Positions 1-64,000 of a stretch of 64,000 bases of DNA are shown piece by piece. How positions within the stretch are numbered: the first letter of the stretch is position 1; the number at the start of each line of letters is the position of its first letter. A program made the position numbers and the translations under genes. This DNA is from Bacteroidota bacterium (lineage in GTDB: Bacteria; Bacteroidota; Bacteroidia; Chitinophagales; Saprospiraceae): NCBI GenBank assembly GCA_041164265.1, contig JBEAPR010000067.1, forward strand, positions 425 through 64,424. Direction: 5' to 3'. The notes under the pieces were generated by a model. That model did no database searches. It was given only the letters and a program-made list of their open reading frames with translations, and was not told the DNA's origin.

Positions 1-822
1 ATTTTAGAACGTAAGGGGGTGCAACTAAAGTTAATTCCGAATACTCCATTTAATCATACTGCAACCCAAGACAAAGTTGGATTTTTCACAGTTGATGATG
101 TTAAAAAACTCATCACTGCTAAAACTAAAATTGTCGCCCTGAGCCATGTACAATTTACCAGCGGGTTTGCGATTGACCTCGCTGAAATTGGTGCCCTTTG
201 CCAATCTAATAATATAGATTTGATTATCGATGCGGCTCAGAGTATGGGATGCTTGCCCATCTATCCAGACGAATTTGGAATTTCAGCGGTGGCAGCAGCT
301 GGGTGGAAATGGTTAATGGGACCTTTTGGTTCGGGTGTTTTCTATACCAGCCCCTCCCTTCGGGAAAAATTAGACCCTGTGTTGATAGGTGCGGAAACGA
401 TGGAACAAGGCTTTGAATACCTCAACCATGAGTGGACACCACATCAAAGCGCCAAAAGATTTGAGTATTCCTCCTCCTCAGTAGCTCTTTCAGCTGGGTT
501 AAGAGAAAGTGTAGAAAGCGTGCATTTTGCCCAACCTTCTATAGAATCGATTAGAGATCAAGTTATTCATTTACAAAATCACTTTCTCCAACATCTTGAA
601 AACACCCAAATAGTCCCTATTCTTCATGAAGATAGGCACCGATCTGGAATACTGGCTCTTTCAGTTGCTGATCCCAAGGACCTCGTTCAATATTTAGCAA
701 GCAATCAAATTATATGTACCCCGAGAAACGGGTTTGTAAGAGTAGCCCCATTTGTTCACCATACGAATCAACAAATGGAGCATTTGGCTGAGGTCATCAA
801 TAATTATAAAGGCCTTGCTTAA
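1..822 (+). CDS. Class V-fold PLP aminotransferase (cysteine desulfurase/CsdA-like), C-terminal part; the 5' end lies outside the window
   Basis: Frame 1 is open from nt 1. AAAGWKWLMGPFGSGVFY resembles the class V PLP-lysine block. Stop TAA 820-822 shares the tetranucleotide TTAA with the stop of the convergent gene. Confidence 0.7.
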   Translation: MLERKGVQLKLIPNTPFNHTATQDKVGFFTVDDVKKLITAKTKIVALSHVQFTSGFAIDLAEIGALCQSNNIDLIIDAAQSMGCLPIYPDEFGISAVAAAGWKWLMGPFGSGVFYTSPSLREKLDPVLIGAETMEQGFEYLNHEWTPHQSAKRFEYSSSSVALSAGLRESVESVHFAQPSIESIRDQVIHLQNHFLQHLENTQIVPILHEDRHRSGILALSVADPKDLVQYLASNQIICTPRNGFVRVAPFVHHTNQQMEHLAEVINNYKGLA

Positions 823-1946
823 CCCATCAAAATAGTACTGATTACAGAGCAAAATTTTGCAGTTTGGTCTGGAGTCCCCGTACTAATTCTACACCAATCG
901 TTATATGGGGGAAATGGTCTTCCGACCAGAACACCTAACCGCTCGGCTCGTGACTGTAATTCCTGAATGGGAATGCCAGATTTGAAAAATACAAAATTAC
1001 CATGGGTGCGAATGTATTTCAATCCCATTCTATCTAGCGTCTGATAGATTTGCTCTTTGGCTTCTTCATTTAGCGCTAAACTTTTGTCATAGAATGACTG
1101 GTCATCAAGCGCGGCTTCTGCAGCAAACATAGCAGGGATGTTCATGCCGCCCATGGATAAACTTTTTAAGGAGGCGGCGATATTAGGTTGGGTCACTAAA
1201 TATCCAATTCGCATACCTGCCAATCCATATACTTTAGAGAAGGTTTTCGCAACGATAACTTTAGCTCCTTCTTTAACCAAAGATACTCCTGTAGGGTAAT
1301 TAGGCTCCCTGATATAATCAATATAGGCTTCATCAATAAAAACCATGGATTTCTTAGAGATTCTTCTACCAAAGTCCATAAAAGAATCTCCTTCTAATAA
1401 AGTTCCCGTTGGATTGTTCGGATTGCAAAGATAAACCAAAGCGGTTTGATCAGTAACAGCCCTCTCCATCCCCGGTAAATCATGCACCAGCTCATCATTA
1501 AGAGGCACATAATTGATTCGAGCTCCAAATTGGGCCGCATAGCTCATTAGCGCCAAAAAAGTTGGGGTCGCAGCGACTATTTCACTACCAGCCATGCCAT
1601 ACATCATCCCTGCCATTTTTAATCCTTCTGTGGATCCAGCAGTTAATACGATAGAATCGGTACTAACTCCCTCCTTTGCTGCAATTTTTTCTAGTAATTG
1701 GCCTGGATAAAAGGAGGGATAACGGCAGGCATAATCCATTCCTTCAGCTATCTTTTTCCTGACATAGCCTGAGGGGCCATAAGGATTTTCGTTAGCACTC
1801 AGTCGAATCAAATCAGATGACATATTGGAGGAATGCAACCCATGATTATCGGGAAATGCTTGAAGGACCCCTGTTCCACTAAGTAAAGCTGCAGATCCTG
1901 ATAAACCAGCTTTTTTTAACCAACCCCTTCTATTAATTTTAGTCAT
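819..1946 (-). CDS. Class I/II PLP aminotransferase, histidinol-phosphate aminotransferase (HisC)-like, with an N-terminal twin-arginine signal
   Basis: Motifs LSANENPYGPS, CNPNNPTG and KTFSKVYGLAGMRIGY (PLP-Lys block). N-terminus MTKINRRGWLKKAGLSGSAALLSG fits the Tat motif plus h-region. Confidence 0.8.
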   Translation of the reverse strand: MTKINRRGWLKKAGLSGSAALLSGTGVLQAFPDNHGLHSSNMSSDLIRLSANENPYGPSGYVRKKIAEGMDYACRYPSFYPGQLLEKIAAKEGVSTDSIVLTAGSTEGLKMAGMMYGMAGSEIVAATPTFLALMSYAAQFGARINYVPLNDELVHDLPGMERAVTDQTALVYLCNPNNPTGTLLEGDSFMDFGRRISKKSMVFIDEAYIDYIREPNYPTGVSLVKEGAKVIVAKTFSKVYGLAGMRIGYLVTQPNIAASLKSLSMGGMNIPAMFAAEAALDDQSFYDKSLALNEEAKEQIYQTLDRMGLKYIRTHGNFVFFKSGIPIQELQSRAERLGVLVGRPFPPYNDWCRISTGTPDQTAKFCSVISTILMG

Positions 1947-1958
1947 AATACTTTCATT

Positions 1959-2876
1959 TTAAGGTAAATCTACAGATCTATAGGCTGCTAATAAGGCCAT
2001 TTCTCCTTCTTTGCCCGGTTGGGCATTTCCGTGCTCCATTCCTAAGATACCATCAAAACCTCTCTCATTAATCACCTTGAATACATTTTTGTAATTGATT
2101 TCTCCCGTGGTGGGTTCTTTCCTCCCTGGATTGTCTCCAATTTGGAAGTAACCTATTTCATCCCAAGACTTTTCAATATTAGGAATCAAATTTCCTTCCT
2201 GAATCTGCTGATGGTAGATGTCAAATAGGATTTTACAAGATGGGCTGCCTACGGATTGACATATCTCAAATGCTTGACTGGATTTGGTTAAAAATAATCC
2301 CGGATGATCTCTAAAATTCAATGGTTCTAAAACCATAACTATACCATGCGGCTCTAACAAACCAGAAGCTTGTTTGAGGGTCTCAATAACGTGAGCTGTC
2401 TGGTATCCCATATCCTGTCTCAAGTCCAAATGCCCAGGTACCACTGTCATCCATTTGGCATTAACACGCTTGGCCACCTCTATGGAGCTTTTAATATCTT
2501 CGAGAAATTTAGCTCTTAATTCCAAATCCCCACTGGCTAAATCCGCCTTCTGCCAAGAAATAGAATGGGCAACGAAAACTCCCATTCGCAATCCTCTTTT
2601 CGCCATAGTTGCTGCCATTTGTTCTTGCAGCTCAACTGGACGGCCTTTCATTCCATTATCTTCGAATGCTGAAAAGCCCATATCGGCCATGAAATTTAAT
2701 TGATCAATAGGGTCTTTGCCCGCTAAGTTGGTAAACATGCCCAAGTGAGGTGCAAAGGCGAGTTTGAATTTTTCCTCTACAACATTCATTTTCGAGGTAG
2801 AGCTTACATTAGCCAATCCTGTGCCCATTGCAGCCATTGAGAGTGCGCTAGAGCTGATAAATTTTCTTCTTTTCAT
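1959..2876 (-). CDS. Hydroxypyruvate isomerase (Hyi)-like / xylose-isomerase-like TIM-barrel protein with Tat signal
   Basis: Hyi-type blocks VLEPLNFRDHPGLFL, FDIYHQQIQEGNL and FQIGDNPGRKEPTTGEINY. N-terminus MKRRKFISSSALSMAAMG. Confidence 0.8.
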   Translation of the reverse strand: MKRRKFISSSALSMAAMGTGLANVSSTSKMNVVEEKFKLAFAPHLGMFTNLAGKDPIDQLNFMADMGFSAFEDNGMKGRPVELQEQMAATMAKRGLRMGVFVAHSISWQKADLASGDLELRAKFLEDIKSSIEVAKRVNAKWMTVVPGHLDLRQDMGYQTAHVIETLKQASGLLEPHGIVMVLEPLNFRDHPGLFLTKSSQAFEICQSVGSPSCKILFDIYHQQIQEGNLIPNIEKSWDEIGYFQIGDNPGRKEPTTGEINYKNVFKVINERGFDGILGMEHGNAQPGKEGEMALLAAYRSVDLP

Positions 2877-2878
2877 AA

Positions 2879-3847
2879 TCAGGGTATTTTTTGATGATGA
2901 TTAAATGTTTTGTATGTGACCTTGGGAAATTTTTCAGTGATCATGAGCTCCCCTTCAATTGGAGTTAAAATACTCAGAGTAGAGGCTAGACCATCAGCTA
3001 AGGCTGCTGAAGGTGCTTGAACACTTAATACTTGATGATGAGTTATTCCATAACCCGTTCTGGGATCAATGATATGAGAATAGTGAATTCCCTCATGGAG
3101 AAGGTATCTATAGGTACTTCCAGAGGTCGCAATTGCAGTATTAACTAGATTCACCTCCTTAATTTCTTGATAGCCTCCTTCAATACCAATATGCCAACTG
3201 TGTAGAGTAGGAGGAGCATCTCCAATTAATAAATCTCCACCAGCATCTATAAGGTAAGCATAAATTCCATAAGATTCTAAAATCATGGCTAATCGGTCAG
3301 CTGTGTAGCCCTTTGCTATTCCACCAAAATCGAACTTTATAGAATCGGCTAAAAATACAATAGAGTGGTCCTCTTGATGTAATAATATCCGGTTAAAACC
3401 AACCTGTTCTTTGGCTTTTAATACCTTATTTTTTTCTGGAAATATTCCCGATTTCTGCGCTTCCCTCCACAATTTAGATAAAGGTCCTATAGTTGGGTCA
3501 AAGACCCCATTTGATTGTTGGTATAATTCATTGCTTAACCATAAAACCTCAAATAATTCAGTAGGGATAACCTTCCGTTGGTTTAAAGTTAATTGAGCAC
3601 TTAAAAGATTAATATAACTATCAGATCGATAATCGCTGAATAATTGCTCTAACCTTTCTAATTCCATAAATGAGGCCATAGAGGCTTCGTTCGCTTGTCT
3701 TTCCTCAATCGCATAGAACGTGAGCGTAAAGAGGGTACCCATTCCCGGTTTGGAAAAGGTAAACTTTGACCACTCTTGACAACTTAAAGAAGAATGGGAA
3801 AGTAAAAAGGGTAAAAATACCCAAATGGATACCCTCCTAATTATCAT
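2879..3847 (-). CDS. apbE: FAD:protein FMN transferase (ApbE family), exported
   Basis: ApbE blocks FDPTIGPL, FDFGGIAKGYTADR, DAGGDL, TSGSTYRY and HIIDPRTG. Hydrophobic N-terminal signal. Confidence 0.85.
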   Translation of the reverse strand: MIIRRVSIWVFLPFLLSHSSLSCQEWSKFTFSKPGMGTLFTLTFYAIEERQANEASMASFMELERLEQLFSDYRSDSYINLLSAQLTLNQRKVIPTELFEVLWLSNELYQQSNGVFDPTIGPLSKLWREAQKSGIFPEKNKVLKAKEQVGFNRILLHQEDHSIVFLADSIKFDFGGIAKGYTADRLAMILESYGIYAYLIDAGGDLLIGDAPPTLHSWHIGIEGGYQEIKEVNLVNTAIATSGSTYRYLLHEGIHYSHIIDPRTGYGITHHQVLSVQAPSAALADGLASTLSILTPIEGELMITEKFPKVTYKTFNHHQKIP

Positions 3848-3849
3848 AG

Positions 3850-5172
3850 CTATATGACCTTAGTTTCACCAGGTATAGCAACTGGATAATAACCATCCTC
3901 ATTAGGCAGTATAGATGGATTGGCATCCCATGCTAAAGTTGCTGGACTTAAATCAATATTGGAATTAATGGCATCATCCCATTTGATGAGTTGGCCGGAA
4001 TAAGTTGCCATTCGGCCCAAAATGGAAGTCATGGTACTATTAGCGGCATTGGTAGCGTCCTCAAATTTATATTCACCTTTAACTACCGCATCAAAAAGCA
4101 AATTATGCTCTACCTGATAGGGATTGGGATTTTCTCCTTTGTATTCATAAAGCGTATGCCCACTTTTAGTTAAAATAAGTCCTGGTTTAGGTGCTGAACC
4201 TGTGCTACCTTGAAAGGCCTCGGTGACTCTTGAATCAGTTCCCGGCATATGCCTACATTGGCTAAACATTCTAGATCCATCTGCATATTCAAATTCAACA
4301 ATGTGATGGTCAAAAATCTCACCGTGTTCTTTTCCTGTTCTAACTAATCTACCTCCTGTACCATAAGCTGCAATTGGATACGCTTGTTTGACCCAGTTGC
4401 CTACATCGAGATTGTGAATGTGCTGTTCCGTAATATGATCTCCGCATAGCCAGTTAAAATAGTACCAGTTGCGCATTTGGTACTCCATTTCAGTCATTCC
4501 TGGTTGGCGTTCCCTTACCCAAACCCCTCCTGAATTCCAATAAACTCTTGAGGTGTGAATATCTCCGATAGCCCCCTCTTGTAATAATTCAACCCAGGTT
4601 AAATATTGTTCTTCATAATGTCTTTGTAGCCCTACAACTACATTGAGTTTTTTATTCTTAGCTTCTTGAGCAGCAGCTAAAACTCTTCTTACCCCAGGAG
4701 CATCTACTGCTACTGGCTTTTCCATAAAAATATGTTTATCTGCTTTTACTGCAGCTTCAAAATGGGTAGGCCTGAAACCTGGAGGAGTAGCTATGACCAC
4801 TACATCGCATAGAGCGATTACTTGTTTATAAGCATCAAAACCGGCAAATTGTCTTTCAGGAGTGACCTTGATACGGTCATTGGGTAATTCTGAATCTGCA
4901 ATAGCATTTTTAATGTTTTCAAGGCTTTTTTCAATATTATCAGCAAAAGCATCGGCCATTGCTACTAATTGAACATTTTGACCACTTAAAAGGGCTTGAA
5001 CTGCGGCACCTGTTCCTCTGCCTCCACATCCAATTAATCCAATTTTAATGGCGTCATCCATTTGATTAAACCCTTTGGCACCTGCTAAAGAAGGAGCCAT
5101 AATTATAGACCCAGCTGCAAGTCCTGAAGCTTTTACAAATGCTCTACGTTTCATTGTTTTTCTAGTTTCCAT
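3850..5172 (-). CDS. Gfo/Idh/MocA-family NAD(P)-dependent oxidoreductase with Tat signal (periplasmic dehydrogenase)
   Basis: Tat motif MKRRAFVKASGLAAGSIIMAPSLAGA. Rossmann block IGLIGCGGRGTGAA. EKP motif (FMEKPVAV) typical of the family. Confidence 0.85.
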   Translation of the reverse strand: METRKTMKRRAFVKASGLAAGSIIMAPSLAGAKGFNQMDDAIKIGLIGCGGRGTGAAVQALLSGQNVQLVAMADAFADNIEKSLENIKNAIADSELPNDRIKVTPERQFAGFDAYKQVIALCDVVVIATPPGFRPTHFEAAVKADKHIFMEKPVAVDAPGVRRVLAAAQEAKNKKLNVVVGLQRHYEEQYLTWVELLQEGAIGDIHTSRVYWNSGGVWVRERQPGMTEMEYQMRNWYYFNWLCGDHITEQHIHNLDVGNWVKQAYPIAAYGTGGRLVRTGKEHGEIFDHHIVEFEYADGSRMFSQCRHMPGTDSRVTEAFQGSTGSAPKPGLILTKSGHTLYEYKGENPNPYQVEHNLLFDAVVKGEYKFEDATNAANSTMTSILGRMATYSGQLIKWDDAINSNIDLSPATLAWDANPSILPNEDGYYPVAIPGETKVI

Positions 5173-5183
5173 TTTGTTATATT

Positions 5184-6086
5184 TTAGTTCTTCAATGCTT
5201 TTTCAAAAAATGTTGCTACCGATTGGGCATCAGGCTGAACAATTGGACGAACCAATCTGAAACCCACAAATGGAGCATCGGTATTCCACCATTTGCTTTT
5301 TGGAATCTGTGGATCTCTTTTTTGCCACTGAGCAGTAGAAGCTATTTTGGTTTGACAATTACAGTCTGTTTTTGACGATTGGTAATTACTGCCCATTACT
5401 GACGTTGGATGCTTTTTCAAAGGCCATAGAATACCTTTTTCCCCTTTTGATTCTAATTCCAAATAATAATCTTCTGAATACCCATCCATGGTCCACTCAC
5501 TAACATTGCCAATTAAGTCATAAACTCCCCATTGATTGGGTTTTTTGGTTCCAGTAGTATGGTATTTTTCATCGCTGCTTTCGTCAAACCAAGCAAATTC
5601 ATCTGGCGATACTTCAGAATAAGAGGGGGGTAATTTTTGTCCACTTCCCTCGCTACAAACATATTGCCATTCTGCTTCGGTGGGTAGTCGGAAAAAAACG
5701 CCAGTTTTCTTATACAGCCATTGACAATAGGCCAGAGCAGCCCTTCTGGTCATACTCACTGCCGGAAATCCCCCTTCTTTCCCCATCCCGTAACTAAAAT
5801 CTATATATTGAGGAGTGGGTCGTGAGATGGCGTCTAATTTATAGGGTAGGGTGGGATGTGTTGAAATTTCAGTATCTAATTGTTTCTCTTGAAATAAGGC
5901 AAATTCGTCCCAGGTAACCTCACGAACTCCCATCCAAAACTCAGGTATTTCAGCGCCTGAAATTTTTCCCGAAGGGATGGATACCATCTCGAATGAAATA
6001 TCAGATCCGGGAATTTGAATATGGGTAACTTTTTGAGCTAGGGCATAATTGGCCGTTAAAACTACAAGTGCAGCTAATCTTATCAT
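5184..6086 (-). CDS. Formylglycine-generating-enzyme (SUMF1/FGE-sulfatase) domain protein, secreted
   Basis: Sec signal MIRLAALVVLTANYALAQ. FGE-domain blocks RLPTEAEWQYVC, NQWGVYDLIGNVSEWT and GFRLVR. Confidence 0.75.
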   Translation of the reverse strand: MIRLAALVVLTANYALAQKVTHIQIPGSDISFEMVSIPSGKISGAEIPEFWMGVREVTWDEFALFQEKQLDTEISTHPTLPYKLDAISRPTPQYIDFSYGMGKEGGFPAVSMTRRAALAYCQWLYKKTGVFFRLPTEAEWQYVCSEGSGQKLPPSYSEVSPDEFAWFDESSDEKYHTTGTKKPNQWGVYDLIGNVSEWTMDGYSEDYYLELESKGEKGILWPLKKHPTSVMGSNYQSSKTDCNCQTKIASTAQWQKRDPQIPKSKWWNTDAPFVGFRLVRPIVQPDAQSVATFFEKALKN

Positions 6087-6163
6087 GGTTTTTTAAAAAA
6101 AGTTGGTGGTTTGTTTCGTTCAAATATAGTAAATCAAAATTTTTAAATGAATGGAATAGTATA

Positions 6164-6195
6164 AAGATAAAAAAAGAGGCCCCAAGGACCTCTTT
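6164..6195 (-). terminator. Rho-independent terminator downstream of the TBDR/lipoprotein operon
   Basis: On the minus strand: AAAGAGGTCCTTGGGGCCTCTTT hairpin (7+2 bp stem, one mismatch) followed by TTTTTTTATCTTTAT. Confidence 0.7.
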
Positions 6196-6219
6196 AAATG
6201 TTTCATTTTTTACTGATAA

Positions 6220-6762
6220 TTATTCAATAACAACTTGGAAGGTCACCTCCACATCAGTTTCACCGGTACTACATGGTATTGAATTGTCCTTATCCGGTAG
6301 ATGTTTTAGGCTAATGGTTAAAGTTCCATTACCTGGTTGGAGAGTGGTCAAAACTGCTTCTAGTCCTAGAGGTAGGCCGTTTTCGTCATCATCTGATATT
6401 GTTATCGAACTTATGTTTCCAGAAAAATCAAAACAAACTAGATGTTCTGCTGATTCTTCTGCTACCTCAAGAGTGATATCTTCTAAATCCATTGGGTCAG
6501 AGGCATCTAAAAATTGAATACTCAAAGCATAAGTAGCTAAGGAAGCAAGTGTAATTTCATCGAGTGAAGGAGCATTTCCGCCCGGCCCATCTGGATCGGA
6601 AAAGGAAAAAGTCTGAATATTACCCAATTCATCGGTAAATGTCATAACCACATCGGTAATCAATTCTTCTTCATTGTCCATAGTCTGATCTTGGTCTTTT
6701 TCACAGTAAACCAAAATCAAGGGTAGAACTAAAAACCAAGTTAATTTCCATATATTTTTCAT
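6220..6762 (-). CDS. Small lipoprotein of unknown function, co-operonic with a TonB-dependent receptor
   Basis: Signal plus Cys (LILVYC-EKDQDQ). Acidic/K-D residues after the Cys resemble the Bacteroidota lipoprotein surface-export signal. Only 1 nt separates it from the upstream TBDR gene. Confidence 0.6.
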   Translation of the reverse strand: MKNIWKLTWFLVLPLILVYCEKDQDQTMDNEEELITDVVMTFTDELGNIQTFSFSDPDGPGGNAPSLDEITLASLATYALSIQFLDASDPMDLEDITLEVAEESAEHLVCFDFSGNISSITISDDDENGLPLGLEAVLTTLQPGNGTLTISLKHLPDKDNSIPCSTGETDVEVTFQVVIE

Positions 6763-6763
6763 A

Positions 6764-9085
6764 TTAAAATTTTGTTTTTAAGGTTAAAATTAAATTCCTC
6801 CCCATTTCGTCCGAGTAATACCGGAGGCGGTTTAGATAACTCCGATAGCGTTTGTTTAAAAGATTATTGGCCGTGAAAGTAATAGAAATGGGAGTTTGTC
6901 CAGCATTCCAATTCCAGCCCATATTCCAATGAATTAATCCATAACTCGGAGGGGGAGGAGCGTAGTCGGCGTCGGACGGAATTCGATTCTGGGATCCGAC
7001 ATATTCCCAACTTAATTTAGTGAATAAATCGTCTAGAGTCCCACTTTTTAGGGCTGGTCGATATTCAACAGCCCAATGCGTTTGATTAGCTGGCATATAA
7101 ATTAACGGCTCATTAGTTTGCCGATTCTCCCCTTTTAAGAAAGATGTTTTATTGCTAATTACCCATTGAGGTCCAATTGGTGCGGCCCATTCCCATTCGA
7201 TACCTTGAATCACTGCATTGGTCTGAAGATATTCAAATCCAGGGAAAGCACCTCGGATGGTCAAAACCGGCTGTTGTGTGGGCTGCAGATAAATGAAATC
7301 TCGTATTAAATTGTGGTACAAGGATAAAGATCCCGTAATTTTTGAATCTGTTGGCAGGTGGATACTAGCTGTACTGTTGATTGCCCTTTCGGGAAAAAGG
7401 TTCCTATTACCAATTTCATAAGAGGCAGACCCGTGATGCACGCCTTCGCTATATAATTCGTTCACGTGGGGAGGACGCCACAACCAACCAGTATTGGCTT
7501 TAATCGTCCAATTATTTTTTAAAGTATAAATGAAACCTACTACTGCAGACAGATTGAAAAATTCGTTCTGCACATTGATGGTATCTCTGCCTTGTGTGCT
7601 TACTTCAAATTTTTTATAGTCTAGCCTTAGTCCTCCTTCTATGGCCAGAGGGAAAGGAAATTTTTTCCAGGTTTCCATCCAATACCATCCCACTCCATTC
7701 ATGGTATAATTAGGAATTAGACCTCCTCGATCAGCGGTATTGTTTTGTCTGGTCCATTGAGTTCCCATCTTACCCCGCAATGATTTCCAATTACCGTGTT
7801 TCCACCCCAAATCTACCGTATGGGTAGTGATTTCAAAAGTGATGTCCCCAATTTCCTTTTCAGCGGGTAAAACCCCAAAAGGCCGATGGGCATCAAATTC
7901 CTCTCTTCGGTTAAATTGTCGGCTAACTTGGAGTTGAATCTCATTGGAAGAGCCCCATTCATAGATGTAATTGCCTTTGAATAATTCATGAACGACTCGT
8001 TGTTGAGGACGATCAATGGTATAATTAAAATCAGGTTGGATTAAAGGCTCACCCCGTTCTATAGCATTTTTCAAATCGGTCAAGTTGCCTATATGAGCTC
8101 CGGAAAAAATTCCAAAAGTCGAGGAATACCTAGAGTAATAAAATTGTATTTTATTCCTTTGGAACAATCTCTGCAAAGACCAAGAAAAATTATGCTCTGA
8201 TTGACCCGTATTATCGAGAAAGTAATCAGGAGTTTTGAGGCTTCCTCCTCTTTTCAAGGTTCCTTGGATTCGATATCCAAGTTTTGACCATCCTCCTGAA
8301 TATCCCTCCAATAAGCCTGAGGCAACTCCCATACGACTATTACTGTGTCCCTGCAAATGAATGGATCCACTTATTCCCTTTTCTTTAGGTAAGGAAGCTG
8401 GATTGGATTTGATGATTCCACCGAGGGCATTGCTACCGTATTCTAAGGTGCCTGCACCTTTTATAACAGTAATTTCTTCCAAAGTGAAAGGATCTATCGA
8501 TGGAGCATGCTCCAACCCCCATTGTTGACCTTCTTGAATAACCCCATTATTGAGTAGCAAAATCCGATTAGAATGCATTCCTCGAATCATAGGTTTAGCT
8601 ATAGTTGCGCCGGTTCTTAAAACGGATACACCGGGTAAATTTTCCAGAGCGGTGGCTAAGTTAAGTCCCTGATTAGTAGTCAGCTCTATTCCATCAACGA
8701 GTTGAGATATTTCACTTTTGGGAATCGGGGCGGCCTTACCACCTATTACGACTTCTTCTAGACGCAAGCCCTCCATGCTTATATTTAAAAATAAGATAGT
8801 GTCTTGTTGAATATCAACAACCCAAGTGCGGGATAGCAAACCTACCCTACTTATTTCTAATTCAATGATTCCTGGGCATACTTTACCTAATTCAAAATAC
8901 CCTTTTTCATTGGCCAATGTACCTGTTTCCGTTCCCCTAATGCTAATGGATGCATAATCTAAAGGACTTGCAGTTGTAGTATCTAAGACATACCCTTTGA
9001 GGATAATATCACATTTTTTCTGCTGTCCTTGAATGATCCCAATCACTAGCCAAAAGAGGATTCCGGTAATTACCGATTTCCTCAT
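6764..9085 (-). CDS. TonB-dependent receptor with N-terminal CarboxypepD_reg-like domain
   Basis: Signal peptide. Carboxypeptidase-regulatory-like N-domain (GYVLDTTTASPLDYASISIRGTETG). Plug blocks (VSVLRTGATIAKPMIRGM, NRILLLNNGV). Beta-barrel C-terminus ending TLKTKF. Confidence 0.9.
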   Translation of the reverse strand: MRKSVITGILFWLVIGIIQGQQKKCDIILKGYVLDTTTASPLDYASISIRGTETGTLANEKGYFELGKVCPGIIELEISRVGLLSRTWVVDIQQDTILFLNISMEGLRLEEVVIGGKAAPIPKSEISQLVDGIELTTNQGLNLATALENLPGVSVLRTGATIAKPMIRGMHSNRILLLNNGVIQEGQQWGLEHAPSIDPFTLEEITVIKGAGTLEYGSNALGGIIKSNPASLPKEKGISGSIHLQGHSNSRMGVASGLLEGYSGGWSKLGYRIQGTLKRGGSLKTPDYFLDNTGQSEHNFSWSLQRLFQRNKIQFYYSRYSSTFGIFSGAHIGNLTDLKNAIERGEPLIQPDFNYTIDRPQQRVVHELFKGNYIYEWGSSNEIQLQVSRQFNRREEFDAHRPFGVLPAEKEIGDITFEITTHTVDLGWKHGNWKSLRGKMGTQWTRQNNTADRGGLIPNYTMNGVGWYWMETWKKFPFPLAIEGGLRLDYKKFEVSTQGRDTINVQNEFFNLSAVVGFIYTLKNNWTIKANTGWLWRPPHVNELYSEGVHHGSASYEIGNRNLFPERAINSTASIHLPTDSKITGSLSLYHNLIRDFIYLQPTQQPVLTIRGAFPGFEYLQTNAVIQGIEWEWAAPIGPQWVISNKTSFLKGENRQTNEPLIYMPANQTHWAVEYRPALKSGTLDDLFTKLSWEYVGSQNRIPSDADYAPPPPSYGLIHWNMGWNWNAGQTPISITFTANNLLNKRYRSYLNRLRYYSDEMGRNLILTLKTKF

Positions 9086-9124
9086 TGTTTAATTAAATTT
9101 CAAAAGCTAAAATGGTACCACAAT

Positions 9125-9463
9125 TTAGTGGTAAGAAGGGGGCGCTCTGGGAATGATTAATTGGAGGAGAAAAGATCGATAAAGATGTTGATATTGATCA
9201 AAACCTAAAACTTTTCTTTGATGAAACCGCGGAGCTAATGCAAAAGGTTCGGTTAATTCAAAATTTGAAACGGAAAATGAACACAAATAACAGTGCTCGT
9301 GGTTAAAACTAGAGTCGTGTATATGTTGATCTCCATTTTCAGAATCACAAAGGGCTTTTGGAGTATTGTGAAAATGCAAATGATGCACCTCTCTAATGAG
9401 TGTAGGACCCAAGAGAAATAAAAAAAGAAACCAGACTAAGTATTTATGCCCTAAACACTTCAT
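9125..9463 (-). CDS. Small His/Cys-rich membrane-anchored protein, first gene of the TBDR operon
   Basis: One N-terminal hydrophobic helix, then HHLHFHNTPKALCDSENGDQHIHDSSFNHEHCYLCSF (9 His, 3 Cys within 37 residues). 39 nt upstream of the TBDR gene. Confidence 0.55.
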   Translation of the reverse strand: MKCLGHKYLVWFLFLFLLGPTLIREVHHLHFHNTPKALCDSENGDQHIHDSSFNHEHCYLCSFSVSNFELTEPFALAPRFHQRKVLGFDQYQHLYRSFLLQLIIPRAPPSYH

Positions 9464-9483
9464 AAAATGACTTTTCCACTATT

Positions 9484-9491
9484 CAAATATA
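9484..9491 (-). promoter_or_regulatory. Candidate Bacteroidota -7 promoter box for the His-rich/TBDR operon
   Basis: Minus strand reads TATATTTG, an exact TAnnTTTG, 20 nt upstream of the ATG at 9463. Confidence 0.35.
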
Positions 9492-9562
9492 ATTTAATTA
9501 CTTGTTTTAGGTCTAGAATAGAGGGTCAAAAATCTTATCTTGCCCCAATTAAAATACCTAAA

Positions 9563-11998
9563 ATGCAACTTAGGGTTCAAATGGCCTTGGGGTTATATTT
9601 TATTTGGGCAAATTGCACGGGTCAATCCATTACCATATTGGATTCTATTTCTCAGAAGCAGTTGGAATACGTATATATTTCTTTACCAAAGGACAATTGG
9701 CAAGCTATTTCAAACGACCGAGGTCAATTTGATTTACCACAGAAGTATTGGACTCCTTCAGATACACTGTATTTGGAAATGTTGAATTATAAACCTAAAG
9801 TAATCACCCACGGATATTTAGTCAGCAATGATTTCGTGGTGTATATGCAGCCTGAATATAACCAGTTAAAAGAAGTAGTTGTTACGGCGTCCAGATGGTC
9901 CAATAATAAAAATGAAATTCCGTTTTCTTTCGCTGTATTAGACCAAAGGTTTTCAGAAATCGTACAGCCTCAAACTACAGCTGATTTATTAGAAAAAAGT
10001 GGTCAGGTCTTCGTTCAAAAAAGTCAATTAGGTGGAGGAAGTCCAATGATTAGAGGATTCTCGGCCAATCGTATATTGCTTTTGGTGGATGGAGTACGAA
10101 TGAATTCTGCAATTTTCAGGAGTGGGAATTTGCACAATATCATTGTCGTTGACCCAAGGTCGGTGGATCAAACTGAAGTATATCTCGGTCCAGCATCTGT
10201 TGTGTTTGGCAGCGATGCTATTGGAGGGTCGATTAATTTTAAAACTTTGGAACCCAATTGGAATGAATCAGATTCTAATCAAACTGTATTCCAAGTGGGG
10301 ACCAATATCGGCTCAGCTAATAACGAACGGACTATTCAAACCTCAGGAAAATGGAGTAACCGCCGGTGGGGTTGGGTTGGAAATTTCTCTTTCAGCCAAT
10401 TTGGTGATTTAATTATGGGGAAATACGGAGGCTTTAATAGTTATTTGAGAAAGGATTATCTGAAAGTATCAAATCCTCCTTTATTAAATGATCAATTAGT
10501 AACTAATCATCATCCAAGAAAACAAATTTCCACTGGATATGACCAGTGGAATATTTTACAAAAAATATATTACAGACCCCATCCTAATCTATCGTTTAGC
10601 CTGGCTTTTCATCGTTCTGAATCTTCCAATATCCCTAGATATGATCGGTTATTAGTGAGGGACTCAGACAGTCAGTTAAGGTCTGCAGAATGGTACTATG
10701 GTCCTCAGATTTGGCAAATGATTCACTTCAAATCAGAGGCTCAATTAAATAGAAAATGGGCTGATGTGATGACTACTTCCTTAGCCTTTCAAAGGCAAAG
10801 GGAAAGTAGACACGATCGTAGCCGGAATAATCCTTTACGCTATCATAGAGATGAATGGGTTAATATGGTTAATCTTTCCTTGGATATAGAAAAGAGATGG
10901 AATAAGGGATTACTTCTTCAGTATGGTTTGGAAGGGGTTTTTAATAGAATTTATTCTTCAGGTAGGGCAGAGGATATTACCAATAATCAACGATACGCTA
11001 TCCATTCGAGATATCCTAATCATTCGAATTGGCAAAGTGCTGCTTGGTTCACTCAGCTAAAAAAATCTACTGAAAATTTTTCTGTTACTGCTGGAATTAG
11101 AGGCAATTATTCTGGTGCAAATGCAACTTTTGATTCTTCTTTTTTTGCATTCCCTTATGATAATTATATTTTTTCGGCAACTAATCTAAGTGGAGGAATA
11201 GGTTTAAATTATCGGCCTAATAGTGAAAACACCTGGGGCATTAATTGGTCTTCTGGATTCAGAGCACCCAATTTAGATGATATGGCAAAAGTTTTTGATT
11301 CTGAACCCGGAAATGTAATAGTCCCCAATCTTAATTTAAAGCCAGAAAAGGCAATTACTTTGGATTTCAACTATCAATTTGAAGCTACTTCCAAAAAGGC
11401 AGCAATTTCTTTTCATATATTTCATACACTTTTATCACAAGCATTAGTCAGAAGGGACTTTTCTTTTAACGGAATGGACAGTATCTTCTATGATGGTGTA
11501 AAAAGTAGGGTTCAAGCTATTGTAAATGCCACTTCAGCTAGGGTATCAGGTGTAGGTATGGATTGGAAAGTTTCCCTTTCTTCTTTTCTGAATTGGATGG
11601 GGAATATAAATTATCAAAAGGGATATGAAATAGAGGGAAATGAAAAATTGCCTTTAAGACATGCAGCCCCTCTATTTGGAATGACATCTTTTCAATTCAG
11701 AAAGAATAAAATTTCATCTCGATTGGCCTTCAGATATAATGGAAAGATCAAAAGTGATGCTATGCCGCTCTCAGAATTAAGCAAACCCCATTTATATCCA
11801 ATGGATGCTGATGGCCAGCTTTTTTCGCCAGCTTGGCTTGTAGTGGACTGGTATTTTGGATACCAAATTTCCCAAAAGATGAAGTTGAGAGGTGGAATTG
11901 AGAATATTTTAGACAGACAATACCGATCTTATTCAAGTGGTATTGTGGCACCTGGCCGTAATTTCTTTATTAATTTAACTTATCAAAGGGGAAACTAG
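9563..11998 (+). CDS. TonB-dependent receptor
   Basis: The ORF is open from 9467, but a signal-like MQLRVQMALGLYFIWANCTGQ starts at 9563. Plug blocks GGGSPMIRGFSANRILLLVDGVRMN and FGSDAIGGSINF. Long beta-barrel. Confidence 0.85.
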   Translation: MQLRVQMALGLYFIWANCTGQSITILDSISQKQLEYVYISLPKDNWQAISNDRGQFDLPQKYWTPSDTLYLEMLNYKPKVITHGYLVSNDFVVYMQPEYNQLKEVVVTASRWSNNKNEIPFSFAVLDQRFSEIVQPQTTADLLEKSGQVFVQKSQLGGGSPMIRGFSANRILLLVDGVRMNSAIFRSGNLHNIIVVDPRSVDQTEVYLGPASVVFGSDAIGGSINFKTLEPNWNESDSNQTVFQVGTNIGSANNERTIQTSGKWSNRRWGWVGNFSFSQFGDLIMGKYGGFNSYLRKDYLKVSNPPLLNDQLVTNHHPRKQISTGYDQWNILQKIYYRPHPNLSFSLAFHRSESSNIPRYDRLLVRDSDSQLRSAEWYYGPQIWQMIHFKSEAQLNRKWADVMTTSLAFQRQRESRHDRSRNNPLRYHRDEWVNMVNLSLDIEKRWNKGLLLQYGLEGVFNRIYSSGRAEDITNNQRYAIHSRYPNHSNWQSAAWFTQLKKSTENFSVTAGIRGNYSGANATFDSSFFAFPYDNYIFSATNLSGGIGLNYRPNSENTWGINWSSGFRAPNLDDMAKVFDSEPGNVIVPNLNLKPEKAITLDFNYQFEATSKKAAISFHIFHTLLSQALVRRDFSFNGMDSIFYDGVKSRVQAIVNATSARVSGVGMDWKVSLSSFLNWMGNINYQKGYEIEGNEKLPLRHAAPLFGMTSFQFRKNKISSRLAFRYNGKIKSDAMPLSELSKPHLYPMDADGQLFSPAWLVVDWYFGYQISQKMKLRGGIENILDRQYRSYSSGIVAPGRNFFINLTYQRGN

Positions 11999-12001
11999 AT
12001 T

Positions 12002-13729
12002 TTAAGGGGCCAATATTTTGTTCAGAATGACCTTTGTAATGTCGTAAGTTGGGCGTACGCCATCCACTCCCAAACTTCCCGAAGCCAAAGTATGGCCAGT
12101 TTGAAGAGGATTATCAGACGCGTAATAGGCATAGCATATTTTGACGTCCTGAGGAATACTTTTTCTAATTTTTGAAGCTGCTTGAATAGCCTTTTGATAA
12201 TGAGCTCCTTCCATTTCAAGACCAACCGCTTTCCACGAACTCTCCAGGAAATATTTTAATATATCCTTATTTTGAAGAGATGTTCCCAATACGGTTATCA
12301 TAGGACCACTATATACGCGATTGGCGGACCCTTCAAAATCTATTTCATTTAGTTCGTTTTTGAAAGGGTAATTATCCGCTGTTCCCTCAAAAATATGGGC
12401 ATTAGGTACCATAATATCTCCTTTAACTCCTTCTAGAATTCCAGCTTTCCCCATGATAGATATGGAGCTTACCTTCAAGGCTAAATCTCCTTCTTTTGTT
12501 TGTACTGGTTTGATTAATTCGTCCATAGTCTCATAAGCCTGTTCGCCGAAGGCATAGTCCATAACTATCAGAAGAGTGTTCTCCATAATCGAGTGATTGA
12601 GATGGATTTCCTTATTGGGTTGAACGACTTGACTTAAATCAAAAATTTGAACTGATATATTTGTACCAGAGGTATCATCTAATTCGTACATACCATTTTT
12701 GGTTGCAAGGCTTTTAATTTTAGATTGTAACGAACCGGTTTTATCTTTAATAATTTCTTCCGCTAGGGATACAATTCCTAACTTGGGATAATCCTTACCA
12801 ATAGCTGCTTGAGCATATAAGCAATTCATGACTGAGTGAGGATTGGCAGAAATAATATGAATATTCTTGGAAAACCAATTTTTAGCTAATAAAAACTGAT
12901 GTATATTTTTAGCCCACTGTTCTCCGTAATAATGATGACCAACCCTATCCCTGAGAGCTGCTGAGAACCATATTTCACGATCTTTTCCTTCTAATGCTTC
13001 TTCCGATGATAGTTTACCTAAATAGTAAACTATAGTAAATAAATCATTTATTTCTCTGTCTGATTCAAATTTTTGAGCGGCAAATTTAGTTTCCTCAAAC
13101 GTTCGTCCAATTAAAGAACTTAAATAAGTAAGATCTATTTCTTTATTCCTTTCAGTTTGGTCTCCCTCTTGCACTCTCTTTTCAAGATTTATCCATTCTC
13201 GAGTTTTTCTCCCTTTGTGATCTTCGCTGTTGTTTCTAATTTTTTCTGCTTCAATATAAAGGTAAGTAAGGTGGGTAAGCACATCGTAAATGTCGCTGCG
13301 TCCTCGAGTCATTTCAATATACATTTGCTCTTCATCGACTCGATAGCACTTTCTCCTTCTTTTGGGTGGAATAATGGGCTTGAATTCAGTTTGTTCTAAA
13401 CCTTCTCGTGAAATTAATTTGATAAATCTGCAGGATTCTATTCCTTTAGGCAATCGCTGCATGACATATAATAGACCATCCAATTCAATTTTTTCTGGAT
13501 CAGATAGGCTCCCGTAGATTTCCGGTTGAAGGGTTTTAAGTGCTTCTACCATAGCTTCACCAGATATTCCTAATGGCTTGTAGCTACCTCTGATAAACAA
13601 GTGCCTCATTGCTATGTAGAGGCGCTCTATTGCGGATCTCGATATCTGTGCTTGAGTCCTATTGGGGAGTCCATGAATCGACATAAATATTATTTCGTAC
13701 AAAGATAGGGATAACCTCGAATAGGTCAC
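12002..13729 (-). CDS. Uncharacterised 575-aa protein; the C-terminal ~220 aa resemble the PNP/UDP nucleoside-phosphorylase fold (AMP-nucleosidase-like architecture)
   Basis: C-terminal blocks ISIMGKAGIL, DIMVPNAHIFEG and AVGLEMEGAHYQKAI resemble the G-x-x-G strand and the EME(A/S) block of DeoD/MtnN/Amn enzymes. I do not recognise the N-terminal ~350 aa. 12 nt downstream of feoB. Confidence 0.45.
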   Translation of the reverse strand: MTYSRLSLSLYEIIFMSIHGLPNRTQAQISRSAIERLYIAMRHLFIRGSYKPLGISGEAMVEALKTLQPEIYGSLSDPEKIELDGLLYVMQRLPKGIESCRFIKLISREGLEQTEFKPIIPPKRRRKCYRVDEEQMYIEMTRGRSDIYDVLTHLTYLYIEAEKIRNNSEDHKGRKTREWINLEKRVQEGDQTERNKEIDLTYLSSLIGRTFEETKFAAQKFESDREINDLFTIVYYLGKLSSEEALEGKDREIWFSAALRDRVGHHYYGEQWAKNIHQFLLAKNWFSKNIHIISANPHSVMNCLYAQAAIGKDYPKLGIVSLAEEIIKDKTGSLQSKIKSLATKNGMYELDDTSGTNISVQIFDLSQVVQPNKEIHLNHSIMENTLLIVMDYAFGEQAYETMDELIKPVQTKEGDLALKVSSISIMGKAGILEGVKGDIMVPNAHIFEGTADNYPFKNELNEIDFEGSANRVYSGPMITVLGTSLQNKDILKYFLESSWKAVGLEMEGAHYQKAIQAASKIRKSIPQDVKICYAYYASDNPLQTGHTLASGSLGVDGVRPTYDITKVILNKILAP

Positions 13730-13741
13730 CTAGAGGACTTG

Positions 13742-15871
13742 CTAAGAAAATAGGTGGTAGGTCAAAAGGCTTCCCAGTACTGCCAGTGCGGTCATGAAAA
13801 TAAATTGAATGATGGGCCATTTCCAGGAGTTGGTTTCTCGCTTGACTACCGCCAATGTACTCATACATTGCATAGCAAATACGTAAAATATAAGGAGAGA
13901 AAGAGAGGTGGCTATGCTATAAACTCGTTCCCCGGTGACGGGGTTTTTCTCTTTAATCATTCGTTCACTCAATCCTCCTGTATCTTCAGCGGAGCCCAAA
14001 CTATAAATCGTAGCCATGGTTCCTACAAATACTTCTCTTGCTGCAAATGAGGTAATCAGAGCGATTCCTATTTTCCAATCAAACCCTAATGGTTGAATAA
14101 CAGGCTCAATAGTTTTACCCAAAATTCCTGCATAAGAAGCTTCGATTTGATATGCAGCTATTAGATTTTCTTCTTCATTTTGATTAAAGTTTTTTTCTTT
14201 TGCAATAGAAATAGCCTCTTGTTCAGCTTTTTGTAAAGCATCTCCCGGTCCATAGGTAGATAATCCCCAGAGAATAACAGAAATGATTAAGATGATTTTA
14301 CCAGCTTCCAAGGAGAAGGACTTTACCTTATCATATACATTGAGATATAAATTCCTGAATACTGGTTTTTTATAATCGGGAAGTTCAAGCATTAAATAAC
14401 TTTCTTCATCCGTCTTCAAAATCCATTTTAGCAATAACGCAGTTGTTAGAGCGGCAAAAATACCTAATATATAGAGTCCCATAAATGCAATTCCTTGTAA
14501 ATTGAAGGGTCCAATTTGAGTGGATGGAATAGCAAAACCAATAAGTAAAGTATAAACGGGAATCCTGGCAGAACAACTAATTAAAGGGGTTACTAAAATA
14601 GTAACTAAACGCTCTTTCCATCCAGCTATAGTTCGAGCACTCATTATAGCAGGTATGGCACAAGCAGCTCCCGATATTAAGGCTACCAAACTTCTTCCAT
14701 TAAGGCCAAAATATTGCATTATTTTATCAAAAATGAAGGCTGCTCTAGCCATATAGCCTATTTCCTCCAAAATGGAAATTAAAAAGAAAAGAATGGCTAT
14801 TTGAGGTATGAAAACCAAAATACCCCCTAGGCCAGGGATAATTCCATCAGTTATTAAGTCTACTACCTTATTGGCAGGGAGATTGGTTTTTAATAAATTA
14901 CTTGTTTCAGTAAATAAATATTCAATCCCATCCATAGGATAAGATGCAAGAGCAAAAATGGCTTGAAAAACTAAAAACATAATTCCCAAAAAGAAAATAG
15001 GCCCTAGATATTTATTCAAAACAATTCGATCAATTAGTTGGGATCTTTTTTCAGATAGAGATATTGCTTTTTTGATATTTTGGGCAACTATTGGGGTAAA
15101 CCAATCATAGCGCGCCATAGTCTCTTTTACTTGAAATGGGAGAGGTTCAAATCCTATTTTGTTGGTTATTTCCTCGATCTCTTTAGAATTATTGGAACTT
15201 TTATCATAAAACCAAGAAGAGTGATGCGCCAATAAAAGAGCTCTATAAATACCTGGTTCTTTCAATTCCAGTTGAATTCTGGAAGCCACCTGGAGTTCTA
15301 TTGAGGATAATTTATAATCGGGAATGGGTGCCGCAAAAAAGGATAATTCTTTAATTATATTTTCAAGCCCTTCTTTTAACTCAGCCACTCCTAATCCAGT
15401 TCTGCTGCTTATGGAAAAAATGGGAACTGCCAAACTTCTTGATAAACCATCAACATCAATCTTCATTCCTTCTTCTAAGGCCTGGTCAACTAAGTTTAAA
15501 ACTAGTAAAATGGGGATTCCCAAATCTTTTAGTTGGCTAAAGAGCAAAAGGTGTTTGTCTAACTTATTTACGTCAGCAACATATACGACTACATCTGGGT
15601 AATTGGCAGCATGAGTATCCAAAAAGGTGCTAATGACAACTCTTTCGTCTTTAGTATTGGGGTATAGGCTGTAGGCTCCTGGAAGATCTAAAAGATTGAT
15701 TTTTACCTGTTGATTATTGGTCCAACTTCCTATTTTAAGCTCAACAGTAGTTCCGGGGAAATTTCCAGTCTTTTGATTAAGACCAGTCAATCGGTTAAAA
15801 AGGGTAGTCTTACCACAATTAGGATTACCTGCCAACGCTATATTAACCTGACTTCCTGTTTCTTTTGACAT
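13742..15871 (-). CDS. feoB: Ferrous iron transporter FeoB
   Basis: N-terminal G-domain GNPNCGKTTLFNRLTG, DLPGAYSL. Polytopic C-terminal permease with gate motifs. Confidence 0.95.
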   Translation of the reverse strand: MSKETGSQVNIALAGNPNCGKTTLFNRLTGLNQKTGNFPGTTVELKIGSWTNNQQVKINLLDLPGAYSLYPNTKDERVVISTFLDTHAANYPDVVVYVADVNKLDKHLLLFSQLKDLGIPILLVLNLVDQALEEGMKIDVDGLSRSLAVPIFSISSRTGLGVAELKEGLENIIKELSFFAAPIPDYKLSSIELQVASRIQLELKEPGIYRALLLAHHSSWFYDKSSNNSKEIEEITNKIGFEPLPFQVKETMARYDWFTPIVAQNIKKAISLSEKRSQLIDRIVLNKYLGPIFFLGIMFLVFQAIFALASYPMDGIEYLFTETSNLLKTNLPANKVVDLITDGIIPGLGGILVFIPQIAILFFLISILEEIGYMARAAFIFDKIMQYFGLNGRSLVALISGAACAIPAIMSARTIAGWKERLVTILVTPLISCSARIPVYTLLIGFAIPSTQIGPFNLQGIAFMGLYILGIFAALTTALLLKWILKTDEESYLMLELPDYKKPVFRNLYLNVYDKVKSFSLEAGKIILIISVILWGLSTYGPGDALQKAEQEAISIAKEKNFNQNEEENLIAAYQIEASYAGILGKTIEPVIQPLGFDWKIGIALITSFAAREVFVGTMATIYSLGSAEDTGGLSERMIKEKNPVTGERVYSIATSLSLLIFYVFAMQCMSTLAVVKRETNSWKWPIIQFIFMTALAVLGSLLTYHLFS

Positions 15872-15877
15872 GGAGCT

Positions 15878-16192
15878 TTATAGTCTTATTAATAAGGCAG
15901 CTGCTTCCCTTTTTCTCAATGCAATAATTAGGTTATCTGCTTTAATAATTAGTCCACCACCCCAAGGCGCAGATCGCAAAACCTCAATTCTTGAACCCAA
16001 TAAAACTCCCATTGAAAGTAATTTTTGAGCAATTAGTGCATTGGTGTATTCTGCTAATACTCCTATTTCGCCCGGAGATATTAGCGAAAGGTTTTTAAGT
16101 GATTCAACAAGTCCTAACACAGCACTAGATTTACGATTTGCAATATTCAATGCATGCAAACTAACTGATGTACGGGAATTAAATACTGACAT
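15878..16192 (-). CDS. feoA: FeoA-family protein
   Basis: SH3-like FeoA block LLSMGVLLGSRIEVLRSAPWGGGLIIKADNLIIALRKREAAALLI. 6 nt upstream of feoB. Confidence 0.8.
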   Translation of the reverse strand: MSVFNSRTSVSLHALNIANRKSSAVLGLVESLKNLSLISPGEIGVLAEYTNALIAQKLLSMGVLLGSRIEVLRSAPWGGGLIIKADNLIIALRKREAAALLIRL

Positions 16193-16216
16193 AAATCATT
16201 AATCAATTAATTATGA

Positions 16217-16224
16217 CAAATTTA
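16217..16224 (-). promoter_or_regulatory. Candidate -7 promoter box for feoAB, followed by an AT-rich imperfect palindrome (16196-16216)
   Basis: Minus strand reads TAAATTTG (TAnnTTTG) 24 nt upstream of the feoA ATG, with a TTG 22 nt further upstream. TCATAATTAATTGATTAATGA lies between the box and the ATG. Confidence 0.4.
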
Positions 16225-16248
16225 CAAACTAAATCTTATTTAGACTCA

Positions 16249-16286
16249 ATAAAAATAAAAAGAGTTCCCCATAAAATGGAGAACTC
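16249..16286 (-). terminator. Rho-independent terminator after the proteorhodopsin gene
   Basis: Minus strand: GAGTTCTCC-ATTTTAT-GGGGAACTC hairpin (one mismatch) followed by TTTTTATTTTTATT. Confidence 0.7.
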
Positions 16287-16316
16287 CTCGATAATTGTTT
16301 AGCAGATTATAAAAAA

Positions 16317-17048
16317 TTAGTGATTAGACTTACTTACAGCTAAGGTGAAAATAACCAACCCAAAACCGATTTTATTCACTGCATCACCAATATTGTATAT
16401 AATGTCTAGTGATTCAACTGGAAGGGCACCATCTAACCATCCACCAGGGATAGTCATATACCCAATTGGATATATAGCCCATCCGGCAAAAACAAACCAG
16501 CCTAGGCTTTTGAATGCACCTTGTAAAACGGGGTCATCTGAGTTAGATGCCAAACTTTTAGCGGATCCAAACCATACCTCATAAAGGATACCTACATATC
16601 CTACAGTAGAAATGATTCCCCAAAGTACAGAGCTATCTCTGTAAACAGTTTCCCCTAAATAACCGGCAACCAACATGAGTAAAGAATACGCAATCATTTT
16701 CCATAATAACCCAACTTTTGCTCCAAAAGCCTTGAGTATTAAGTAAAATTCTACACACATGAGTGGAACAGTTAAGATCCAGTCAATGTAGCGGAATTCA
16801 GTAGGAGAACTACCGTTTTCTGCCCAAAAACTTCTCATGTAAAAATAGTGTACTGCTGCAATTCCTGTAATCAATCCAGAAACGAGCATAGAGTCTTTCC
16901 ACTTTCCTTCCACTCTGGTCATTTGAACAAAGAAGAAAACGGTTGCAGCCAACATGGCCATAGAACCGATAAAGAATGTGAAACCGACATAATCGCCGGA
17001 TTTTAGTGATGCCAATAACATTGGCTTTAGACTAGATAAAACATCCAT
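16317..17048 (-). CDS. Proteorhodopsin, light-driven proton pump, green-tuned
   Basis: Helix C RYIDWILTVPLMCVEF gives the D97/T101/E108 (DTE) motif with Met at tuning position 105. Helix G DAVNKIGFG carries the Schiff-base Lys. Seven hydrophobic segments. The listed ORF starts at a TTG (17054); the ATG at 17048 is more likely. Confidence 0.95.
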   Translation of the reverse strand: MDVLSSLKPMLLASLKSGDYVGFTFFIGSMAMLAATVFFFVQMTRVEGKWKDSMLVSGLITGIAAVHYFYMRSFWAENGSSPTEFRYIDWILTVPLMCVEFYLILKAFGAKVGLLWKMIAYSLLMLVAGYLGETVYRDSSVLWGIISTVGYVGILYEVWFGSAKSLASNSDDPVLQGAFKSLGWFVFAGWAIYPIGYMTIPGGWLDGALPVESLDIIYNIGDAVNKIGFGLVIFTLAVSKSNH

Positions 17049-17163
17049 GGTCAATAGTTTTTGTTAATAATATTATAAAACTGTGTGCTAAACAATGGTT
17101 ACTATTTTTGGTTTAATTTTTATTATCAGTTTTTTCTTAATTTCCATATTTTATTTTTTATAA

Positions 17164-18096
17164 TTAATAAGGTGCCGATTTATCTTTGTAGAGTTGGTGA
17201 ATTAACAACATATGTGGAAGTGTGACCACCCCAATAAATATAAATAGGTATTTTAATATAAAAACGTTATCAAAAGATCCCCCCCAATAGATTAACCCTA
17301 TGATCGCCACCAAAGCCAAAAAACTTAAACCAGCGGTATTTTTTATGTAATCTCTCCAATTGTAGTTGGGGCTATTGATTTGAAAAAATGATATTTGTTC
17401 TTGAATACTGGTTAGCGAATGCCATCCGGCAAAATAAAAAGCAAAGCCCAACCATAATGGGAGTTGATACAGTGCGAAACCAAGAATGATTAAATTGAGT
17501 AATTCGTTAAATAAACTTTTTCGATTTAGAATGCTAAAAAAATATAAACTCATTATGGTGGCAAGAGTCAATACAGTCACTGCAACGATAATTCCAACTC
17601 TTAAACTTTCGGAAATTTCCCATGCTAGATTGGAACTGATAGCCTCAATTACAGGTAACGCTGTTTCATAATGAGCCATAATGGGAATAATCAATACAAA
17701 TGTTCCCCAGATAATATAAGTAATCCATCCTATAGTACCGCCATCTGGAAAAACATATACCCAATTGGATTGACCAAAATGGAATAGAGAGATTCCAATA
17801 AAAATCAATAACCCAATGGAGGGAAAGCTGATCCAAATAATACCATAAAGGGCCATAATAGCTAAATAACTAAGGTAGAAATGAATAAGCTTTTTGGAAC
17901 CTAAATAAGACTGTTTTAGGTTTTTAAAAATTAGATAATCAGTAGCCCCATGTGGAATTCCTAAAAAAAGAATAGCTATAAGTCCTAACCCAAAAAAAGA
18001 ATGGTTCATCCAATTCGGAACGGCATAAAGACCCATTATTAGAAGTAGTCCAAGCCCTCTTAAAGTATAGTACAGATTTGGATATTTTTCTGTCAT
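17164..18096 (-). CDS. blh: Brp/Blh-family beta-carotene 15,15'-dioxygenase (retinal synthesis)
   Basis: Polytopic membrane protein with LGIPHGATDYLIF and conserved His in later helices (LFHFGQS, GWHSL, LPHMLL). ATGA overlap with crtY. Confidence 0.85.
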   Translation of the reverse strand: MTEKYPNLYYTLRGLGLLLIMGLYAVPNWMNHSFFGLGLIAILFLGIPHGATDYLIFKNLKQSYLGSKKLIHFYLSYLAIMALYGIIWISFPSIGLLIFIGISLFHFGQSNWVYVFPDGGTIGWITYIIWGTFVLIIPIMAHYETALPVIEAISSNLAWEISESLRVGIIVAVTVLTLATIMSLYFFSILNRKSLFNELLNLIILGFALYQLPLWLGFAFYFAGWHSLTSIQEQISFFQINSPNYNWRDYIKNTAGLSFLALVAIIGLIYWGGSFDNVFILKYLFIFIGVVTLPHMLLIHQLYKDKSAPY

Positions 18097-19274
18097 CTCA
18101 ATTCTGACTTAGGTTTAGAAATAATGGGAAAACTAGGATTCTTAAAATATACCGCTGTTAAAGCTTTTAAAAATCTTATTTTGGGAAGGGTCGAAAACAA
18201 TAATATTTCTTCCAATAGGTTAGAGCGCTCATCAAGAAATTTCAAAATGATTGGAAAGGAATTCTTTCTAAATAATGCACTAAAGATAGACGAACTTGCT
18301 TCCTTTTCAGTAGTCATTAAATACAAAAGGAGCTTATCGTAAAATCTAAATCTCTTATTATTATATACTTTTGTAAGTCTATTTTTTGTAGGAGATAGTT
18401 GATTTATCAAGAAATCGCACCTTCTTTGAATGTTTTTGAAGGCGTACCCCGTAGTAGGTTTTACTGCCCCTGCAATAGCTCCTAAATTAATAATCCTAGA
18501 GCCTACTTTTTCTTTAAAGGTTGCATCTTTCATTGGAATGACTCCATGTTCCTCTTCTACTATTTCATATTTTTTTAGATTCCAAATCTGCTCCAAATAT
18601 TGTTTAATTTGAGAATGGTATACCGTTTGATGAAAAGTATTTTCAGTAAAATAGGTGCACTCCACTAATGCCTCATTATCGGACGTAGGCAAAACATACA
18701 TGAATGAAGGACCTTCAATCTGAGGAATTCTAAAATCCATTAGGTATACCCCTTTTCCTTTAAATATTGGTTGAGCTGTTTGGATAAAATATCCTTTGAA
18801 ATGTTGGTGAAGAGAAAAAGTAGGTTTTTGTTTTTCAAATCCATAGAAACTATTGAAAACAGTTTGGGCTTCAAATTTTTGACCGTCTGCAACTATATAA
18901 CCACTATGATCGGTTTCCCCTATTTCACTAATCCATCCTTTTATCAATTTTACGTTTGGGAAATTTTTTAAACGATTTAGTATATGTTGATAGAAATCTA
19001 GGCTTCGAATCATGTGGTATCTGAAAGGATTAGCAAGACCGGAAATAACCCCTTCACGATCAGCAAAATGTATATGGTCCCAACTTTTAGAAACCAAGGA
19101 TGCATACCAAGGTGTGCCTTTTTCCCAAAAGCACCAAGTTTTATCATTTATCTGGTAATCTTGTTTATCCACTAATAAAATGTCCTTCTTAGATAAATTC
19201 TGATCACTCAGCAGTCTATCCAACATACTTAATCCTGCACACCCACCACCGGCAATAATAAAATCGTATTTCAC
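18093..19274 (-). CDS. crtY: Lycopene beta-cyclase CrtY
   Basis: FAD fingerprint YDFIIAGGGCAGLSM. Lycopene-cyclase-family length, in context with blh and PR. Confidence 0.85.
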   Translation of the reverse strand: MKYDFIIAGGGCAGLSMLDRLLSDQNLSKKDILLVDKQDYQINDKTWCFWEKGTPWYASLVSKSWDHIHFADREGVISGLANPFRYHMIRSLDFYQHILNRLKNFPNVKLIKGWISEIGETDHSGYIVADGQKFEAQTVFNSFYGFEKQKPTFSLHQHFKGYFIQTAQPIFKGKGVYLMDFRIPQIEGPSFMYVLPTSDNEALVECTYFTENTFHQTVYHSQIKQYLEQIWNLKKYEIVEEEHGVIPMKDATFKEKVGSRIINLGAIAGAVKPTTGYAFKNIQRRCDFLINQLSPTKNRLTKVYNNKRFRFYDKLLLYLMTTEKEASSSIFSALFRKNSFPIILKFLDERSNLLEEILLFSTLPKIRFLKALTAVYFKNPSFPIISKPKSELR

Positions 19275-19459
19275 AATTTAATTTTAGTTCTATACCTAAA
19301 AACAAAAATTACTTTTATGTTCATTATTTTTTGTAAAATTTATATTCACAAGCTATATATTCTATCATTAGAAAAATAATTTTAAATAGGTTGTCTGGTC
19401 TGAATTCAAGCATCTCTTCTGATTTAGTTTTATCTTTGAGCTAACATTTAAAGTAAACC

Positions 19460-19780
19460 ATGACTAGAAAAACTAGAATGACTCCTTTTGCTAGATTCTT
19501 TATATTCTTGCTTTTTGTAGCTCCACTTGCATACATAGGTGCTTCGTATTACCGAGGAGAAGATGGGATAGCAAAAATTAAATCTTTATTGGGAAAATTT
19601 AAAGAAGACCAACCTACCATTGAAGCTCAGAAACCTACTGAAGAAAATAATTTAGCTAACGCTAAAAGGTCTGAATTGGAAGTCAAAATAGATTCTGTGC
19701 TATTAAATCAAAAGTTGATTATAGATATTTTAAAATCTAATCAAGGAGATCGACTTAATTCTAAACCGGATTCACTTTAA
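19460..19780 (+). CDS. Hypothetical membrane-anchored protein
   Basis: One N-terminal TM helix (FARFFIFLLFVAPLAYIGASYY), then a charged, coil-like tail. No recognisable domain. Confidence 0.4.
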   Translation: MTRKTRMTPFARFFIFLLFVAPLAYIGASYYRGEDGIAKIKSLLGKFKEDQPTIEAQKPTEENNLANAKRSELEVKIDSVLLNQKLIIDILKSNQGDRLNSKPDSL

Positions 19781-19843
19781 AATTTTGTTAAAATATTATT
19801 GCTATCAAAAAACTTAGTACATTTCGGATGTCATTAAGTAAAT

Positions 19844-20152
19844 ATGGTTCGGTTTTTTAACGTATTTATTGCTTTAATTTCCTCGCTTACCTTATTTGGC
19901 GAGGCCTCATTCTATTCGGTTAGCCATTTAGATAAAAAGTTTTTCGCCGAAGACATTGAAATTGATTTTTCCGAACAGGGAAACACTGATGAGGATTCAT
20001 CTCTCCTTAAACTAGAAAAAGGTAATTTTCGATCTGCAGATGAATTTGTATGGAATACTCAAGAAGCCTTTTCGAAATCTGTCGCTAGCCTTTCTGTTAA
20101 GAGTAACAACAGCCTCTATTTACTCTATTGTAACCTCAAATTAGATTGTTAA
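19844..20152 (+). CDS. Hypothetical small secreted protein immediately upstream of dabA
   Basis: Signal-like N-terminus MVRFFNVFIALISSLTLFGEA. Acidic middle part. 43 nt upstream of dabA. Confidence 0.35.
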   Translation: MVRFFNVFIALISSLTLFGEASFYSVSHLDKKFFAEDIEIDFSEQGNTDEDSSLLKLEKGNFRSADEFVWNTQEAFSKSVASLSVKSNNSLYLLYCNLKLDC

Positions 20153-20195
20153 GGAAACTCACGATTTTTTTATCATTCCTTAACAAAATTTATTT

Positions 20196-22730
20196 ATGCA
20201 AATTCAGTCTTTTGACGAGAATAAGGTATTGGATGATTTACATCATTACTTGCCATCTCAGTTAAGTCTCAAGGATTTTGTCCACCATAATCCTCTACAT
20301 AATTTTCAACATCTTTCTTTTTTTGATGCCATCTTTAAGGCCTCCAAAAACTTTGGATGTCAGGTTACGCTTTCATTGGAAGAATATAGGTCTTTGTATC
20401 AAGATGGTAGGATTCGCGATGAAATTCTGTCTTTCATTATTGCAGATCAGTATGAGGAAACTCAGGTATCTAATTGGCGATATAATTTGTTACAAAAAGA
20501 TTATCCATATTCCTTTGAACCAAATATTGGAGGAATTAGGTCTTTTTGGAAAAAGGTTTATCAAATTGATTTAGATAATCATGTCCATCCCTTACTCTTC
20601 AGATACATAGGTTCTTTTTTGGATCAAGGGGTAGCTTTATGGCATTTTCCCTTTGAGGACAATGGTTTGATTCAGGCGATAAGAGATTTAGATAGAAGTA
20701 GCTTCCAAGGAGTATTCAAATCAAAAAGGACCCGTGAATTGCTCCATCAGAATCATTTAAGTATTAAGCATTTACTTGATTTAGTGGTTGGGGACCCTGA
20801 GGCCTATAGCAATTACTTATTGGATCAACAATTTGCCCATCGAGGTTGGAGTGGATTATTTGCTGCTACTGAATCTTCACCTGAGACTCTTTTTTACAGA
20901 AAGAAAAGCAGCCTCAAGGATTTAATCCTTTTTGAATTATTAATGGAATTGGATGTTCTTGATTCAAATTTAGATAAACAATGGAAGCCGTTGGGAAAAG
21001 CTATCCAACTCCCCAAAATCAAATATTTTGAAAATCATCATTTAACCGAACTAGAAACTGTACTTTCCATTTGGCAACGAGCTTTTGAATGGGATTATTA
21101 CGATGAGGTTTTGGCTGGGATTCAAACTGCTGCAAAAATACCCAGGAAATCCTCTCATAAAGTTAGTTTTCAATCGGTATTTTGTATCGATGATCGAGAA
21201 TGCTCTATTCGACGACATTTTGAAAAAGTTGATAAAAATTGTCAAACTTATGGAGCCCCGGGCTTTTTTGGAGCTGCTTTTTACTTCCAACCACAAGGTG
21301 GAAAGTTTTACGAAAAAAACTGTCCGGTTCCCGTAACCCCCAAACATCTTATAAAAGAATACGATGTAAAGGATAAACAAAAGCATGAATTGCTTCATCA
21401 TCCAAGGACTCACACCGTAATAAGTGGATTTTTTGCTTCTTTATCTATTGGGTTGTGGGCTGCTGTCCGGATGGTATACGATTTATTTTTTCCAAAAATG
21501 AGGCCAGATATTTCCAATGCATTTGCCCATATGAATCGTTATGGTCAATTGAAGATTGAAAATGATTCTTTAGATGACCTTGAAAATGGCCTTCAAGTAG
21601 GTTATACCATAGAGGAAATGGCAAATGTTGTAGAAGGTATTCTCCAAGGAATAGGACTTACAGAGGATTTTGCCCCTATAGTCTATATAATAGCTCATGG
21701 GAGTAGTAGTGCTAATAACCCTCACCATGGTGCCCATGATTGTGGGGCTTGTAGTGGTCGTCCGGGAGCAGTTAATGCAAGAGTATTTGCCTTTATGGCC
21801 AATCATTCAAAGGTCAGAAGTATATTAGAAGATAGAGGGATTTCCATTCCTTCTGTTACATGGTTTGTCGGAGCTATGCATGATACTGCTAGCGATGAAA
21901 TAGCCTATTATGATTTGAATGATTTGAACGAGAACTCTTTGAGGCATCATCTAGAAAATGTGCCTAGTATAGAGTTAGCTTTGGACTTTAATGCCAAGGA
22001 ACGATCTAGAAGATTTGCTTCCATAAATACCAATTCGGACTTAAAGCGGATAAGGAAGGCCATAAAAAATCGCTCAGTATCATACTTTGAACCTAGACCG
22101 GAATTAGGACATGGAACGAACTCCATTTGTCTAGTAGGTAATCGGGAGACTACTAAATCTTTAGTTTTAGATAGGAGGGCTTTTTTACAATCCTATGATC
22201 CATTTTCTGATCCAAAAGGAATCATTCTTGCTAAAATTTTAGGTCCATTACCAGTGGTATGCGGTGGGATCAACCTAGAATACTATTTCTCTAGAATGGA
22301 TGTGGAAAGAATGGGAGCTGGAACGAAATTGCCCCACCATGTCATGGGATTGGTTGGCGTTTCCAATAGTAGCGATGGAGATTTAAGACCTGGTCTTCCT
22401 CTTCAAATGATAGAGAATCACGATCCCGTTCGCCTGGTCATGATTATAGAACAATCGCCATTAATCGTGGAAAATATACTTAATAGTACCCCCTCCATGA
22501 AAGAATGGTTTAGTAACGAATGGATATTCTTATTCGCCCTTAATCCTTCAGATCATTCACTGCACAGATATAAGGGTAACCAATTTTATCCCTATCAAAC
22601 GCTTAAAAAAATTGAGGCGCAAAAGGGAGATTTCATCAAACAGGTTGAGAGAAAGGATAGTATGAAAACAAATCATATTCTCGATGCAACCAAAGAAAAT
22701 TTACCCGTATATGTTTATGAACATGAATAA
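20196..22730 (+). CDS. dabA: DUF2309-family protein, DabA-type subunit of an energy-coupled CO2-hydrating inorganic carbon pump
   Basis: Size (844 aa). N-terminal FVHHNPLH block. FCIDDRECS (Cys330/Asp332). IAHGSSSANNPHHGAHDCGAC (His501...Cys516). INLEYYFS near the C-terminus. Overlaps the start of a NuoL-like gene. Confidence 0.85.
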   Translation: MQIQSFDENKVLDDLHHYLPSQLSLKDFVHHNPLHNFQHLSFFDAIFKASKNFGCQVTLSLEEYRSLYQDGRIRDEILSFIIADQYEETQVSNWRYNLLQKDYPYSFEPNIGGIRSFWKKVYQIDLDNHVHPLLFRYIGSFLDQGVALWHFPFEDNGLIQAIRDLDRSSFQGVFKSKRTRELLHQNHLSIKHLLDLVVGDPEAYSNYLLDQQFAHRGWSGLFAATESSPETLFYRKKSSLKDLILFELLMELDVLDSNLDKQWKPLGKAIQLPKIKYFENHHLTELETVLSIWQRAFEWDYYDEVLAGIQTAAKIPRKSSHKVSFQSVFCIDDRECSIRRHFEKVDKNCQTYGAPGFFGAAFYFQPQGGKFYEKNCPVPVTPKHLIKEYDVKDKQKHELLHHPRTHTVISGFFASLSIGLWAAVRMVYDLFFPKMRPDISNAFAHMNRYGQLKIENDSLDDLENGLQVGYTIEEMANVVEGILQGIGLTEDFAPIVYIIAHGSSSANNPHHGAHDCGACSGRPGAVNARVFAFMANHSKVRSILEDRGISIPSVTWFVGAMHDTASDEIAYYDLNDLNENSLRHHLENVPSIELALDFNAKERSRRFASINTNSDLKRIRKAIKNRSVSYFEPRPELGHGTNSICLVGNRETTKSLVLDRRAFLQSYDPFSDPKGIILAKILGPLPVVCGGINLEYYFSRMDVERMGAGTKLPHHVMGLVGVSNSSDGDLRPGLPLQMIENHDPVRLVMIIEQSPLIVENILNSTPSMKEWFSNEWIFLFALNPSDHSLHRYKGNQFYPYQTLKKIEAQKGDFIKQVERKDSMKTNHILDATKENLPVYVYEHE

Positions 22731-24591
22731 TTTAATTCCGCTTTTACCGCTATTACCCCTAACTGCACTGCTGATAGGTTTTTTATTTCACAACACCCGA
22801 GAAAAAGAAATTTATCGGGCTAATCTTGCTGGTATTGGATTTAACTTGATAATAATAATAATTCTATTTATTCAATGGATTTTTCAAGATAAGGTCCCTC
22901 TTTCGCATAAAGGAATACTTCTTTACCAAACTAGTTTGGATGCTATTGATATGTCTTTTTATATAGATGGCTATGGATTCGTTTTCCTATTTAGTGCAAC
23001 TATTTTAACATTACTTATTGTAGTTTTTAGCAAAACCTATTTGCACCGAGAACCAGGATATAAGCGTTTTTTCAATAATTTAAAGGCATTTTATGCTGGA
23101 CTAATCACCATTATTATAGCCGCCAATTTTGAAACCTTATTTATTGGATGGGAAATTCTTGGCATAACATCCTTTTTCTTAATCGGGTTTTACCGGGACC
23201 GGTATATTCCAGTTAAAAATGCACTTAAGGTAGTCTCCTTATATAGAATTGCAGATGTCTCTCTATTATTAGTCATGTGGGAGGCTCATCACCTATTTCA
23301 AGGAAGTATTCGCTTCGAAGAACTTTCTTCTGCATTAGCTGGAATGGATACTAATATTGAATTTAATAGTGGATTATTGCTTATTTCAATCTTAGTAATT
23401 TTGGCCGCTGTAGTTAAATCAGCTCAATTTCCATTTTCTAGTTGGTTGCCCAGAGCAATGGAAGGTCCAACCTCATCAAGTGCTATTTTTTATGGGGCAC
23501 TTTCTGTACATATTGGCTTGCTATTGTTAATTAGGACTGGCCCCATTTGGGAGGGTATACCTTCGGTAAAAGCCCTCATTATGGGAATCGGTTTAGTAAC
23601 GGTATTCTCAGCCACCTTGGTAGCTCGAATTCAACCCTCGATCAAAACCCAAATTGCCTATTCCACCATTGCTCAAATTGGACTGATGTTTGTGGAAATT
23701 TCCCTAGGTTGGTATCAACTTGCCATGTTTCATTTTGTCGGTAATGCCTTTTTGAGAAGCTATCAGTTATTGGTGAGTCCTTCAGTATTGAGTTATAAAA
23801 TTCACGATCAGTTTTTCAATTTTATACGACCGCAACCCCAAAAGAAAGAGGGATTTTTTAATCGACTTAAATTATCTCTTTACCTATTGGGAATACATGA
23901 ATTTTATTTTGATGAAAATCAATACAAATGGTTGTGGAGGCCATTAAAGAAAGTTGGAACAGCTCTTAATTTCATTGCTGCTAAGCAGATGATAAGCCTA
24001 GGTCTTCTATTGTTTTTTTTAGGCTTGGTAGGGGTTTATTCGCAACCCTACTTACCTGCTGGATTTCGATATGGGCTCCCCTATATATTTGCTATCCTCG
24101 CTCTTATGGTTTTACTAAAAGCATTCACCCTAAGAGGAAAAGTAATAGAAATTTGGGGATTGGTGATTCTCAATCAACTATTCCTCACTTTGAGTATTGG
24201 ATATAATGAATCTTTTGATTACAGTCAAATTCATCTTTATCTAAGTGGAATTCTCTTGAGTTTTATGATCGGATTGTATGTCTTTAGGAATTTAAAAAAA
24301 GCAGGATTAGCCACCGATCTTTCTACTTACCAGGGAAATGTATATGTAAAGCCAACCCTCGCATTTGTTTTCGCCCTGGCTTGTTTGGGAATGATTGGCT
24401 TTCCTATCACCCCAACATTTTTGGGAGAAGAACTCATTTTGGGACATATTCATTCTGGACAATACCTTTTAATGACGCTTATTATGGGTTCCCTTTTAAT
24501 AGTTGGATTGGTAATTTTTAGAACATATTCTCGACTTTTTTTAGGCATCCACATGAAAGGAATGCACATTCGTTCTTATCGCTCTGCTTAA
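22723..24591 (+). CDS. dabB: NuoL/MrpA-like proton-conducting membrane subunit, DabB-type partner of DabA
   Basis: About 13 predicted TM helices. NuoL-type blocks FIGWEILGITSFFLIGF, AAVVKSAQFPFSSWLPRAMEGPTSSSAIFYGALSVHIG and AYSTIAQIGLMF. The start is ambiguous (ATGs at 22711/22717/22723; the ORF is open from 22684). 22723 gives MNNLIPLLPLL and an ATGAATAA overlap with the dabA stop. Confidence 0.85.
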   Translation: MNNLIPLLPLLPLTALLIGFLFHNTREKEIYRANLAGIGFNLIIIIILFIQWIFQDKVPLSHKGILLYQTSLDAIDMSFYIDGYGFVFLFSATILTLLIVVFSKTYLHREPGYKRFFNNLKAFYAGLITIIIAANFETLFIGWEILGITSFFLIGFYRDRYIPVKNALKVVSLYRIADVSLLLVMWEAHHLFQGSIRFEELSSALAGMDTNIEFNSGLLLISILVILAAVVKSAQFPFSSWLPRAMEGPTSSSAIFYGALSVHIGLLLLIRTGPIWEGIPSVKALIMGIGLVTVFSATLVARIQPSIKTQIAYSTIAQIGLMFVEISLGWYQLAMFHFVGNAFLRSYQLLVSPSVLSYKIHDQFFNFIRPQPQKKEGFFNRLKLSLYLLGIHEFYFDENQYKWLWRPLKKVGTALNFIAAKQMISLGLLLFFLGLVGVYSQPYLPAGFRYGLPYIFAILALMVLLKAFTLRGKVIEIWGLVILNQLFLTLSIGYNESFDYSQIHLYLSGILLSFMIGLYVFRNLKKAGLATDLSTYQGNVYVKPTLAFVFALACLGMIGFPITPTFLGEELILGHIHSGQYLLMTLIMGSLLIVGLVIFRTYSRLFLGIHMKGMHIRSYRSA

Positions 24592-24622
24592 TTATTTAAA
24601 AAAAAATATAAAAAATATAGAA

Positions 24623-26209
24623 ATGAAAAATGAAGTATCTATGCCTGTAGAAGGCCTTAAAGGAATTAAAGCTCATTTTAAATCCGATTTTTTATCTGGT
24701 TTTTTGGTTTTTTTATTGGCACTCCCTTTGAGTTTGGGTATTGCAAAAGCTAGTGGATTTCCGGCTTCAATGGGTGTGCTAACTGCCATGATTGGAGGGT
24801 TAGTTTCGTTTATGAAAGTATCTCCATTGACCATTAAGGGCCCAGCTGCAGGGTTAATTACAATTTGTTCGGGTGCCATTGTAGCGATGGGAGGAAGCGG
24901 ATTTGAAAATGGTTTTATGGGATGGCATTTGGCTTGTGGAATAATTGTTTTCGTTGGACTTATTCAAATCGTTTTGGCTTACCTCAAACTAGGAAGCTAC
25001 AGTGAGTTCTTTCCAACCTCAGCAGTTCACGGAATGTTGGCCGCAATAGGTTTGATTATTATCGCCAAACAAGTACCCGTTTTATTGGGTGATGCACCCG
25101 AATTGAGCAAAGGCCTTTCTCCTATAGAACTATATACTCATATACCAGAATTTGTCATTAATGAAAATTTAACTATAGCCATTATAGGTGTGATTTGCCT
25201 TGTTCTAATGTTTGTTAAACCCTTGATTAAAGCATTAGATAAAATTCCAGCTCCAATGGTAGTTTTGATTTTTGTCATTCCTACTTCCTTAATCCTCAAC
25301 CTTAAAGCAACTCAGCCTGAATATATATTGGTTCATATTGGTAATTTTTGGAAAGATGTAACCATCAATGCAGACTTCTCTCAAATTTCAACCCTTTCAT
25401 TTTGGAAATATGTACTTATTTTCTTGTTTGTAAATTCCCTAGAATCGCTGTTAACGGTAAAAGCCATAGATGGTATAGATCCATTCAAAAGAAAATCTGA
25501 CTTTAATGGTGATTTAAAAGCGGTAGGAGTCGGTAATAGTTTGGCAGGTTTATTAGGTGGATTACCCATGATTTCTGAAGTATTGAGAAGTTCAGTCAAC
25601 TCGAATAATGGAGCAAAAACAAAATGGGCTAACTTTTGGCATGGAGTATTTTTGTTAATTGCCATGGTTTTCCTTATCCCCGTAATAGAATTAATTCCTA
25701 ACGCGGCCTTGGCTTCTATGCTTATTTATGCAGGATATAAACTTGCAGCACCAAGTACTTTTAGTCATGCTTATAAGGTGGGATATGACCAATTTGTTGT
25801 ATTTATTCTTACTGTTTTGGTTACCCTTTTGGAAGATCTCTTATTGGGTATAGCGGTAGGTATTATCACTAATATGATATTCCAACTTTACTACCAAACC
25901 AGTTTCCGAAATTTTTTCAAATTCATCGGCCTCATTGAGGAAAATAGTGAAAGTGCTAAGATTATTGTGGATGGATCTGCCACATTTAGTAATTGGATAG
26001 GAATGAAGAAATTAATGGAAAAAGTGGCAGATAAAACCTCTTTAATAATTGATTTTTCTTCAGCAAAATATGTGGATCATAACGTTCTAGAGAATTTACA
26101 TACTATTGAACACCTTTATGAACTAAATGACAAAAAGTTATTGATAGAGGGATTGAATCAATTTCAATCTATTTCTAACCACGAACTTTCAGGCAAATAC
26201 AGAAAATAA
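24623..26209 (+). CDS. SulP-family inorganic anion (sulfate/bicarbonate-type) transporter with C-terminal STAS domain
   Basis: SulP N-terminal block DFLSGFLVFLLALPLSLGIAKASG. Polytopic core. C-terminal soluble STAS-like ~100 aa. Confidence 0.85.
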   Translation: MKNEVSMPVEGLKGIKAHFKSDFLSGFLVFLLALPLSLGIAKASGFPASMGVLTAMIGGLVSFMKVSPLTIKGPAAGLITICSGAIVAMGGSGFENGFMGWHLACGIIVFVGLIQIVLAYLKLGSYSEFFPTSAVHGMLAAIGLIIIAKQVPVLLGDAPELSKGLSPIELYTHIPEFVINENLTIAIIGVICLVLMFVKPLIKALDKIPAPMVVLIFVIPTSLILNLKATQPEYILVHIGNFWKDVTINADFSQISTLSFWKYVLIFLFVNSLESLLTVKAIDGIDPFKRKSDFNGDLKAVGVGNSLAGLLGGLPMISEVLRSSVNSNNGAKTKWANFWHGVFLLIAMVFLIPVIELIPNAALASMLIYAGYKLAAPSTFSHAYKVGYDQFVVFILTVLVTLLEDLLLGIAVGIITNMIFQLYYQTSFRNFFKFIGLIEENSESAKIIVDGSATFSNWIGMKKLMEKVADKTSLIIDFSSAKYVDHNVLENLHTIEHLYELNDKKLLIEGLNQFQSISNHELSGKYRK

Positions 26210-26892
26210 TGAAAATCCGCATTTTTTCAATCATATTTTTATTCACTGGGATGAGCATCTATTGTTCAGGTCAAGATTTGGATGATGAATATATATTTGA
26301 CCAGACAAATACTTGGTTTTTTTTACTTAACAAGGTGAAAATTACCAATAAGTTGAGTCTTGAAAATGAACTCCACGAAAGAACAGGGGCTTTCCTTTCC
26401 CAACAGGGTACTTTTCTTTGGAGACCTTCTTTAGGTTATCATTTTCATTCCAAATCAAGCTTATCAGTGGGATATTCCTTATTGATTAATGAACCTAACG
26501 ATCCTAATCCTAAACCCCTTTTTCATACCATTGAAAATAATGTTTGGGAACAATTTCAACGGTTAGGTAAATGGAACCTGTCTCATAGATTAAGGCAGGA
26601 GCACCGTTGGTCCAATGGATTTAACAATCGATTTAGATACAGAATAACATGGACTCATTCTATTGGAGCAGGTCCGATTTTCATCAATTTATTTAATGAA
26701 TTTTGGATCAACCAAAAAGTAAACCTAATTCCAGAAAAATGGTCACGTAACTGGACCTATCTGGGATTAGGTTATCAACTTTTTGGGTCAAGTAATCTCC
26801 AATTGGGCTATATGAACCAACTCGATTTTATATCGGAAGACCTAAAAGTTATAACTCCTATCGTTCAAACAACTATGGTTTATAATTTTTAA
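26209..26892 (+). CDS. DUF2490-like outer-membrane beta-barrel protein
   Basis: Signal peptide. Alternating amphipathic strands. HRLRQEHRW block. C-terminal aromatic MVYNF. Start overlaps the SulP stop (TAATG). Confidence 0.55.
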   Translation: MKIRIFSIIFLFTGMSIYCSGQDLDDEYIFDQTNTWFFLLNKVKITNKLSLENELHERTGAFLSQQGTFLWRPSLGYHFHSKSSLSVGYSLLINEPNDPNPKPLFHTIENNVWEQFQRLGKWNLSHRLRQEHRWSNGFNNRFRYRITWTHSIGAGPIFINLFNEFWINQKVNLIPEKWSRNWTYLGLGYQLFGSSNLQLGYMNQLDFISEDLKVITPIVQTTMVYNF

Positions 26893-26916
26893 GGGGTCTT
26901 CCGCCCCCCCTATTTT

Positions 26917-27549
26917 TTATTTATAGGAATATATTTCAGATACTTGTTCTGTACTATTAACCGTAATGCCTAAATCTTTGATTAGACCAGTGTGGAGGTC
27001 ATAAACCCAACCATGGATATAAGGAAATTGACCATCTTCCCAGCTATCCTGCACAAAAGGGATGGTAGCCATATGTTTGACTTGTTCCTCTACATTGAGC
27101 TCTACTAATCTTTTGAATTTATCTCCTTCACTTGAAATCTTAGAAAGTTCAGCTTCATTCATCCTGTAGACATCCTTAATGTGTCCGAGCCAACTGTCAA
27201 TGTATCCAAACTTATTATGAGACATGGCAGCTTGAACCCCTCCACAACCATAATGTCCGCAGATAATTACATGCTTGACTTTTAAAACCCTGATGGCGTA
27301 ATATGCTACACTGAGCAAGTTGGCGTCGGTTCTAACTACAACATTAGCTATGTTTCTATGAACAAATAACCGACCGGGGTCTGAATCTGTTACTTTAGAT
27401 TCTGGTACCCGACTATCGGAACAGCCAATCCATAAAAATTCTGGTTGCTGGCCTTTAGCAGATTCCTTAAAATAATCCGGATCTTCTTTTAAATAAGTTG
27501 CTGCAAAGTGTTGGTTTCCATTCAATAAATCCTCAATTGTCTTTGCCAT
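26917..27549 (-). CDS. can: Beta-class carbonic anhydrase (cytoplasmic)
   Basis: Zinc-ligand blocks IGCSDSRVPE and ICGHYGCGGV. No signal peptide (MAKTIEDLLNGNQ). Confidence 0.9.
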   Translation of the reverse strand: MAKTIEDLLNGNQHFAATYLKEDPDYFKESAKGQQPEFLWIGCSDSRVPESKVTDSDPGRLFVHRNIANVVVRTDANLLSVAYYAIRVLKVKHVIICGHYGCGGVQAAMSHNKFGYIDSWLGHIKDVYRMNEAELSKISSEGDKFKRLVELNVEEQVKHMATIPFVQDSWEDGQFPYIHGWVYDLHTGLIKDLGITVNSTEQVSEIYSYK

Positions 27550-27849
27550 GTGAATTACTTTTAAGTTTAGTTATAATACTATGCAATATAATAGTAAAAC
27601 TATAATTATTCCTAATCCTTATTTTAATGTTTGAAAAAATATTACTTCAATAGATTAATTAAACTGCCTTATTTCATGATTTTTGATCTTTCAATAGAGT
27701 GATGTTTCAATTCTTGCGAAAAAGAGTTATGAATCAAATTTTATATGATCTAGTCAATCCAAAATGAGGAGAACCTTGATGAAGGAATTATGGTTGAGAA
27801 AACAAAATGGTTCTCTATCGGCGAGAAAGGGTAAAAGGAATATTTAGGA

Positions 27850-27899
27850 TTAAAACAAAGAAGCTATATTAGGCGTAGAAATGGCCTCAAATATAGCTT
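27850..27899 (-). terminator. Rho-independent terminator downstream of erpA
   Basis: AAGCTATATT(TG)AGGC / GCCT-AATATAGCTT, a 14-bp hairpin with a 2-nt bulge. On the minus strand it is followed by CTTTGTTTTAAT. Confidence 0.65.
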
Positions 27900-27962
27900 A
27901 AGGATAAGATAATATAGGGTAGGGGATTAAGGTGTATGGTTGGTTGATCTTGCAAAGAGGTC

Positions 27963-28289
27963 TTAAACAGAAAAGCTTTCCCCACAAGCGCAAGTTCTGG
28001 ATGCGTTGGGATTATTAAAATAAAACCCCTTACCATCAAGGCCACCAGAAAATTCAAGGGTCGTATTACATAGGTAAATGAAACTACTGAGATCGGTTAC
28101 AATTTTAATTTGATTGTCTTCAAAGACCTGATCATGCTCCTTTAATTCTTCGTCAAAAGTCAATTGATAGGTCAAGCCAGAGCAACCTCCACTGGTTACT
28201 TTTACCCTAACAAACATTTCGGGTCCTTTTCCTTCTGAAGATCTGATTTCCTCAATTCTTTTTTTGGCACTTTCAGCGACAAATAACAT
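27963..28289 (-). CDS. erpA: Iron-sulfur cluster insertion protein (HesB/IscA/ErpA family)
   Basis: GGCSGLTY and C-terminal CACGESF Cys ligands. 108 aa. Confidence 0.9.
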   Translation of the reverse strand: MLFVAESAKKRIEEIRSSEGKGPEMFVRVKVTSGGCSGLTYQLTFDEELKEHDQVFEDNQIKIVTDLSSFIYLCNTTLEFSGGLDGKGFYFNNPNASRTCACGESFSV

Positions 28290-28325
28290 AGGATGAAGTT
28301 TTAATTATAAACAAAATGTGTTCTA

Positions 28326-29258
28326 TTAAGGTTGGTTAAACTTAATATTTCGTTTAAGACCACCATATTTTGTTCTTTTCACAGCACTTCCTTCAAATAA
28401 ACCATTAAATTTTTCTTGAGTAAGATTTTCCCAATCTTCTTTTTTCATTGCCTTTAATTGTTCATTTGGCAAAAAAGCTTTTTCAGAATGAGGTTTTGAA
28501 AATTTATTCCAAGGACACACTTCTTGACAGATATCACAACCAAAAATATAATTTTTCATCAATCCTTTAAATTCTTCAGGAATAGGTCGATTTTCTTTTA
28601 ATTCTATGGTTAAGTAGGAGATACACCGCGAGGCATTCATGCGATAACCTGGTTTTTCAATCGCTTCAGTAGGGCAATGGTCAATACAGTTTGTACAAGT
28701 TCCGCAATAATTATCAATGGGACCGTCATAAATTAAGTCTTGGTTGATAAAGATTTCTGCTAAAAAAAAGTAAGAACCCATTTTAGGATGAATCAAAAGC
28801 GTATTTTTCCCTCTCCAACCTAATCCTGCTCGAACAGCCACATCTCTTTCCAGAACTGGTGCTGAATCAACGAAATAACGACCTTCAAGCCCGGGTTGGA
28901 TAAGCTGTAATTGTTGGTAAAAGTCTTTTAATTTCTTTTTAATGATTTTGTGGTAATCTTTTCCCAAAGCATATTGGCTAATCTTATAGTTGGAATTTTC
29001 TGTGGGATTATTTTTAGTAAAATAATTATAGGCGAGACTAATTATGGATTTAGTTCCCGGGACCAGTTGAGTAGGATCTATTCTTTTTTCGCGGTAACGC
29101 TCCAGATAACTCATTTCTCCTTGGTAACCTTGATTGATCCATTGGGTCAATCTATCGGAAGCATCATAAAAGGGAGCTGCATGGGTAATCCCTACAGAGA
29201 GGAAACCTAGTGTTTGGGCCTTTTCTTTTATCCATTCAGTTAATTCCTTTGGACTCAT
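28326..29258 (-). CDS. queG: tRNA epoxyqueuosine(34) reductase QueG
   Basis: Two 4Fe-4S motifs (CGTCTNCIDHCPT, CDICQEVCPWN) in the QueG arrangement, with a conserved N-terminal domain. TAATG overlap with the uvrD stop. Confidence 0.85.
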   Translation of the reverse strand: MSPKELTEWIKEKAQTLGFLSVGITHAAPFYDASDRLTQWINQGYQGEMSYLERYREKRIDPTQLVPGTKSIISLAYNYFTKNNPTENSNYKISQYALGKDYHKIIKKKLKDFYQQLQLIQPGLEGRYFVDSAPVLERDVAVRAGLGWRGKNTLLIHPKMGSYFFLAEIFINQDLIYDGPIDNYCGTCTNCIDHCPTEAIEKPGYRMNASRCISYLTIELKENRPIPEEFKGLMKNYIFGCDICQEVCPWNKFSKPHSEKAFLPNEQLKAMKKEDWENLTQEKFNGLFEGSAVKRTKYGGLKRNIKFNQP

Positions 29259-31549
29259 TATTCCACTATCTGGAGTTTGGCAAATTTCAACATAATTCGT
29301 TTTTCCGGTTGATCCAGATGTTCAAACCGAATGGTAGCGACTTTATTGGCTGCACCACCATCAATAGATTGAACAGTTCCTCTTCCAAATTTTAAATGTA
29401 ATATGTCCATTCCTATTTGAATAGAAGCGGCTGGGCTGGGTTTGAAATTGTTAGGATCAATTCCAAAATCTTGGGAATTAAAGTTGGTTTCTTTTTTAAA
29501 ATACCCTTTAACAGAAGAACCGGTAGCAGTAGTGGTCGTCTCAGAGAAAAGAGAATTGGATTTTGGCTTATTTTCAAAGTGAATCTCGGGAATTTCTTCT
29601 AAGAACCTGCTGGGTTCGTTATATCTCATCTGGCCAAATTTATACCTGCTTGCTGCCCAAGATAGCGTTAATAATTGCTCCGCTCTGGTGATAGCAACAT
29701 AAAAAAGCCGTCTTTCTTCATCTATGTCATCTATTTTTTCTATGGACATAAATGAGGGAAATAGCTTTTCTTCAAGCCCTACGACGAATACAGATTTAAA
29801 TTCTAATCCTTTGGCACTATGCACGGACATGAGGGTAACCCGATCCACCTCTGCTTCCTCTTGATCAAAATCAGTTATTAGGGCAATGTTTTGTAAGTAG
29901 CTAGAGAGGGATTTGTCTGTTAATGTACCTTCTTCATTTTCCTCTACCAAATCATCCTCGACGAATATTTTTATCCCGTCTAATAATGCGTTCAAATTTT
30001 CTAATCTACTTTCACCTTCCGGGGTTTTATCCTTTTTATATTCATCAATAATACCAGATCTTTTGGCAATGAAATATCCTAACTCATACGCATTCAGAGT
30101 AGTAGTTTTGGTATGGAAATCTTGAATAAGGTTGGAAAATTGTAAAAGAGTAGTGGCAGCTCTATTGGAGAGTCCACTCTGATTAATTACTTGAAAAAAT
30201 GGGAGATTCATTGAGGCTGCTTTTTCTGCAAGCTTAGTGAAAGTGGTATTTCCAATATTTCTTTTTGGGAAATTAATGACCCTTCTCAAAGCTTCATCAT
30301 CATTAGGATTGACTGCCAATCTTAGATAGGCCAGCAAATCTTTAATTTCTTTTCTTTGGTAAAAAGATTGACCTCCAAAAACCTTATATGGTATATTGTA
30401 TCTTCTGAGATATTCTTCAAAAATTCTAGATTGTGCATTGGTTCTGTAAAGGATCGCAAAATCTGTATTTTTAAAATGGAGTCTATTTTTTTGTTCTACC
30501 AAATGGTCTACCACTCTTTTACCCTCTTCTGTATCTGCAAGTGCTTTAATGAGTTTGATTTTTTCTCCTTGCCCCTTGTCTGACCATATTTTCTTTTGAA
30601 TTTGTCGAGTATTAAAATTAATAACTTCATTGGCAGCCTGAACAATATGTTCAGTTGACCGGTAATTTTGCTCTAGTTTGAATACCTTTATTCCAAAAGG
30701 TTTGAAGTCTTTTTCGAAATCCAAAATATTTTGAATAGTAGCTCCCCTAAATCCATAAATACTTTGGGCATCATCTCCTACCACACATATATTTCTGGGG
30801 CTCCCTTCATAGTGGCATAATTTTCGAACGATTCCATATTGTAAATGGTTGGTATCTTGAAACTCGTCTACCAAAAGGTATTGGAATTTTTCTCTGTATT
30901 TATCTAAGACATTTTCCGGATTGACTTGAAGTAACTCAAACATCCTATAAAGCAAATCGTCAAAATCCATGGCATCAGACCTTTTGCACCGAGCGACATA
31001 GGCTGCATAGATATCTTTGAAAGCAGGTCTATTATTTTGTTTGTCTTGTAAAAGGAGTTCTTCATTTTTAGTATAAAGGACAGGAGTAATCAAACTGCTT
31101 TTAGCAGATGAAATTCTAGATCTGATGCTGTTCGCATTGTATTGCTCTTTGTTGAGATTCAGTTCCTTAATAATTGAACTGATTAGCGCTTTACTATCAT
31201 CTGTGTCGTATATCGTAAAATTGGAAGAATACCCAATTTGGTGAGCTTCCACTCTAAGTATTCTGGCGAATATGGAGTGAAACGTCCCTGCCCAGACCCT
31301 TTTTGCCGAAGGCCCAACCACCTCTTCTATTCTGGATTTCATCTCTCTTGCCGCTTTGTTGGTAAAAGTGAGGGCCAAAATAGAGTCTGGCCTTATCCCG
31401 CTGTGAATATGGTGTGCAATTCGATAGGTTAATACTCTTGTCTTTCCCGATCCGGGTCCTGCAACTACCAAAACAGGTCCATTAGACTGGGTAACCGCAT
31501 TTTTTTGAACGTCATTCAAAGTGTGTAAGTAATCGGTCGTTCTTTCCAT
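29258..31549 (-). CDS. uvrD: ATP-dependent DNA helicase, UvrD/PcrA/Rep family
   Basis: Helicase motifs GPGSGKTRVLT, LALTFTNKAAREM, LLVDEFQDTN, VGDDAQSIYGFRGA, YRS and SVHSAKGLEF. Confidence 0.9.
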   Translation of the reverse strand: MERTTDYLHTLNDVQKNAVTQSNGPVLVVAGPGSGKTRVLTYRIAHHIHSGIRPDSILALTFTNKAAREMKSRIEEVVGPSAKRVWAGTFHSIFARILRVEAHQIGYSSNFTIYDTDDSKALISSIIKELNLNKEQYNANSIRSRISSAKSSLITPVLYTKNEELLLQDKQNNRPAFKDIYAAYVARCKRSDAMDFDDLLYRMFELLQVNPENVLDKYREKFQYLLVDEFQDTNHLQYGIVRKLCHYEGSPRNICVVGDDAQSIYGFRGATIQNILDFEKDFKPFGIKVFKLEQNYRSTEHIVQAANEVINFNTRQIQKKIWSDKGQGEKIKLIKALADTEEGKRVVDHLVEQKNRLHFKNTDFAILYRTNAQSRIFEEYLRRYNIPYKVFGGQSFYQRKEIKDLLAYLRLAVNPNDDEALRRVINFPKRNIGNTTFTKLAEKAASMNLPFFQVINQSGLSNRAATTLLQFSNLIQDFHTKTTTLNAYELGYFIAKRSGIIDEYKKDKTPEGESRLENLNALLDGIKIFVEDDLVEENEEGTLTDKSLSSYLQNIALITDFDQEEAEVDRVTLMSVHSAKGLEFKSVFVVGLEEKLFPSFMSIEKIDDIDEERRLFYVAITRAEQLLTLSWAASRYKFGQMRYNEPSRFLEEIPEIHFENKPKSNSLFSETTTTATGSSVKGYFKKETNFNSQDFGIDPNNFKPSPAASIQIGMDILHLKFGRGTVQSIDGGAANKVATIRFEHLDQPEKRIMLKFAKLQIVE

Positions 31550-31553
31550 ATTC

Positions 31554-31901
31554 TTATTTTCCTTCCATTTCTAAAGCCTCCCAATAATCTAAAGCCCTTC
31601 TGGTATGGGGAATACAAATAGAACCTCCTACCAGATTAGCTATGGAAAAAACCTCAAAAATTTCTTCCTTGGTTACACCTAAGTTATAACATTTTCCTAA
31701 GTGGTAGGCGATACAATCGTCACATCTTAAAACCATAGAAGCTACCAAACCCATCAATTCTTTGGTTTTGATGGGTAAGGCTCCTTCTTGATAAGCTTGG
31801 TGGTCTAAGCTAAAAAATCGCTGTAGTGTTTTATTGTTTTCCGCCAATAGCGCTTCATTCATTTTAGCTCGGTAGGCATTGAACTCTTTTACTTTGGACA
31901 T
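31554..31901 (-). CDS. Carboxymuconolactone decarboxylase (AhpD-like) family protein
   Basis: CMD-type CxxC block VLRCDDCIAYH. About 115 aa. Confidence 0.75.
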   Translation of the reverse strand: MSKVKEFNAYRAKMNEALLAENNKTLQRFFSLDHQAYQEGALPIKTKELMGLVASMVLRCDDCIAYHLGKCYNLGVTKEEIFEVFSIANLVGGSICIPHTRRALDYWEALEMEGK

Positions 31902-31924
31902 TTTTTAGTCACAAAGTTAACCAT

Positions 31925-32752
31925 TTAATAAGTGGATGCATACAATTCTTCAACCGAAACTCCTTCACTTGGCATTCTTAAAGTTTGGGTATGAATCAAT
32001 TGATTTCCTGAGAATAAATTGGTGATTAACCATTCCCTTTGAACCTCTATCCAGGCTCCATTTTCAATAATATCATCATTCCAAGTGATTAAAAAACTCG
32101 ATTCAATTTCTACCAAATTCCGTTGATCTTTTTCAGTTTGCCAATACCCATCTAAATCAATTTTTGGATAACCAGTTTGATCTGGATGAATAGATTCGTT
32201 CTTTAATAATGTAGTGGATTCAATTCCATCTTTACTATCAGGTAGCCTCAATTGATCTAGAGTAGGAAAGGGAGTTGAATTAAGGGGAGGAAAATTACTG
32301 ACGTCTTCTTGTTCATTATTGATGAGCACATTATTGAACATACGGATATTACTGAGCATGACAGATATGGCCTTTGTTTTCACTCCTTCAATTGAAAGAT
32401 CTAAGATATCGCCTTTCGACAGTTTGTCACTTAAGTAAAAATGATAGAATGGTTTTTTATTGGGTAATTTCACTCCATTAACTAGAACCGTTAGCTCAGC
32501 TTCAATGTTACCATCAGTATCCCAGTTAAAGGAGAGGTAACCATTATCTGGCACGGTAATACTTGTAGTAACTACATTAGAATGATTATTGACCAATATG
32601 GCCTTATCACCAACAATCGAGGAGGAAGGGCCAATAGGGATAATAGGATTGTGAAAAGGTATGGCTTGAACAGACGAAGTGACCCAAGCGAATCCCAATC
32701 CAAAAAGTAAGAAGATTTTTTTTGTTCTCATGATGCAGTTTTTACATTTCAC
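31925..32752 (-). CDS. Hypothetical secreted protein
   Basis: Signal peptide (KKIFLLFGLGFAWVTSSVQA). The true start may be the Met at 32731. No recognisable domain. Confidence 0.5.
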   Translation of the reverse strand: MKCKNCIMRTKKIFLLFGLGFAWVTSSVQAIPFHNPIIPIGPSSSIVGDKAILVNNHSNVVTTSITVPDNGYLSFNWDTDGNIEAELTVLVNGVKLPNKKPFYHFYLSDKLSKGDILDLSIEGVKTKAISVMLSNIRMFNNVLINNEQEDVSNFPPLNSTPFPTLDQLRLPDSKDGIESTTLLKNESIHPDQTGYPKIDLDGYWQTEKDQRNLVEIESSFLITWNDDIIENGAWIEVQREWLITNLFSGNQLIHTQTLRMPSEGVSVEELYASTY

Positions 32753-32884
32753 GAGTCAAGAATTAAGCCAAAATGGATTCACTTTTTGGCTATATATCAG
32801 TTTATTAAAAAACAATTATGTAAGAAATTGATGCTTAATTTTTAAGGCCAACACATTAAACAAAAAAAAATAGATAATAATTTG

Positions 32885-33361
32885 ATGAAGGTAACAAAGT
32901 GGTATACAGAACATAAAGTAAAGGGAAGTATAGAGGAGGTATGGAAGTTTTTTAGCCATCCTGCTAATCTTGATCAACTGACGCCAAAGGAGGTTAATTT
33001 TTCTATTAAATCTATTTCAGGTGAGGGGCCTATGTATCCTGGAATGTTGGTTCAATATCAAATAAGGCCCTTTAAATGGATTCCTGTCAATTTTTTTTGG
33101 GTGGCAGAGATTAAGCAAGTCCAACCACCGAATCGCTTTATCGATGAACAGCGATATGGTCCTTTCGCATTTTGGTACCATGAACATGCATTCGAGGCTG
33201 TAGCGGATGGGGTTATAATAAAAGATATTTTACATTACAGGGTTCCTTTAGGATTTTTGGGTAAATTAATCGATCGGTTAGTCATTCGGTTTGCTATAAA
33301 ACGTATTTTTAGTACACGTACAGATATACTTCATGAATATTTTCAAAATTTAGAAAAATGA
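32885..33361 (+). CDS. SRPBCC-superfamily (START/Bet v1-like) protein
   Basis: About 158 aa, with blocks FFSHPANLDQLTP, FIDEQRYGPFAFWYHEH and F typical of SRPBCC proteins. ATGA overlap with the next gene. Confidence 0.6.
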   Translation: MKVTKWYTEHKVKGSIEEVWKFFSHPANLDQLTPKEVNFSIKSISGEGPMYPGMLVQYQIRPFKWIPVNFFWVAEIKQVQPPNRFIDEQRYGPFAFWYHEHAFEAVADGVIIKDILHYRVPLGFLGKLIDRLVIRFAIKRIFSTRTDILHEYFQNLEK

Positions 33362-36069
33362 AAGGCTTGATTTATTCCACTTTGGTTTTTTTTATGGGCA
33401 CGTTATGGATGAATGCTCAAACTAAGAAACCACTTGATCACCAATCTTTTGATATTTGGAATGAAATAGAAAATACCCAAATTTCAAATGACGGTAATTG
33501 GGTATCCTATGAGCTTCAGCCTGGTAAAGGAAATTCCAATTTAGGTTTATACAATGGTAAAAATGGTACAACGGTCCTTTTTGAAAGAGGAAGTGAGGCG
33601 GTATTTACCTCTGATAATGAATATTTAATTTTCAAAGTTGTTCCCGATGCAGATACTATAGCCTTTTTGAAGAAGCAAGAAATAGAAAAGGAAAATTTAC
33701 CATCAGACACTTTAGTGGTATTTAATTTGAATTCAGGAGAGCAGATTAGAATTGGTGCATTAAAAAAATATTATTGTTCGCCTTATTGGAAGGAGGGTAT
33801 GTTATTCGAGTCTCAAGATTCTTTGAAGTGGATGCACTTTAAAACTAAAAAGGTGGGAAGTTTAGGAACCATTGATGAAGTGGCTATTTCTAAGGAGAAA
33901 GAAAAAGCGCTGCTCGCACGTGAGAATAGTGATTCTGTTCAAAAAGCTGGAATTTTTTTGTGGGAAGCATTTAAGGATTCCGTAGCCATTCGTCCAATTC
34001 ATTTAGTATCTGGTTCCTATGAGCAGCTGACTTTTGGTGATAATGGAAATGCTTTTGCTTTTCTTTTGGATACAGCAGGGTTAGAATTCAAACCTGATTA
34101 TTCCTTGTATTATGGATATTCTAATAAACCGGGATTAATGGAATTGAAGAAAGATTCTATTTTACAGTTGCCAAATGATTGGGGAATAAGTAAACATGGA
34201 AAAATGACGATTGGGTCTAACGACCAAAAAATATTTTTTGGAACTAGTCCTATACCAATAGTAGAGGATCCTGATGATGAAAATAAAGTAAGTGTGGAGG
34301 TTTGGACCTGGAATGATCCAGTATTGTATACCAGACAAGAAAGTTCTTTAAAAAGAGATAGGGAAAAAACTTTTGGTGCGGTAGTTTTTTTAGAAAGTAA
34401 TAGCGGGAGACAATTGGCCTTTGATTCCATACCTCATATGGAAATCATCAATGAGGGGAAAAGCGAGCTAGTTCTATTATGGGCTGATGAAGCGTATCAA
34501 TCTTCTTATGATTATTTAGGAGGACCTGTTTCTAAGGATGTTTACCTGAAAAATATCAAAACTGGAGAATTAGAAAATGTGGCTACTGGGTTAAGAGGTA
34601 CTCCAAGACCATCACCTGCTGGAAAGTTTTTGTATTGGTATGCTTATGAGGATAGTTTATGGATGGCATATCGCATAGCGGACAGTAAACTACTCAAAAT
34701 TGCTGCTAATGAGAATATTCAATTTTATAGAGTTGATGATGATCATCCGGATTTTCCACCTCCTTATGGAATGGCAGGCTGGACTACTTCTGATGATTTT
34801 ATTTTACTTTATGATCAATATGATGTTTGGATGCTGGACCCTTCCGGAAGTTTAAAGCCCAATAATCTATCCAATGGAAGAAAAGACCGAAAAATCGCGA
34901 GGTATATTCAAGTTGATCCCGAGCAAAAAGCGATTGAGGAGGTAGCACCTATGTTATTACATTTTGTAGAAGAGGATACTAGAAAAGAAGGCTACAAATG
35001 GTATAACTTACATACAGGGGTTAAAGATATTGTTAAAGAAGGATCTTTCAAATTGATGCCGCGTCCACTCAAGGCAAAGAATGCTGATAAATGGGTGTTT
35101 ACTCGAGAAAATTATCAGACTTTCCCCAATTTGATTTACAGTGATAGGCTGACTACGGAATCTATTATTACTAATGCCAATCCTCAGCAAGAGGAATATT
35201 CGTGGGGTACCATAGAGCATTTCTATTGGACGGGTACGAATGGAGAAAAGCTCCGTGGACTCTTGGCTAAACCAGACAATTTTGATCCTAAGGTGAAGTA
35301 CCCAATGATTGTTAATTTTTATGAAAAAAGTTCTGATGCCTTATTTAATCATAGAGCACCTTTCCCTCATAGATCTCAAATTAACTATACCTTTTATACG
35401 AGCAGAGGGTATTTGGTTTTTAATCCTGACATTCCCTATGAAATTGGGTATCCAGGTGAAAGTGCATATAATGCAGTAGTGTCCGGGACCATTGCATTAA
35501 TTGACAAAGGATTTGTGAATGCTGCTAAAATTGGAATTCAAGGGCATAGTTGGGGAGGATACCAAATCGCTCATCTTTTAACTAAAACTTCCTTGTTTGC
35601 ATGTGCGGAATCTGGTGCACCAGTAGTTAATATGTTTTCTGCTTATGGGGGAATAAGATGGGGAACAGGTATGAGTCGCCAGTTTCAATACGAACACACC
35701 CAGAGCAGAATTGGAGGCACGATTTGGGAATATCCAATGCGGTTTTGGGAAAATTCACCCCTGTTTTTCTTAGATAAAGTGAATACCCCTGTTTTAATCT
35801 TACATAATGATGAAGATGCTGCTGTTCCATGGTATCAAGGTATAGAGTATTTTATGGGTCTTAGAAGATTGGGTAAGCCAGCTTGGTTACTCAATTATAA
35901 TGGAGAACCTCATTGGCCAGTTAAAAGGAAAAATAGATTAGATTTTCAATTGAGAATGCAACAATTTTTTGATCATTATCTTCAGGATGCGCCTAAACCT
36001 TTATGGATGGAAAAAGGAGTGCCTGCAATTGAAAAAGGGATCCATCAAAATTTGGAGCTAAAGAAATAG
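33358..36069 (+). CDS. S9-family serine peptidase (prolyl oligopeptidase/acylaminoacyl peptidase type) with N-terminal beta-propeller
   Basis: Signal peptide. Long WD/propeller-like N-terminal region. Catalytic block GIQGHSWGGY (GxSxGG), later HNDEDAAVPW (Asp) and GEPHWP (His). Confidence 0.85.
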   Translation: MKGLIYSTLVFFMGTLWMNAQTKKPLDHQSFDIWNEIENTQISNDGNWVSYELQPGKGNSNLGLYNGKNGTTVLFERGSEAVFTSDNEYLIFKVVPDADTIAFLKKQEIEKENLPSDTLVVFNLNSGEQIRIGALKKYYCSPYWKEGMLFESQDSLKWMHFKTKKVGSLGTIDEVAISKEKEKALLARENSDSVQKAGIFLWEAFKDSVAIRPIHLVSGSYEQLTFGDNGNAFAFLLDTAGLEFKPDYSLYYGYSNKPGLMELKKDSILQLPNDWGISKHGKMTIGSNDQKIFFGTSPIPIVEDPDDENKVSVEVWTWNDPVLYTRQESSLKRDREKTFGAVVFLESNSGRQLAFDSIPHMEIINEGKSELVLLWADEAYQSSYDYLGGPVSKDVYLKNIKTGELENVATGLRGTPRPSPAGKFLYWYAYEDSLWMAYRIADSKLLKIAANENIQFYRVDDDHPDFPPPYGMAGWTTSDDFILLYDQYDVWMLDPSGSLKPNNLSNGRKDRKIARYIQVDPEQKAIEEVAPMLLHFVEEDTRKEGYKWYNLHTGVKDIVKEGSFKLMPRPLKAKNADKWVFTRENYQTFPNLIYSDRLTTESIITNANPQQEEYSWGTIEHFYWTGTNGEKLRGLLAKPDNFDPKVKYPMIVNFYEKSSDALFNHRAPFPHRSQINYTFYTSRGYLVFNPDIPYEIGYPGESAYNAVVSGTIALIDKGFVNAAKIGIQGHSWGGYQIAHLLTKTSLFACAESGAPVVNMFSAYGGIRWGTGMSRQFQYEHTQSRIGGTIWEYPMRFWENSPLFFLDKVNTPVLILHNDEDAAVPWYQGIEYFMGLRRLGKPAWLLNYNGEPHWPVKRKNRLDFQLRMQQFFDHYLQDAPKPLWMEKGVPAIEKGIHQNLELKK

Positions 36070-36168
36070 AAATAGTATAGACGGGTGACATTTGTCATAA
36101 TTTGAGGTTAACGGTTTAACTAACTTTGTCTAAATAGGTGGTTAATAGCTACCCGTAATTTTCTATTA

Positions 36169-36426
36169 ATGAATAAAAAGTTGTTGGTATTTGGCGTAGG
36201 TAGTTCTTTAGACAAGGATTTAATGAAAGCTATTGAAGAAGCGGTAAATGAGTTAAATATAACGGTGGATTTAAAAACCTTTTCTGATATCCAAAGTTTT
36301 TTGAGTTATAAAATCTCAGCTATACCTGCATTGATAGTAGAAGATGAAATTGTAGTTCATGGCAGAGTACCGAGTGTGTCGGAATTGAAAGCTTATTTAA
36401 CTACCGATCAGGAGGTTTCCAATTAA
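36169..36426 (+). CDS. Thioredoxin-fold (Thioredoxin_3/MTH895-like) small protein lacking the CxxC motif
   Basis: Layout LLVFGVGSSLDKDLMKAIEEAV...IPALIVEDEIVVHGRVPS matches the small Trx-like family, but Ser and Asp replace both cysteines of G-C-x-x-C. Confidence 0.5.
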   Translation: MNKKLLVFGVGSSLDKDLMKAIEEAVNELNITVDLKTFSDIQSFLSYKISAIPALIVEDEIVVHGRVPSVSELKAYLTTDQEVSN

Positions 36427-36452
36427 AATTAATTTGGTAAATTGTGTAGGCT

Positions 36453-37289
36453 ATGAAAAGAATTTTATTTCCTACTGATTTTTCAGAAAGTGCGCATAAT
36501 GCATTCTATTACGCATTGAGACTAGCTCATAAGTTTGAGGCATCTATTACAGTATTGCATATTTTCCATAAACCCGAAATTCGTTCACTGTATGTACCTA
36601 AGGCTTTAGAAGATTTTTACAAATCTTATGACCTCCAACAATTTGCTAATTTCAAAGATAAAATTCCAGTTCTAAATAATTTGGCAGAGGAAAAAGGTTT
36701 TGGTCACATACCTATTAACTATGCTCTTAAAGAAGGGAACAATGAGGTAGACCTCATCATTTCTTTTGCGGAAAATCAAAGTTTTGACCAAATCATTATG
36801 GGAACAACTGGTGCGGGTTTTTTAAAAGAGGTGTTTCTGGGAAGTATAGCTGGAGAAGTTCTTGAAAATGCAACTTGTCCAGTTTTAACAGTTCCTGTGG
36901 AAGCTCAATTTGATGGACATATTAATCGCATGGCTTTTGCATCGGATTTTAGTGATTATTCCCTGCAACAATTACCTAAGGCTATAAGCTTTGCTAAAAC
37001 CTTTGAGGCTCAATTATATGTTTTGAATGTCGATATGTCGCATACTGCTGAATTTTCTCAAAAGATTTCTAATATCAAAGATGCCTATTTGAAAGAACCT
37101 CATTTATATGTAGAAATTCTATCAGGTAATGATGTTAGTGATACTTTGAGTAATTATCTGGCAGAAAATGCTATTGATTTTCTTTTAATGGCTACTCATA
37201 AGAGAAATTGGTTAGCGGAAATGTTCCAGTACAGCAGAACTAAGAATATGGCTGTTCATAGCAATGTTCCTGTTATGGCACTTAAATAA
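36453..37289 (+). CDS. Universal stress protein (tandem UspA domains)
   Basis: ILFPTDFSESAHNAFYYAL, IIMGTTGAGFLKEVFLGSIAGEVLENATCPVLTVP, and a second repeat ending VPVMALK. Confidence 0.85.
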   Translation: MKRILFPTDFSESAHNAFYYALRLAHKFEASITVLHIFHKPEIRSLYVPKALEDFYKSYDLQQFANFKDKIPVLNNLAEEKGFGHIPINYALKEGNNEVDLIISFAENQSFDQIIMGTTGAGFLKEVFLGSIAGEVLENATCPVLTVPVEAQFDGHINRMAFASDFSDYSLQQLPKAISFAKTFEAQLYVLNVDMSHTAEFSQKISNIKDAYLKEPHLYVEILSGNDVSDTLSNYLAENAIDFLLMATHKRNWLAEMFQYSRTKNMAVHSNVPVMALK

Positions 37290-37365
37290 GCCAATTAAAG
37301 TTTTGTTAAATATCCAAAAAGGAAAAGAAGAGACAAAATTTTACGTTATAAACTAAAAACTAACC

Positions 37366-37962
37366 ATGAACAGAACAAGAATTATAATGCTCCTATTGGT
37401 AGCCACTTTTTGTTTGCCTTTTTTAACAAAGGGACAGATTAAAATTAATCCTAAATTAGGCGTTAACGCTTCCAATTTGGAAACTGATATTAGAGATTTG
37501 ACAGCTGAAGCTCGAGTCGGGTGGAATTTAGGTCTAGACCTTAGAATGGGAGGTGGCATGTTCTTCTTTAATCCAGGTATTCATTATTATAGTTTTGCTG
37601 CTGATTTAACTCCCAATATTACATCTCAAACAAATTTTGATGTGAGAAATCAGACCACTATTCAAAATATAAAGGTTCCTGTCAATATTGGAATTAACTT
37701 AACCGGAAGTGGTGGATTGTTAAATATTTGGGTCAAAGGAGGAGGTTCTGCCAATTTTTTTGGTGGTGTTAAACAAGTCGATGGGTCTTCTTTGGTATCT
37801 GATGATTTTTCGAAAGTAAATTTCGGCTTGAATTTAGGGGTTGGTGTGGATGTTTTGCTTTTCACCATTGATGCAACTTATGAATTAGGTCAAACTAATT
37901 TCTTCGCTGAAGGTGATAGCCGTAATAATATGTTAACCGTTAGTGCCGGAATTAAATTTTAG
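37366..37962 (+). CDS. Small outer-membrane beta-barrel (porin-family) protein
   Basis: Signal peptide. Alternating-strand pattern. C-terminal SAGIKF. Confidence 0.7.
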   Translation: MNRTRIIMLLLVATFCLPFLTKGQIKINPKLGVNASNLETDIRDLTAEARVGWNLGLDLRMGGGMFFFNPGIHYYSFAADLTPNITSQTNFDVRNQTTIQNIKVPVNIGINLTGSGGLLNIWVKGGGSANFFGGVKQVDGSSLVSDDFSKVNFGLNLGVGVDVLLFTIDATYELGQTNFFAEGDSRNNMLTVSAGIKF

Positions 37963-37991
37963 GAATCTTTTATTGTAATATTTCTTTTAAC

Positions 37992-38034
37992 AAAAGGCAT
38001 TACTTGAATTATCAGGTAATGCCTTTTGTTTTAT
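37992..38034 (+). terminator. Rho-independent terminator
   Basis: AAAAGGCATTAC...GTAATGCCTTTT, a 12-bp perfect stem (extendable), followed by GTTTTATATTT. Confidence 0.8.
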
Positions 38035-38234
38035 ATTTAAAAAATAGTAAATCAATTATTTATATATATTATTTTTTATTTCAAACCCTTCAACTGATAG
38101 TTTTTTTTAAATTTATCACATCACTCATATTGTAAAAAAAATTAATATTGTATCTTTGAATTGCACTTTTAAAACAGGTGTTCATCCCCCACATTTTTAA
38201 AATAATTTCAGTATTTTTTATTGAGCAACAATAG

Positions 38235-38549
38235 ATGAGCACTCAGAACACTATTTCTATTTCCGGTAAAAACAAAATTGACACAGCGCTAACGGTGTTA
38301 AAAGTTCTCAACAAGGAAATGATAAAAAAAATAATTTTTTACTTTTCAAATTCTGGTTCAGCTACTATAGAAGAACTCGTTGAATATTCAGGTTGGTCCC
38401 AAGAAAAAGTAAAACGCCTCTTAAATCAATTACTAAAGATTAAGGTCATTTATTTGAAAGACAAATTCTATCTGGATTACGGTAGAATGGAAGAAATCTT
38501 TAGAATTGCTAAACTTTTAGGTAATTATCCTAAGTCCATTCCTGAATAA
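38235..38549 (+). CDS. Hypothetical small protein, possible winged-helix DNA-binding fold
   Basis: The segment SATIEELVEYSGWSQEKVKRLLNQLLKIKVI looks like an HTH. There is no further support. The 3' end overlaps the convergent gene by 25 nt. Confidence 0.35.
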   Translation: MSTQNTISISGKNKIDTALTVLKVLNKEMIKKIIFYFSNSGSATIEELVEYSGWSQEKVKRLLNQLLKIKVIYLKDKFYLDYGRMEEIFRIAKLLGNYPKSIPE

Positions 38550-39031
38550 TATCCAGTATCAATATTTTTTAGTGCTTTTGTTTGAAAGGTAATTTGACCT
38601 ACATGGTATGAAAAATGTTCAATGACGTGAACGATTATGGAAAGGCCATATTCTTCAAATCCCTGAACATGGTATTTTAGTATTAGTTTTTCTTTGTTTA
38701 GTTGTTTCAGAGCTAGGGTTATCTGATCAGACAATTGGTTTAACTTTTCAAAAAGCTCTTCTTTTGATATATTTTGTTGAGGCGTAAATTCTAAACTTCT
38801 ATTTCTTGTATCCGGATAATTTAGAAAAGGAGCGATCAACCATTGAGTTACATTTCCTTCCAGATGTAGAATTAAATTACCTATGCTATTAGAATTGGTA
38901 TTAGGACTGAGCCAAATTTCTGCTTCACTTAAATAACCCAAACATTTAGAGATTCTAGGGATAGACTCTTCTAAAAGCCTTCTTTTTAGCTCTTGAGCTA
39001 AAATTTCGAATTGTAACTGAGAAATATCCAA
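38525..39031 (-). CDS. DinB-superfamily (DUF1572-like) protein
   Basis: Four-helix-bundle His pattern: LILHLEGNVTQW, HVIEHFSYHVGQI. Confidence 0.65.
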   Translation of the reverse strand: MDISQLQFEILAQELKRRLLEESIPRISKCLGYLSEAEIWLSPNTNSNSIGNLILHLEGNVTQWLIAPFLNYPDTRNRSLEFTPQQNISKEELFEKLNQLSDQITLALKQLNKEKLILKYHVQGFEEYGLSIIVHVIEHFSYHVGQITFQTKALKNIDTGYYSGMDLG

Positions 39032-39044
39032 ACCAACATTGTAT

Positions 39045-39791
39045 TTAAGTGGTCATAGCACCACAGATACTAATAGTTTGACCGGAAATGAAAGATGCAT
39101 TATCAGAAGCTAGGAATACACATAAATCGGCAACCTCTTCTGCTTTCCCTAGTCTTTTCAAAGGTATATTAGCTAGATAAGCTGATTTGGTTTCCTCATT
39201 CAATTCGTCGGTCATCTCTGTTTCAATAAACCCTGGAGCTATTGCATTACATCGGATATTTCTACTGCCCATTTCTTTTGCAATGGATTTTGTAAATCCA
39301 AATATTCCTGCTTTGGATGCTGCATAATTTGATTGTCCAGCATTACCTGTAATTCCAACAACAGAGCTGATATTGATTATAGAACCTCCACCTGATTTCA
39401 TCATTGGTCGGATACTGTGTTTGGTTAAGTTAAATACACTTTTTAGGTTGACCTCTATCACTTGGTCCCACTGCTCTTCTGTCATCCGCAACAATAAGGT
39501 ATCTTTTGTAATACCCGCATTGTTAATCAAAATATCAATTCCTCCTAATTCTTTGACCACCTCATTGACCAATTGATTAGCTGCTTCGAAATTAGAGGCA
39601 TCTGAAGAAAGAGCGATTACTTTACCTTCGGTTTTTCCTAATGATTGTATTAATTGTTCTGCTTCTACTTTAGAAGATCTATAGGTAAAAGCTACGTGTG
39701 CACCATTTTCAGCAAAAGTTTTAACAATTGCAGCACCGATGCCTCTGGAACCTCCGGTAATAAGTGTATTTTTTCCTTTTAATGAAATCAT
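39045..39791 (-). CDS. fabG: 3-oxoacyl-[acyl-carrier-protein] reductase FabG
   Basis: TGGSRGIGAAI, NNAGIT, the S...YAASKAG catalytic triad and PGFIETEMT. The start is taken at Met7 of the listed ORF. Confidence 0.9.
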   Translation of the reverse strand: MISLKGKNTLITGGSRGIGAAIVKTFAENGAHVAFTYRSSKVEAEQLIQSLGKTEGKVIALSSDASNFEAANQLVNEVVKELGGIDILINNAGITKDTLLLRMTEEQWDQVIEVNLKSVFNLTKHSIRPMMKSGGGSIINISSVVGITGNAGQSNYAASKAGIFGFTKSIAKEMGSRNIRCNAIAPGFIETEMTDELNEETKSAYLANIPLKRLGKAEEVADLCVFLASDNASFISGQTISICGAMTT

Positions 39792-39824
39792 GATGTAAGA
39801 TTTTATCAAAAATAGCCTTTCATT

Positions 39825-42638
39825 TTACGAAATAGTTATTTTTTCCTTTAAAAATGCTCCTGTATATGATTTGGAACAACTTATTAATTCTTCTGGAGGT
39901 CCTTCGAAAAGCAAATATCCTCCATTAATTCCGCCATCTGGACCTAAATCAATTACCCAATCAGCACATTTTATTATATCGAGATTGTGTTCTACAATAA
40001 CAACAGAATGTCCATTTTCAATCAAATTATTAAAGGCGTCAAGGAGCTTTTTAATATCGTGAAAATGAAGCCCAGTTGTAGGTTCATCAAAAATAAATAA
40101 GAGATGTTCATCTTGTTTTTCCCTTCCAATAAAGGAAGCTAGTTTGACGCGTTGAGCTTCTCCTCCAGAAAGGGTACTAGATGATTGCCCTAATTTGATA
40201 TAACCTAAGCCAACTTTTTCTAAAGGCAATAATTTATAATAGATTTCTTTTTCGTCTTCGAAGAATTGTAAAGCTTCTTCTACACTCATATCTAAAATGT
40301 CTGCGATATTCTTTTCCTTATAAGTGACTTCAAGAACCTCTTTTTTAAATCTTTTTCCTTCGCAATTTTCACACTGTAGTCTAATATCTGCAAGGAATTG
40401 CATTTCAATAATTTGCTCTCCTTCTCCTTTGCATAAATCGCATCTTCCGCCATCTACATTAAAAGAAAAATGTTTAGGCTTATATCCTCTGATGTGGGAA
40501 ATTTGCCTATCTGCCATGAGCTGCCTGATGGAATCGTAAGCTTTTACATAAGTCACAGGATTGCTTCTCGAAGATTTGCCAATGGGATGTTGGTTGACCA
40601 TTTCTATTCCGGTTATGGAAGAAAGTGAACCTGTTAACTGTTCAAAACTACCTGGAGATTTTTTAGTGGGTAAATCTAAGTGGCTAAGTAATGCCGGATA
40701 TAAAATATCTTTAATTAAGCTGGTTTTTCCAGATCCGGATACACCAGACACCACCGTCATTACTTCTAGTGGAATTTGAACATCTATATTTTTGAGGTTG
40801 TTTTGCCTGGCACCTGTTATTTTAATAAAGCGTTTGGGCGTTCTTCTAGATAAGGGAAGTGGAATTTTTAATTTTCCATTTAAATAGGAAGTTGTTAAAG
40901 AGTCTTCTTTTGTATAGGTGGAAATTTGTGAAAAAGGACCTGCAAAGACTACCCTGCCTCCGTGTATTCCTGCACCAGGTCCTATATCTACAAGGTAATC
41001 AGCGTTTCTTATAAGGTCTTCTTCATGTTCAACTACGATAACCGTATTGCCCTTGTCTCTTAACACCTTTAGTACTTCTACTAATCGCGAAGTATCTTTA
41101 GGGTGAAGCCCTACACTTGGTTCATCAAGTATATACATAGAATTAGTTAGGTGGGAACCTAACATTCTTGTGAGATTTATTCTCTGTGTTTCCCCCCCCG
41201 AAAGGGTAGAAGATAATCTGTTTAGCGTTAAATAATTTAATCCAAGTTGTAGCATAAAATCTAATCGAGTATGAATTTCGAGTAAGATTCTTTTAGCAAT
41301 TTTTTGATCGTAGGAATTGAAGGAAAGACCTGAAAAGAACTGATATAACTGATCCACTGGTAGTTCCACTAAATCACCAATACTCTTATCTGCTATTTTG
41401 ACAAACAAAGCTTCTTCTCTCAATCTGGAACCATCACAGACGGGACATTTTGTTCTTCCCCTGTATCTAGCTAACATGACCCTATTTTGTATTTTATATA
41501 ATTTCTCTTGTAATTCTTCAAAAAAGGAATCAATTCCTGCAAAGAATTGATTGCCTCTCCAAAGAAGTTTTCTCTGTGATTTGGATAGCTCTTGATAAGG
41601 AGTATGAATAGGGAAATCAAATAGATGGGCATTTTCTATAAGTTGATTCAGCCATTGCCCATATTTTTCTCCTTTCCAGCAAACAATTGCTTCTTCGTAA
41701 ACTGATAAGGAGGGATTGGGAACTACTTTTTTTTCATCAATGCCCATAACCATGCTAAATCCCTCACATTTGGGGCAAGCTCCGTATGGATTGTTAAAAT
41801 TGAATAGATGCGGAGTAGGTTCTGGAAAAGTTTTTCCATTTAATTCAAACCTATTATTAAAGTCTTTAATTTCTCCCGAATCTGTCCACACCAAACAAGT
41901 TCCATTAGATTCCGAGAAAGCTGTTAAAATAGAGTCTGCTATTCTATTAACCAATCCTTCATCCCCATTTCGGTAAACCAATCTATCAATGATCAACATG
42001 ATATGGTCATTATTCGGCAATACTTCTTCTTTATCCAAAATTGACTGGATATCAAAAGTTTTGTTACCACTAAAGATTCGTGTAAATCCTTTTTGCAGCG
42101 CCAAAGTCAGTAGTTTACCTATAGAATCTCCTCTTGATAAGGGACTAAATATTTGGATTTTTGTCCCATCCTTTAATCCTTTTATGAAATCTACTACATC
42201 GCTAACCTCATTTTTTCTGACTTCTTCTCCAGATTCTGGATCATAGGTTTTTCCTATTCTAGCATACAATAGTCTCAAAAAATCATAAATTTCAGTCAAA
42301 GTCCCTACCGTTGAACGGGCATTTCGTGTCGTTACCTTTTGCTCTATCGCAATAGCAGGGCAAATCCCTTTTATAAAGTCAACTTCAGGCTTTTTCATCC
42401 GCATCAAAAACTGCCTGGCATATGAAGAAAGGCTTTCTACATAGCGTCTTTGGCCTTCAGCAAACAACGTATCTATAGTTAGAGAAGATTTCCCAGAACC
42501 GGATACACCAGTAAATACAACCAATTTATTTTTTGGAATACCTATTTCAATATTTGATAAATTATTGGCTCTTGCTCCTTTTATATGGATAAAGTTAGCT
42601 CCTTTTATATCGCTTAATTTCGTGGGGATTTGTTGCAT
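39825..42638 (-). CDS. uvrA: Excinuclease ABC subunit UvrA
   Basis: Two ABC modules (GVSGSGKSSL twice, LSGGEAQRV/LSGGETQRI, LYILDEPS/LFIFDEPT) and zinc-finger Cys pairs. 937 aa. Confidence 0.95.
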   Translation of the reverse strand: MQQIPTKLSDIKGANFIHIKGARANNLSNIEIGIPKNKLVVFTGVSGSGKSSLTIDTLFAEGQRRYVESLSSYARQFLMRMKKPEVDFIKGICPAIAIEQKVTTRNARSTVGTLTEIYDFLRLLYARIGKTYDPESGEEVRKNEVSDVVDFIKGLKDGTKIQIFSPLSRGDSIGKLLTLALQKGFTRIFSGNKTFDIQSILDKEEVLPNNDHIMLIIDRLVYRNGDEGLVNRIADSILTAFSESNGTCLVWTDSGEIKDFNNRFELNGKTFPEPTPHLFNFNNPYGACPKCEGFSMVMGIDEKKVVPNPSLSVYEEAIVCWKGEKYGQWLNQLIENAHLFDFPIHTPYQELSKSQRKLLWRGNQFFAGIDSFFEELQEKLYKIQNRVMLARYRGRTKCPVCDGSRLREEALFVKIADKSIGDLVELPVDQLYQFFSGLSFNSYDQKIAKRILLEIHTRLDFMLQLGLNYLTLNRLSSTLSGGETQRINLTRMLGSHLTNSMYILDEPSVGLHPKDTSRLVEVLKVLRDKGNTVIVVEHEEDLIRNADYLVDIGPGAGIHGGRVVFAGPFSQISTYTKEDSLTTSYLNGKLKIPLPLSRRTPKRFIKITGARQNNLKNIDVQIPLEVMTVVSGVSGSGKTSLIKDILYPALLSHLDLPTKKSPGSFEQLTGSLSSITGIEMVNQHPIGKSSRSNPVTYVKAYDSIRQLMADRQISHIRGYKPKHFSFNVDGGRCDLCKGEGEQIIEMQFLADIRLQCENCEGKRFKKEVLEVTYKEKNIADILDMSVEEALQFFEDEKEIYYKLLPLEKVGLGYIKLGQSSSTLSGGEAQRVKLASFIGREKQDEHLLFIFDEPTTGLHFHDIKKLLDAFNNLIENGHSVVIVEHNLDIIKCADWVIDLGPDGGINGGYLLFEGPPEELISCSKSYTGAFLKEKITIS

Positions 42639-42741
42639 AGTTCTTTATTGCCGCATTTAATGAAAAGTAAACTCAATAAATGACTTTATTGTTTTTTTAC
42701 TTCAAGGGAGAAAAAATATTGAAATAGATAAAAAAAAGACT

Positions 42742-42749
42742 TATATTTG
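42742..42749 (+). promoter_or_regulatory. Candidate -7 promoter box for the ECF sigma gene
   Basis: TATATTTG is an exact TAnnTTTG, with a TTG 20 nt upstream. It lies 92 nt upstream of the ATG, so a long leader would be implied. Confidence 0.3.
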
Positions 42750-42841
42750 ACTCTCATTTTGATCACAAACTAAAATTTAACTATTTGATTTAGACATCTA
42801 CACTAAATAAGTACGAAAACAAATTTAAATCTCTATTTAGT

Positions 42842-43426
42842 ATGGATGCTATTCTGCAAATCAGTGATCAAGAATTAATCACTTCTTATTCTAGTGGAAA
42901 CGACAAAGCTTTTGAAGTTCTCCTAAATCGTTATCAAGAAAAAATTTATACTAGTATTTATCTATTTGTTAAAGACTCTGCTTTAGCTGATGATATTTTC
43001 CAGGAAGTTTTTATCAAGATTATAGAAACCTTAAGAAAAGGAAGATACAATCACGAGGGTAGATTTTTGCAATGGGCGATGAGGATTTCTTACAATATGT
43101 GTGTAGATCATTTTAGAAAAACAAAAAGGAGACCTAAAGTAACTCCCACCGAGACCTTTGATATTCTCGAAGTTTTGAGTGCTAAGGATTTAAATGCAGA
43201 GGATTGTATCATTAGATCCCAGACCCATGATAAAGTAAGGGCTTTGGTGGATAATCTTCCAGCAGAACAGAGAGAAGTAGTCATCTTAAGACATTATGCC
43301 GACTTAAGTTTCAAGGAAATTGCCAAATTGACAAAAGTTAGTATCAATACTGCACTAGGTAGGATGAGATATGCGCTCATCAATATCCGCAGAATGATTG
43401 AAGAAAAAGAATTAGTATTACAATAG
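42842..43426 (+). CDS. RNA polymerase sigma-70 factor, ECF subfamily
   Basis: Region 2 (DIFQEVFIKI, FLQWAMRISYNMCVDHFRK) and region 4 (REVVILRHYADLSFKEIAKLTKVSINTALGRMRYA). Confidence 0.9.
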   Translation: MDAILQISDQELITSYSSGNDKAFEVLLNRYQEKIYTSIYLFVKDSALADDIFQEVFIKIIETLRKGRYNHEGRFLQWAMRISYNMCVDHFRKTKRRPKVTPTETFDILEVLSAKDLNAEDCIIRSQTHDKVRALVDNLPAEQREVVILRHYADLSFKEIAKLTKVSINTALGRMRYALINIRRMIEEKELVLQ

Positions 43427-43429
43427 TCC

Positions 43430-43666
43430 TTATTTTTTTTTGAGAGGGACAGGATCATGTCCATGTGGACCCCAAGGATGGCATTTAAAAATTCTTTTTA
43501 TTCCCATCCATGTTCCTCTCAAAATTCCCCATTCTTCAATGGCCTGAATCATGTAATTAGAACATGTCGGTTGAAATCGACAAGAGGGACCTAATAGTGA
43601 AGATATAGTGTATTGGTAAAATCTAATAGGCAAAATTAAAATCAACTTTAGAAAGCGAATAAGCAT
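43430..43666 (-). CDS. yidD: Membrane protein insertion efficiency factor YidD
   Basis: [19 protein letters not shown]...[11 protein letters not shown] signature. 78 aa. Confidence 0.9.
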
Positions 43667-43669
43667 TTT

Positions 43670-44185
43670 TTAGAATTTAACAGTGTTCATTTCATCTCCT
43701 CTTTGCATAATCATTACCGCTTTTTTTTCATCTGGTCCAATTACTGTTATAATATTTTTTTGATCCTCAAATATATTCAACAACAAGTCATTGTAAATAG
43801 TAATTTGAGTAGGGTAGGGAACCTTCGTCGCTTCCATATAGCACCACATGGCTATATAATCACCAGCAGTTTCTTTTCCTAAATACTCATAGGTAATAGG
43901 GTGTCCATTAACTTCAATTTTGAAGTGTTCTTCCAAAAATTTCGATACTGATAACTCTGCGATTGGAGATTCCTTAGCGGTAAGTAAGAAGAGAGAATCC
44001 CTGCCCTCTAGTGCCATAGATTGCTCTAAATCATCTAAAAATAAGTGGAGGCTGATTTGAAAAGTTGATGATTCTGGTTTGTATTCAACGAGACACTTAC
44101 TGATATGAAAATCGTGATCAATTGATAAAAGTGGCGTATACTCTAGCTTCCAGAAATTTGAAATTAAAAATAATGTAATCCACAT
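43670..44185 (-). CDS. Hypothetical protein paired with the HupE/UreJ-like membrane protein
   Basis: N-terminal hydrophobic segment. No motif I recognise. 10 nt downstream of the HupE-like gene. Confidence 0.45.
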   Translation of the reverse strand: MWITLFLISNFWKLEYTPLLSIDHDFHISKCLVEYKPESSTFQISLHLFLDDLEQSMALEGRDSLFLLTAKESPIAELSVSKFLEEHFKIEVNGHPITYEYLGKETAGDYIAMWCYMEATKVPYPTQITIYNDLLLNIFEDQKNIITVIGPDEKKAVMIMQRGDEMNTVKF

Positions 44186-44195
44186 TAGACTTTAT

Positions 44196-44780
44196 TTATG
44201 GAATCCGTTCTATGATCATAGCAATTGACAATCCGGCAGTTGCACCGGATATAAAAAGATTCCATTCTCTTACCTTAACCTTTATAATCTCTAAAAAAAC
44301 ATAGGTTAAACCAAGAATGAAAGCAATAATAATCAATTGACCTAATTCTACTCCAAGATTGAAAGCCAATAGTTGAGTAATAAATCCTTCATCGATACCT
44401 GGTATTGCGGCAGAACGGAAAAAATTAGAAAATCCCATTCCATGAATCAATCCAAAAAATACAGCTAAACTGTATTTTATTGATATACTAACATAACTAG
44501 ACCTTCTATTATAAACGTTATACAATGCGGTAAGCAGTATAGTTAAAGGAATGAGAAATTCAATCAGTGCACTGTCTACAGATACCAAATCCAAAGCTGA
44601 TAGGGCTAAGGTTACGGAGTGACCAAAGGTGAAGGAAGTAGCCAAGATGGCTACCTTTTTCCATTCACTGATTTGGTAAATTGCACAGAGTGCAATCACA
44701 AATAAGATATGATCATACCCATTTATATCTAGAATATGATCAAATCCAAGACCCAGATAAATGCTAAATTCAGATTCCAA
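44196..44780 (-). CDS. HupE/UreJ-family membrane protein
   Basis: Six hydrophobic helices, with G(F)DHILD(x)N-like GLGFDHILDINGYDHILF and HGMGFS blocks typical of HupE_UreJ_2-type proteins. Confidence 0.6.
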   Translation of the reverse strand: MESEFSIYLGLGFDHILDINGYDHILFVIALCAIYQISEWKKVAILATSFTFGHSVTLALSALDLVSVDSALIEFLIPLTILLTALYNVYNRRSSYVSISIKYSLAVFFGLIHGMGFSNFFRSAAIPGIDEGFITQLLAFNLGVELGQLIIIAFILGLTYVFLEIIKVKVREWNLFISGATAGLSIAMIIERIP

Positions 44781-44791
44781 AATTCAGCTAA

Positions 44792-46105
44792 TTAGTAACG
44801 GTAATAATCTGGTTTATATGGTCCTTCTACATTGACTCCAATATAGGATGCTTGATCTTTATCTAGCTCTTCTAATTCAACTCCAATTTTTGCCAAATGA
44901 AGTCTAGCAACTTCTTCATCTAAATGTTTAGGTAGAACATGTACTTGATTCTCGTATTTGTCTGGTTGAGTAAACAATTCAATCTGAGCCAAGACCTGAT
45001 TGGTAAATGAGTTAGACATTACAAAAGAAGGATGTCCAGTAGCACAGCCGAGGTTAACCAAACGACCTTCTGCAAGCAAAATAATATCTTTTCCATCGAT
45101 GGTGTATTTATCTACCTGCGGTTTGATGTTTACCAAAGAATTCCCATAATTTTTATTTAACCAAGCTACATCAATTTCATTGTCAAAATGTCCAATATTA
45201 CAAACAATGGTTTTGTCTTTCATGGCTTTAAAATGGGTGCCATTAACTATGTCTTTATTTCCAGTTGCAGTGATTACAATATCGGCTCTTGGAATAGCAG
45301 TTGACATTTTCTTTACTTCATATCCATCCATTGCGGCTTGCAAAGCACAAATTGGGTCAATTTCTGTGACAATTACTCTACAACCTGCTCCTCTTAACGA
45401 AGCTGCTGTTCCTTTTCCAACGTCGCCATAACCCGCAACAACAGCTACTTTGCCAGCCATCATAATATCCGTTGCTCTTCTTATAGCATCCACGGCAGAT
45501 TCTTTACAACCGTATTTGTTGTCAAACTTCGACTTGGTTACCGAATCGTTGATATTGATAGCTGGAATAGGAAGTGTTCCCTTCTGAACTCTTTCATACA
45601 ACCTTAATACTCCTGTAGTCGTTTCTTCGCTAAGTCCAAGAATACCATCAACAAGCTCTGGATGATGATCTAGAACCATATTGGTTAAATCACCTCCATC
45701 ATCAAGAATCATATTTAGTGGTTGGCCATCTTCAAAGGCAAATAAGGTCTGTTCTATACACCACCAAAATTCTTCTTCATTCATTCCTTTCCATGCGTAA
45801 ACGGGTACTCCAGTAGCAGCAATAGCAGCAGCCGCGTGGTCTTGAGTTGAAAAAATATTACATGAAGACCAACTCACCTCTGCTCCTAAAGCAGTTAGGG
45901 TCTCGATTAAAACGGCAGTCTGAATAGTCATGTGCAAACAACCTGCGATTCGAGCACCTTTAAGAGGTTGGCTAGGACCGTATTTTTCACGAAGTGCAAT
46001 CAATCCTGGCATTTCAGCTTCAGCTAGCTCAATTTCTTTTCTACCCCACTCCGCTAGGGAAATGTCTTTTACCTTGTAAGTTGTTTTTTTTTCTGCAACT
46101 TGCAT
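44792..46105 (-). CDS. ahcY: Adenosylhomocysteinase
   Basis: Near-canonical AhcY blocks [30 protein letters not shown]-like [24 protein letters not shown] and C-terminal PYKPDYYRY. Confidence 0.97.
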
Positions 46106-46135
46106 TTTTTTTCGATTTAGATTTAATTTAATTAA

Positions 46136-46504
46136 TTATTCAAATAAGGCCTCCATCAGTAACACTGCTGCTGCAGGATTAGTTGCTAGAGGAATGTTAT
46201 ATACATCACAAAGCCTCATCAACATACTAACATCAACTTCATGAGGATGTTTACCAAGAGGGTCCCTAAAAAAAATGACCATAGCTAGTTCACCTTCTAC
46301 AATTTTACTAGCAATTTGAGCATCACCACCCATAGGCCCTGAAGCTAATTTTTCAACTTGTAAACCTGCTTTTTCAATATGGCTGCCCGTTGTTCCAGTA
46401 GCTACCATTTCGATTTTTTTATTTTTAAACTTCTCGAAATAGTCTTTAACAAACGCCACCATTTCCGCTTTTTTGCCGTCGTGAGCAATAAGAGCAATTT
46501 TCAT
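46136..46504 (-). CDS. mgsA: Methylglyoxal synthase
   Basis: IALIAHDGKK, ATGTTG, GPMGGDAQI and HEVDV blocks. 122 aa. Confidence 0.9.
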   Translation of the reverse strand: MKIALIAHDGKKAEMVAFVKDYFEKFKNKKIEMVATGTTGSHIEKAGLQVEKLASGPMGGDAQIASKIVEGELAMVIFFRDPLGKHPHEVDVSMLMRLCDVYNIPLATNPAAAVLLMEALFE

Positions 46505-46564
46505 TTAAATTTTTCCTTTGAAAACAAAAATACCATTTAATCATTTGTTAGAATGACGAATAGC

Positions 46565-46572
46565 TATTTTTG
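46565..46572 (+). promoter_or_regulatory. Candidate -7 promoter box for the DUF2911 gene
   Basis: TATTTTTG (TAnnTTTG) lies 34 nt upstream of the ATG at 46607. TTTG at 46544-46547. Confidence 0.4.
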
Positions 46573-46606
46573 TAGCAATTATTAATAATAAAAAAACAAA
46601 AAGTAA

Positions 46607-47452
46607 ATGAAAAAGTATTTTTCTTTAATGTTTGCTGTCTCAATGATTTTAACTAGCAATCTTTTTGGTCAATTTAGGACGCCTTCTGCAAGTCCTACAG
46701 CGACTATATCCCAAACTGTTGGTTTGACGCAAGTATCTGTTGAGTATTCAAGACCTTCAATGAAGGGAAGGGCAATTTTTGGAGAAAATGGTTTGGTACC
46801 TTTTGGAACAGTATGGAGAACAGGAGCCAATTCAGCTACCAAAATTGAATTTTCAGAAGATGTAAAAGTTGGTGAGCATGACCTCAAAGCTGGTGCTTAT
46901 GCAGTATTGAGCGTTCCAGGTTCTAAGGAATGGGAAGTTATGTTTTTCCCTTACGAAAGCTCAAATTGGGGAAGTTATCCTGGTAAAACTCCTGCAGCTA
47001 CTGTTAAGATAATTGCAGGCTCCACCTCTAGTGCTTATGAGACCTTTACTATCGAACTAGCTCATCTTTCAAATGATGGGGCTCACTTGGTAATGAAATG
47101 GGAAAACACCAAAATTGCCATTCCCTTATCGGTTCACACCCAAAAACAGGTGGCTGCAAGTTTTGAAAAAATGATGGCAGGTCCTTCTAACGGGGAATAC
47201 TACAATTATGGTGTTTATTTGGCTGAAACAGGAGGAGACCTAAATAAGGCCTTAGAATTTGTTCAAAAGGTTACCAATAGTGAAAACCCTATGTATTGGC
47301 ATAAGAGACAGGAATCTTTAATACTCGCTAAATTAGGCAAAAATGAAGAGGCTATTGCTGCGGCTAGGGTTTCTATAGAACTTGCTAAGAAGGCAGGAAG
47401 TGAAGATTATGTAAGAATGAATGAGAAATCCATAGCAGAGTGGACCAATTAA
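46607..47452 (+). CDS. DUF2911-domain secreted protein with C-terminal helical (TPR-like) region
   Basis: Signal peptide. Block FGTVWRTGANSATKIEFSEDVKVGEHDLKAGAYAV, characteristic of DUF2911 as I recall it. Confidence 0.6.
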   Translation: MKKYFSLMFAVSMILTSNLFGQFRTPSASPTATISQTVGLTQVSVEYSRPSMKGRAIFGENGLVPFGTVWRTGANSATKIEFSEDVKVGEHDLKAGAYAVLSVPGSKEWEVMFFPYESSNWGSYPGKTPAATVKIIAGSTSSAYETFTIELAHLSNDGAHLVMKWENTKIAIPLSVHTQKQVAASFEKMMAGPSNGEYYNYGVYLAETGGDLNKALEFVQKVTNSENPMYWHKRQESLILAKLGKNEEAIAAARVSIELAKKAGSEDYVRMNEKSIAEWTN

Positions 47453-47459
47453 ATGAATT

Positions 47460-47488
47460 AAGAATAGCCCTTAAAAAGGGCTATTCTT
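47460..47488. terminator. Perfect 13-bp hairpin between convergent genes (bidirectional terminator candidate)
   Basis: AAGAATAGCCCTT-AAA-AAGGGCTATTCTT. There is no long U-tract on either side. Confidence 0.6.
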
Positions 47489-47594
47489 AACTGTAAACAT
47501 TTGCGCTATTAACTTTAAAATCTTTCCTTACAATTGCTTTCTTTTGAATGAATCTTCAAGGAATACTAGAGCATATATACAGTAATTAATTTTT

Positions 47595-49106
47595 TTAGTT
47601 TTCATAGCACCCAATACTGGGCTGATTAACATCTCGAAGATTACCTTCTATATCTATATTGATACTGTAAAAATCATTAATTGGAATACCTGCTCCTTTA
47701 ACGATAGATAGAGAATCTAAGCTAAAATCAATTTCATCAATATTTTTGAACAGAGGACTATCTGATTCGAGATTCAGACAAGATTGGCAAAGGGTTTCAA
47801 AAAAATCCAAATAAATACTCTTTTCATCGTTAACCAAATCAGTGATTTTAATGGCACAGTGATCAAATTTTACATCAAAAAGATTTTGATTTTCCCGAAG
47901 GGAAATATCGTTCAATACCATTTCATCTTTCCTAGAACCAGCTATGATACAATTGGTAAAGGATGCTTTCAAAGGGTTGGCAACTGCTTCTAAACATCCA
48001 ATCTGACTTCGCTCAATACATATAAAGTTATCTAAATAAAGGGCATCTGCATCCACTCCATAAGAAGCTATAGTGCAATAATTAAAAGTATAATCTCCAC
48101 CTTCTCTCAAATTTACTCCAGTAGAATAGTTAGAATGGATTAGTGTATTGTCTGCCCTTATTTTAGCTTGAATACCAATAATTCCAGAACTAGCTGTATT
48201 TCGTATCCTTGTATTGGCTAAAGTTAAAACGGCTGCAGAATCGGCGTAAATTCCAACATTGGAATTTTTGATAGTAGCATATCTAATCTGATTTCCTTTG
48301 CTCCCACCAGCTAAATAAATACCCCACCATTGGCCTGCTTCTTCCTCAAAAGAAGGTTCTAATCTATCACCTTGGATAACAACTGGATTTTCCTTAGTCC
48401 CTTCCACCGTAATTCTTCCGTCCTGATCGACAATGATTATTCCATCATTATATACGCCAAATAGATCATTTTTTGTAATCCCGCCATGAACGTAAATTTG
48501 TGTCCCGGAAGGAATTACTAGATTACATTCTGAAATCCACAAAATCCCATATACTACATAGGGTTTAGGGTCATCCCAAACGACTTTAGAGCCATTACAG
48601 GGAAGTAAATTGAATTGCCCTGCACTACTTGTAGATGGAAAGTAATTGGCGTTTTGACCCCAAGCTTGAAAAAGAATTTTTTTAACTGCAGATCCGCTCT
48701 TTACTGAAAAATATTCTTCAATCACGAAAGGACTAATACTTAAGGGTTGATCTGGGTCAATAGTTACTTCGGCAAAAACATAAATAGAATCTTGACCGAG
48801 TATTTCAATATCATTGATCACTTTTCCAGCTATTCCATCTACATTAATTCTAAACTTTGAATTAGAACCTGCATCCAAACCAACTTCATCGAGTAAAATA
48901 GGATTTTTGCTACCATTCTTAATTTTGAATGAATAGGTAGCAGACCCACGAGTGGTAAAAATGGTATCGAAAAGAAGGGTATCGACCGAAAATGTAACCT
49001 CATTAAGGTTGCCGCTGATATAAATTTCTTCCTTATTACATCGAGCAAATATTAGAATGGATATCAATAGGATGAGTAAACAATAAGCTGGTTTGAATCG
49101 AGTCAT
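47595..49106 (-). CDS. Right-handed beta-helix (pectin-lyase-fold-like) lipoprotein, probably surface exposed
   Basis: Signal plus Cys followed by NKEE (Bacteroidota surface-export-like). Repeated ~22-aa units with N/G-rich turns (IRNTASSGIIGIQ, IHSNYSTGVNL, FNYCTIASYG, FTNCIIAGS). Confidence 0.55.
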   Translation of the reverse strand: MTRFKPAYCLLILLISILIFARCNKEEIYISGNLNEVTFSVDTLLFDTIFTTRGSATYSFKIKNGSKNPILLDEVGLDAGSNSKFRINVDGIAGKVINDIEILGQDSIYVFAEVTIDPDQPLSISPFVIEEYFSVKSGSAVKKILFQAWGQNANYFPSTSSAGQFNLLPCNGSKVVWDDPKPYVVYGILWISECNLVIPSGTQIYVHGGITKNDLFGVYNDGIIIVDQDGRITVEGTKENPVVIQGDRLEPSFEEEAGQWWGIYLAGGSKGNQIRYATIKNSNVGIYADSAAVLTLANTRIRNTASSGIIGIQAKIRADNTLIHSNYSTGVNLREGGDYTFNYCTIASYGVDADALYLDNFICIERSQIGCLEAVANPLKASFTNCIIAGSRKDEMVLNDISLRENQNLFDVKFDHCAIKITDLVNDEKSIYLDFFETLCQSCLNLESDSPLFKNIDEIDFSLDSLSIVKGAGIPINDFYSINIDIEGNLRDVNQPSIGCYEN

Positions 49107-49181
49107 CTACATTATTCATTTTGTTGCAAAAATAAGATAAAAGAGAGCCTTGAACTAACTTTATTTTTTGACTTTTGCAGA

Positions 49182-49868
49182 ATGAAAACTTTTGTAATTA
49201 TTCCTGCTCTCAATGAAGAACGTTCAATTGGTTTAGTTATAAATGCATTATTGCCTTATAATATTGCTAAGATTATTGTAGCTGATAATGGAAGTTCTGA
49301 TCAAACTGCAAAAGTTGCCCGTGAAGCAGGAGCAGAAGTTGTATTTGAGCAAGAGAAAGGATATGGTGCCGCTTGTTTGAAAGCCCTTCAGTACGCCGAT
49401 AACTTTAAACCGGATATTTTTTTATTCATGGATGGCGATTTTGCTGATGACGCCAATGATATTCCGAAAATTCTTGAACCTATTCAAACTAAAAAGGCTG
49501 ATTTGGTTATCGGAAGTAGAGTTTTGGGTACTAGAGAAAAGGGAGCATTAACTATCCCTCAGATAATTGGAAACGCCCTGGCTACCCGATTATTAAAACT
49601 ATTTTTCGGAGTCACCTATACCGATTTGGGACCTTTCCGCGCAATTACCAAAACAGCACTTGACCAAATTAAAATGAAAGACAGGAATTATGGATGGACC
49701 ATTGAAATGCAAATAAAAGCTGCTAAGCATCAGCTTTCTTATCAAGAGGTTCCTGTCAATTATAGACGGCGCATCGGCCAATCCAAAGTTTCGGGAACTC
49801 TAAAAGGAAGTTTCCTGGCAGGTTCAATTATCTTGTATTCTATTTACAAATACGGATGGTCTAGATGA
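49182..49868 (+). CDS. Family 2 glycosyltransferase, polyprenyl-phosphate sugar synthase (DPM1/GtrB-like)
   Basis: IIPALNEE, ADNGSSDQT and the MDGDF(A)DD DxD region. Soluble, about 228 aa. Confidence 0.75.
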   Translation: MKTFVIIPALNEERSIGLVINALLPYNIAKIIVADNGSSDQTAKVAREAGAEVVFEQEKGYGAACLKALQYADNFKPDIFLFMDGDFADDANDIPKILEPIQTKKADLVIGSRVLGTREKGALTIPQIIGNALATRLLKLFFGVTYTDLGPFRAITKTALDQIKMKDRNYGWTIEMQIKAAKHQLSYQEVPVNYRRRIGQSKVSGTLKGSFLAGSIILYSIYKYGWSR

Positions 49869-51328
49869 TAATATTTCTAACCTATTTTTTGTGGACCTTT
49901 TATTTGATTGTTGCAGGGTGTATTACTTTTTATTGCTTGATTCAACTGCATTTACTCTATAATTATTGGAGCCATAGAAAGAATAAAAATAACTCCTTAA
50001 AAAAAGCGGAAGAGGCTTCCTTGGAATGGCTTCCTATTACCATTCAATTACCCGTATATAACGAATATAAAGTTATTGACCGATTGCTACAATCTGTTGC
50101 CCAATTAGAATATCCAGCAGAATTATTGCAAATTCAAATTGTGGATGATTCCACAGATGAGACTACCAAAAAATGTAGAAAAGCTGTTCAAAAATATAAA
50201 GCTATGGGACTAAATTGGTCGTTGGTCCATAGAACCCATAGATTAGGTTTTAAAGCTGGGGCACTACAGAATGCTTTGAAACAGGCTCAGTTTCCTTTTA
50301 TAGCAATTTTTGATGCCGATTTTACGCCTTCGGCAAAATTTTTAAAGCAAGCAATTCAGTTTTTTTCCAATCCCGAGGTAGGGGCTGTTCAAGCCAGATG
50401 GGGATATTTAAATAAGAATTACAATTGGTTGACCAGAATTCAAGCTTTACAATTAAATGTTCATTTTACTATAGAACAAAAGGGTAGGGATATAAGTGGT
50501 TATTTTAATCAATTTAACGGGACAGCAGGTATTTGGAGAAAAAGTGCAATTGAAGATGCTGGAGGATGGCAGGTGGACACCATTACTGAAGATTTAGATT
50601 TGAGTATTCGAGCCCAACTTAAAGGTTGGAAAGTCCATTACGAAGAGGAAATAATCGTTCCTTCAGAACTACCCATTTATTTATCTGATTTTCAAAAACA
50701 GCAGGCCAGATGGATTACAGGAGGTATTTCTGTTTTAAAAAAATTAGCTAAAAGTGTGGTAAAGTCAGATTTGACTTGGCAAGTGAAACTCAATGCTTTG
50801 GTTCAAATGGGTGCCTCTTTAATGTATGCTCTAGTCTATTTATTAGGGATACTAGGTTTGATTTTATTATTTTTTCCTGCTTTAGATGACATTTTTCCAT
50901 CTGCAACTCTATTGCTCCTGTTTTATCAATTAGGCTTTTTCTCTCTTTTTGTGGTTTTTAGTGCAGCTCAAATTTTTGCTAAAAATGAGGGGGGAGTTTT
51001 TACTTCATTACCAATTTATTTGGTGAATGCCTTGGGGTTATCTCATTATTATTCTCGAGCAGTCGCCAAAGGATTGATTAGTAAATCTTCATTTTTTCAA
51101 AGAACTCCCAAATATGGAACCTTCGTGAATGGGAAATTTACCAAATTCAATATTGCAACAAGTAATTGGAAAGAAGGGTTGCTGAGTTTAGTTTTTGGCT
51201 TTGGATTTTACTACGGTATATATTTAGAAAATTATTATTTTTTAATGCTTCATGGCCTTTTGGCTGTCGGATTCATTTTCATTTTCCTTCAGTCTTTAAA
51301 ACGACCTGTATTTAGCCATGAAAATTAA
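49865..51328 (+). CDS. Membrane-embedded processive family 2 glycosyltransferase (cellulose/chitin-synthase-like, CslA-like)
   Basis: LPVYNE, IVDDSTDET, FDADF, GTAGIWR, TEDLDLS and the QxxRW motif (QQARW), plus N- and C-terminal TM helices. Confidence 0.8.
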   Translation: MIIFLTYFLWTFYLIVAGCITFYCLIQLHLLYNYWSHRKNKNNSLKKAEEASLEWLPITIQLPVYNEYKVIDRLLQSVAQLEYPAELLQIQIVDDSTDETTKKCRKAVQKYKAMGLNWSLVHRTHRLGFKAGALQNALKQAQFPFIAIFDADFTPSAKFLKQAIQFFSNPEVGAVQARWGYLNKNYNWLTRIQALQLNVHFTIEQKGRDISGYFNQFNGTAGIWRKSAIEDAGGWQVDTITEDLDLSIRAQLKGWKVHYEEEIIVPSELPIYLSDFQKQQARWITGGISVLKKLAKSVVKSDLTWQVKLNALVQMGASLMYALVYLLGILGLILLFFPALDDIFPSATLLLLFYQLGFFSLFVVFSAAQIFAKNEGGVFTSLPIYLVNALGLSHYYSRAVAKGLISKSSFFQRTPKYGTFVNGKFTKFNIATSNWKEGLLSLVFGFGFYYGIYLENYYFLMLHGLLAVGFIFIFLQSLKRPVFSHEN

Positions 51329-52619
51329 AATAGTTGAAATAGTTGGCCTTGCCTTTTTAATCGCCGGATTGGTAGTCACTTTATTTTTTTCCCATCAGGA
51401 TACTTTTTTCACCTTGTTTTCTGGGATCACCATTGCTTTTTCAGGATATTTTGTTTTGACTTTTTGTTCTTTTAATGGTTTATCTGCTAGGCATTTGATC
51501 GGTATAGGCATTTTAATTAGACTGTTGGCTTTATTTAATTTGCCTTCTTTAACAGATGATTTCTACAGGTTTATTTGGGATGGTTGGTTGAATGCTTCAG
51601 GAATTAGCCCTTATCTTTTTACCCCTAGAGAACTGATTCAAGAGATAACGCCACCTCCTGATTTATTTAATCATCTTAATTCACAAGATTATTATTCTAT
51701 ATACCCACCATTGCTTCAATTTTTTTTTCATTTAGCATATTTATTGAGTAAAGGAAGTATAGTGTCTTTTATTTTTTGGGCCAAAATGCCTATTTTAATT
51801 GGTGAGGCACTTACGATTATACTAATTCCGAAAATTTTAAGGGCCTTAGGTCAGCATGAAAAATTAGCCAAATGGTATTTTTTTAATCCATTAATCATTG
51901 TGGAACTAATGGGTAACCTTCATTATGAAGGATTAGCCATTGCTGGGTTGTGTTTGGGCGTCTATGGGGTATTGCACAACAAGTCTTTCGTTTCTGTTAT
52001 TGGAGTATCTTTTGCCGTTGGAATCAAACTAGTACCTCTAATTGCTTTACCATTCTTTATGATTTTATGGAATTGGAAAAATAGATTAGCGATGTTGGTT
52101 CTATTAACGTTATTTTTCAAAGACCTATTTGATGTTGAAGTGCTAGCCCATTTTTTTACTAGTTTCAATTTATATTTCCAAAAATTTGAATTTAACGGGG
52201 GCGTATACTTTTTTTCTAGGGAACTTAGTAAGTTGATAATCGGGTATAATCCTATTGCATATCTAGGACCTGGCTTACAAATAGTGGTTGTTGTAGGAAC
52301 GGTATTTCTATTTTATAAATGGTTTTCAGAAAAATATAGAAAAATAAACGCAGGAATAGAAATGATATTTTTTATAAGCCTGTTGTATTATTTTTTTTCA
52401 ACCACCGTGCATCCCTGGTATTTAGGTATTCCAATCTTTCTTGGAGTTTTTCTGAATTTTAGATTTATATATGTATGGTCTTGGTTGATTTTTTTATCGT
52501 ATTTCCATTATGTTGGGGAAGAGTATGAGGAGGCTTTTTGGGTACCTGTAATTGAGTATGGGGGGTTATGGATATTGATGATGGTAGAAATAAAAAAGCG
52601 CTGGAATTTTGAATCCTAG
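51318..52619 (+). CDS. Polytopic membrane protein, putative GT-C-fold (PIG-M/DUF2029-like) glycosyltransferase
   Basis: More than 10 TM helices. Acidic first-loop motif LTDDFYRFIWDGW. 11-nt overlap with the upstream GT2 gene. Confidence 0.5.
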   Translation: MKIKIVEIVGLAFLIAGLVVTLFFSHQDTFFTLFSGITIAFSGYFVLTFCSFNGLSARHLIGIGILIRLLALFNLPSLTDDFYRFIWDGWLNASGISPYLFTPRELIQEITPPPDLFNHLNSQDYYSIYPPLLQFFFHLAYLLSKGSIVSFIFWAKMPILIGEALTIILIPKILRALGQHEKLAKWYFFNPLIIVELMGNLHYEGLAIAGLCLGVYGVLHNKSFVSVIGVSFAVGIKLVPLIALPFFMILWNWKNRLAMLVLLTLFFKDLFDVEVLAHFFTSFNLYFQKFEFNGGVYFFSRELSKLIIGYNPIAYLGPGLQIVVVVGTVFLFYKWFSEKYRKINAGIEMIFFISLLYYFFSTTVHPWYLGIPIFLGVFLNFRFIYVWSWLIFLSYFHYVGEEYEEAFWVPVIEYGGLWILMMVEIKKRWNFES

Positions 52620-52626
52620 CGCTTTT
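52594..52626. terminator. Bidirectional hairpin terminator between the GT-C-like gene and gldN
   Basis: AAAAGCGCT-15 nt-AGCGCTTTT. T-runs follow the stem on both strands. It overlaps the stop codon at 52617-52619. Confidence 0.55.
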
Positions 52627-52644
52627 CAAACTAATTCAAAAAAA

Positions 52645-53505
52645 TTAGTAAGACCAGAGATCGTGTTCTCTATTAAACAACTCCCGCTTGATGCGATCGC
52701 TTTCTAACAAAATATCGATACCTGACATATAATCTTGAATTCTTTGATCAAATACGTTAGATTCTTTGTAGATATAGCTCGAGAAAAATCTCATTTCGAA
52801 AATGTCTTCCCAGGAAAGGGGAATGGCATCGTTACCAGAATTAAATACTCTTTCATTGGCTAATAGTTCTCTAGCATCAGGGTAATAAACCCAATAAAGT
52901 GGTTGTTCGTATCTGAACGACCCATCTTCGTTATTAACATCTTTGATTGGAGCAATGCCCAGAATTCGTACCTGTAACTTAGAGTAGTGTTTGTCGAAAT
53001 ACCATACTTCCTTTATACGGTAGCGCTTGATATCTTCGAAATTGATTTCATTGCGAACAATCTTAGTCTCTAATTCATAGGTTTCTGGATTGGTCGTAAT
53101 TAAAGTATCTACCGTTGCACCTAAAGCAATTACTTGTTCTGCAGAAAGGGGATAGGCAAATTTGTCATCTTCCGCACTATAGACGGTTAATTCTCCATTT
53201 TCAGCAGCTTCTTTAAAAATTTGAAAAAGCGGCCGCTGTGGATAAACGAATGGAAGATTCATTTTTTCTCGGGTATCAATTACCCTCCATATTCTTGTCT
53301 CCCACATAATATCCGCTTCTCTTACCGGCGAATAGGGTAGCAATCTTTTTTCACTTACTAATTTTTTCTCCGTAACGTCATTTAAAGGAGTTTTTGGTCC
53401 ATCTAATAAGGTACCAGACTCTAAAATGATGTTCTGAGCATCCTGTGCTATGGATGTCGAATTTATTAGTAAAAGGGCTAAAATAGAAGCAATTAAATAT
53501 TTCAT
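52645..53505 (-). CDS. gldN: Gliding motility / T9SS protein GldN (PorN)
   Basis: Signal peptide. Position directly after gldM. Conserved WETRIWRVID- and EVWYFDK-type blocks. Confidence 0.8.
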   Translation of the reverse strand: MKYLIASILALLLINSTSIAQDAQNIILESGTLLDGPKTPLNDVTEKKLVSEKRLLPYSPVREADIMWETRIWRVIDTREKMNLPFVYPQRPLFQIFKEAAENGELTVYSAEDDKFAYPLSAEQVIALGATVDTLITTNPETYELETKIVRNEINFEDIKRYRIKEVWYFDKHYSKLQVRILGIAPIKDVNNEDGSFRYEQPLYWVYYPDARELLANERVFNSGNDAIPLSWEDIFEMRFFSSYIYKESNVFDQRIQDYMSGIDILLESDRIKRELFNREHDLWSY

Positions 53506-53510
53506 GTATG

Positions 53511-55127
53511 CTATTTAATTTTATAAACCATTGAATTGATCGGTCTGCCAGCTGGATCTCCTGGGCATAATGCTTTGACGTTGTCAAAATAGTAGGTATC
53601 ACCTGGTTTAGCCAAATTTGCTAAACGTTGGGCCTCGGCATTATATGAGGCACCAGGATTAACAACAGTTACTGGATCTTGTCTTGCAGCTTGGTAAGTA
53701 AAGGAAAATCCTTGAATCTGACATCTAGCGTCAAAATCAAAGTCGTCCAACCAAGCGATAACTCCGCCTTGTGCTTTAAATTCTCCATTGCCTATTCGCG
53801 TTTCTCTAAGATTACCCAACCTTGCAATTGGATCTGGGATTCTTTTTACTCTAAATACTTTAGTATCACTAATTCCTCCTCCTGAAACATTAACTCTACA
53901 CTCCTCATTAAAATTGTTTACTTTGACAATAAACTTATTTCCACCTGCTGGGGTAATAGAGGAACCAGCTCCGGATACCTTAACCTCCAAATCGTTAGAA
54001 GATACCCCAGCTGCAGAAACGGAAATCGGATTATCCACTCCCACATAGAAAACATTCATTTTGTCTGGTGAAACAGCAACTGACCTTTCACCTACTTCAT
54101 AATAAAATGTTTTGGAATAGGTTTCTTGTTTGCCGGTAAACGGATTGACTACCGATATATCTACCTTAAGAGGTTTATTACCGATAGTATTGGGCTTAGC
54201 TATGTACTTGCCTATACCTTCATTGATGTTAATTTCAGATCCATTGACTCTCATAGAGATGCCTTCTGAAGCCTGAGAAGAGAAAGCACTTAAAAAGACA
54301 TCTGCTTGATAGGTTTCTCCCTTAATGATATAGCTACTATTGGCTGATACAACAGGAAAGAATTGGTCAAATTCAATGACTGTAGCCCCGATTTTGCTAC
54401 TTAGAAAATTAATAATGGTGGATTCTGAATTTTTAGAGTCGTTTTGGAATTTGCGCAAAATAGGATAGCATGCGGCTACGGGCATATAGCCAAAGGTATA
54501 TTGCTCCCAGCTCGCTTTGTTGGCTATTTTCCAAGACTCGTCATCTATGGTCAAGGCAATTTTATCTTTTAATTCCTCAATTTCCTCAGGCCTAATTATG
54601 GTTCCTTCAATTTCTAATTTGGAAACTTCTTCTACAATCTTTATCAATTCACTTCTAGTTTGAAGTATTTTTTCCTTTAATTCCGGACCTTTAGGGCTTT
54701 GGGCATTTCCCAAAACCTCCATTCCATCTACAAAAAAACGAGTAGGTAATTCTTTATCTTTAAATTTTTTAGGTCTACCGACTTTAAGTGGATCTTTATA
54801 ACCCTCTGGATACACCCCTCCTGCTTCTTCTTCCAAATTGAGAAGCAACTCGTCAATGTATTGAGTAAACTCAGTAGACAGCTTTTCTGCTTTTTTAGCA
54901 GCTTCTACCAATGGTTGATATTGCGTTCTTTCCTCCACGGTTTTTTCCATAGATTCAATTACTTTGTTATTGGCAGTTTTAAGAATCTCGTTGGTAGAAT
55001 TTATACTATTGTCTAATGAGAAAAAAGCATTCATCACCTCAGCTGATACATTTAGAGCAAGTAGTGCGGTAAGAACGAGATACATCAGATTAATCATCAG
55101 TTGCCTCGGGTCCTTAGGTATAGACAT
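53511..55127 (-). CDS. gldM: Gliding motility / T9SS protein GldM (PorM)
   Basis: N-terminus PRQLMINLMYLVLTALLALNVS is the GldM signature TM. Long periplasmic region. Confidence 0.9.
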   Translation of the reverse strand: MSIPKDPRQLMINLMYLVLTALLALNVSAEVMNAFFSLDNSINSTNEILKTANNKVIESMEKTVEERTQYQPLVEAAKKAEKLSTEFTQYIDELLLNLEEEAGGVYPEGYKDPLKVGRPKKFKDKELPTRFFVDGMEVLGNAQSPKGPELKEKILQTRSELIKIVEEVSKLEIEGTIIRPEEIEELKDKIALTIDDESWKIANKASWEQYTFGYMPVAACYPILRKFQNDSKNSESTIINFLSSKIGATVIEFDQFFPVVSANSSYIIKGETYQADVFLSAFSSQASEGISMRVNGSEININEGIGKYIAKPNTIGNKPLKVDISVVNPFTGKQETYSKTFYYEVGERSVAVSPDKMNVFYVGVDNPISVSAAGVSSNDLEVKVSGAGSSITPAGGNKFIVKVNNFNEECRVNVSGGGISDTKVFRVKRIPDPIARLGNLRETRIGNGEFKAQGGVIAWLDDFDFDARCQIQGFSFTYQAARQDPVTVVNPGASYNAEAQRLANLAKPGDTYYFDNVKALCPGDPAGRPINSMVYKIK

Positions 55128-55179
55128 AATTCTTTAATTTATTGGTTTTGCAAAAGCACAAATTTACTTGAGCTAGATA

Positions 55180-55785
55180 TTATACATCTCGTCTAGCTCC
55201 TGTCATTGTAGCCACTACGTTACCGTAAATGTTATTTAAGGTGCTGTAAGAATGATTCAGATTTTGAATATTGCTGTTTAGCATGCCAATTTGCTCCTTA
55301 TAGGCTCTGGTGTCCTCCAATGAATCAGTAAGATCTGCCATTGCTTCATTTAACTTAGCATAAAAATTAGTCATAGAAGCTATTTGTTGACTAGTTCCTG
55401 AGAAGTCTACTTCTTGCAATGCTCGAAGGGATGAAAGATTTTTAGACATTTCTTGTAATTCTGTAATCATTCCATCCAATTGAAGATGAGCTTTTTCTCC
55501 ATCTAATTGCCCGCCATCTGAGCTACCTCCTGCAATAGGAGTAACCTTGCCGTTGTAGGCGTCTAATCCCGGGTACAATTTCTCCCAGTAATAATCTTTT
55601 TCTGGTCCTAGAATACCGAGCACCAAGAAAATCAATGCTTCGGTTGAAAGCCCAGCAATAAGGAGTTCACTAGCTCCATCCCAACTTTCTAGTTTAAATA
55701 ATGCCCCAACCAATACTACAGCCGCTCCAAGACCTATAAGAAGATTTTTGAAATATTTAAATCCCTTTGATTTGATGAAACTCAT
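55180..55785 (-). CDS. gldL: Gliding motility / T9SS protein GldL (PorL)
   Basis: Two N-terminal TM helices (GLGAAVVLVGALFKLESW, STEALIFLVLGI) and a cytoplasmic coiled tail. Order is K-L-M-N. Confidence 0.85.
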   Translation of the reverse strand: MSFIKSKGFKYFKNLLIGLGAAVVLVGALFKLESWDGASELLIAGLSTEALIFLVLGILGPEKDYYWEKLYPGLDAYNGKVTPIAGGSSDGGQLDGEKAHLQLDGMITELQEMSKNLSSLRALQEVDFSGTSQQIASMTNFYAKLNEAMADLTDSLEDTRAYKEQIGMLNSNIQNLNHSYSTLNNIYGNVVATMTGARRDV

Positions 55786-55815
55786 TACTTTATTTTTTAA
55801 TTATTAATTATTTCT

Positions 55816-57051
55816 TTAAAAATCGTTGATAGACCTTCCTAAGAAAGTGAGTACATTTCTGAATCCTATATAGGATTTGGTAGTATCTTGATATTCCCAA
55901 TTTCTAGTTCCCGTTTGAAGATAATAAGCTACATCTTTCCAAGAGCCTCCTCTGACTACCTTTCTTTTGTATGATTCAGGATCATTTTCATTAGCATCAT
56001 ATCTCACATCAGGATTGAGGTCGTGCATAAACTGATAGGCGTTCTCTTCGAAAGCGGTACTGGTCCATTCAGCTACATTACCAGCCATATTGTATAGTCC
56101 GTAATCATTTGGGAAATATGCATCTGCTTTAACAGTATAAAAACCTCCATCTTCTGGATAATTTCCTCGTCCTGGTTTGAAGTTGGCCAAAAGACATCCT
56201 TTTCCATTTCTTACATAATATCCCCCCCAAGGAAATGGAGCTAAATCTCTACCTCCTCTTGCAGCGTATTCCCATTCATGCTCAGAAGGCAATCGAAAAT
56301 CCTCAGTGTTAAGATCATCTCCTTTCGATTCGTTCCAAAGTTGAGTTCTCCAATGGCTGAAAGCAGTAGCCATATGCCAATCTACCCCAACTACAGGGTA
56401 ATCGTCATAGGATGGGTGACTGAAATAATTTCTTGCCATAGGTTCGTTATAGCTATAGGCGAAATCCCTAATCCATACAAGAGTATCTGGATATATTTGA
56501 ACTCTTTTTTTCCTTATAAAATCTCGTCTTCTTTGAGATCCATCACTTTTAGCTGCACCTTGCCAATCATACCATTCGTATTCATAGATCAATTTTTCTA
56601 CGGCTAGTTCTCTTTTACCAGAAAACCTATCGGGGCCTTGATAATAAAGGTCTTCTAAAGTTTCATCGGCCCAATCTATTTCATATTCCCAATCAATTCG
56701 TTCTTCTCCAGTCACTTCATCTTCTATGAAGTGGTCTAGATAGGTGTGCGCCCAGTATTCTGTCACCCATTTCACAAATTGTCGATACTCATTGTTAGTG
56801 ATTTCGGTATCGTCCATGTAGAAACCTTGAATTGAAATTTCTTTTGGTCTTTGGACAAAAGTATTGGCAATGTCTTGATCGCTTGGACCAACATGTAGAG
56901 TTCCAGAAGGAACATAAACCATTCCGTAGGGATTAATTCCTTTCCAGGATGGTCGATCTTGTACACCGACTAGCTCACCCGATTGTTTCTGACCACAAGA
57001 TGTTGCTAATAAGATTAGCACAAATGCACTCAAATGAATTACTCTTCTCAT
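55816..57051 (-). CDS. gldK: Gliding motility / T9SS lipoprotein GldK (PorK), FGE-sulfatase fold
   Basis: Lipobox LLATSC. FGE-domain blocks RLPSEHEWEYAARGG, YGLYNMAGNVAEWT, RGGSW and GFRNV. Confidence 0.9.
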   Translation of the reverse strand: MRRVIHLSAFVLILLATSCGQKQSGELVGVQDRPSWKGINPYGMVYVPSGTLHVGPSDQDIANTFVQRPKEISIQGFYMDDTEITNNEYRQFVKWVTEYWAHTYLDHFIEDEVTGEERIDWEYEIDWADETLEDLYYQGPDRFSGKRELAVEKLIYEYEWYDWQGAAKSDGSQRRRDFIRKKRVQIYPDTLVWIRDFAYSYNEPMARNYFSHPSYDDYPVVGVDWHMATAFSHWRTQLWNESKGDDLNTEDFRLPSEHEWEYAARGGRDLAPFPWGGYYVRNGKGCLLANFKPGRGNYPEDGGFYTVKADAYFPNDYGLYNMAGNVAEWTSTAFEENAYQFMHDLNPDVRYDANENDPESYKRKVVRGGSWKDVAYYLQTGTRNWEYQDTTKSYIGFRNVLTFLGRSINDF

Positions 57052-57142
57052 ATCAATATTTAGGTTTTCCTAAGTGTTTTTTCAAATAAACCGCTAATAT
57101 AATTTGTTTGGTTTGTTTGAGGCAAAAAAACCTTGCACTCAT

Positions 57143-57171
57143 TCAAAAATTCAAGACGAAAAACGTCCTTG
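57143..57171 (-). terminator. Weak hairpin plus U-run between porP and gldK (possible attenuating terminator)
   Basis: Minus strand CAAGGACG-TTTTT-CGTCTTG (7 bp, one bulge) followed by AATTTTTG. Confidence 0.3.
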
Positions 57172-57204
57172 TATTTAAAAATAGTATTTGACTTAAAAAT
57201 AATT

Positions 57205-58161
57205 TTATAAAAATCTTGGACTATAAATAATTCTAGGTGGGATCCCACCACCAATTCTTTTGTTAATATTGAAGTTTAAACCTATTTCATGACTGCCACC
57301 TAAGGGGTTTGAAAAAGAAGATATTCCGCTATCATAGGCGTAAAAAAGTTTCCATTGATCATTTAATTTAATTCCTCCTTGAAGTATCAAAGCGTCTATT
57401 TCAGTAATCCCTCGCACCCCTAATCCAAGCATGATATTTTCGTTAATTCGAAGTTCGGTATTAACTAATAGCTGATTTTGTTGCAGGTTAGATAATAAAG
57501 CGGCATTTCCAACAAGGCTAAATTTTGAGTTTAACTCATAATAATACCTTCCATAAAGGTGAAAGGTGCGTTCAAAAGTAAGAGTATTACCATTGATACC
57601 AGCAATTGGTGCGTTTAGGTTGGTTATAGAAAGTCCTGCTTCCCATCCTTTAGACCTGTAATACAATCCAATATCAACAAAGACTGCAGTGGCGTTTTCC
57701 TGTTCTAAGGAAAGAATCTGATCGTTATGGTCAAATGGAGATCCATCAGAATATTGTCCTGAGGGAGTTCTGTAACCATTTCCATCTATTGTTCTCTGGT
57801 AAACCCCCATCCCCAGCCCAATACTAAAAGATTGTTCTGCACTGCTTGTTAAATAGTAGCTATATTGGACAGAAGTTCTAGTATCTTTTCTCAAACCAGT
57901 TTGATCGGATTCAAATATTATTCCCAAGCCTCCATTGACTAAGTCATAAGGCATGTGGGCAGTAATCACTTGTTGTTTTGGATTACCTAAAACACCTATC
58001 CATTGATTTCTAACCACTCCAGTAATACTCAAAGAATTATCTAAACCCACATATCCAGGGTTAAAATTGGTCAAATTTTCAAAATAAAGACTATAAGTGG
58101 GACGCTGCTGTCCACGCAATGACACAGTTAGCAATAAAAACAGGGCTATTAATCGAGTCAT
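57205..58161 (-). CDS. porP: PorP/SprF-family T9SS outer-membrane protein
   Basis: Signal peptide. N-terminal YSLYFENLTNFNPGYVG (PorP/SprF signature). Beta-barrel pattern. Sits directly upstream of gldK. Confidence 0.85.
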   Translation of the reverse strand: MTRLIALFLLLTVSLRGQQRPTYSLYFENLTNFNPGYVGLDNSLSITGVVRNQWIGVLGNPKQQVITAHMPYDLVNGGLGIIFESDQTGLRKDTRTSVQYSYYLTSSAEQSFSIGLGMGVYQRTIDGNGYRTPSGQYSDGSPFDHNDQILSLEQENATAVFVDIGLYYRSKGWEAGLSITNLNAPIAGINGNTLTFERTFHLYGRYYYELNSKFSLVGNAALLSNLQQNQLLVNTELRINENIMLGLGVRGITEIDALILQGGIKLNDQWKLFYAYDSGISSFSNPLGGSHEIGLNFNINKRIGGGIPPRIIYSPRFL

Positions 58162-58321
58162 ATTGGAATAATAGTTTTTTTTCTTAAATGTTCATTGGCA
58201 ACAATATAGTAAAACATTAATTCAAAAAACTGTTTCTTCAAAATAAAAACAAACAAAAAGTTTAATAAATGTTTTATTATAAACAAAAAGTGTTATATTT
58301 GTATTGGTTAAAATAAAAATT

Positions 58322-58960
58322 ATGGAAGCAACCTCTAACAATTACGTAATAGAATGGAAAGTTAGTATGCCTAATTCAAAGTCTAAATCCAAACGATTAA
58401 TAATCAATTGGATGGTTGTTTTTAAAATTTTTATACCTGTAATGCTTTACTGTTGGATATATTTCAATGATTTCAATTGGAACATACCTATCGGTAAAAA
58501 TTACCTGACAGTTCTTGCTACTCATTCAGACCCGCTGGTTGAAGATAGGTTTTTTACTTGGCCTCATGAGCAGTATTGGGAGATAGATGACGAACTTGCC
58601 AGGAGTTTTATTCAAAATAACACTTCAATAGTTCAATCTTTAGAATTAGAGAATCAAATTCCCGCTGGAGTTCAGATGGCTATTGGTTTATTGAATATTC
58701 AAAATTTCAGTAGCTATTCTTCCAAAAAACATAAAGCTTCTTTTTGGACGAATTCAAGGCGAATTTCTCAAAAATGGAAAAATCAGGGCAGAGCAATTAG
58801 TCATCTTTTATTAGAAAATGGGCAGATTCCAAATAATCGCGAAGATTGGTATCTAATGGTTGTGGAGCATTTTAATCAAAAATCTGAAGGGGCAGGTTTT
58901 TTAGTACAAAACCTTATAGCTCTTTACGATTTGAAAAAATTAGACCAGCAAAAAAGTTAG
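58322..58960 (+). CDS. Hypothetical membrane-anchored protein
   Basis: One TM (LIINWMVVFKIFIPVMLYCWIYF). No recognised domain. Start is uncertain (TTG 58304, ATG 58322 or 58367). Confidence 0.4.
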   Translation: MEATSNNYVIEWKVSMPNSKSKSKRLIINWMVVFKIFIPVMLYCWIYFNDFNWNIPIGKNYLTVLATHSDPLVEDRFFTWPHEQYWEIDDELARSFIQNNTSIVQSLELENQIPAGVQMAIGLLNIQNFSSYSSKKHKASFWTNSRRISQKWKNQGRAISHLLLENGQIPNNREDWYLMVVEHFNQKSEGAGFLVQNLIALYDLKKLDQQKS

Positions 58961-59005
58961 TTATAAAAAATATTCATTACGGATTTTGGTTTTCTCTGTT
59001 TGGAA

Positions 59006-59038
59006 AATGGAGGCTTTCATTGGCCTCCATTTCTTTTT
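59006..59038 (+). terminator. Rho-independent terminator
   Basis: AATGGAGGC-8 nt-GCCTCCATT followed by TCTTTTT. Confidence 0.75.
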
Positions 59039-59076
59039 GAAACTAATATTGATTGGATTTGGTTTAATTTTGTGAG

Positions 59077-59493
59077 GTGGAAAGAATTCTATGCTTAGAT
59101 TATGGTAAAGTGAGAACTGGAATCGCTGTAACGGATCCTTTGCAGATTATTGTTAGTCCATTAGAAACAGTAAGTACGCATGATTTAAAAAATTTTTTAG
59201 ATCATTATTTTAGATGCGAAAAGGTGAAGATTATTGTTGTGGGTTATCCTTTACAACTTAATGGAACAAAGAGTGATACCACTATTATGGTGGATGATTT
59301 CATAGGTTTGTTAAAGAAGTGGTATCCAACAAAAAAAGTAGACGTAATTGATGAACGATTATCATCGATTGAGGCAAATAATATCATTATTCGATCAGGG
59401 GTTAAAAAATCGAAACGCAAAAAAAAGGGTTTAATAGATAAAATATCAGCAGTGATATTGTTGCAATCTTACTTAGAAAGAAATAAAAAATGA
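59077..59493 (+). CDS. ruvX: Holliday junction resolvase-like nuclease RuvX (YqgF)
   Basis: ILCLDYGKVRTGIAVTD, DERLSS and AAVILLQSYL-type blocks. GTG start. Confidence 0.85.
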   Translation: MERILCLDYGKVRTGIAVTDPLQIIVSPLETVSTHDLKNFLDHYFRCEKVKIIVVGYPLQLNGTKSDTTIMVDDFIGLLKKWYPTKKVDVIDERLSSIEANNIIIRSGVKKSKRKKKGLIDKISAVILLQSYLERNKK

Positions 59494-60041
59494 TTTTACC
59501 AATATATGGCTACGGCCAACCAGTGTTAAAAAGGGTAGCTGAAGATATTCATCATGATTATTCGAACTTAAAAGAATTAATCGAGAATATGTGGGAAACC
59601 ATGTATAATGCCAATGGTGTTGGCTTAGCCGCTCCTCAAATTGGATTATCCATTAGATTGTTTGTAATAGATACGACTCAGATCTTTAAGGATAAGGATA
59701 AAGAGAAGGGTTTAAAAAGGGTATTTATTAACGCTCAAAAAATTGAAGAGAAGGGAGAAGAGTGGTGCTATGAAGAAGGTTGTTTGAGTATTCCCGAAGT
59801 GCGTGGAGAGGTAGATCGACCTGAATCTATAATATTGAAAGCTATGGATGAAAATTTTCATGAAACTACTGAAACTTTTGATGGAATTAATGCCAGAGTA
59901 ATTCAACACGAATACGATCACATAGATGGAGTTTTGTTTGTCGACAAACTATCACCTGTTAGAAAGCGATTAATCCGAGGTAAATTGGCTGGTATGTTGA
60001 AAGGGAAGGTGACTTATGACTATAGAATGAAATGGAAGTGA
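59490..60041 (+). CDS. def: Peptide deformylase
   Basis: GVGLAAPQIG, EGCLSIP and QHEYDHIDG metal-binding motifs. ATGA overlap with ruvX. Confidence 0.95.
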   Translation: MILPIYGYGQPVLKRVAEDIHHDYSNLKELIENMWETMYNANGVGLAAPQIGLSIRLFVIDTTQIFKDKDKEKGLKRVFINAQKIEEKGEEWCYEEGCLSIPEVRGEVDRPESIILKAMDENFHETTETFDGINARVIQHEYDHIDGVLFVDKLSPVRKRLIRGKLAGMLKGKVTYDYRMKWK

Positions 60042-60656
60042 TTATTTCCTTCCAAAATCAGCTGGTATTTCACCCCATGATTTAGTTTCCCATTTCATAA
60101 TTGAGTTTTCATAAGAATTGGTTTTCAGCCAGTTTTCTGCTCTCTTTATAACTTCTTTTAGTGGGGTGCTTTTTTTTCCTTCAATCTTTGTGTTGCATTT
60201 TTTTTTGTTGACCCACAGGATGGCAATTTTGGAGTCAGAGTAAATGGGTTTGAGGGAATTGTTTTTTTGACAAAAAGCTAGAGCGTGGACTATGGCAAGA
60301 AATTCTCCTATATTGTTGGTTCCTGTTTCAAATTTTTGATGAAAAATTTCTTGGTTTGCCGGGAATTCAATCCCTCGATATTCCATTATTCCTGGATTTC
60401 CACTACAAGCAGCATCCACGCAAATGAAATTAGTTAAACCCTCTGGTAACCCAACGGGCTGAGGTGTTGTTTTTTTTCTTGTTATAGATGCATCATAACC
60501 ACTATAAAAGGCTCTTTTAGCTTCCTCTAAGCTATTAAAGGACTTATATTGAGCATCGGGATATCCTTTAACTCTTTCCAGGCACTTTTCCCAAGAATCT
60601 ACAATTCCCGGTTCAGTTCCTTTCCAGACTACGTAAAACTTTCTTTTTTTTGCCAT
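60042..60656 (-). CDS. rnhA: Ribonuclease HI with N-terminal hybrid-binding (viroplasmin-like) domain
   Basis: N-terminal FYVVWKGTEPGIVDSWEKCLERVKGYPDAQYKSFNSLEEAKRAF. RNase H core with VDAACSGNPG, NNIGEFLA and YSDS. Confidence 0.85.
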   Translation of the reverse strand: MAKKRKFYVVWKGTEPGIVDSWEKCLERVKGYPDAQYKSFNSLEEAKRAFYSGYDASITRKKTTPQPVGLPEGLTNFICVDAACSGNPGIMEYRGIEFPANQEIFHQKFETGTNNIGEFLAIVHALAFCQKNNSLKPIYSDSKIAILWVNKKKCNTKIEGKKSTPLKEVIKRAENWLKTNSYENSIMKWETKSWGEIPADFGRK

Positions 60657-60682
60657 TGAATTGAAATTAAATCAAGACAAAT

Positions 60683-61450
60683 ATGAGAATTATTGAAACC
60701 CATGCTCACCTATATCTGAAAGAATTTTCAGAAGATATAGATAGTGTAATAAAAAATGCACTAAAAATTGGAGTAGAAAAGATTTATTTGCCCAATATAG
60801 ATGAGAAAAGTCTAGATGAGATGGTGAAATTATGTGTAAAATATCCAGAATACCTTTATCCTATGATTGGAATACATCCTTGCTCTGTTCAAAAAAATTA
60901 TAAGGAGCAGTTGGACTCCATCATTACTCGCAAAAAGGAGGCTTCTTTTTGTGCGGTTGGAGAGATAGGTATTGACTTATACTGGGATCAATCTTTGAGA
61001 GATGAGCAAATTCAAGCATTTAAAAAGCAGGTGGAATGGGCTGTTGAATGGGGTTTACCCATCGTTATCCACTCTAGAGAAGCTACAGACCTCATTATAG
61101 AGTGTTTGGAAGAATGGAATCATAATAATTTGAAAGGGATTTTCCACTGTTTTACTGGAACCGTGCAGCAAGGAAGGAGAATCATGGATTTAGGATTTTA
61201 CCTAGGAATAGGAGGAGTAGTTACCTTTAAGAACGGAGGATTAGATAAAGTCCTGCCAGCATTAGGCACCAGTCATTTAGTTTTAGAAACTGATGCACCG
61301 TATTTAAGCCCAGTTCCTAATCGAGGGAAGCGTAACGAACCCATTAATTTGATTTATGTTCTTGAGAAGCTGTCACTTATTTTTAATTGTTCCAAAGAAG
61401 AAATCGCAAAAATTACTTGGGAGAACAGTGAAAAAGTTTTTCAAAACTAA
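60683..61450 (+). CDS. tatD: TatD-family metal-dependent hydrolase
   Basis: IETHAHL, GEIGIDLYW, VIHSREA, FHCFTG and ETDAPYL motifs. Confidence 0.9.
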   Translation: MRIIETHAHLYLKEFSEDIDSVIKNALKIGVEKIYLPNIDEKSLDEMVKLCVKYPEYLYPMIGIHPCSVQKNYKEQLDSIITRKKEASFCAVGEIGIDLYWDQSLRDEQIQAFKKQVEWAVEWGLPIVIHSREATDLIIECLEEWNHNNLKGIFHCFTGTVQQGRRIMDLGFYLGIGGVVTFKNGGLDKVLPALGTSHLVLETDAPYLSPVPNRGKRNEPINLIYVLEKLSLIFNCSKEEIAKITWENSEKVFQN

Positions 61451-61660
61451 TCTTAGGAGTAAAAATTTGACCATTAAAATTTTTTAAAATCAAAAGTCTC
61501 ATTAAATTGAGCCTCAGGATTGACACTGATGTGAAAATTTAATTTTGATTTATAGTTTCTTTTTGTAAAATTTGCAATGCCTGTGAACTTTTTTGGCTGA
61601 CGTGCCAATTAATTTTTCAGACTAAAGCGAAAGCAAAGGGCGGGCAAAGATGGAATAACT

Positions 61661-61748
61661 GGAGAGGTGGCCGAGTGGTTGAAGGCGCACGCCTGGAAAG
61701 TGTGTATACCCTAACCGGGTATCGCGGGTTCGAATCCCGCTCTCTCCG
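61661..61748 (+). tRNA. tRNA-Ser (anticodon GGA), class II with long variable arm
   Basis: Folded by hand: 7-bp acceptor stem (GGAGAGG/TCTCTCC), 3-bp D stem, anticodon stem CACGC/GTGTG with loop CTGGAAA, 6-bp variable arm (ATACCC/GGGTAT), T arm GCGGG-TTCGAAT-CCCGC. CCA is not encoded. Confidence 0.95.
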
Positions 61749-61813
61749 CTGGTTTTGTTAATTTTATTTTTTATTTAATTTTTTAAAAGAACAATCGTAA
61801 AACCTTATTGACT

Positions 61814-62659
61814 ATGCGAAAATTACTTTTACTGCTTCTAGTTTTTGGTTTGGCAGTAACCTCCGGAAACTTATATGCTCAAGATGAGCAGGCTGGTGAC
61901 CAAACAGAAGAAACCATTATGGAAGAAGGAACAGAAGAGGGGATGGGCGAAGCTGAAGGAATGATGGAAGAAGAAGCACCTGCTCCCGTTCAATCAACTA
62001 CTGAAGTTGAGCCTACTGCTGATCTTACCGGTTATCAAGTTTTAAAGAAATACTTTATCGACGGAGATTGGAGGTTCATGAGTTTTGTATTGGTTTGTTT
62101 GATTCTTGGACTTGCTTTCTGTATCGAGAGAATCATAACACTAAACATTGCAACTACCAATACGGATAAATTACTCTCAAGCGTAGATGAAAGTCTTAAG
62201 TCTGGAGGTGTTGAAAGTGCTATGGAAGTTTGCAAGGCAACGCCTGGTCCAACAGCTTCAATTATGTATGAAGGATTGAAAAGTTCTAGCGAAGGCGCCG
62301 AAGCTGTAGAAAAATCTATCGTTGCTTATGGTAGTGTTCAAATGGGTCTCTTGGAAAGAGGATTAGTATGGATTTCTTTATTCATTGCAATTGCACCCAT
62401 GCTTGGTTTCATGGGAACGGTAATTGGTATGATTCAAGCATTCGATAGAATCGAAGCAGTAGGTGATTTATCTCCATCAGTAGTTGCGGGAGGTATCAAA
62501 GTGGCCCTATTAACCACAGTCTTTGGTTTGGTAACTGCCATTATTCTTCAGATTTTTTACAATTACATCGTTAATAAAATCGATGGTATCGTTAATAAAA
62601 TGGAAGATGCCTCTATCGCTTTAGTAGATATCATGGCAAGTAATAATTTGTTTAAATAA
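61814..62659 (+). CDS. exbB: MotA/TolQ/ExbB proton-channel protein with an exported acidic Met/Glu-rich N-terminal extension
   Basis: Signal peptide plus ~60-aa EEGTEEGMGEAEGMMEEE region. ExbB core with APMLGFMGTVIGMIQAF and VALLTTVFGL. Confidence 0.85.
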   Translation: MRKLLLLLLVFGLAVTSGNLYAQDEQAGDQTEETIMEEGTEEGMGEAEGMMEEEAPAPVQSTTEVEPTADLTGYQVLKKYFIDGDWRFMSFVLVCLILGLAFCIERIITLNIATTNTDKLLSSVDESLKSGGVESAMEVCKATPGPTASIMYEGLKSSSEGAEAVEKSIVAYGSVQMGLLERGLVWISLFIAIAPMLGFMGTVIGMIQAFDRIEAVGDLSPSVVAGGIKVALLTTVFGLVTAIILQIFYNYIVNKIDGIVNKMEDASIALVDIMASNNLFK

Positions 62660-62677
62660 TCTTTAAGTTACCCAATT

Positions 62678-63154
62678 ATGTATAGATTTTTAGTCGACAA
62701 CGGACAAAGACTTGCTTTCGGTGTAGGCATTGGGGTAACTGCTTTATTTCTGATAGTCTCTTTATCAGGAATGGATAGTTTTTCCATGCTCCCCGAAGAA
62801 GAGCAATTCACTACTGGTATTTTTGATGTAGGCATTAAAGGAGCCTTAGTATTGGTAGTTTTGGCTGCCATATCTATGGTTGGATTTGGCTTGACTCAAA
62901 TATTAGGAAATTTCAAAGGTTCCTTGATAGGTATCTTGGGATTTGGCGCTCTTTTAGCTATCTTTTTTGTGTCCTTCTCAATGTCACCTGGAGAAGCTAC
63001 TGGAGCAATCGCTGAATCAATAGAGCGAACTGGATCCGACATCAGTGCAAGTAACCTCAAGTTTATAGGAGGAGCTATTTCGACTGCTGTTTCCTTAGTT
63101 TTAGTTGCAGCTGCTTCATTTGTTATATTCGAAATTAGAAACTTCTTTAAATAA
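62678..63154 (+). CDS. Hypothetical four-helix membrane protein inserted between exbB and exbD
   Basis: Four hydrophobic segments. No motif. Tight spacing (18 nt and 6 nt) within the exb cluster. Confidence 0.5.
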   Translation: MYRFLVDNGQRLAFGVGIGVTALFLIVSLSGMDSFSMLPEEEQFTTGIFDVGIKGALVLVVLAAISMVGFGLTQILGNFKGSLIGILGFGALLAIFFVSFSMSPGEATGAIAESIERTGSDISASNLKFIGGAISTAVSLVLVAAASFVIFEIRNFFK

Positions 63155-63160
63155 AGTTCC

Positions 63161-63715
63161 ATGGCAAAAAAAAGTACAAGGGACAGAATGAAAAACGAAA
63201 TCAATGCCGGTTCGATGGCTGATATCGCATTCTTGCTCCTTATATTCTTCCTAGTTACTACAACAATCGTTGAGGACAAAGGTATTACTGTTAAGTTGCC
63301 ACCCTGGTCTGAAGAAGAACCCGATATCACCAAATTGAAAGAACGCAATGTTTTTTCTGTTCTTGTAAATGCTCAAAACCAAATTCTGGTCAGAGGTGAG
63401 TTAACAAGAGTAAGGGAACTTAAGGAGTTAGCTAAGGAATTCATAGCTAATCCAAGTAAGAGAGAGGACATGGCTGAAAAGCCAACAATGGCCATTATTT
63501 CTCTTAAAAATGATAGGGGTACTAATTACAGAACTTATCTTGAAGTTTACAACGAGCTCAAAGCCGCCTATAATGAACTGTGGAATGAATTGAGTCTAAG
63601 AAAATACGGCGTGCCCTACACTGAAGAAATGCCAACGGCCTACAAAAGAGAAATCAGAGGAGAGATTCCATTGGTAATTTCTGAAGCAGAACCGACCAAT
63701 TTTGGTGAAGAATAA
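63161..63715 (+). CDS. exbD: ExbD/TolR-family biopolymer transport protein
   Basis: N-terminal INAGSMADIAFLLLIFFLVTTT signature TM and a periplasmic domain. Confidence 0.85.
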   Translation: MAKKSTRDRMKNEINAGSMADIAFLLLIFFLVTTTIVEDKGITVKLPPWSEEEPDITKLKERNVFSVLVNAQNQILVRGELTRVRELKELAKEFIANPSKREDMAEKPTMAIISLKNDRGTNYRTYLEVYNELKAAYNELWNELSLRKYGVPYTEEMPTAYKREIRGEIPLVISEAEPTNFGEE

Positions 63716-63741
63716 GTTGTCAAACAGAAAAAATAAACATT

Positions 63742-64000
63742 ATGTCAAAATTTTCTAAAAAAAGAGGGAAATCGGATCCTGAAGTTTCAACTGCTTCTTT
63801 ACCAGATATTATATTCATGCTTTTGTTCTTTTTTATGGTAGTTACCGTTTTAAGAGATTCTGAATTAAAGGTAAGTGTCAATACGCCTTTTGCTTCAGAA
63901 CTACTTAAGCTTGAAGAGAAATCATTAGTAAATTATTTGTACATCGGTAGACCTGTAAAAAAGTTTCAAGATGTATATGGTACGAAACCAAGAATGCAGT
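63742..64000 (+). CDS. exbD: Second ExbD/TolR-family protein, 3' end outside the window
   Basis: The ATG at 63742 opens MSKFSKKRGKSDPEVSTASLPDIIFMLLFFFMVVTVL (ExbD signature). Open to the window end. Not in the supplied ORF track because it is truncated. Confidence 0.75.
   Translation, partial: MSKFSKKRGKSDPEVSTASLPDIIFMLLFFFMVVTVLRDSELKVSVNTPFASELLKLEEKSLVNYLYIGRPVKKFQDVYGTKPRMQ

Follow-up and report, generated by a model that had tools for sequence, protein, structure and literature searches.

An exported five-gene operon of a Saprospiraceae bacterium as a candidate periplasmic redox module followed by a PtaA-like aminotransferase

Five minus-strand genes at 819-6086 of the window (the whole stretch of DNA analyzed, 64,000 nucleotides of contig JBEAPR010000067.1 from GenBank assembly GCA_041164265.1) form a real operon of exported enzymes. 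The operon is read here, with a probability of about 0.55, as a redox module with a putative flavin-bearing protein of the formylglycine-generating enzyme (FGE) fold as electron outlet, together with a separately acquired PtaA-type aminotransferase. The original prediction had proposed a single periplasmic pathway of oxidation, isomerization and transamination. The operon, the export of its products and the pairing of a Tat-exported Gfo/Idh/MocA dehydrogenase (Gfo) with a Tat-exported TIM barrel (TIM) are retained from it; the inclusion of the aminotransferase, which is not co-conserved, is not.

Operon structure and gene products

The operon and its upstream region consist of the following features.

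819..1946, minus strand: PLP aminotransferase, HisC/PtaA-like, Tat-exported (375 aa, PF00155)
1959..2876, minus strand: Hyi/OtnI-like TIM barrel of the xylose-isomerase fold, Tat-exported (305 aa, PF01261)
2879..3847, minus strand: paralogue of the ApbE family (FAD:protein FMN transferase), probable lipoprotein (322 aa, PF02424)
3850..5172, minus strand: Gfo/Idh/MocA dehydrogenase, Tat-exported (440 aa, PF01408)
5184..6086, minus strand: Cys-less PvdO-like FGE-fold protein with Sec leader (300 aa, PF03781)
6087..6219, minus strand: 133-nt intergenic region upstream of the operon, with terminator and -7 box

The open reading frames are separated by 12, 2, 2 and 11 nt, as predicted. The terminator (10-bp stem and T-run, 6195-6173) belongs to the upstream unit of a TonB-dependent receptor and a lipoprotein. 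The box TAtaTTTG, some 35 nt upstream of the FGE start (about 6128-6121), is a Bacteroidota -7 box of the TAnnTTTG type. The predicted families (FGE-fold, Gfo/Idh/MocA, ApbE, xylose-isomerase-like TIM barrel and class I/II aminotransferase) agree with the Pfam matches to FGE-sulfatase (E 7e-25), GFO_IDH_MocA (1e-12), ApbE (6.5e-61), AP_endonuc_2 (1e-34) and Aminotran_1_2 (8e-43).

All five products carry export signals, and the proposed use of the Tat route by three of them is supported. The leaders of Gfo (KRRAFVK), TIM (KRRKFIS) and the aminotransferase (NRRGWLK) continue after the RR motif with a mildly hydrophobic stretch and an A-x-A-like site. None of the three matches the Pfam TAT_signal model; the Tat call is based on the leader motif and its conservation, the twin arginine being kept in 76/80 orthologues of Gfo, 21/29 of TIM and 119/120 of the aminotransferase. 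The leader of the FGE-like protein (...YALAQ) is of the Sec type, and that of ApbE (...SLSC) is probably of the lipoprotein type.

Gfo contains an EKP motif and a D-x3-H-type catalytic block, and its AlphaFold model (pLDDT 83) resembles inositol and sugar dehydrogenases and GFOR; it is presumably exported with NAD(P) bound. The NCBIfam scores of TIM are 138 bits for hydroxypyruvate isomerase and 135 bits for 2-oxo-tetronate isomerase, both below their cut-offs. The ApbE translation shows GGIAKGY, DAGGD and SHIIDPRTG blocks.

Conservation of the module

The set of Gfo orthologues comprised 80, 56-73% identical and from five Bacteroidota orders, and neighbors were counted at the 52 loci flanked on each side by 5 kb or more. 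An FGE-like gene is present in 44 of these loci, and in 40 it is the immediate upstream neighbor in the same orientation. ApbE is found in 29 (missing within 5 kb in 23) and a TIM orthologue (48-68% identity) within 5 kb in 21; all three occur together in 12/52. The remaining recurrent neighbors are housekeeping genes. Judged from gene neighborhood, Gfo, the FGE-like protein, ApbE and TIM appear to constitute a widespread, uncharacterized periplasmic redox module of aerobic Bacteroidota. No other partner accompanies the dehydrogenase as constantly as the FGE-like protein. The original prediction had given this protein no specific role, and it had correctly regarded the Tat-exported Gfo and TIM as a recurrent periplasmic pairing of the keto-sugar type. 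In most genomes the core module is placed among housekeeping genes, without a polysaccharide-utilization locus. At one locus (L006) a DUF1080 3-keto-glycoside-hydrolase gene adjoins the module and a sulfatase gene is located 3 kb away.

The FGE-like protein as putative electron outlet

The best solved relative of the FGE-like profile is PvdO (5hha, E 6.6e-31). The conserved FGE cysteine pair is absent from the family, and the C-N-C of the window protein is restricted to a Saprospiraceae subset. A heptad, D-A-x-[T/S]-R-P-[S/T], is kept in 59/59 orthologues. It reads D85-A-I-S-R-P-T91 here, on a low-confidence loop; pLDDT falls below 50 in this loop (residues 83-91) and nowhere else in the model. 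The heptad keeps the register of the ApbE tag DxxSGAT, from which it deviates at two small residues (G to R and A to P); the orthologue P0341 (E 8e-128) has exactly DAISGAT at this site, and haem fusions of the FGE-like domain have DxxSGPT in 120/120. Fusions of a four-haem NapC/NirT module with an FGE-like domain of 31% identity are encoded in G091, Parabacteroides and Limibacterium, and the fusion gene directly precedes genes for a Tat-exported Gfo and TIM, a triad seen in 35/35 metagenome loci. The domain is also found fused to a PSCyt1 haem domain. ApbE is adjacent to the SGPT-type haem fusions in 0/35 loci, whereas the stand-alone form of the RP type has it in 29/52. In Bacteroidales the related triad is part of SusC/SusD loci that also encode a GH43 enzyme.

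Two ApbE copies are present in the genome (G000), the second (on C138) being only 31% identical to that of the operon. The ApbEs of modules elsewhere are nearer by score to the operon copy in 31/34 cases, which marks the latter as the module's dedicated paralogue, grouping with the module ApbEs of other orders. A motif search of the module products and the orthologues searched returned no canonical DxxSGAT tag, in line with the earlier remarks that the neighbors lack [S/T]GA[T/S] and that the ApbE target is unclear, no canonical target being nearby.

In the preferred reading, Gfo would take its NAD(P) through the membrane and oxidize a sugar, glycoside or cyclitol at a hydroxyl to give a ketone, and TIM would then act on the keto product by isomerization or elimination. 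The bound nicotinamide is not exchangeable in the periplasm, so that the dehydrogenase would need an electron outlet. This outlet would be the FGE-fold partner, carrying an FMN that the module's own ApbE may place on the Ser/Thr ending the heptad loop. The five-gene operon itself encodes no haem protein or other onward acceptor. Complex prediction for Gfo and the FGE-like protein gave a median ipSAE of 0.49 (runs 0.02, 0.49 and 0.62; best control 0.01), with partner pLDDT of at least 86, agreement between the runs in at least 81% of contacts and one of three runs failing. The mark set for this tool is reached by 58/80 solved complexes and 2/110 mismatched pairs, and at values of 0.60 or less by only 7/80 solved complexes and by both passing mismatches; the prediction thus weakly suggests that the two proteins bind.

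Counted against the preferred reading are the non-canonical heptad, the D..TRP of PvdO, the gaps in the occurrence of ApbE, the complex score in the weak band, the lack of an onward acceptor in the operon and the setting of the module among housekeeping genes in most genomes. PvdO reads D-G-D-T-R-P-G at the heptad position and is not a known flavin carrier, so D..TRP may be a structural trait of this FGE subfamily. On the oxidative glycoside-cleavage route a Gfo enzyme can be redox-neutral and then requires no acceptor, which is a further point against the proposal. Already a change of G to A or of A to V in the tag halves flavinylation in vitro (PMC12052999).

A redox-neutral core for oxidative glycoside cleavage or of the keto-sugar kind, of the BT2156-BT2160 or GFOR type, is the most serious competitor, though a distinctly less probable one. 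Gfo would both oxidize and re-reduce, the FGE-like protein would be a carbohydrate-binding or specificity subunit, and ApbE would have another target. The FGE fold is indeed a C-type-lectin-like binding fold with several structural members (GldK/PorK), and the lack of a canonical flavin tag, the DUF1080 gene at L006, the Bacteroidales triad in its SusC/SusD setting and the proposal by Liu et al. (PMC8121099) of a second sugar as acceptor all agree with such a core. However, it leaves unexplained the fusions to quinol-dehydrogenase-type or PSCyt1 haem modules and the separate ApbE lineage that accompanies the haem-less form.

The aminotransferase

The NCBIfam scores of the aminotransferase are 245 bits for PRK09105, 238 bits for hisC (below the cut-off of 276.55) and 216 bits for PtaA (cut-off 500). 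NtdA-type sugar aminotransferases are members of DegT/DnrJ/EryC1 (PF01041). The analogy with NtdC/NtdA drawn originally fails on family, the enzyme being HisC/PtaA-like (PF00155) and matching PF01041 with E 0.009 only, below cut-off. Identity as an ordinary HisC was also rejected, on account of the hisC score, the Tat leader in 119/120 homologues and a genuine hisC in a hisGDCBHA cluster on C145 (345 bits, above cut-off, without leader). Export of a class I/II aminotransferase had been called unusual, but a studied precedent exists in PtaA (PMC6206403).

In 17 other genera and on 4 long contigs the orthologues, which are 45-55% identical and retain the Tat leader, are stand-alone genes, and in 10/10 other genera of the family with both genes Gfo and the aminotransferase are on separate contigs. 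None occurs at the Gfo-orthologue loci (0/80, and 0/52 with 5-kb flanks); the five-gene order is thus not co-conserved. Linkage to the module was seen only in G007, of the same genus, and in close metagenomic relatives (87%-identical contigs). From this distribution the aminotransferase, independent in other Bacteroidota, appears to have been added behind the module only in one marine genus, where it may or may not take the module's keto product. A second, distant adjacency of an aminotransferase and Gfo is present in L109.

One dedicated pathway, in which a sugar or cyclitol would be oxidized, the ketone isomerized and then transaminated to yield an amino sugar or an aminocyclitol (or the same steps run backwards), is unlikely. 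TIM and the aminotransferase are taken to be co-transcribed because of the 12-nt gap without terminator, the order is kept in G007 and the 87%-identical contigs, and L109 provides the second adjacency. Among 60 other genera of the family the aminotransferase is present in 11/16 Gfo-positive and 7/44 Gfo-negative genomes, although these are kin and the counts are not independent. These points are opposed by its absence from 80/80 Gfo loci, by the stand-alone orthologues, by the separate contigs and by its amino-acid (HisC/PtaA) rather than DegT sugar-aminotransferase class.

Other readings

Tailoring of a metallophore, as in periplasmic pyoverdine maturation by PvdO-like and PtaA-like proteins, in service of the neighboring island of TonB-dependent receptor, lipoprotein and feoAB, is quite improbable. 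In its favor, no solved relative is closer to the FGE-like protein than PvdO, the aminotransferase has PtaA among its best NCBIfam matches, and within 10 kb there are two TonB-dependent receptors, a His/Cys-rich mini-protein and feoAB. However, the receptor unit is set apart from the operon by a terminator, receptor, lipoprotein and mini-protein occur at 0/80 Gfo loci, and every score with a pyoverdine model falls far short of its cut-off; the convergent class-V enzyme lacks a signal peptide, and the stretch examined showed no NRPS or other genes for siderophore synthesis. A true formylglycine-generating enzyme for sulfatases, with Gfo as source of reductant and an ordinary HisC, is contradicted by the missing Cu-binding Cys pair (the C-N-C being confined to its subset) and by the HisC evidence above, despite the Pfam FGE-sulfatase match, the sulfatase gene at L006 and the 238 bits for hisC.

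Comparison with known systems

PvdO (PDB 5hha) is an FGE-fold protein required at the final oxidation of the pyoverdine chromophore. It shares with the FGE-like protein the periplasmic FGE fold without catalytic cysteines and D..TRP at the heptad; it differs in having Gly where the FGE-like family always has Ser/Thr and in not being paired with a Gfo enzyme, and the window protein scores 49.7 bits with the NCBIfam PvdO model (cut-off 500).

The NapC/NirT-FGE fusion proteins of Bacteroidales (for example L118:3000-4568 and Parabacteroides P0411) are likewise uncharacterized. Their FGE-like domain is homologous (31% identity, including the C-terminal block W..DPQ.PKS.WW) and, as in the window, is encoded directly upstream of a Tat-exported Gfo and TIM, which are 35% and 21% identical, respectively, to those of the window. 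Unlike the window protein, the fusions have four haems, a membrane anchor and the heptad DxxSGPT, with ApbE nearby in 0/35.

Known ApbE substrates include NqrC, NqrB, RnfG, NosR, DUF2271 and DUF3570 (Meheust et al. 2021, PMC8238504). The FGE-like protein resembles them in being extracytosolic, in its gene lying beside that of ApbE and in a heptad that fits positions 1, 4 and 7 of D-x-x-[S/T]-G-A-[S/T]; its flavinylation is putative, positions 5 and 6 being R-P instead of G-A and the fold FGE-like instead of FMN_bind.

PtaA, the periplasmic transaminase A of Pseudomonas fluorescens (Ringel et al. 2017; review PMC6206403), is also present in species that make no pyoverdine. Both it and the window enzyme are HisC-like class I/II PLP aminotransferases exported folded by Tat, although the latter remains below the PtaA cut-off and its Bacteroidota host is without pyoverdine genes.

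BT2156-BT2160 of Bacteroides thetaiotaomicron (Liu et al. 2021, PMC8121099) are the nearest studied parallel to the core and combine a Tat Gfo enzyme, a DUF1080 hydrolase and a TIM barrel in a 3-keto-glycoside pathway, the electron acceptor of the Tat enzyme being left open by the authors. The window operon has no DUF1080 hydrolase, second Gfo enzyme or SusR, and its Gfo matches NCBIfam BT_2158_fam over the Rossmann half only (39.7 bits, cut-off 750); the Bacteroides system, as described, has no FGE-like partner or ApbE. Common to both are the periplasmic pairing of a Tat Gfo/Idh/MocA enzyme with a TIM barrel of the xylose-isomerase fold and the question of NAD(P) re-oxidation.

Gene organization and export signals

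The source genome (G000) is a marine Saprospiraceae MAG of 2.46 Mb, 86% complete, and the window corresponds to G000:C67:425-64424. The five genes and their surroundings in the window are arranged as follows.

5184-6086, minus strand: FGE-like protein (Pfam FGE-sulfatase), first gene of the operon
3850-5172, minus strand: Gfo/Idh/MocA dehydrogenase, Gfo (Pfam GFO_IDH_MocA), 11 nt after the FGE-like gene
2879-3847, minus strand: ApbE (Pfam ApbE), 2 nt after the Gfo gene
1959-2876, minus strand: xylose-isomerase-like TIM barrel (Pfam AP_endonuc_2), 2 nt after the ApbE gene
819-1946, minus strand: aminotransferase (Pfam Aminotran_1_2), 12 nt after the TIM gene
about 35 nt upstream of the start of the FGE-like gene: TAtaTTTG box, in the 133-nt gap upstream of the operon
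6195-6173: strong intrinsic terminator inside the same gap, ending the TonB-receptor/lipoprotein unit
6220-9463, same strand, upstream: His/Cys-rich 112-aa mini-protein, TonB receptor and 180-aa lipoprotein, a separate unit
1-822 (G000:C67:119-1246), convergent: class-V PLP enzyme, 375 aa, cysteine-desulfurase/EgtE-like with a weak PvdN hit

The operon structure of the original prediction is borne out, the five minus-strand ORFs being separated by gaps of 11, 2, 2 and 12 nt. Since the terminator and the TAtaTTTG box both lie in the 133-nt gap, the five genes are predicted to form a transcription unit of their own. The leaders of Gfo (KRRAFVK, followed by a hydrophobic stretch), the TIM barrel (KRRKFIS) and the aminotransferase (NRRGWLK) fit the twin-arginine consensus, and the motif is retained in 76 of 80, 21 of 29 and 119 of 120 orthologues, respectively. 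The Pfam TAT_signal model matched none of these three leaders and falls short here, so that we infer Tat export from the leader motif and its conservation. A Sec leader precedes the FGE-like protein, whose predicted mature form comprises residues 19-300, and the leader of ApbE is probably of the lipoprotein type. Export signals are thus predicted on all five products, as had been claimed.

The TonB receptor of the upstream unit is of the CarboxypepD_reg type and matches haem/ZnuD-like models; the 180-aa lipoprotein has no Pfam hit. This unit accompanies the operon only in the closest relatives. The stop of the convergent class-V PLP enzyme overlaps that of the aminotransferase by 4 nt. No signal peptide was found on this enzyme, and a pyoverdine-like reading of the locus was rejected on that account.

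Genes that travel together

Eighty loci with Gfo orthologues (56-71% identity to the window's Gfo) were taken from Saprospiraceae, Lewinellaceae, Chitinophagales, Cytophagales (Dyadobacter, Runella, Larkinella), Pedobacter and one Rhodothermales MAG, and tblastn, together with a clustering of the neighbouring ORFs, served to find the window's proteins among them. Gene counts were restricted to the 52 loci whose flanks extend for 5 kb or more in both directions. Of these, 44 have the FGE-like gene, 40 of them directly upstream on the same strand; 29 have ApbE, 21 the Hyi-like TIM barrel, and 12 all three. The aminotransferase, TonB receptor, lipoprotein and mini-protein occur in 0/52. Six Gfo loci contain YceI and one contains a DUF1080 gene; the remaining recurrent neighbours are lineage-specific housekeeping genes, e.g. 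ABC-F and chorismate synthase. The conserved unit is an uncharacterised module of the FGE-like protein and Tat-Gfo, with or without ApbE and the TIM barrel, and not the full five-gene order originally proposed. Dyadobacter, Pedobacter and Runella are carriers of the FGE-like/Gfo pair that can be cultured. A literature search returned no paper tying ApbE to MocA-type enzymes and none tying FGE to MocA plus xylose-isomerase-like proteins.

The aminotransferase

The five-gene order is kept only in a genome of the same genus (G007) and in 87%-identical metagenome contigs. Orthologues of the aminotransferase, 45-55% identical along their whole length including the leader, occur singly among unrelated genes; this is so on four long contigs and in 17 further genera of the family, and in all 10 other genera holding both Gfo and the aminotransferase the two lie on different contigs. 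The aminotransferase is present in 11 of 16 Gfo-positive versus 7 of 44 Gfo-negative genomes, a co-occurrence given little weight because the genomes are kin. By its distribution, the enzyme is a putative genus-specific, local addition of the PtaA type.

The identity of the enzyme with ordinary HisC is rejected, since it scores 237.7 bits against TIGR01141 (hisC), under the cut-off of 276.55, and the genome has its own leaderless hisC (344.6 bits) within hisGDCBHA on contig C145. NtdA and similar sugar aminotransferases are DegT-family proteins. The analogy to NtdC/NtdA keto-sugar transamination is therefore weakened, as the aminotransferase reaches only 15.7 bits (E 0.009) against PF01041 (DegT/DnrJ/EryC1), where the cut-off is 19.8 bits. 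Its best models are PRK09105, aligned over residues 2-372 with the leader included (245 bits versus a subfamily cut-off of 444), and PtaA (216 bits versus a curated cut-off of 500). These scores place it as a predicted distant member of the PtaA/PRK09105 Tat-exported type and not as an equivalog. The Pseudomonas transaminase PtaA is exported by Tat, bringing PLP into the periplasm, and has been noted outside pyoverdine producers too (PMC6206403). The prediction of an exported class I/II aminotransferase is upheld as to type, but given this precedent it is of a known kind; as the locus shows, PtaA-type exported transaminases are common in Bacteroidota.

Our overall reading of the locus, a redox core module to which a genus-specific aminotransferase has been added, is given a probability of about 0.55.

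A second, independent adjacency of the two enzyme types within the family was observed at locus L109 (G060:C11:42031-46149), where a 38%-identical aminotransferase paralogue has a Gfo-like gene (25% identity) directly before it.

The dehydrogenase and the TIM barrel

Gfo matches PF01408 (E 1e-12), and its translation contains the Rossmann motifs GxGxxG (as GCGGRG) and EKP (in FMEKP). It is strongly conserved, with a mean column identity of 67%, and has the EKP and D/H blocks typical of active family members. The best fold matches of its structural model are inositol dehydrogenases, sugar dehydrogenases and GFOR. The protein can be assigned as a predicted Tat-exported Gfo/Idh/MocA oxidoreductase, GFOR-like, and fits none of the curated equivalogs. 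The BT_2158 glycoside 3-dehydrogenase model (NF058561) was rejected at 39.7 bits over residues 8-220 only, against a full-length cut-off of 750. GH109 and other solved families were also set aside, the sequence matches being to the generic Rossmann half and the structure matches to generic Gfo folds. The TIM barrel scores 138 bits as hydroxypyruvate isomerase and 135 bits as 2-oxo-tetronate isomerase (cut-offs 353 and 325), which suggests a separate protein family within the fold subfamily of these isomerases.

The FGE-like partner and its heptad

No conserved cysteine pair (CxxxxC) occurs across 36 FGE-like orthologues, the consensus there being LRSAxR. Since the two Cu-binding catalytic cysteines near the C-terminus are not conserved, the protein is not a formylglycine-generating enzyme. 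PvdO is its closest solved relative by profile, and identity with PvdO (NF051459) was rejected at 49.7 bits versus a curated cut-off of 500.

Relatives of the domain occur fused to haem modules. In G091, a genome of the same class, a NapC/NirT four-haem module and an FGE-like domain (31% identical to that of the window) form a single protein of 523 aa, and genes for Tat-Gfo and a Tat-TIM follow. The triad of haem-FGE, Tat-Gfo and Tat-TIM is also found in SusC/SusD loci of Parabacteroides (L125) and Limibacterium (L126) and in 35 of 35 gut-metagenome loci; another FGE-like relative is joined to a PSCyt1 haem domain. These independent fusions argue for a role of the FGE-like domain in electron transfer. 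The SusC/SusD setting points to glycan-derived substrates in gut Bacteroidales. A search for the haem-FGE fusion in 300 genomes at E 1e-60, too strict a threshold, returned the source genome only. In an FGE-profile search of protein representatives, the best 150 matches were mostly multi-repeat FGE proteins with few orthologues and fusions. Some 40,000 members of the family match at E below 1e-30.

Several further architectures were noted. L125 (Parabacteroides sp.) and L126 (Limibacterium fermenti) have a second, cytoplasmic-type Gfo gene, with a GH43 enzyme in L126. Four proteins (P0352, P0354, P0358 and P0364, ~722 aa) carry an N-terminal FG-GAP propeller fused to the FGE-like domain, and P0374 (595 aa) combines the domain with a PSCyt1 monohaem domain and has a 100-aa insert.

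The window's FGE-like protein carries the heptad DAISRPT (residues 85-91), which agrees with the ApbE tag D-x-x-[S/T]-G-A-[S/T] at positions 1, 4 and 7. At this site 59 of 59 window-type orthologues have D-A-x-[T/S]-R-P-[S/T] and all haem fusions in a 120-protein set have DxxSGPT (120/120), which falls short of the exact ApbE tag. The orthologue P0341 has DAISGAT, the exact ApbE tag, at the same aligned site, and PvdO has D-G-D-T-R-P-G. In the AlphaFold model the heptad loop (residues 83-91) is the sole stretch with pLDDT <50.

The predicted complex of Gfo and the FGE-like protein has a median ipSAE of 0.49 (runs 0.02, 0.49 and 0.62; best control 0.01), a range to be read against a calibration in which the mark was reached in 58 of 80 cases by solved complexes and in 2 of 110 by mismatched pairs, only 7 of those 80 solved complexes, plus both passing mismatches, lying at 0.60 or below. 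Partner pLDDT was at least 86, and at least 81% of contacts were shared between the runs. The prediction lends weak support to the pairing.

ApbE and flavinylation targets

ApbE matches PF02424 with 206.6 bits (positions 1-258 of 266), and its translation contains GGIAKGY, DAGGD and YSHIIDPRTG, the FAD/Mg and catalytic His blocks, consistent with membership in the FAD:protein FMN transferase family. The genome holds two ApbE genes, 31% identical to one another. In 31 of 34 comparisons the window's copy grouped with the ApbEs of modules from other orders, which suggests a dedicated lineage. An ApbE gene lies within 5 kb of 29 of 52 stand-alone modules of the RP type (heptad ending R-P-[S/T]) versus 0 of 35 haem-fused modules of the GP type.

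The exact ApbE tag is absent from all operon products, in agreement with the earlier observation that ApbE's neighbours lack an [S/T]GA[T/S] motif, and from orthologues of the FGE-like protein (0/62), Gfo (0/80) and the TIM barrel (0/29). Genome-wide, the tag occurs in NqrB/NqrC and in a small number of unrelated ORFs. Candidate substrates on contigs C142 and C81 and the neighbours of the second ApbE on C138 were examined, and none pointed to the operon.

Among the tag carriers, an ORF of at least 269 aa running off the end of C142 (G000:C142:15200-16009; L115:6204-7010) has no Pfam hit and a perfect DGFTGAT heptad. A gene for a FAD-dependent oxidoreductase (PF12831) precedes it, in a cluster with GH9, deacetylase and acetyltransferase genes, and the ORF is a possible ApbE substrate so far unrecognised. 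Two NqrC-like FMN_bind ORFs (G000:C52:2382-2840 and C92:1513-2250) have near-identical DxISGATITGDGV tags; the C52 copy, a 153-aa frame close to a contig end, may reflect strain variation or duplication in the assembly.

Proposed mechanism and comparison with known systems

In the proposed scheme Gfo would be exported with bound NAD(P) and would oxidise a hydroxyl of a sugar, glycoside or cyclitol, and the TIM barrel would process the resulting ketone. The FGE-like partner would re-oxidise Gfo's cofactor, possibly via FMN placed by the module's ApbE on the last residue of the heptad. No onward electron acceptor is encoded in the operon. We regard the flavin-relay detail as doubtful. Its generalisation, that FGE-fold proteins lacking the cysteines form a hitherto unrecognised ApbE substrate class in which a heptad-loop Ser/Thr bears FMN, is offered tentatively and is rather improbable. 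The heptad of this class would be D-x-x-[S/T]-x-P-[S/T]: aerobic Bacteroidota have RP, the haem-fused proteins of Bacteroidales GP, and rare members GA. The FMN would take its hydride from NAD(P)H, which Tat-Gfo cannot exchange, and then hand on single electrons, and the RP variant would need a co-evolved ApbE paralogue of its own, namely that of the operon.

Four points bear against the proposed mechanism. The window's heptad departs from the ApbE tag at the G-A pair, where mild changes already halve flavinylation (PMC12052999), and this mismatch counts against it. PvdO shares D..TRP, so part of the heptad may be structural. ApbE is not near 23 of the 52 modules, which also counts against it. 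Fourth, a redox-neutral Gfo cycle, with the FGE-like protein as a sugar-binding subunit, is a possible alternative.

Under the preferred reading of a redox core with an added aminotransferase, the locus is a new variation on periplasmic keto-sugar systems already known. Bacteroidota and related phyla have Tat-exported Gfo/Idh/MocA enzymes in very large numbers, and these drive newly found oxidative routes of glycan breakdown. Should an ApbE substrate class prove to serve as their electron outlet, the finding would be important: periplasmic sugar dehydrogenases of the NAD(P) type would gain a missing link to respiration, and the range of ApbE substrates would extend to a further fold and a looser sequence tag. 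How a Tat enzyme with bound NAD(P) disposes of its electrons is an open problem stated for BT2158 of the Bacteroides thetaiotaomicron BT2156-BT2160 pathway (PMC8121099). The locus offers a compact, testable answer in a fixed FGE-like partner with a private flavin transferase, and the proposed outlet would fit the electron-acceptor question of that enzyme.

Follow-up and report, generated by a model that had tools for sequence, protein, structure and literature searches.

A divergent DabA/DabB pair linked to a SulP transporter in an uncultured marine Saprospiraceae

By its sequence, the DabAB pair found in a 64,000-nucleotide stretch of Saprospiraceae DNA (hereafter the window) is not a typical DAB but belongs to a deep, uncharacterised lineage, here designated 'His-type', for which the literature provided no experimentally tested member. 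With the SulP and DUF2490 genes of the same operon and a convergent beta-carbonic anhydrase (beta-CA) gene, the pair would constitute an energy-coupled module that traps CO2 and supplies HCO3- to bicarbonate-dependent carboxylases. We give this reading a probability of about 0.6.

The DabA subunit

The following features were identified in the first gene:

20196..22730, + strand: dabA, 844 aa, cytosolic beta-CA-like subunit of the 'His-type' lineage
21183..21197, + strand: C330-I-D332-D333-R334, first zinc ligand and Asp/Arg dyad, aligning with HnDabA2 C351/D353/R355
21402..21494, + strand: finger/elbow motif (about residues 403-433), membrane-inserting helices
21696..21743, + strand: H501...C516 in HGSSSANNPHHGAHDCGAC, second and third zinc ligands, with the NNP...DCGAC linker motif
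22095..22112, + strand: R634-P-E-L637-G-H639, variant of the DAB motif RPEWGL

Membership of the DabA family is established at the Pfam level by a match far beyond chance (PF10070, 687.5 bits, E 3.5e-206, profile positions 2-747 of 747), and the protein also matches DabA2 in the PDB (9rd0_A; E 8.4e-59 with phmmer, 7.4e-102 with a profile). In the phmmer alignment with 9rd0_A, C330, D332, H501 and C516 stand opposite HnDabA2 C351, D353, H524 and C539, and across 147 aligned sequences none of these four columns varies, H501 and C516 being kept in 147/147. The Halothiobacillus numbering that the first-pass annotation had given is therefore right, and the four ligand columns that it expected do align with a characterised DabA. 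The 844-aa ORF, its overlap with dabB, FCIDDRECS (C330 at nt 21183-21185, D332 at nt 21189-21191) and the fifteen-residue spacing of H501 and C516 within 'IAHGSSSANNPHHGAHDCGAC' were likewise all recovered as annotated. GAPGFFG, the lid motif, occurs in the protein, as does NNP..DCGAC, which is described in bioRxiv 10.64898/2026.05.01.722082. Its AF2 monomer model (pLDDT 81.4, but below 50 in the active-site loops 509-515 and 635-639) has CsoSCA (2fgy, probability 0.94) as its sole structural match, as likewise reported for DAB1. Judged by these residues, the catalytic centre is intact.

Around this conserved centre, several positions set the protein apart. The studied DABs carry CIDVR where CIDDR is found here; position 333 is D or E in 141 of 142 His-type sequences, V in the five canonical DabAs aligned, and T or P in two further plasmid DabAs (motif check). 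RPELGH, present in 118 of 120 close homologues, places Leu637 at the coupling Trp (HnDabA2 W656) and His639 at the active-site Leu (HnDabA2 L658). The Leu658 column holds His in all 142 nearest representatives at 50% identity, as in canonical beta-CAs such as CsoSCA, whereas it is Leu in 5/5 aligned canonical DabAs. In motif searches, RPEWGL also occurred in three further plasmid DabAs and was not matched in Nocardia DabA. The finger motif retains its anchoring glycines, G411 and G419, but the finger Glu (HnDabA2 E444) is absent and L416 stands in its place; column analysis gave E in 5/5 canonical sequences and A, P, Q, L or F in the His-type. According to the DAB2 literature, activity is abolished by E444A/Q and uncoupled by W656R/C. 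Leu658 is strictly conserved in studied DABs, and HnDAB2 L658Q still needs a membrane potential and has no activity in vitro.

The DabB-like subunit

The second gene comprises:

22723..24591, + strand: dabB-like, 622 aa from ATG 22723, NuoL-type fold with a lineage-specific residue set
23491..23493, + strand: Tyr257, at the position of NuoL H254 / HnDabB2 H260
23731..23757, + strand: TM11 triad H337...N341...R345 (MAFFT alignment), invariant in alignment A2
24397..24441, + strand: 'GFPITPTFLGEELIL' (residues 559-573), TM12-like broken-helix motif with acidic E569/E570

The proposed translational coupling of the two genes is borne out by their junction (cATGAATAAt), in which ATG 22723-22725 overlaps the dabA stop TAA 22728-22730. 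Alternative in-frame ATGs lie at 22684, 22711 and 22717, and every candidate start overlaps the end of dabA. A gene caller chose 22711 in a 99%-identical contig, and relatives, whose 622-aa proteins begin 'MNNFLPFF...', agree with 22723.

The product matches PF00361 (152.7 bits), as the first-pass annotation had anticipated, and PF00662 (41.2 bits). In an AF2 model (pLDDT 83.5), its N-terminal ~355-374 residues can be superposed on ND5/NdhF chains with 2.2-3.2 A. Among PDB and NCBIfam entries, its sequence matches NdhF, NuoL and ND5 best (153 bits versus 107 for DabB2; TIGR01974 227 bits). These sequence matches would suit a NuoL subunit of complex I, or an Mrp subunit, that has strayed to a place beside DUF2309 without functional meaning, but this is very improbable. 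The NCBIfam NuoL, Mrp and PRK08168 models all score under their cutoffs, NuoL and Mrp far under, and no other nuo or mrp genes were found near dabB, which overlaps dabA and follows it directly in 81 of 82 related loci. The AF2 model has a NuoL-like TM1-11 core and no long lateral helix, in line with DabB2 as described, and a conserved insertion of ~50 residues after TM11 is absent from NuoL. In a neighbour-joining tree, the NuoL+NdhF clade (bootstrap 100%) leaves the protein out. The first-pass annotation had set DabB against NuoL and Mrp as the possible affinities of the partner; the exclusion of NuoL stood, but the protein also falls outside the canonical DabB clade, in a clade of its own. 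By sequence, the two ORFs are a real DabA/DabB pair.

Differences from canonical DabB concern the proton path itself. In the MAFFT alignment, which recovers the published NuoL/DabB2 residue mapping, Tyr257 occupies the position of H260, whose replacement in H260A abolishes DAB2 function (DAB2 literature). Tyr257 is invariant in a second alignment of 45 homologues of 48-86% identity (A2). The TM11 triad is H-N-R instead of the H-H-K of NuoL and canonical DabB, Arg being the equivalent of HnDabB2 K347. Of these TM11 residues, Arg and Asn carry protons poorly. 'GFPITPTFLGEELIL' aligns with NuoM 'MPGTGNFVGEFMIL' (E407) and NuoL 'FFSKDEIL'; the helix is broken at 558/564 in the AF2 model, E569 is invariant in A2, and an acid occurs at 570 in 13/13 clade DabBs examined. 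Canonical DabBs are without this motif. The protein keeps its own NuoL-type TM5 Glu and TM12-type acid, with no Glu borrowed from the DabA finger. E144, R175, D178, K232, Y257, H337, N341, R345 and E569 are invariant across the 45 homologues, both NuoL-type ion pairs being among the invariant intramembrane charges. By this invariance, an intramembrane polar pathway is under selection, and the purifying selection on its distinct residue set is strong.

Because active-site, finger and proton-path residues are replaced, the coupling mechanism probably differs in detail from those of DAB1, DAB2 and MpsAB. The earlier statement that the pump is probably functional was drawn from the zinc site alone and over-reached with respect to the equivalents of H260, E444, W656 and L658, all of which are replaced.

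Operon and conserved neighbourhood

Downstream of dabB, the window contains:

24623..26209, + strand: SulP anion transporter (PF00916, 173 bits) with a C-terminal STAS-like region
26209..26892, + strand: DUF2490 protein (PF10677, 112.9 bits) with an N-terminal signal-like sequence and C-terminal ...YNF
26893..26907, + strand: terminator-like GC hairpin and T-run, directly 3' of the DUF2490 gene
26917..27549, - strand: Can/ECCA-type beta-CA (PF00484, 174 bits), convergent with the operon

From its layout, the region 20196-26892 reads as a single operon, dabA-dabB-sulP-DUF2490. The DUF2490 start overlaps the sulP stop, no terminator-like site was found at the three junctions, and the hairpin at 26893..26907 is likely to end the transcript. 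Other '+'-strand terminator candidates in the scanned stretch occur only upstream of dabA. The DUF2490 product is probably an outer-membrane protein. SulP scores 106 against the BicA equivalog model (cutoff 880) and matches SULTR4;1, BicA and SLC26Dg of the PDB equally weakly, so its sequence gives no substrate. The beta-CA scores 229.6 against NF007756 (cutoff 251), matches 1ddz and E. coli Can 1i6o (E 3.8e-63), and carries no signal peptide, pointing to a cytosolic enzyme.

This arrangement was surveyed in 82 related Bacteroidota loci, with distances taken within 6 kb of dabA. SulP was found in 71 of them, beta-CA in 48 (most commonly between sulP and dabA), and DUF2490 beside the dab module in 19. 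In-frame SulP-DabA fusions occur in five loci and in ~25 of the top 120 protein clusters, and a SulP-beta-CA fusion in one genome of the same clade. The link of SulP to DabAB is one of conserved synteny and gene fusion.

The same evidence bears on a possible though doubtful alternative, in which the proteins form a transport metabolon rather than a pump. DabA would be an essentially conventional, reversible or only loosely gated CA that accelerates the passage of HCO3- through SulP, inward or outward, by making or removing substrate locally, and DabB a membrane anchor or regulator beside SulP, or a Na+-using protein, not a proton conduit. The fusion of full-length SulP to full-length DabA in several genomes, and of SulP to an ordinary beta-CA within that genome group, would fit, as would the return of a CsoSCA-type His at the Leu658 position in all 142 representatives, the loss of the coupling Trp and finger Glu, and the Tyr and Arg at the DabB H260 and K347 equivalents. 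The co-operonic cytosolic beta-CA also suits an equilibrating system and does not suit a disequilibrium pump. However, HnDAB2 L658Q indicates that a polar residue at this position does not alone uncouple; DabB is kept in 81/82 loci with invariant charges, ion pairs and a TM12-type acid, which would be odd for an anchor; and the ordinary beta-CA of many cassettes would make a second plain CA redundant.

A primary role in ion or pH homeostasis, or in membrane potential, is improbable. CO2 hydration would yield cytoplasmic H+, SulP would expel HCO3- and DabB would move H+ or Na+, aiding cytoplasm acidification or Na+ balance in alkaline, bicarbonate-rich water. In favour of this role, DabB belongs among the antiporter-like subunits of Mrp/NuoL type, and the clade has members from seawater, from lakes and from MAGs of activated-sludge type. 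MpsAB, originally reported as a system that generates membrane potential, can rescue an E. coli mutant lacking Na+ transporters (PMC6689103), and pH regulation was mentioned as a possible role of prokaryotic CAs by Desmarais et al. (bioRxiv 10.1101/476713). Yet the sequence holds no specific sign of such a transport direction, none of the 82 loci links dab to genes for Na+/H+ antiporters or pH stress, and SulP, CA and DabAB are most simply read as inorganic-carbon supply.

Host and genomic context

Divergent from the dab operon, back-to-back with it, lies a light-harvesting cluster (16317..19274):

16317-17054, - strand: proteorhodopsin (PF01036), with a DTE motif and Met at the tuning position
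17164-18096, - strand: blh (PF15461)
18093-19274, - strand: crtY (PF05834)

The proteorhodopsin matches PDB 9jov with E 1.2e-82. Only one of the 82 loci, a contig of the same species, has this cluster next to dab; these genes are neighbours outside the conserved module. UvrA of the window is 100% identical to that of a Saprospiraceae MAG, and gldLMN, PorP/SprF and TonB receptors were also found. The DNA comes from an uncultured marine member of the Saprospiraceae (Bacteroidota), a light-harvesting heterotroph. When the main ORFs with 90 aa or more, short ones nested inside larger ORFs aside, were scanned with Pfam, no RuBisCO, carboxysome or other autotrophy gene was found in the window. The first-pass annotation, which had placed DabAB outside any autotrophy context, was correct on this point but overlooked SulP, DUF2490, the beta-CA and the proteorhodopsin cluster.

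Proposed function

In the preferred reading of CO2 trapping and HCO3- supply, the buried zinc site (ligands C330, H501 and C516) would let DabA hydrate CO2 that has diffused in or been respired, with water activated by D332/R334. The finger helices would dock on the NuoL-like DabB, ion flow through which would gate hydration, and HCO3- would be released inside the cell. SulP may act alongside DabAB in HCO3- supply or exchange across the inner membrane, and DUF2490 may ease passage through the outer membrane. That the pair is catalytically active, in which direction it works and with which ion, what SulP carries and what DUF2490 does are all inferred. The pump reading is weakened by the replacement of DabB2 H260 by Tyr and of DabA2 E444 and W656 by Leu, by the poor proton carriers of TM11, and by the cytosolic beta-CA of the same cassette, which should dissipate an HCO3- pool pumped above equilibrium. 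Of these two systems, Fan et al. wrote that they 'rarely coexist' and that to have both 'does not really make sense'. The SulP score, far below the BicA cutoff, counts against the reading as well.

Comparison with known systems

A DabAB in a non-autotroph is not new. DabA homologues in RuBisCO-less genomes, and the idea that they feed bicarbonate-dependent carboxylases, were presented in 2018 by Desmarais et al. (bioRxiv 10.1101/476713), and experiments on S. aureus MpsAB (PMC6689103) showed HCO3- supply in a non-autotroph. DabA is also carried by 126 plasmids, many of them from non-autotrophic genera. For flavobacteria with proteorhodopsin, an anaplerotic uptake of bicarbonate that is stimulated by light has been proposed. 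What is new here is a divergent DAB branch in which several residues essential in the studied pumps are swapped and which is linked to SulP and an ordinary carbonic anhydrase.

The gene pair and its surroundings

Many DabA homologues were reported in RuBisCO-less genomes by Desmarais et al. (bioRxiv 10.1101/476713), who suggested that bicarbonate is supplied to biotin carboxylases, and bicarbonate supply by MpsAB was shown in the heterotroph Staphylococcus aureus (PMC6689103). Here, a tblastn search of PLSDB revealed DabA on 126 plasmids, including those of Phaeobacter, Leisingera, Pantoea, Haloarcula, Rhizobium, Staphylococcus and others. A DAB system in a heterotroph is thus ordinary, and the headline of the first-pass annotation, a DabA/DabB pump outside any autotrophy context, restated established knowledge. 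The pair found in the window represents a large and apparently unstudied variant class of DAB with recurrent SulP fusion. Its DabA lineage is hereafter designated His-type, after a His at the column of Leu658 in HnDabA2 (HnDabA2 and HnDabB2 are the DAB2 subunits of Halothiobacillus neapolitanus, PDB 9rd0, which provide the reference numbering), while canonical or Leu-type refers to the studied DAB1, DAB2 and MpsB kind. Literature searches found no description of a His-type DabA or of a SulP-DabA fusion, which is absence of evidence only, and no experimentally tested member of the lineage.

Features of the dab locus and its neighbours in the window
16317-19274, - strand: proteorhodopsin, blh and crtY, a retinal-phototrophy cluster upstream of and divergent from the dab operon
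19460-19780, + strand: small ORF between crtY and dabA, 106 aa
19844-20152, + strand: small ORF between crtY and dabA, 102 aa
20196-22730, + strand: dabA, 844 aa, Pfam PF10070
22723-24591, + strand: dabB-like gene, PF00361 and PF00662
24623-26209, + strand: sulP, directly 3' of dabB
26209-26892, + strand: DUF2490 protein, start overlapping the sulP stop
26893-26907: terminator-like hairpin after the DUF2490 gene
26917-27549, - strand: Can-type beta-carbonic anhydrase (beta-CA), opposite strand to the dab genes

Scanning the window's main ORFs (90 aa or longer) with Pfam turned up neither RuBisCO nor carboxysome genes nor any other autotrophy gene, as had been stated from the sequence alone. 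The pair does lie outside an autotrophy context, but the inorganic-carbon context formed by SulP and the beta-CA had been overlooked. Other genes recognized in the same scans encode TonB-dependent receptors with CarboxypepD_reg, FeoAB, UvrA and UvrD. The proteorhodopsin carries the DTE proton-pump motif (RYIDWILTVPLMCVEF) and a Met as its spectral-tuning residue. Its gene is followed by a strong terminator-like hairpin (16289-16259); feoA-feoB and a DUF6909 gene (12002-16192, - strand) are found immediately downstream, on the same strand. Both small ORFs 5' of dabA begin with a hydrophobic stretch and were found only in contigs of the same species (L001 and L002). A DabC identity was rejected for them, since neither matched Pfam or NCBIfam or has more than one hydrophobic segment, that at the N-terminus. 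An Rfam scan of window positions 15-29 kb detected no riboswitch or other RNA family, and a sigma-70 promoter scan returned fewer matches than shuffled sequences and is uninformative for Bacteroidota.

A gliding/type IX secretion cluster (gldL-gldM-gldN, an FGE-sulfatase-domain gene and PorP/SprF; 52645-58161, - strand) confirmed the Bacteroidota host. The UvrA of the window is 100% identical to a protein of a Saprospiraceae-labelled NCBI MAG, with Phaeodactylibacter and Lewinellaceae as the next named relatives (66-69% identity), and the same locus occurs at 99% identity on a 272-kb ENA metagenome scaffold.

Family, zinc site and fold of DabA

The dabA product belongs to PF10070, with a score of 687.5 bits (E 3.5e-206, cutoff 25) over profile positions 2-747 of 747, and the profile checks proposed for the pair extend to the second ORF, which matches PF00361 and PF00662. 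Overall identity to HnDabA2 is low (201 bits across 650 residues). In the phmmer alignment (E 8.4e-59), C330, D332, R334, H501 and C516 stand opposite C351, D353, R355, H524 and C539 of 9rd0_A. The C-x-D ... H-x15-C arrangement, which the first-pass annotation had likened to the Halothiobacillus site, therefore aligns with the HnDabA2 zinc site in all four columns, and the residue numbers given there were correct. No variation is seen at the Cys, Asp, His and Cys positions (147/147 aligned sequences), and the Arg column is R in 145 of the 147.

The AF2 model of DabA (pLDDT 81.4) had CsoSCA (PDB 2fgy) as its sole significant fold neighbour, with a probability of 0.94, in a Foldseek search of the PDB to 2026-04-08, which did not include 9rd0. 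A DabA profile search aimed at CsoSCA gave no match, so that not even a profile reveals similarity in sequence, and the equivalence of H639 with CsoSCA H397 therefore rests on published statements on Leu658 and L825. According to published structure work, CsoSCA has a His at the position matching H639.

A His-type lineage of DabA

Two cryo-EM studies published in 2026 proposed one-way DAB models resting on the seemingly strict conservation of Leu658, Trp656 and Glu444 in DabA and of His260 in DabB. The 2026 structure papers describe as DAB-specific features the lid GI(A/G)GFFG, the linker NNPYESALDCGACGG and the motif DW(xxx)RPEWGL, and report that mutating the motif Trp (HnDabA2 W656) uncouples the enzyme, that the finger, or elbow, Glu444 of DabA is essential, and that loss of DabB2 His260 abolishes function. 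In the window DabA, the lid reads GAPGFFG and the linker NNPHHGAHDCGACSG, with substitutions at the variable positions as compared with NNP....DCGACGG. At the DW(xxx)RPEWGL site it reads SYFEPRPELGH; the canonical motif is absent, with Trp replaced by Leu and Leu by His.

RPELGH occurs in 118 of the 120 closest homologues. A set of 1.84 billion representatives was searched exhaustively with HMMER, and the best 142 clusters with a length of at least 700 aa (32-86% identity) were aligned. Each of these 142 nearest representatives has His at the Leu658 column, as opposed to Leu in 5/5 aligned canonical DabAs (Staphylococcus pettenkoferi MpsB, Phaeobacter, Thiodictyon, Sphingobium and HnDabA2). 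A motif search found RPEWGL in three further plasmid DabAs (Haloarcula, Salinivibrio and Pantoea), and a Nocardia plasmid DabA ('LCIDPR' and '...LACGACGG') matched neither motif type. Other columns also separate the two kinds (HnDabA2 numbering). V354, V in canonical sequences, is D/E in the His-type and Asp in the window; L629, canonically L, is mostly F; and neither the H nor the P of the tunnel columns H684 and P704 is retained. The essential finger Glu, E444 in 5/5 canonical sequences, gives way to A/P/Q/L/F in the His-type and to L416 in the window, whereas the glycine anchors flanking the finger are conserved in both kinds. Many His-type DabAs (representatives P0177-P0269) are 900-1,300 aa long and extended at the N-terminus, with RPEYGH and NNPHESAHDCGACGG as their motifs; taxon names recovered among the distant His-type representatives were Nonlabens, Rubritalea and Cytophagia-type MAGs.

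The membrane subunit

The junction cATGAATAAt contains both the dabB ATG at 22723 and the dabA stop at 22728-22730, in agreement with the start/stop overlap noticed earlier. Other in-frame ATGs lie at 22684, 22711 and 22717, and a gene caller picked 22711 in a 99%-identical contig; relatives of 622 aa starting with 'MNNFLPFF...' are consistent with a start at 22723.

In raw sequence the window DabB is closer to NdhF/NuoL (153 bits) than to DabB2 (107 bits). Scores against NCBIfam models were 227 for TIGR01974 (cutoff 407.5) and 225 for NF005141 (cutoff 556), at most 142 for MrpA models (cutoffs of at least 920) and 104 bits for ndhF3 (cutoff 589), and the protein fell far below the cutoff of the 520-position PRK08168 model. 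In a neighbor-joining tree (286 core columns, 200 bootstraps; Mrp and NdhF3/4 left out), the clade of the window DabB was monophyletic on a branch of its own; NuoL+NdhF had 100% support and excluded it, canonical DabB+MpsA had 65%, and the three groups showed no clear branching order. The proposed phylogenetic check on the membrane partner thus held as regards NuoL+NdhF, but placement in the canonical DabB clade was not obtained, and Mrp was absent from the tree. These sub-cutoff scores, the exclusion from NuoL+NdhF and the AF2 model led us to reject a true complex I NuoL, and Pfam scans of the window ORFs revealed no nuo or mrp genes beside dabB. That the membrane gene is a stray NuoL is accordingly highly improbable, its likeness to NdhF/NuoL notwithstanding.

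The AF2 model (pLDDT 83.5, pTM 0.85) has a helix broken at 558/564 and no long lateral helix, the longest C-terminal helix being 27 residues. Over its N-terminal ~355-374 residues the model fits ND5/NdhF chains with an rmsd of 2.2-3.2 A, as compared with >20 A for the whole chain. This agrees with the canonical DabB architecture, in which the TM1-11 core is NuoL-like, the helices of the C-terminal part are rearranged and a long lateral helix is missing. The C-terminal 268 residues searched alone against the PDB gave zero matches. A conserved insertion of ~50 residues follows TM11 in the clade.

Polar residues were compared in an alignment of the window DabB, 12 clade members, HnDabB2, three canonical DabB/MpsA, E. 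coli NuoL/M/N and an NdhF1 fragment, which was trusted because it reproduced the published mapping (NuoL E144/D178/K229/H254 = DabB2 I151/D185/K235/H260). The window DabB keeps the TM5 Glu (E144; Ile151 in DabB2) together with R175, D178 and K232, that is, both NuoL ion pairs, and Tyr257 occupies the essential HnDabB2 H260 position. The TM11 H-H-K triad, assigned to HnDabB2 H339/H343/K347 through the mapping of NuoL H334/H338/K342 in this alignment, reads H337-N341-R345, with the first His retained. All eight residues (E144, R175, D178, K232, Y257, H337, N341 and R345) are invariant among 45 homologues of 48-86% identity, and these intramembrane positions are under selection.

Towards the C-terminal end, GFPITPTFLGEELIL can be aligned with the motifs of the discontinuous TM12 in NuoM (MPGTGNFVGEFMIL, E407) and in NuoL ('FFSKDEIL'). 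This short-motif similarity is suggestive of a TM12 equivalent. In the TM12-like 'FLGEELIL' of the window, an acid at 570 is present in 13/13 clade members examined, and E569 occurs in the Saprospiraceae subgroup; the acidic motif is absent from canonical DabBs. We infer that canonical DABs may have given up the charge in TM12 and rely instead on Glu444 supplied by the DabA finger, whereas the His-type would keep the acid in DabB and do without a finger Glu.

A conserved neighbourhood with SulP and beta-CA

One scan of GTDB species genomes yielded 80 loci with a DabA 52-60% identical to that of the window. Their hosts are nearly all Bacteroidota (Saprospiraceae, Lewinella, Chitinophagaceae, Fluviicola, Cyclobacteriaceae, Chryseolinea and Daejeonella), and the isolate Flavobacterium laiguense LB2P30 is among the hosts of a His-type DabA. 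Neighbours within 6 kb of dabA were counted by running an iterative HMM search over every ORF of 82 loci. DabB was present in 81/82, always downstream and on the same strand, SulP in 71/82, beta-CA in 48/82 and DUF2490 in 19/82; the most frequent arrangement has sulP, beta-CA, dabA and dabB in this order on a single strand. Proteorhodopsin was found in a single locus (1/82), that of the window's own species, and the same locus is the only one with PR, blh and crtY within 10 kb of dabA, an adjacency absent from the 81 others. A functional linkage of proteorhodopsin, as a light-driven PMF source, with DabAB as a PMF consumer was therefore not upheld.

An in-frame SulP-DabA fusion occurs in five genomes (loci L012, L015, L016, L018 and L059), and among the top 120 protein clusters about 25, from several sources, consist of SulP+DabA proteins of ~1,385 aa. 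One further genome (L090) encodes a SulP-beta-CA fusion (726-aa ORF, - strand) as well as a SulP-DUF2490-DabA-DabB cassette, so that SulP-CA and SulP-DabA fusions coexist in one organism group. The SulP of the window is not a BicA equivalog (106.2 against NCBIfam NF050096, cutoff 880), and its PDB matches to BicA, SULTR4;1 and SLC26Dg are equally weak.

Many cassettes have two distinct cytosolic beta-CAs (L017, L035, L052, L061, L073, L076, L080, L087 and others). The first type is Can-like, ~50% identical to the window enzyme, with CSDSR near residue 42, and the second is ~26% identical, with its motif near residue 57 and its gene usually between sulP and dabA. A periplasmic beta-CA feeding CO2 to DabAB was considered and rejected, since none of the 61 ORFs with a usable N-terminus (of 63) is hydrophobic there or shows a signal peptide.

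DabA-DabB pairs of 53-54% identity were also found in records labelled as Saccharibacteria, Peribacteria, Bacillota and Methylophilaceae (L084, L064, L065, L072, L088, L067 and L078), most of them without SulP and CA; L084 is the complete genome CP025011.1 of 'Candidatus Saccharibacteria bacterium YM_S32_TM7_50_20'. Either these records are mis-binned, or a Bacteroidota-type module has been transferred horizontally into CPR genomes.

In the seven canonical loci inspected on plasmids (L007-L009 and L091-L094; mostly Leu-type), dabB precedes dabA, and a LysR gene lies upstream in 4/7 (Phaeobacter, Thiodictyon, Salinivibrio and Pantoea). His-type loci have dabA before dabB and are without LysR.

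Proposed function and its alternatives

The analysis establishes family membership, the catalytic centre, synteny, SulP fusion and selection on polar residues within the membrane; we infer the activity, direction and coupling ion of the module and the substrate of SulP. The reading we favour, with a probability of about 0.6, is an inorganic-carbon acquisition module. Hydration of CO2 would take place at the buried zinc site of DabA under the control of ion movement in DabB, SulP would carry HCO3- over the inner membrane, and the HCO3- produced would feed carboxylases.

Against a plain DAB2-like version of this reading, essential residues are replaced; moreover, MpsAB and CA rarely coexist, and having both together 'does not really make sense' (Fan et al.). 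A co-operonic cytosolic beta-CA should dissipate the pumped HCO3- pool. Can-type (type II) beta-CAs are allosterically inhibited by bicarbonate and low pH, and such inhibition may reconcile the enzyme with pumping. The main rival sees the lineage as a CA metabolon linked to SulP, in which energy coupling is weak or of another kind. It is less probable; against it, the L658Q variant of HnDAB2 is still potential-dependent and a DabB partner with invariant charges is almost never lost. That the module serves pH or ion homeostasis in place of carbon acquisition is improbable.

A further proposal, which we put forward tentatively, is that the system constitutes a third, mechanistically distinct DAB-type class, widespread in Bacteroidota. 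Such a class would combine an ancestral active-site His of the beta-CA/CsoSCA type in DabA, a complete NuoL/NuoM-like set of TM5/TM7/TM12 charges in the membrane subunit, Tyr/Asn/Arg replacing the central His/His/Lys, and a physical SulP partnership extending to gene fusion. In it, CO2 hydration may be coupled to the movement of anions, or to another ion, in contrast to the proton-gated CO2 trap described for DAB1 and DAB2.

The His-type class contradicts the 'strictly conserved' status of the residues underlying current coupling models, and offers a large natural exception to them, having replaced all four residues but retained the zinc site and the DabB partnership. If His-type systems still pump, these four residues are not the core of coupling; if they do not, they would reveal the relationship between the vectorial enzyme and an ordinary one, and the role of a SulP-CA 'metabolon'. 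With the module, abundant particle- and bloom-associated Bacteroidota would possess a dedicated means of inorganic-carbon uptake, and, adjoining proteorhodopsin in the window's genome, it bears on light-stimulated anaplerotic CO2 fixation at sea.

Comparison with known systems

With DAB2 the window shares a two-gene unit (dabA, then dabB) of PF10070 and PF00361 proteins, identical Cys/Asp/Arg/His/Cys active-site columns, a GxxGFFG lid, an NNP..DCGAC linker, a finger with the same glycine anchors, and a NuoL-like TM1-11 core without a long lateral helix. In contrast to DAB2, the window DabA has L658 replaced by His, W656 by Leu, E444 by Leu and V354 by Asp, and its DabB has I151 replaced by Glu (the NuoL state), H260 by Tyr, H343 by Asn and K347 by Arg. 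The window DabB is also longer (622 vs 551 aa), and it alone has the TM12-type acid and the ~50-residue insertion after TM11. The context is SulP and beta-CA in a heterotroph, as opposed to the carboxysome-based CCM of DAB2. The DAB1 system (DabABC; Thermocrinis albus and H. neapolitanus) likewise has a large DabA with a buried beta-CA-like zinc site, and CsoSCA is the nearest solved fold for the window DabA too, as reported for DAB1. However, no DabC-like gene is present in the window, and the DAB1 motifs NNPYESALDCGACGG and DW...RPEWGL become NNPHHGAHDCGACSG and SY...RPELGH.

MpsAB of Staphylococcus is also a DabA/DabB-type pair in a heterotroph, with HCO3- for carboxylases as its proposed purpose. 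The plasmid MpsB of S. pettenkoferi is however Leu-type (CIDVR, RPEWGL and the finger Glu), with the membrane gene first, and MpsAB and CA rarely occur together, whereas a CA shares the cassette in the window. SulP-carbonic anhydrase gene pairs and fusions are said to have been described by Felce and Saier in 2004. Both those systems and the present lineage have SulP tied genetically, and at times fused, to a zinc CA-type protein, but the fused partner here is a DabA of the 844-aa type that also needs a NuoL-like subunit. In the cyanobacterial NDH-1MS/MS' complexes, CupA/B with NdhF3/F4 and NdhD3/D4 carry out vectorial CO2 uptake, again through a NuoL-family membrane subunit coupled to a cytosolic zinc protein that hydrates CO2; CupA/B are unrelated to PF10070, and these complexes are redox-driven and part of NDH-1. 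CsoSCA differs from the window DabA in being a soluble, shell-associated enzyme without a membrane partner.
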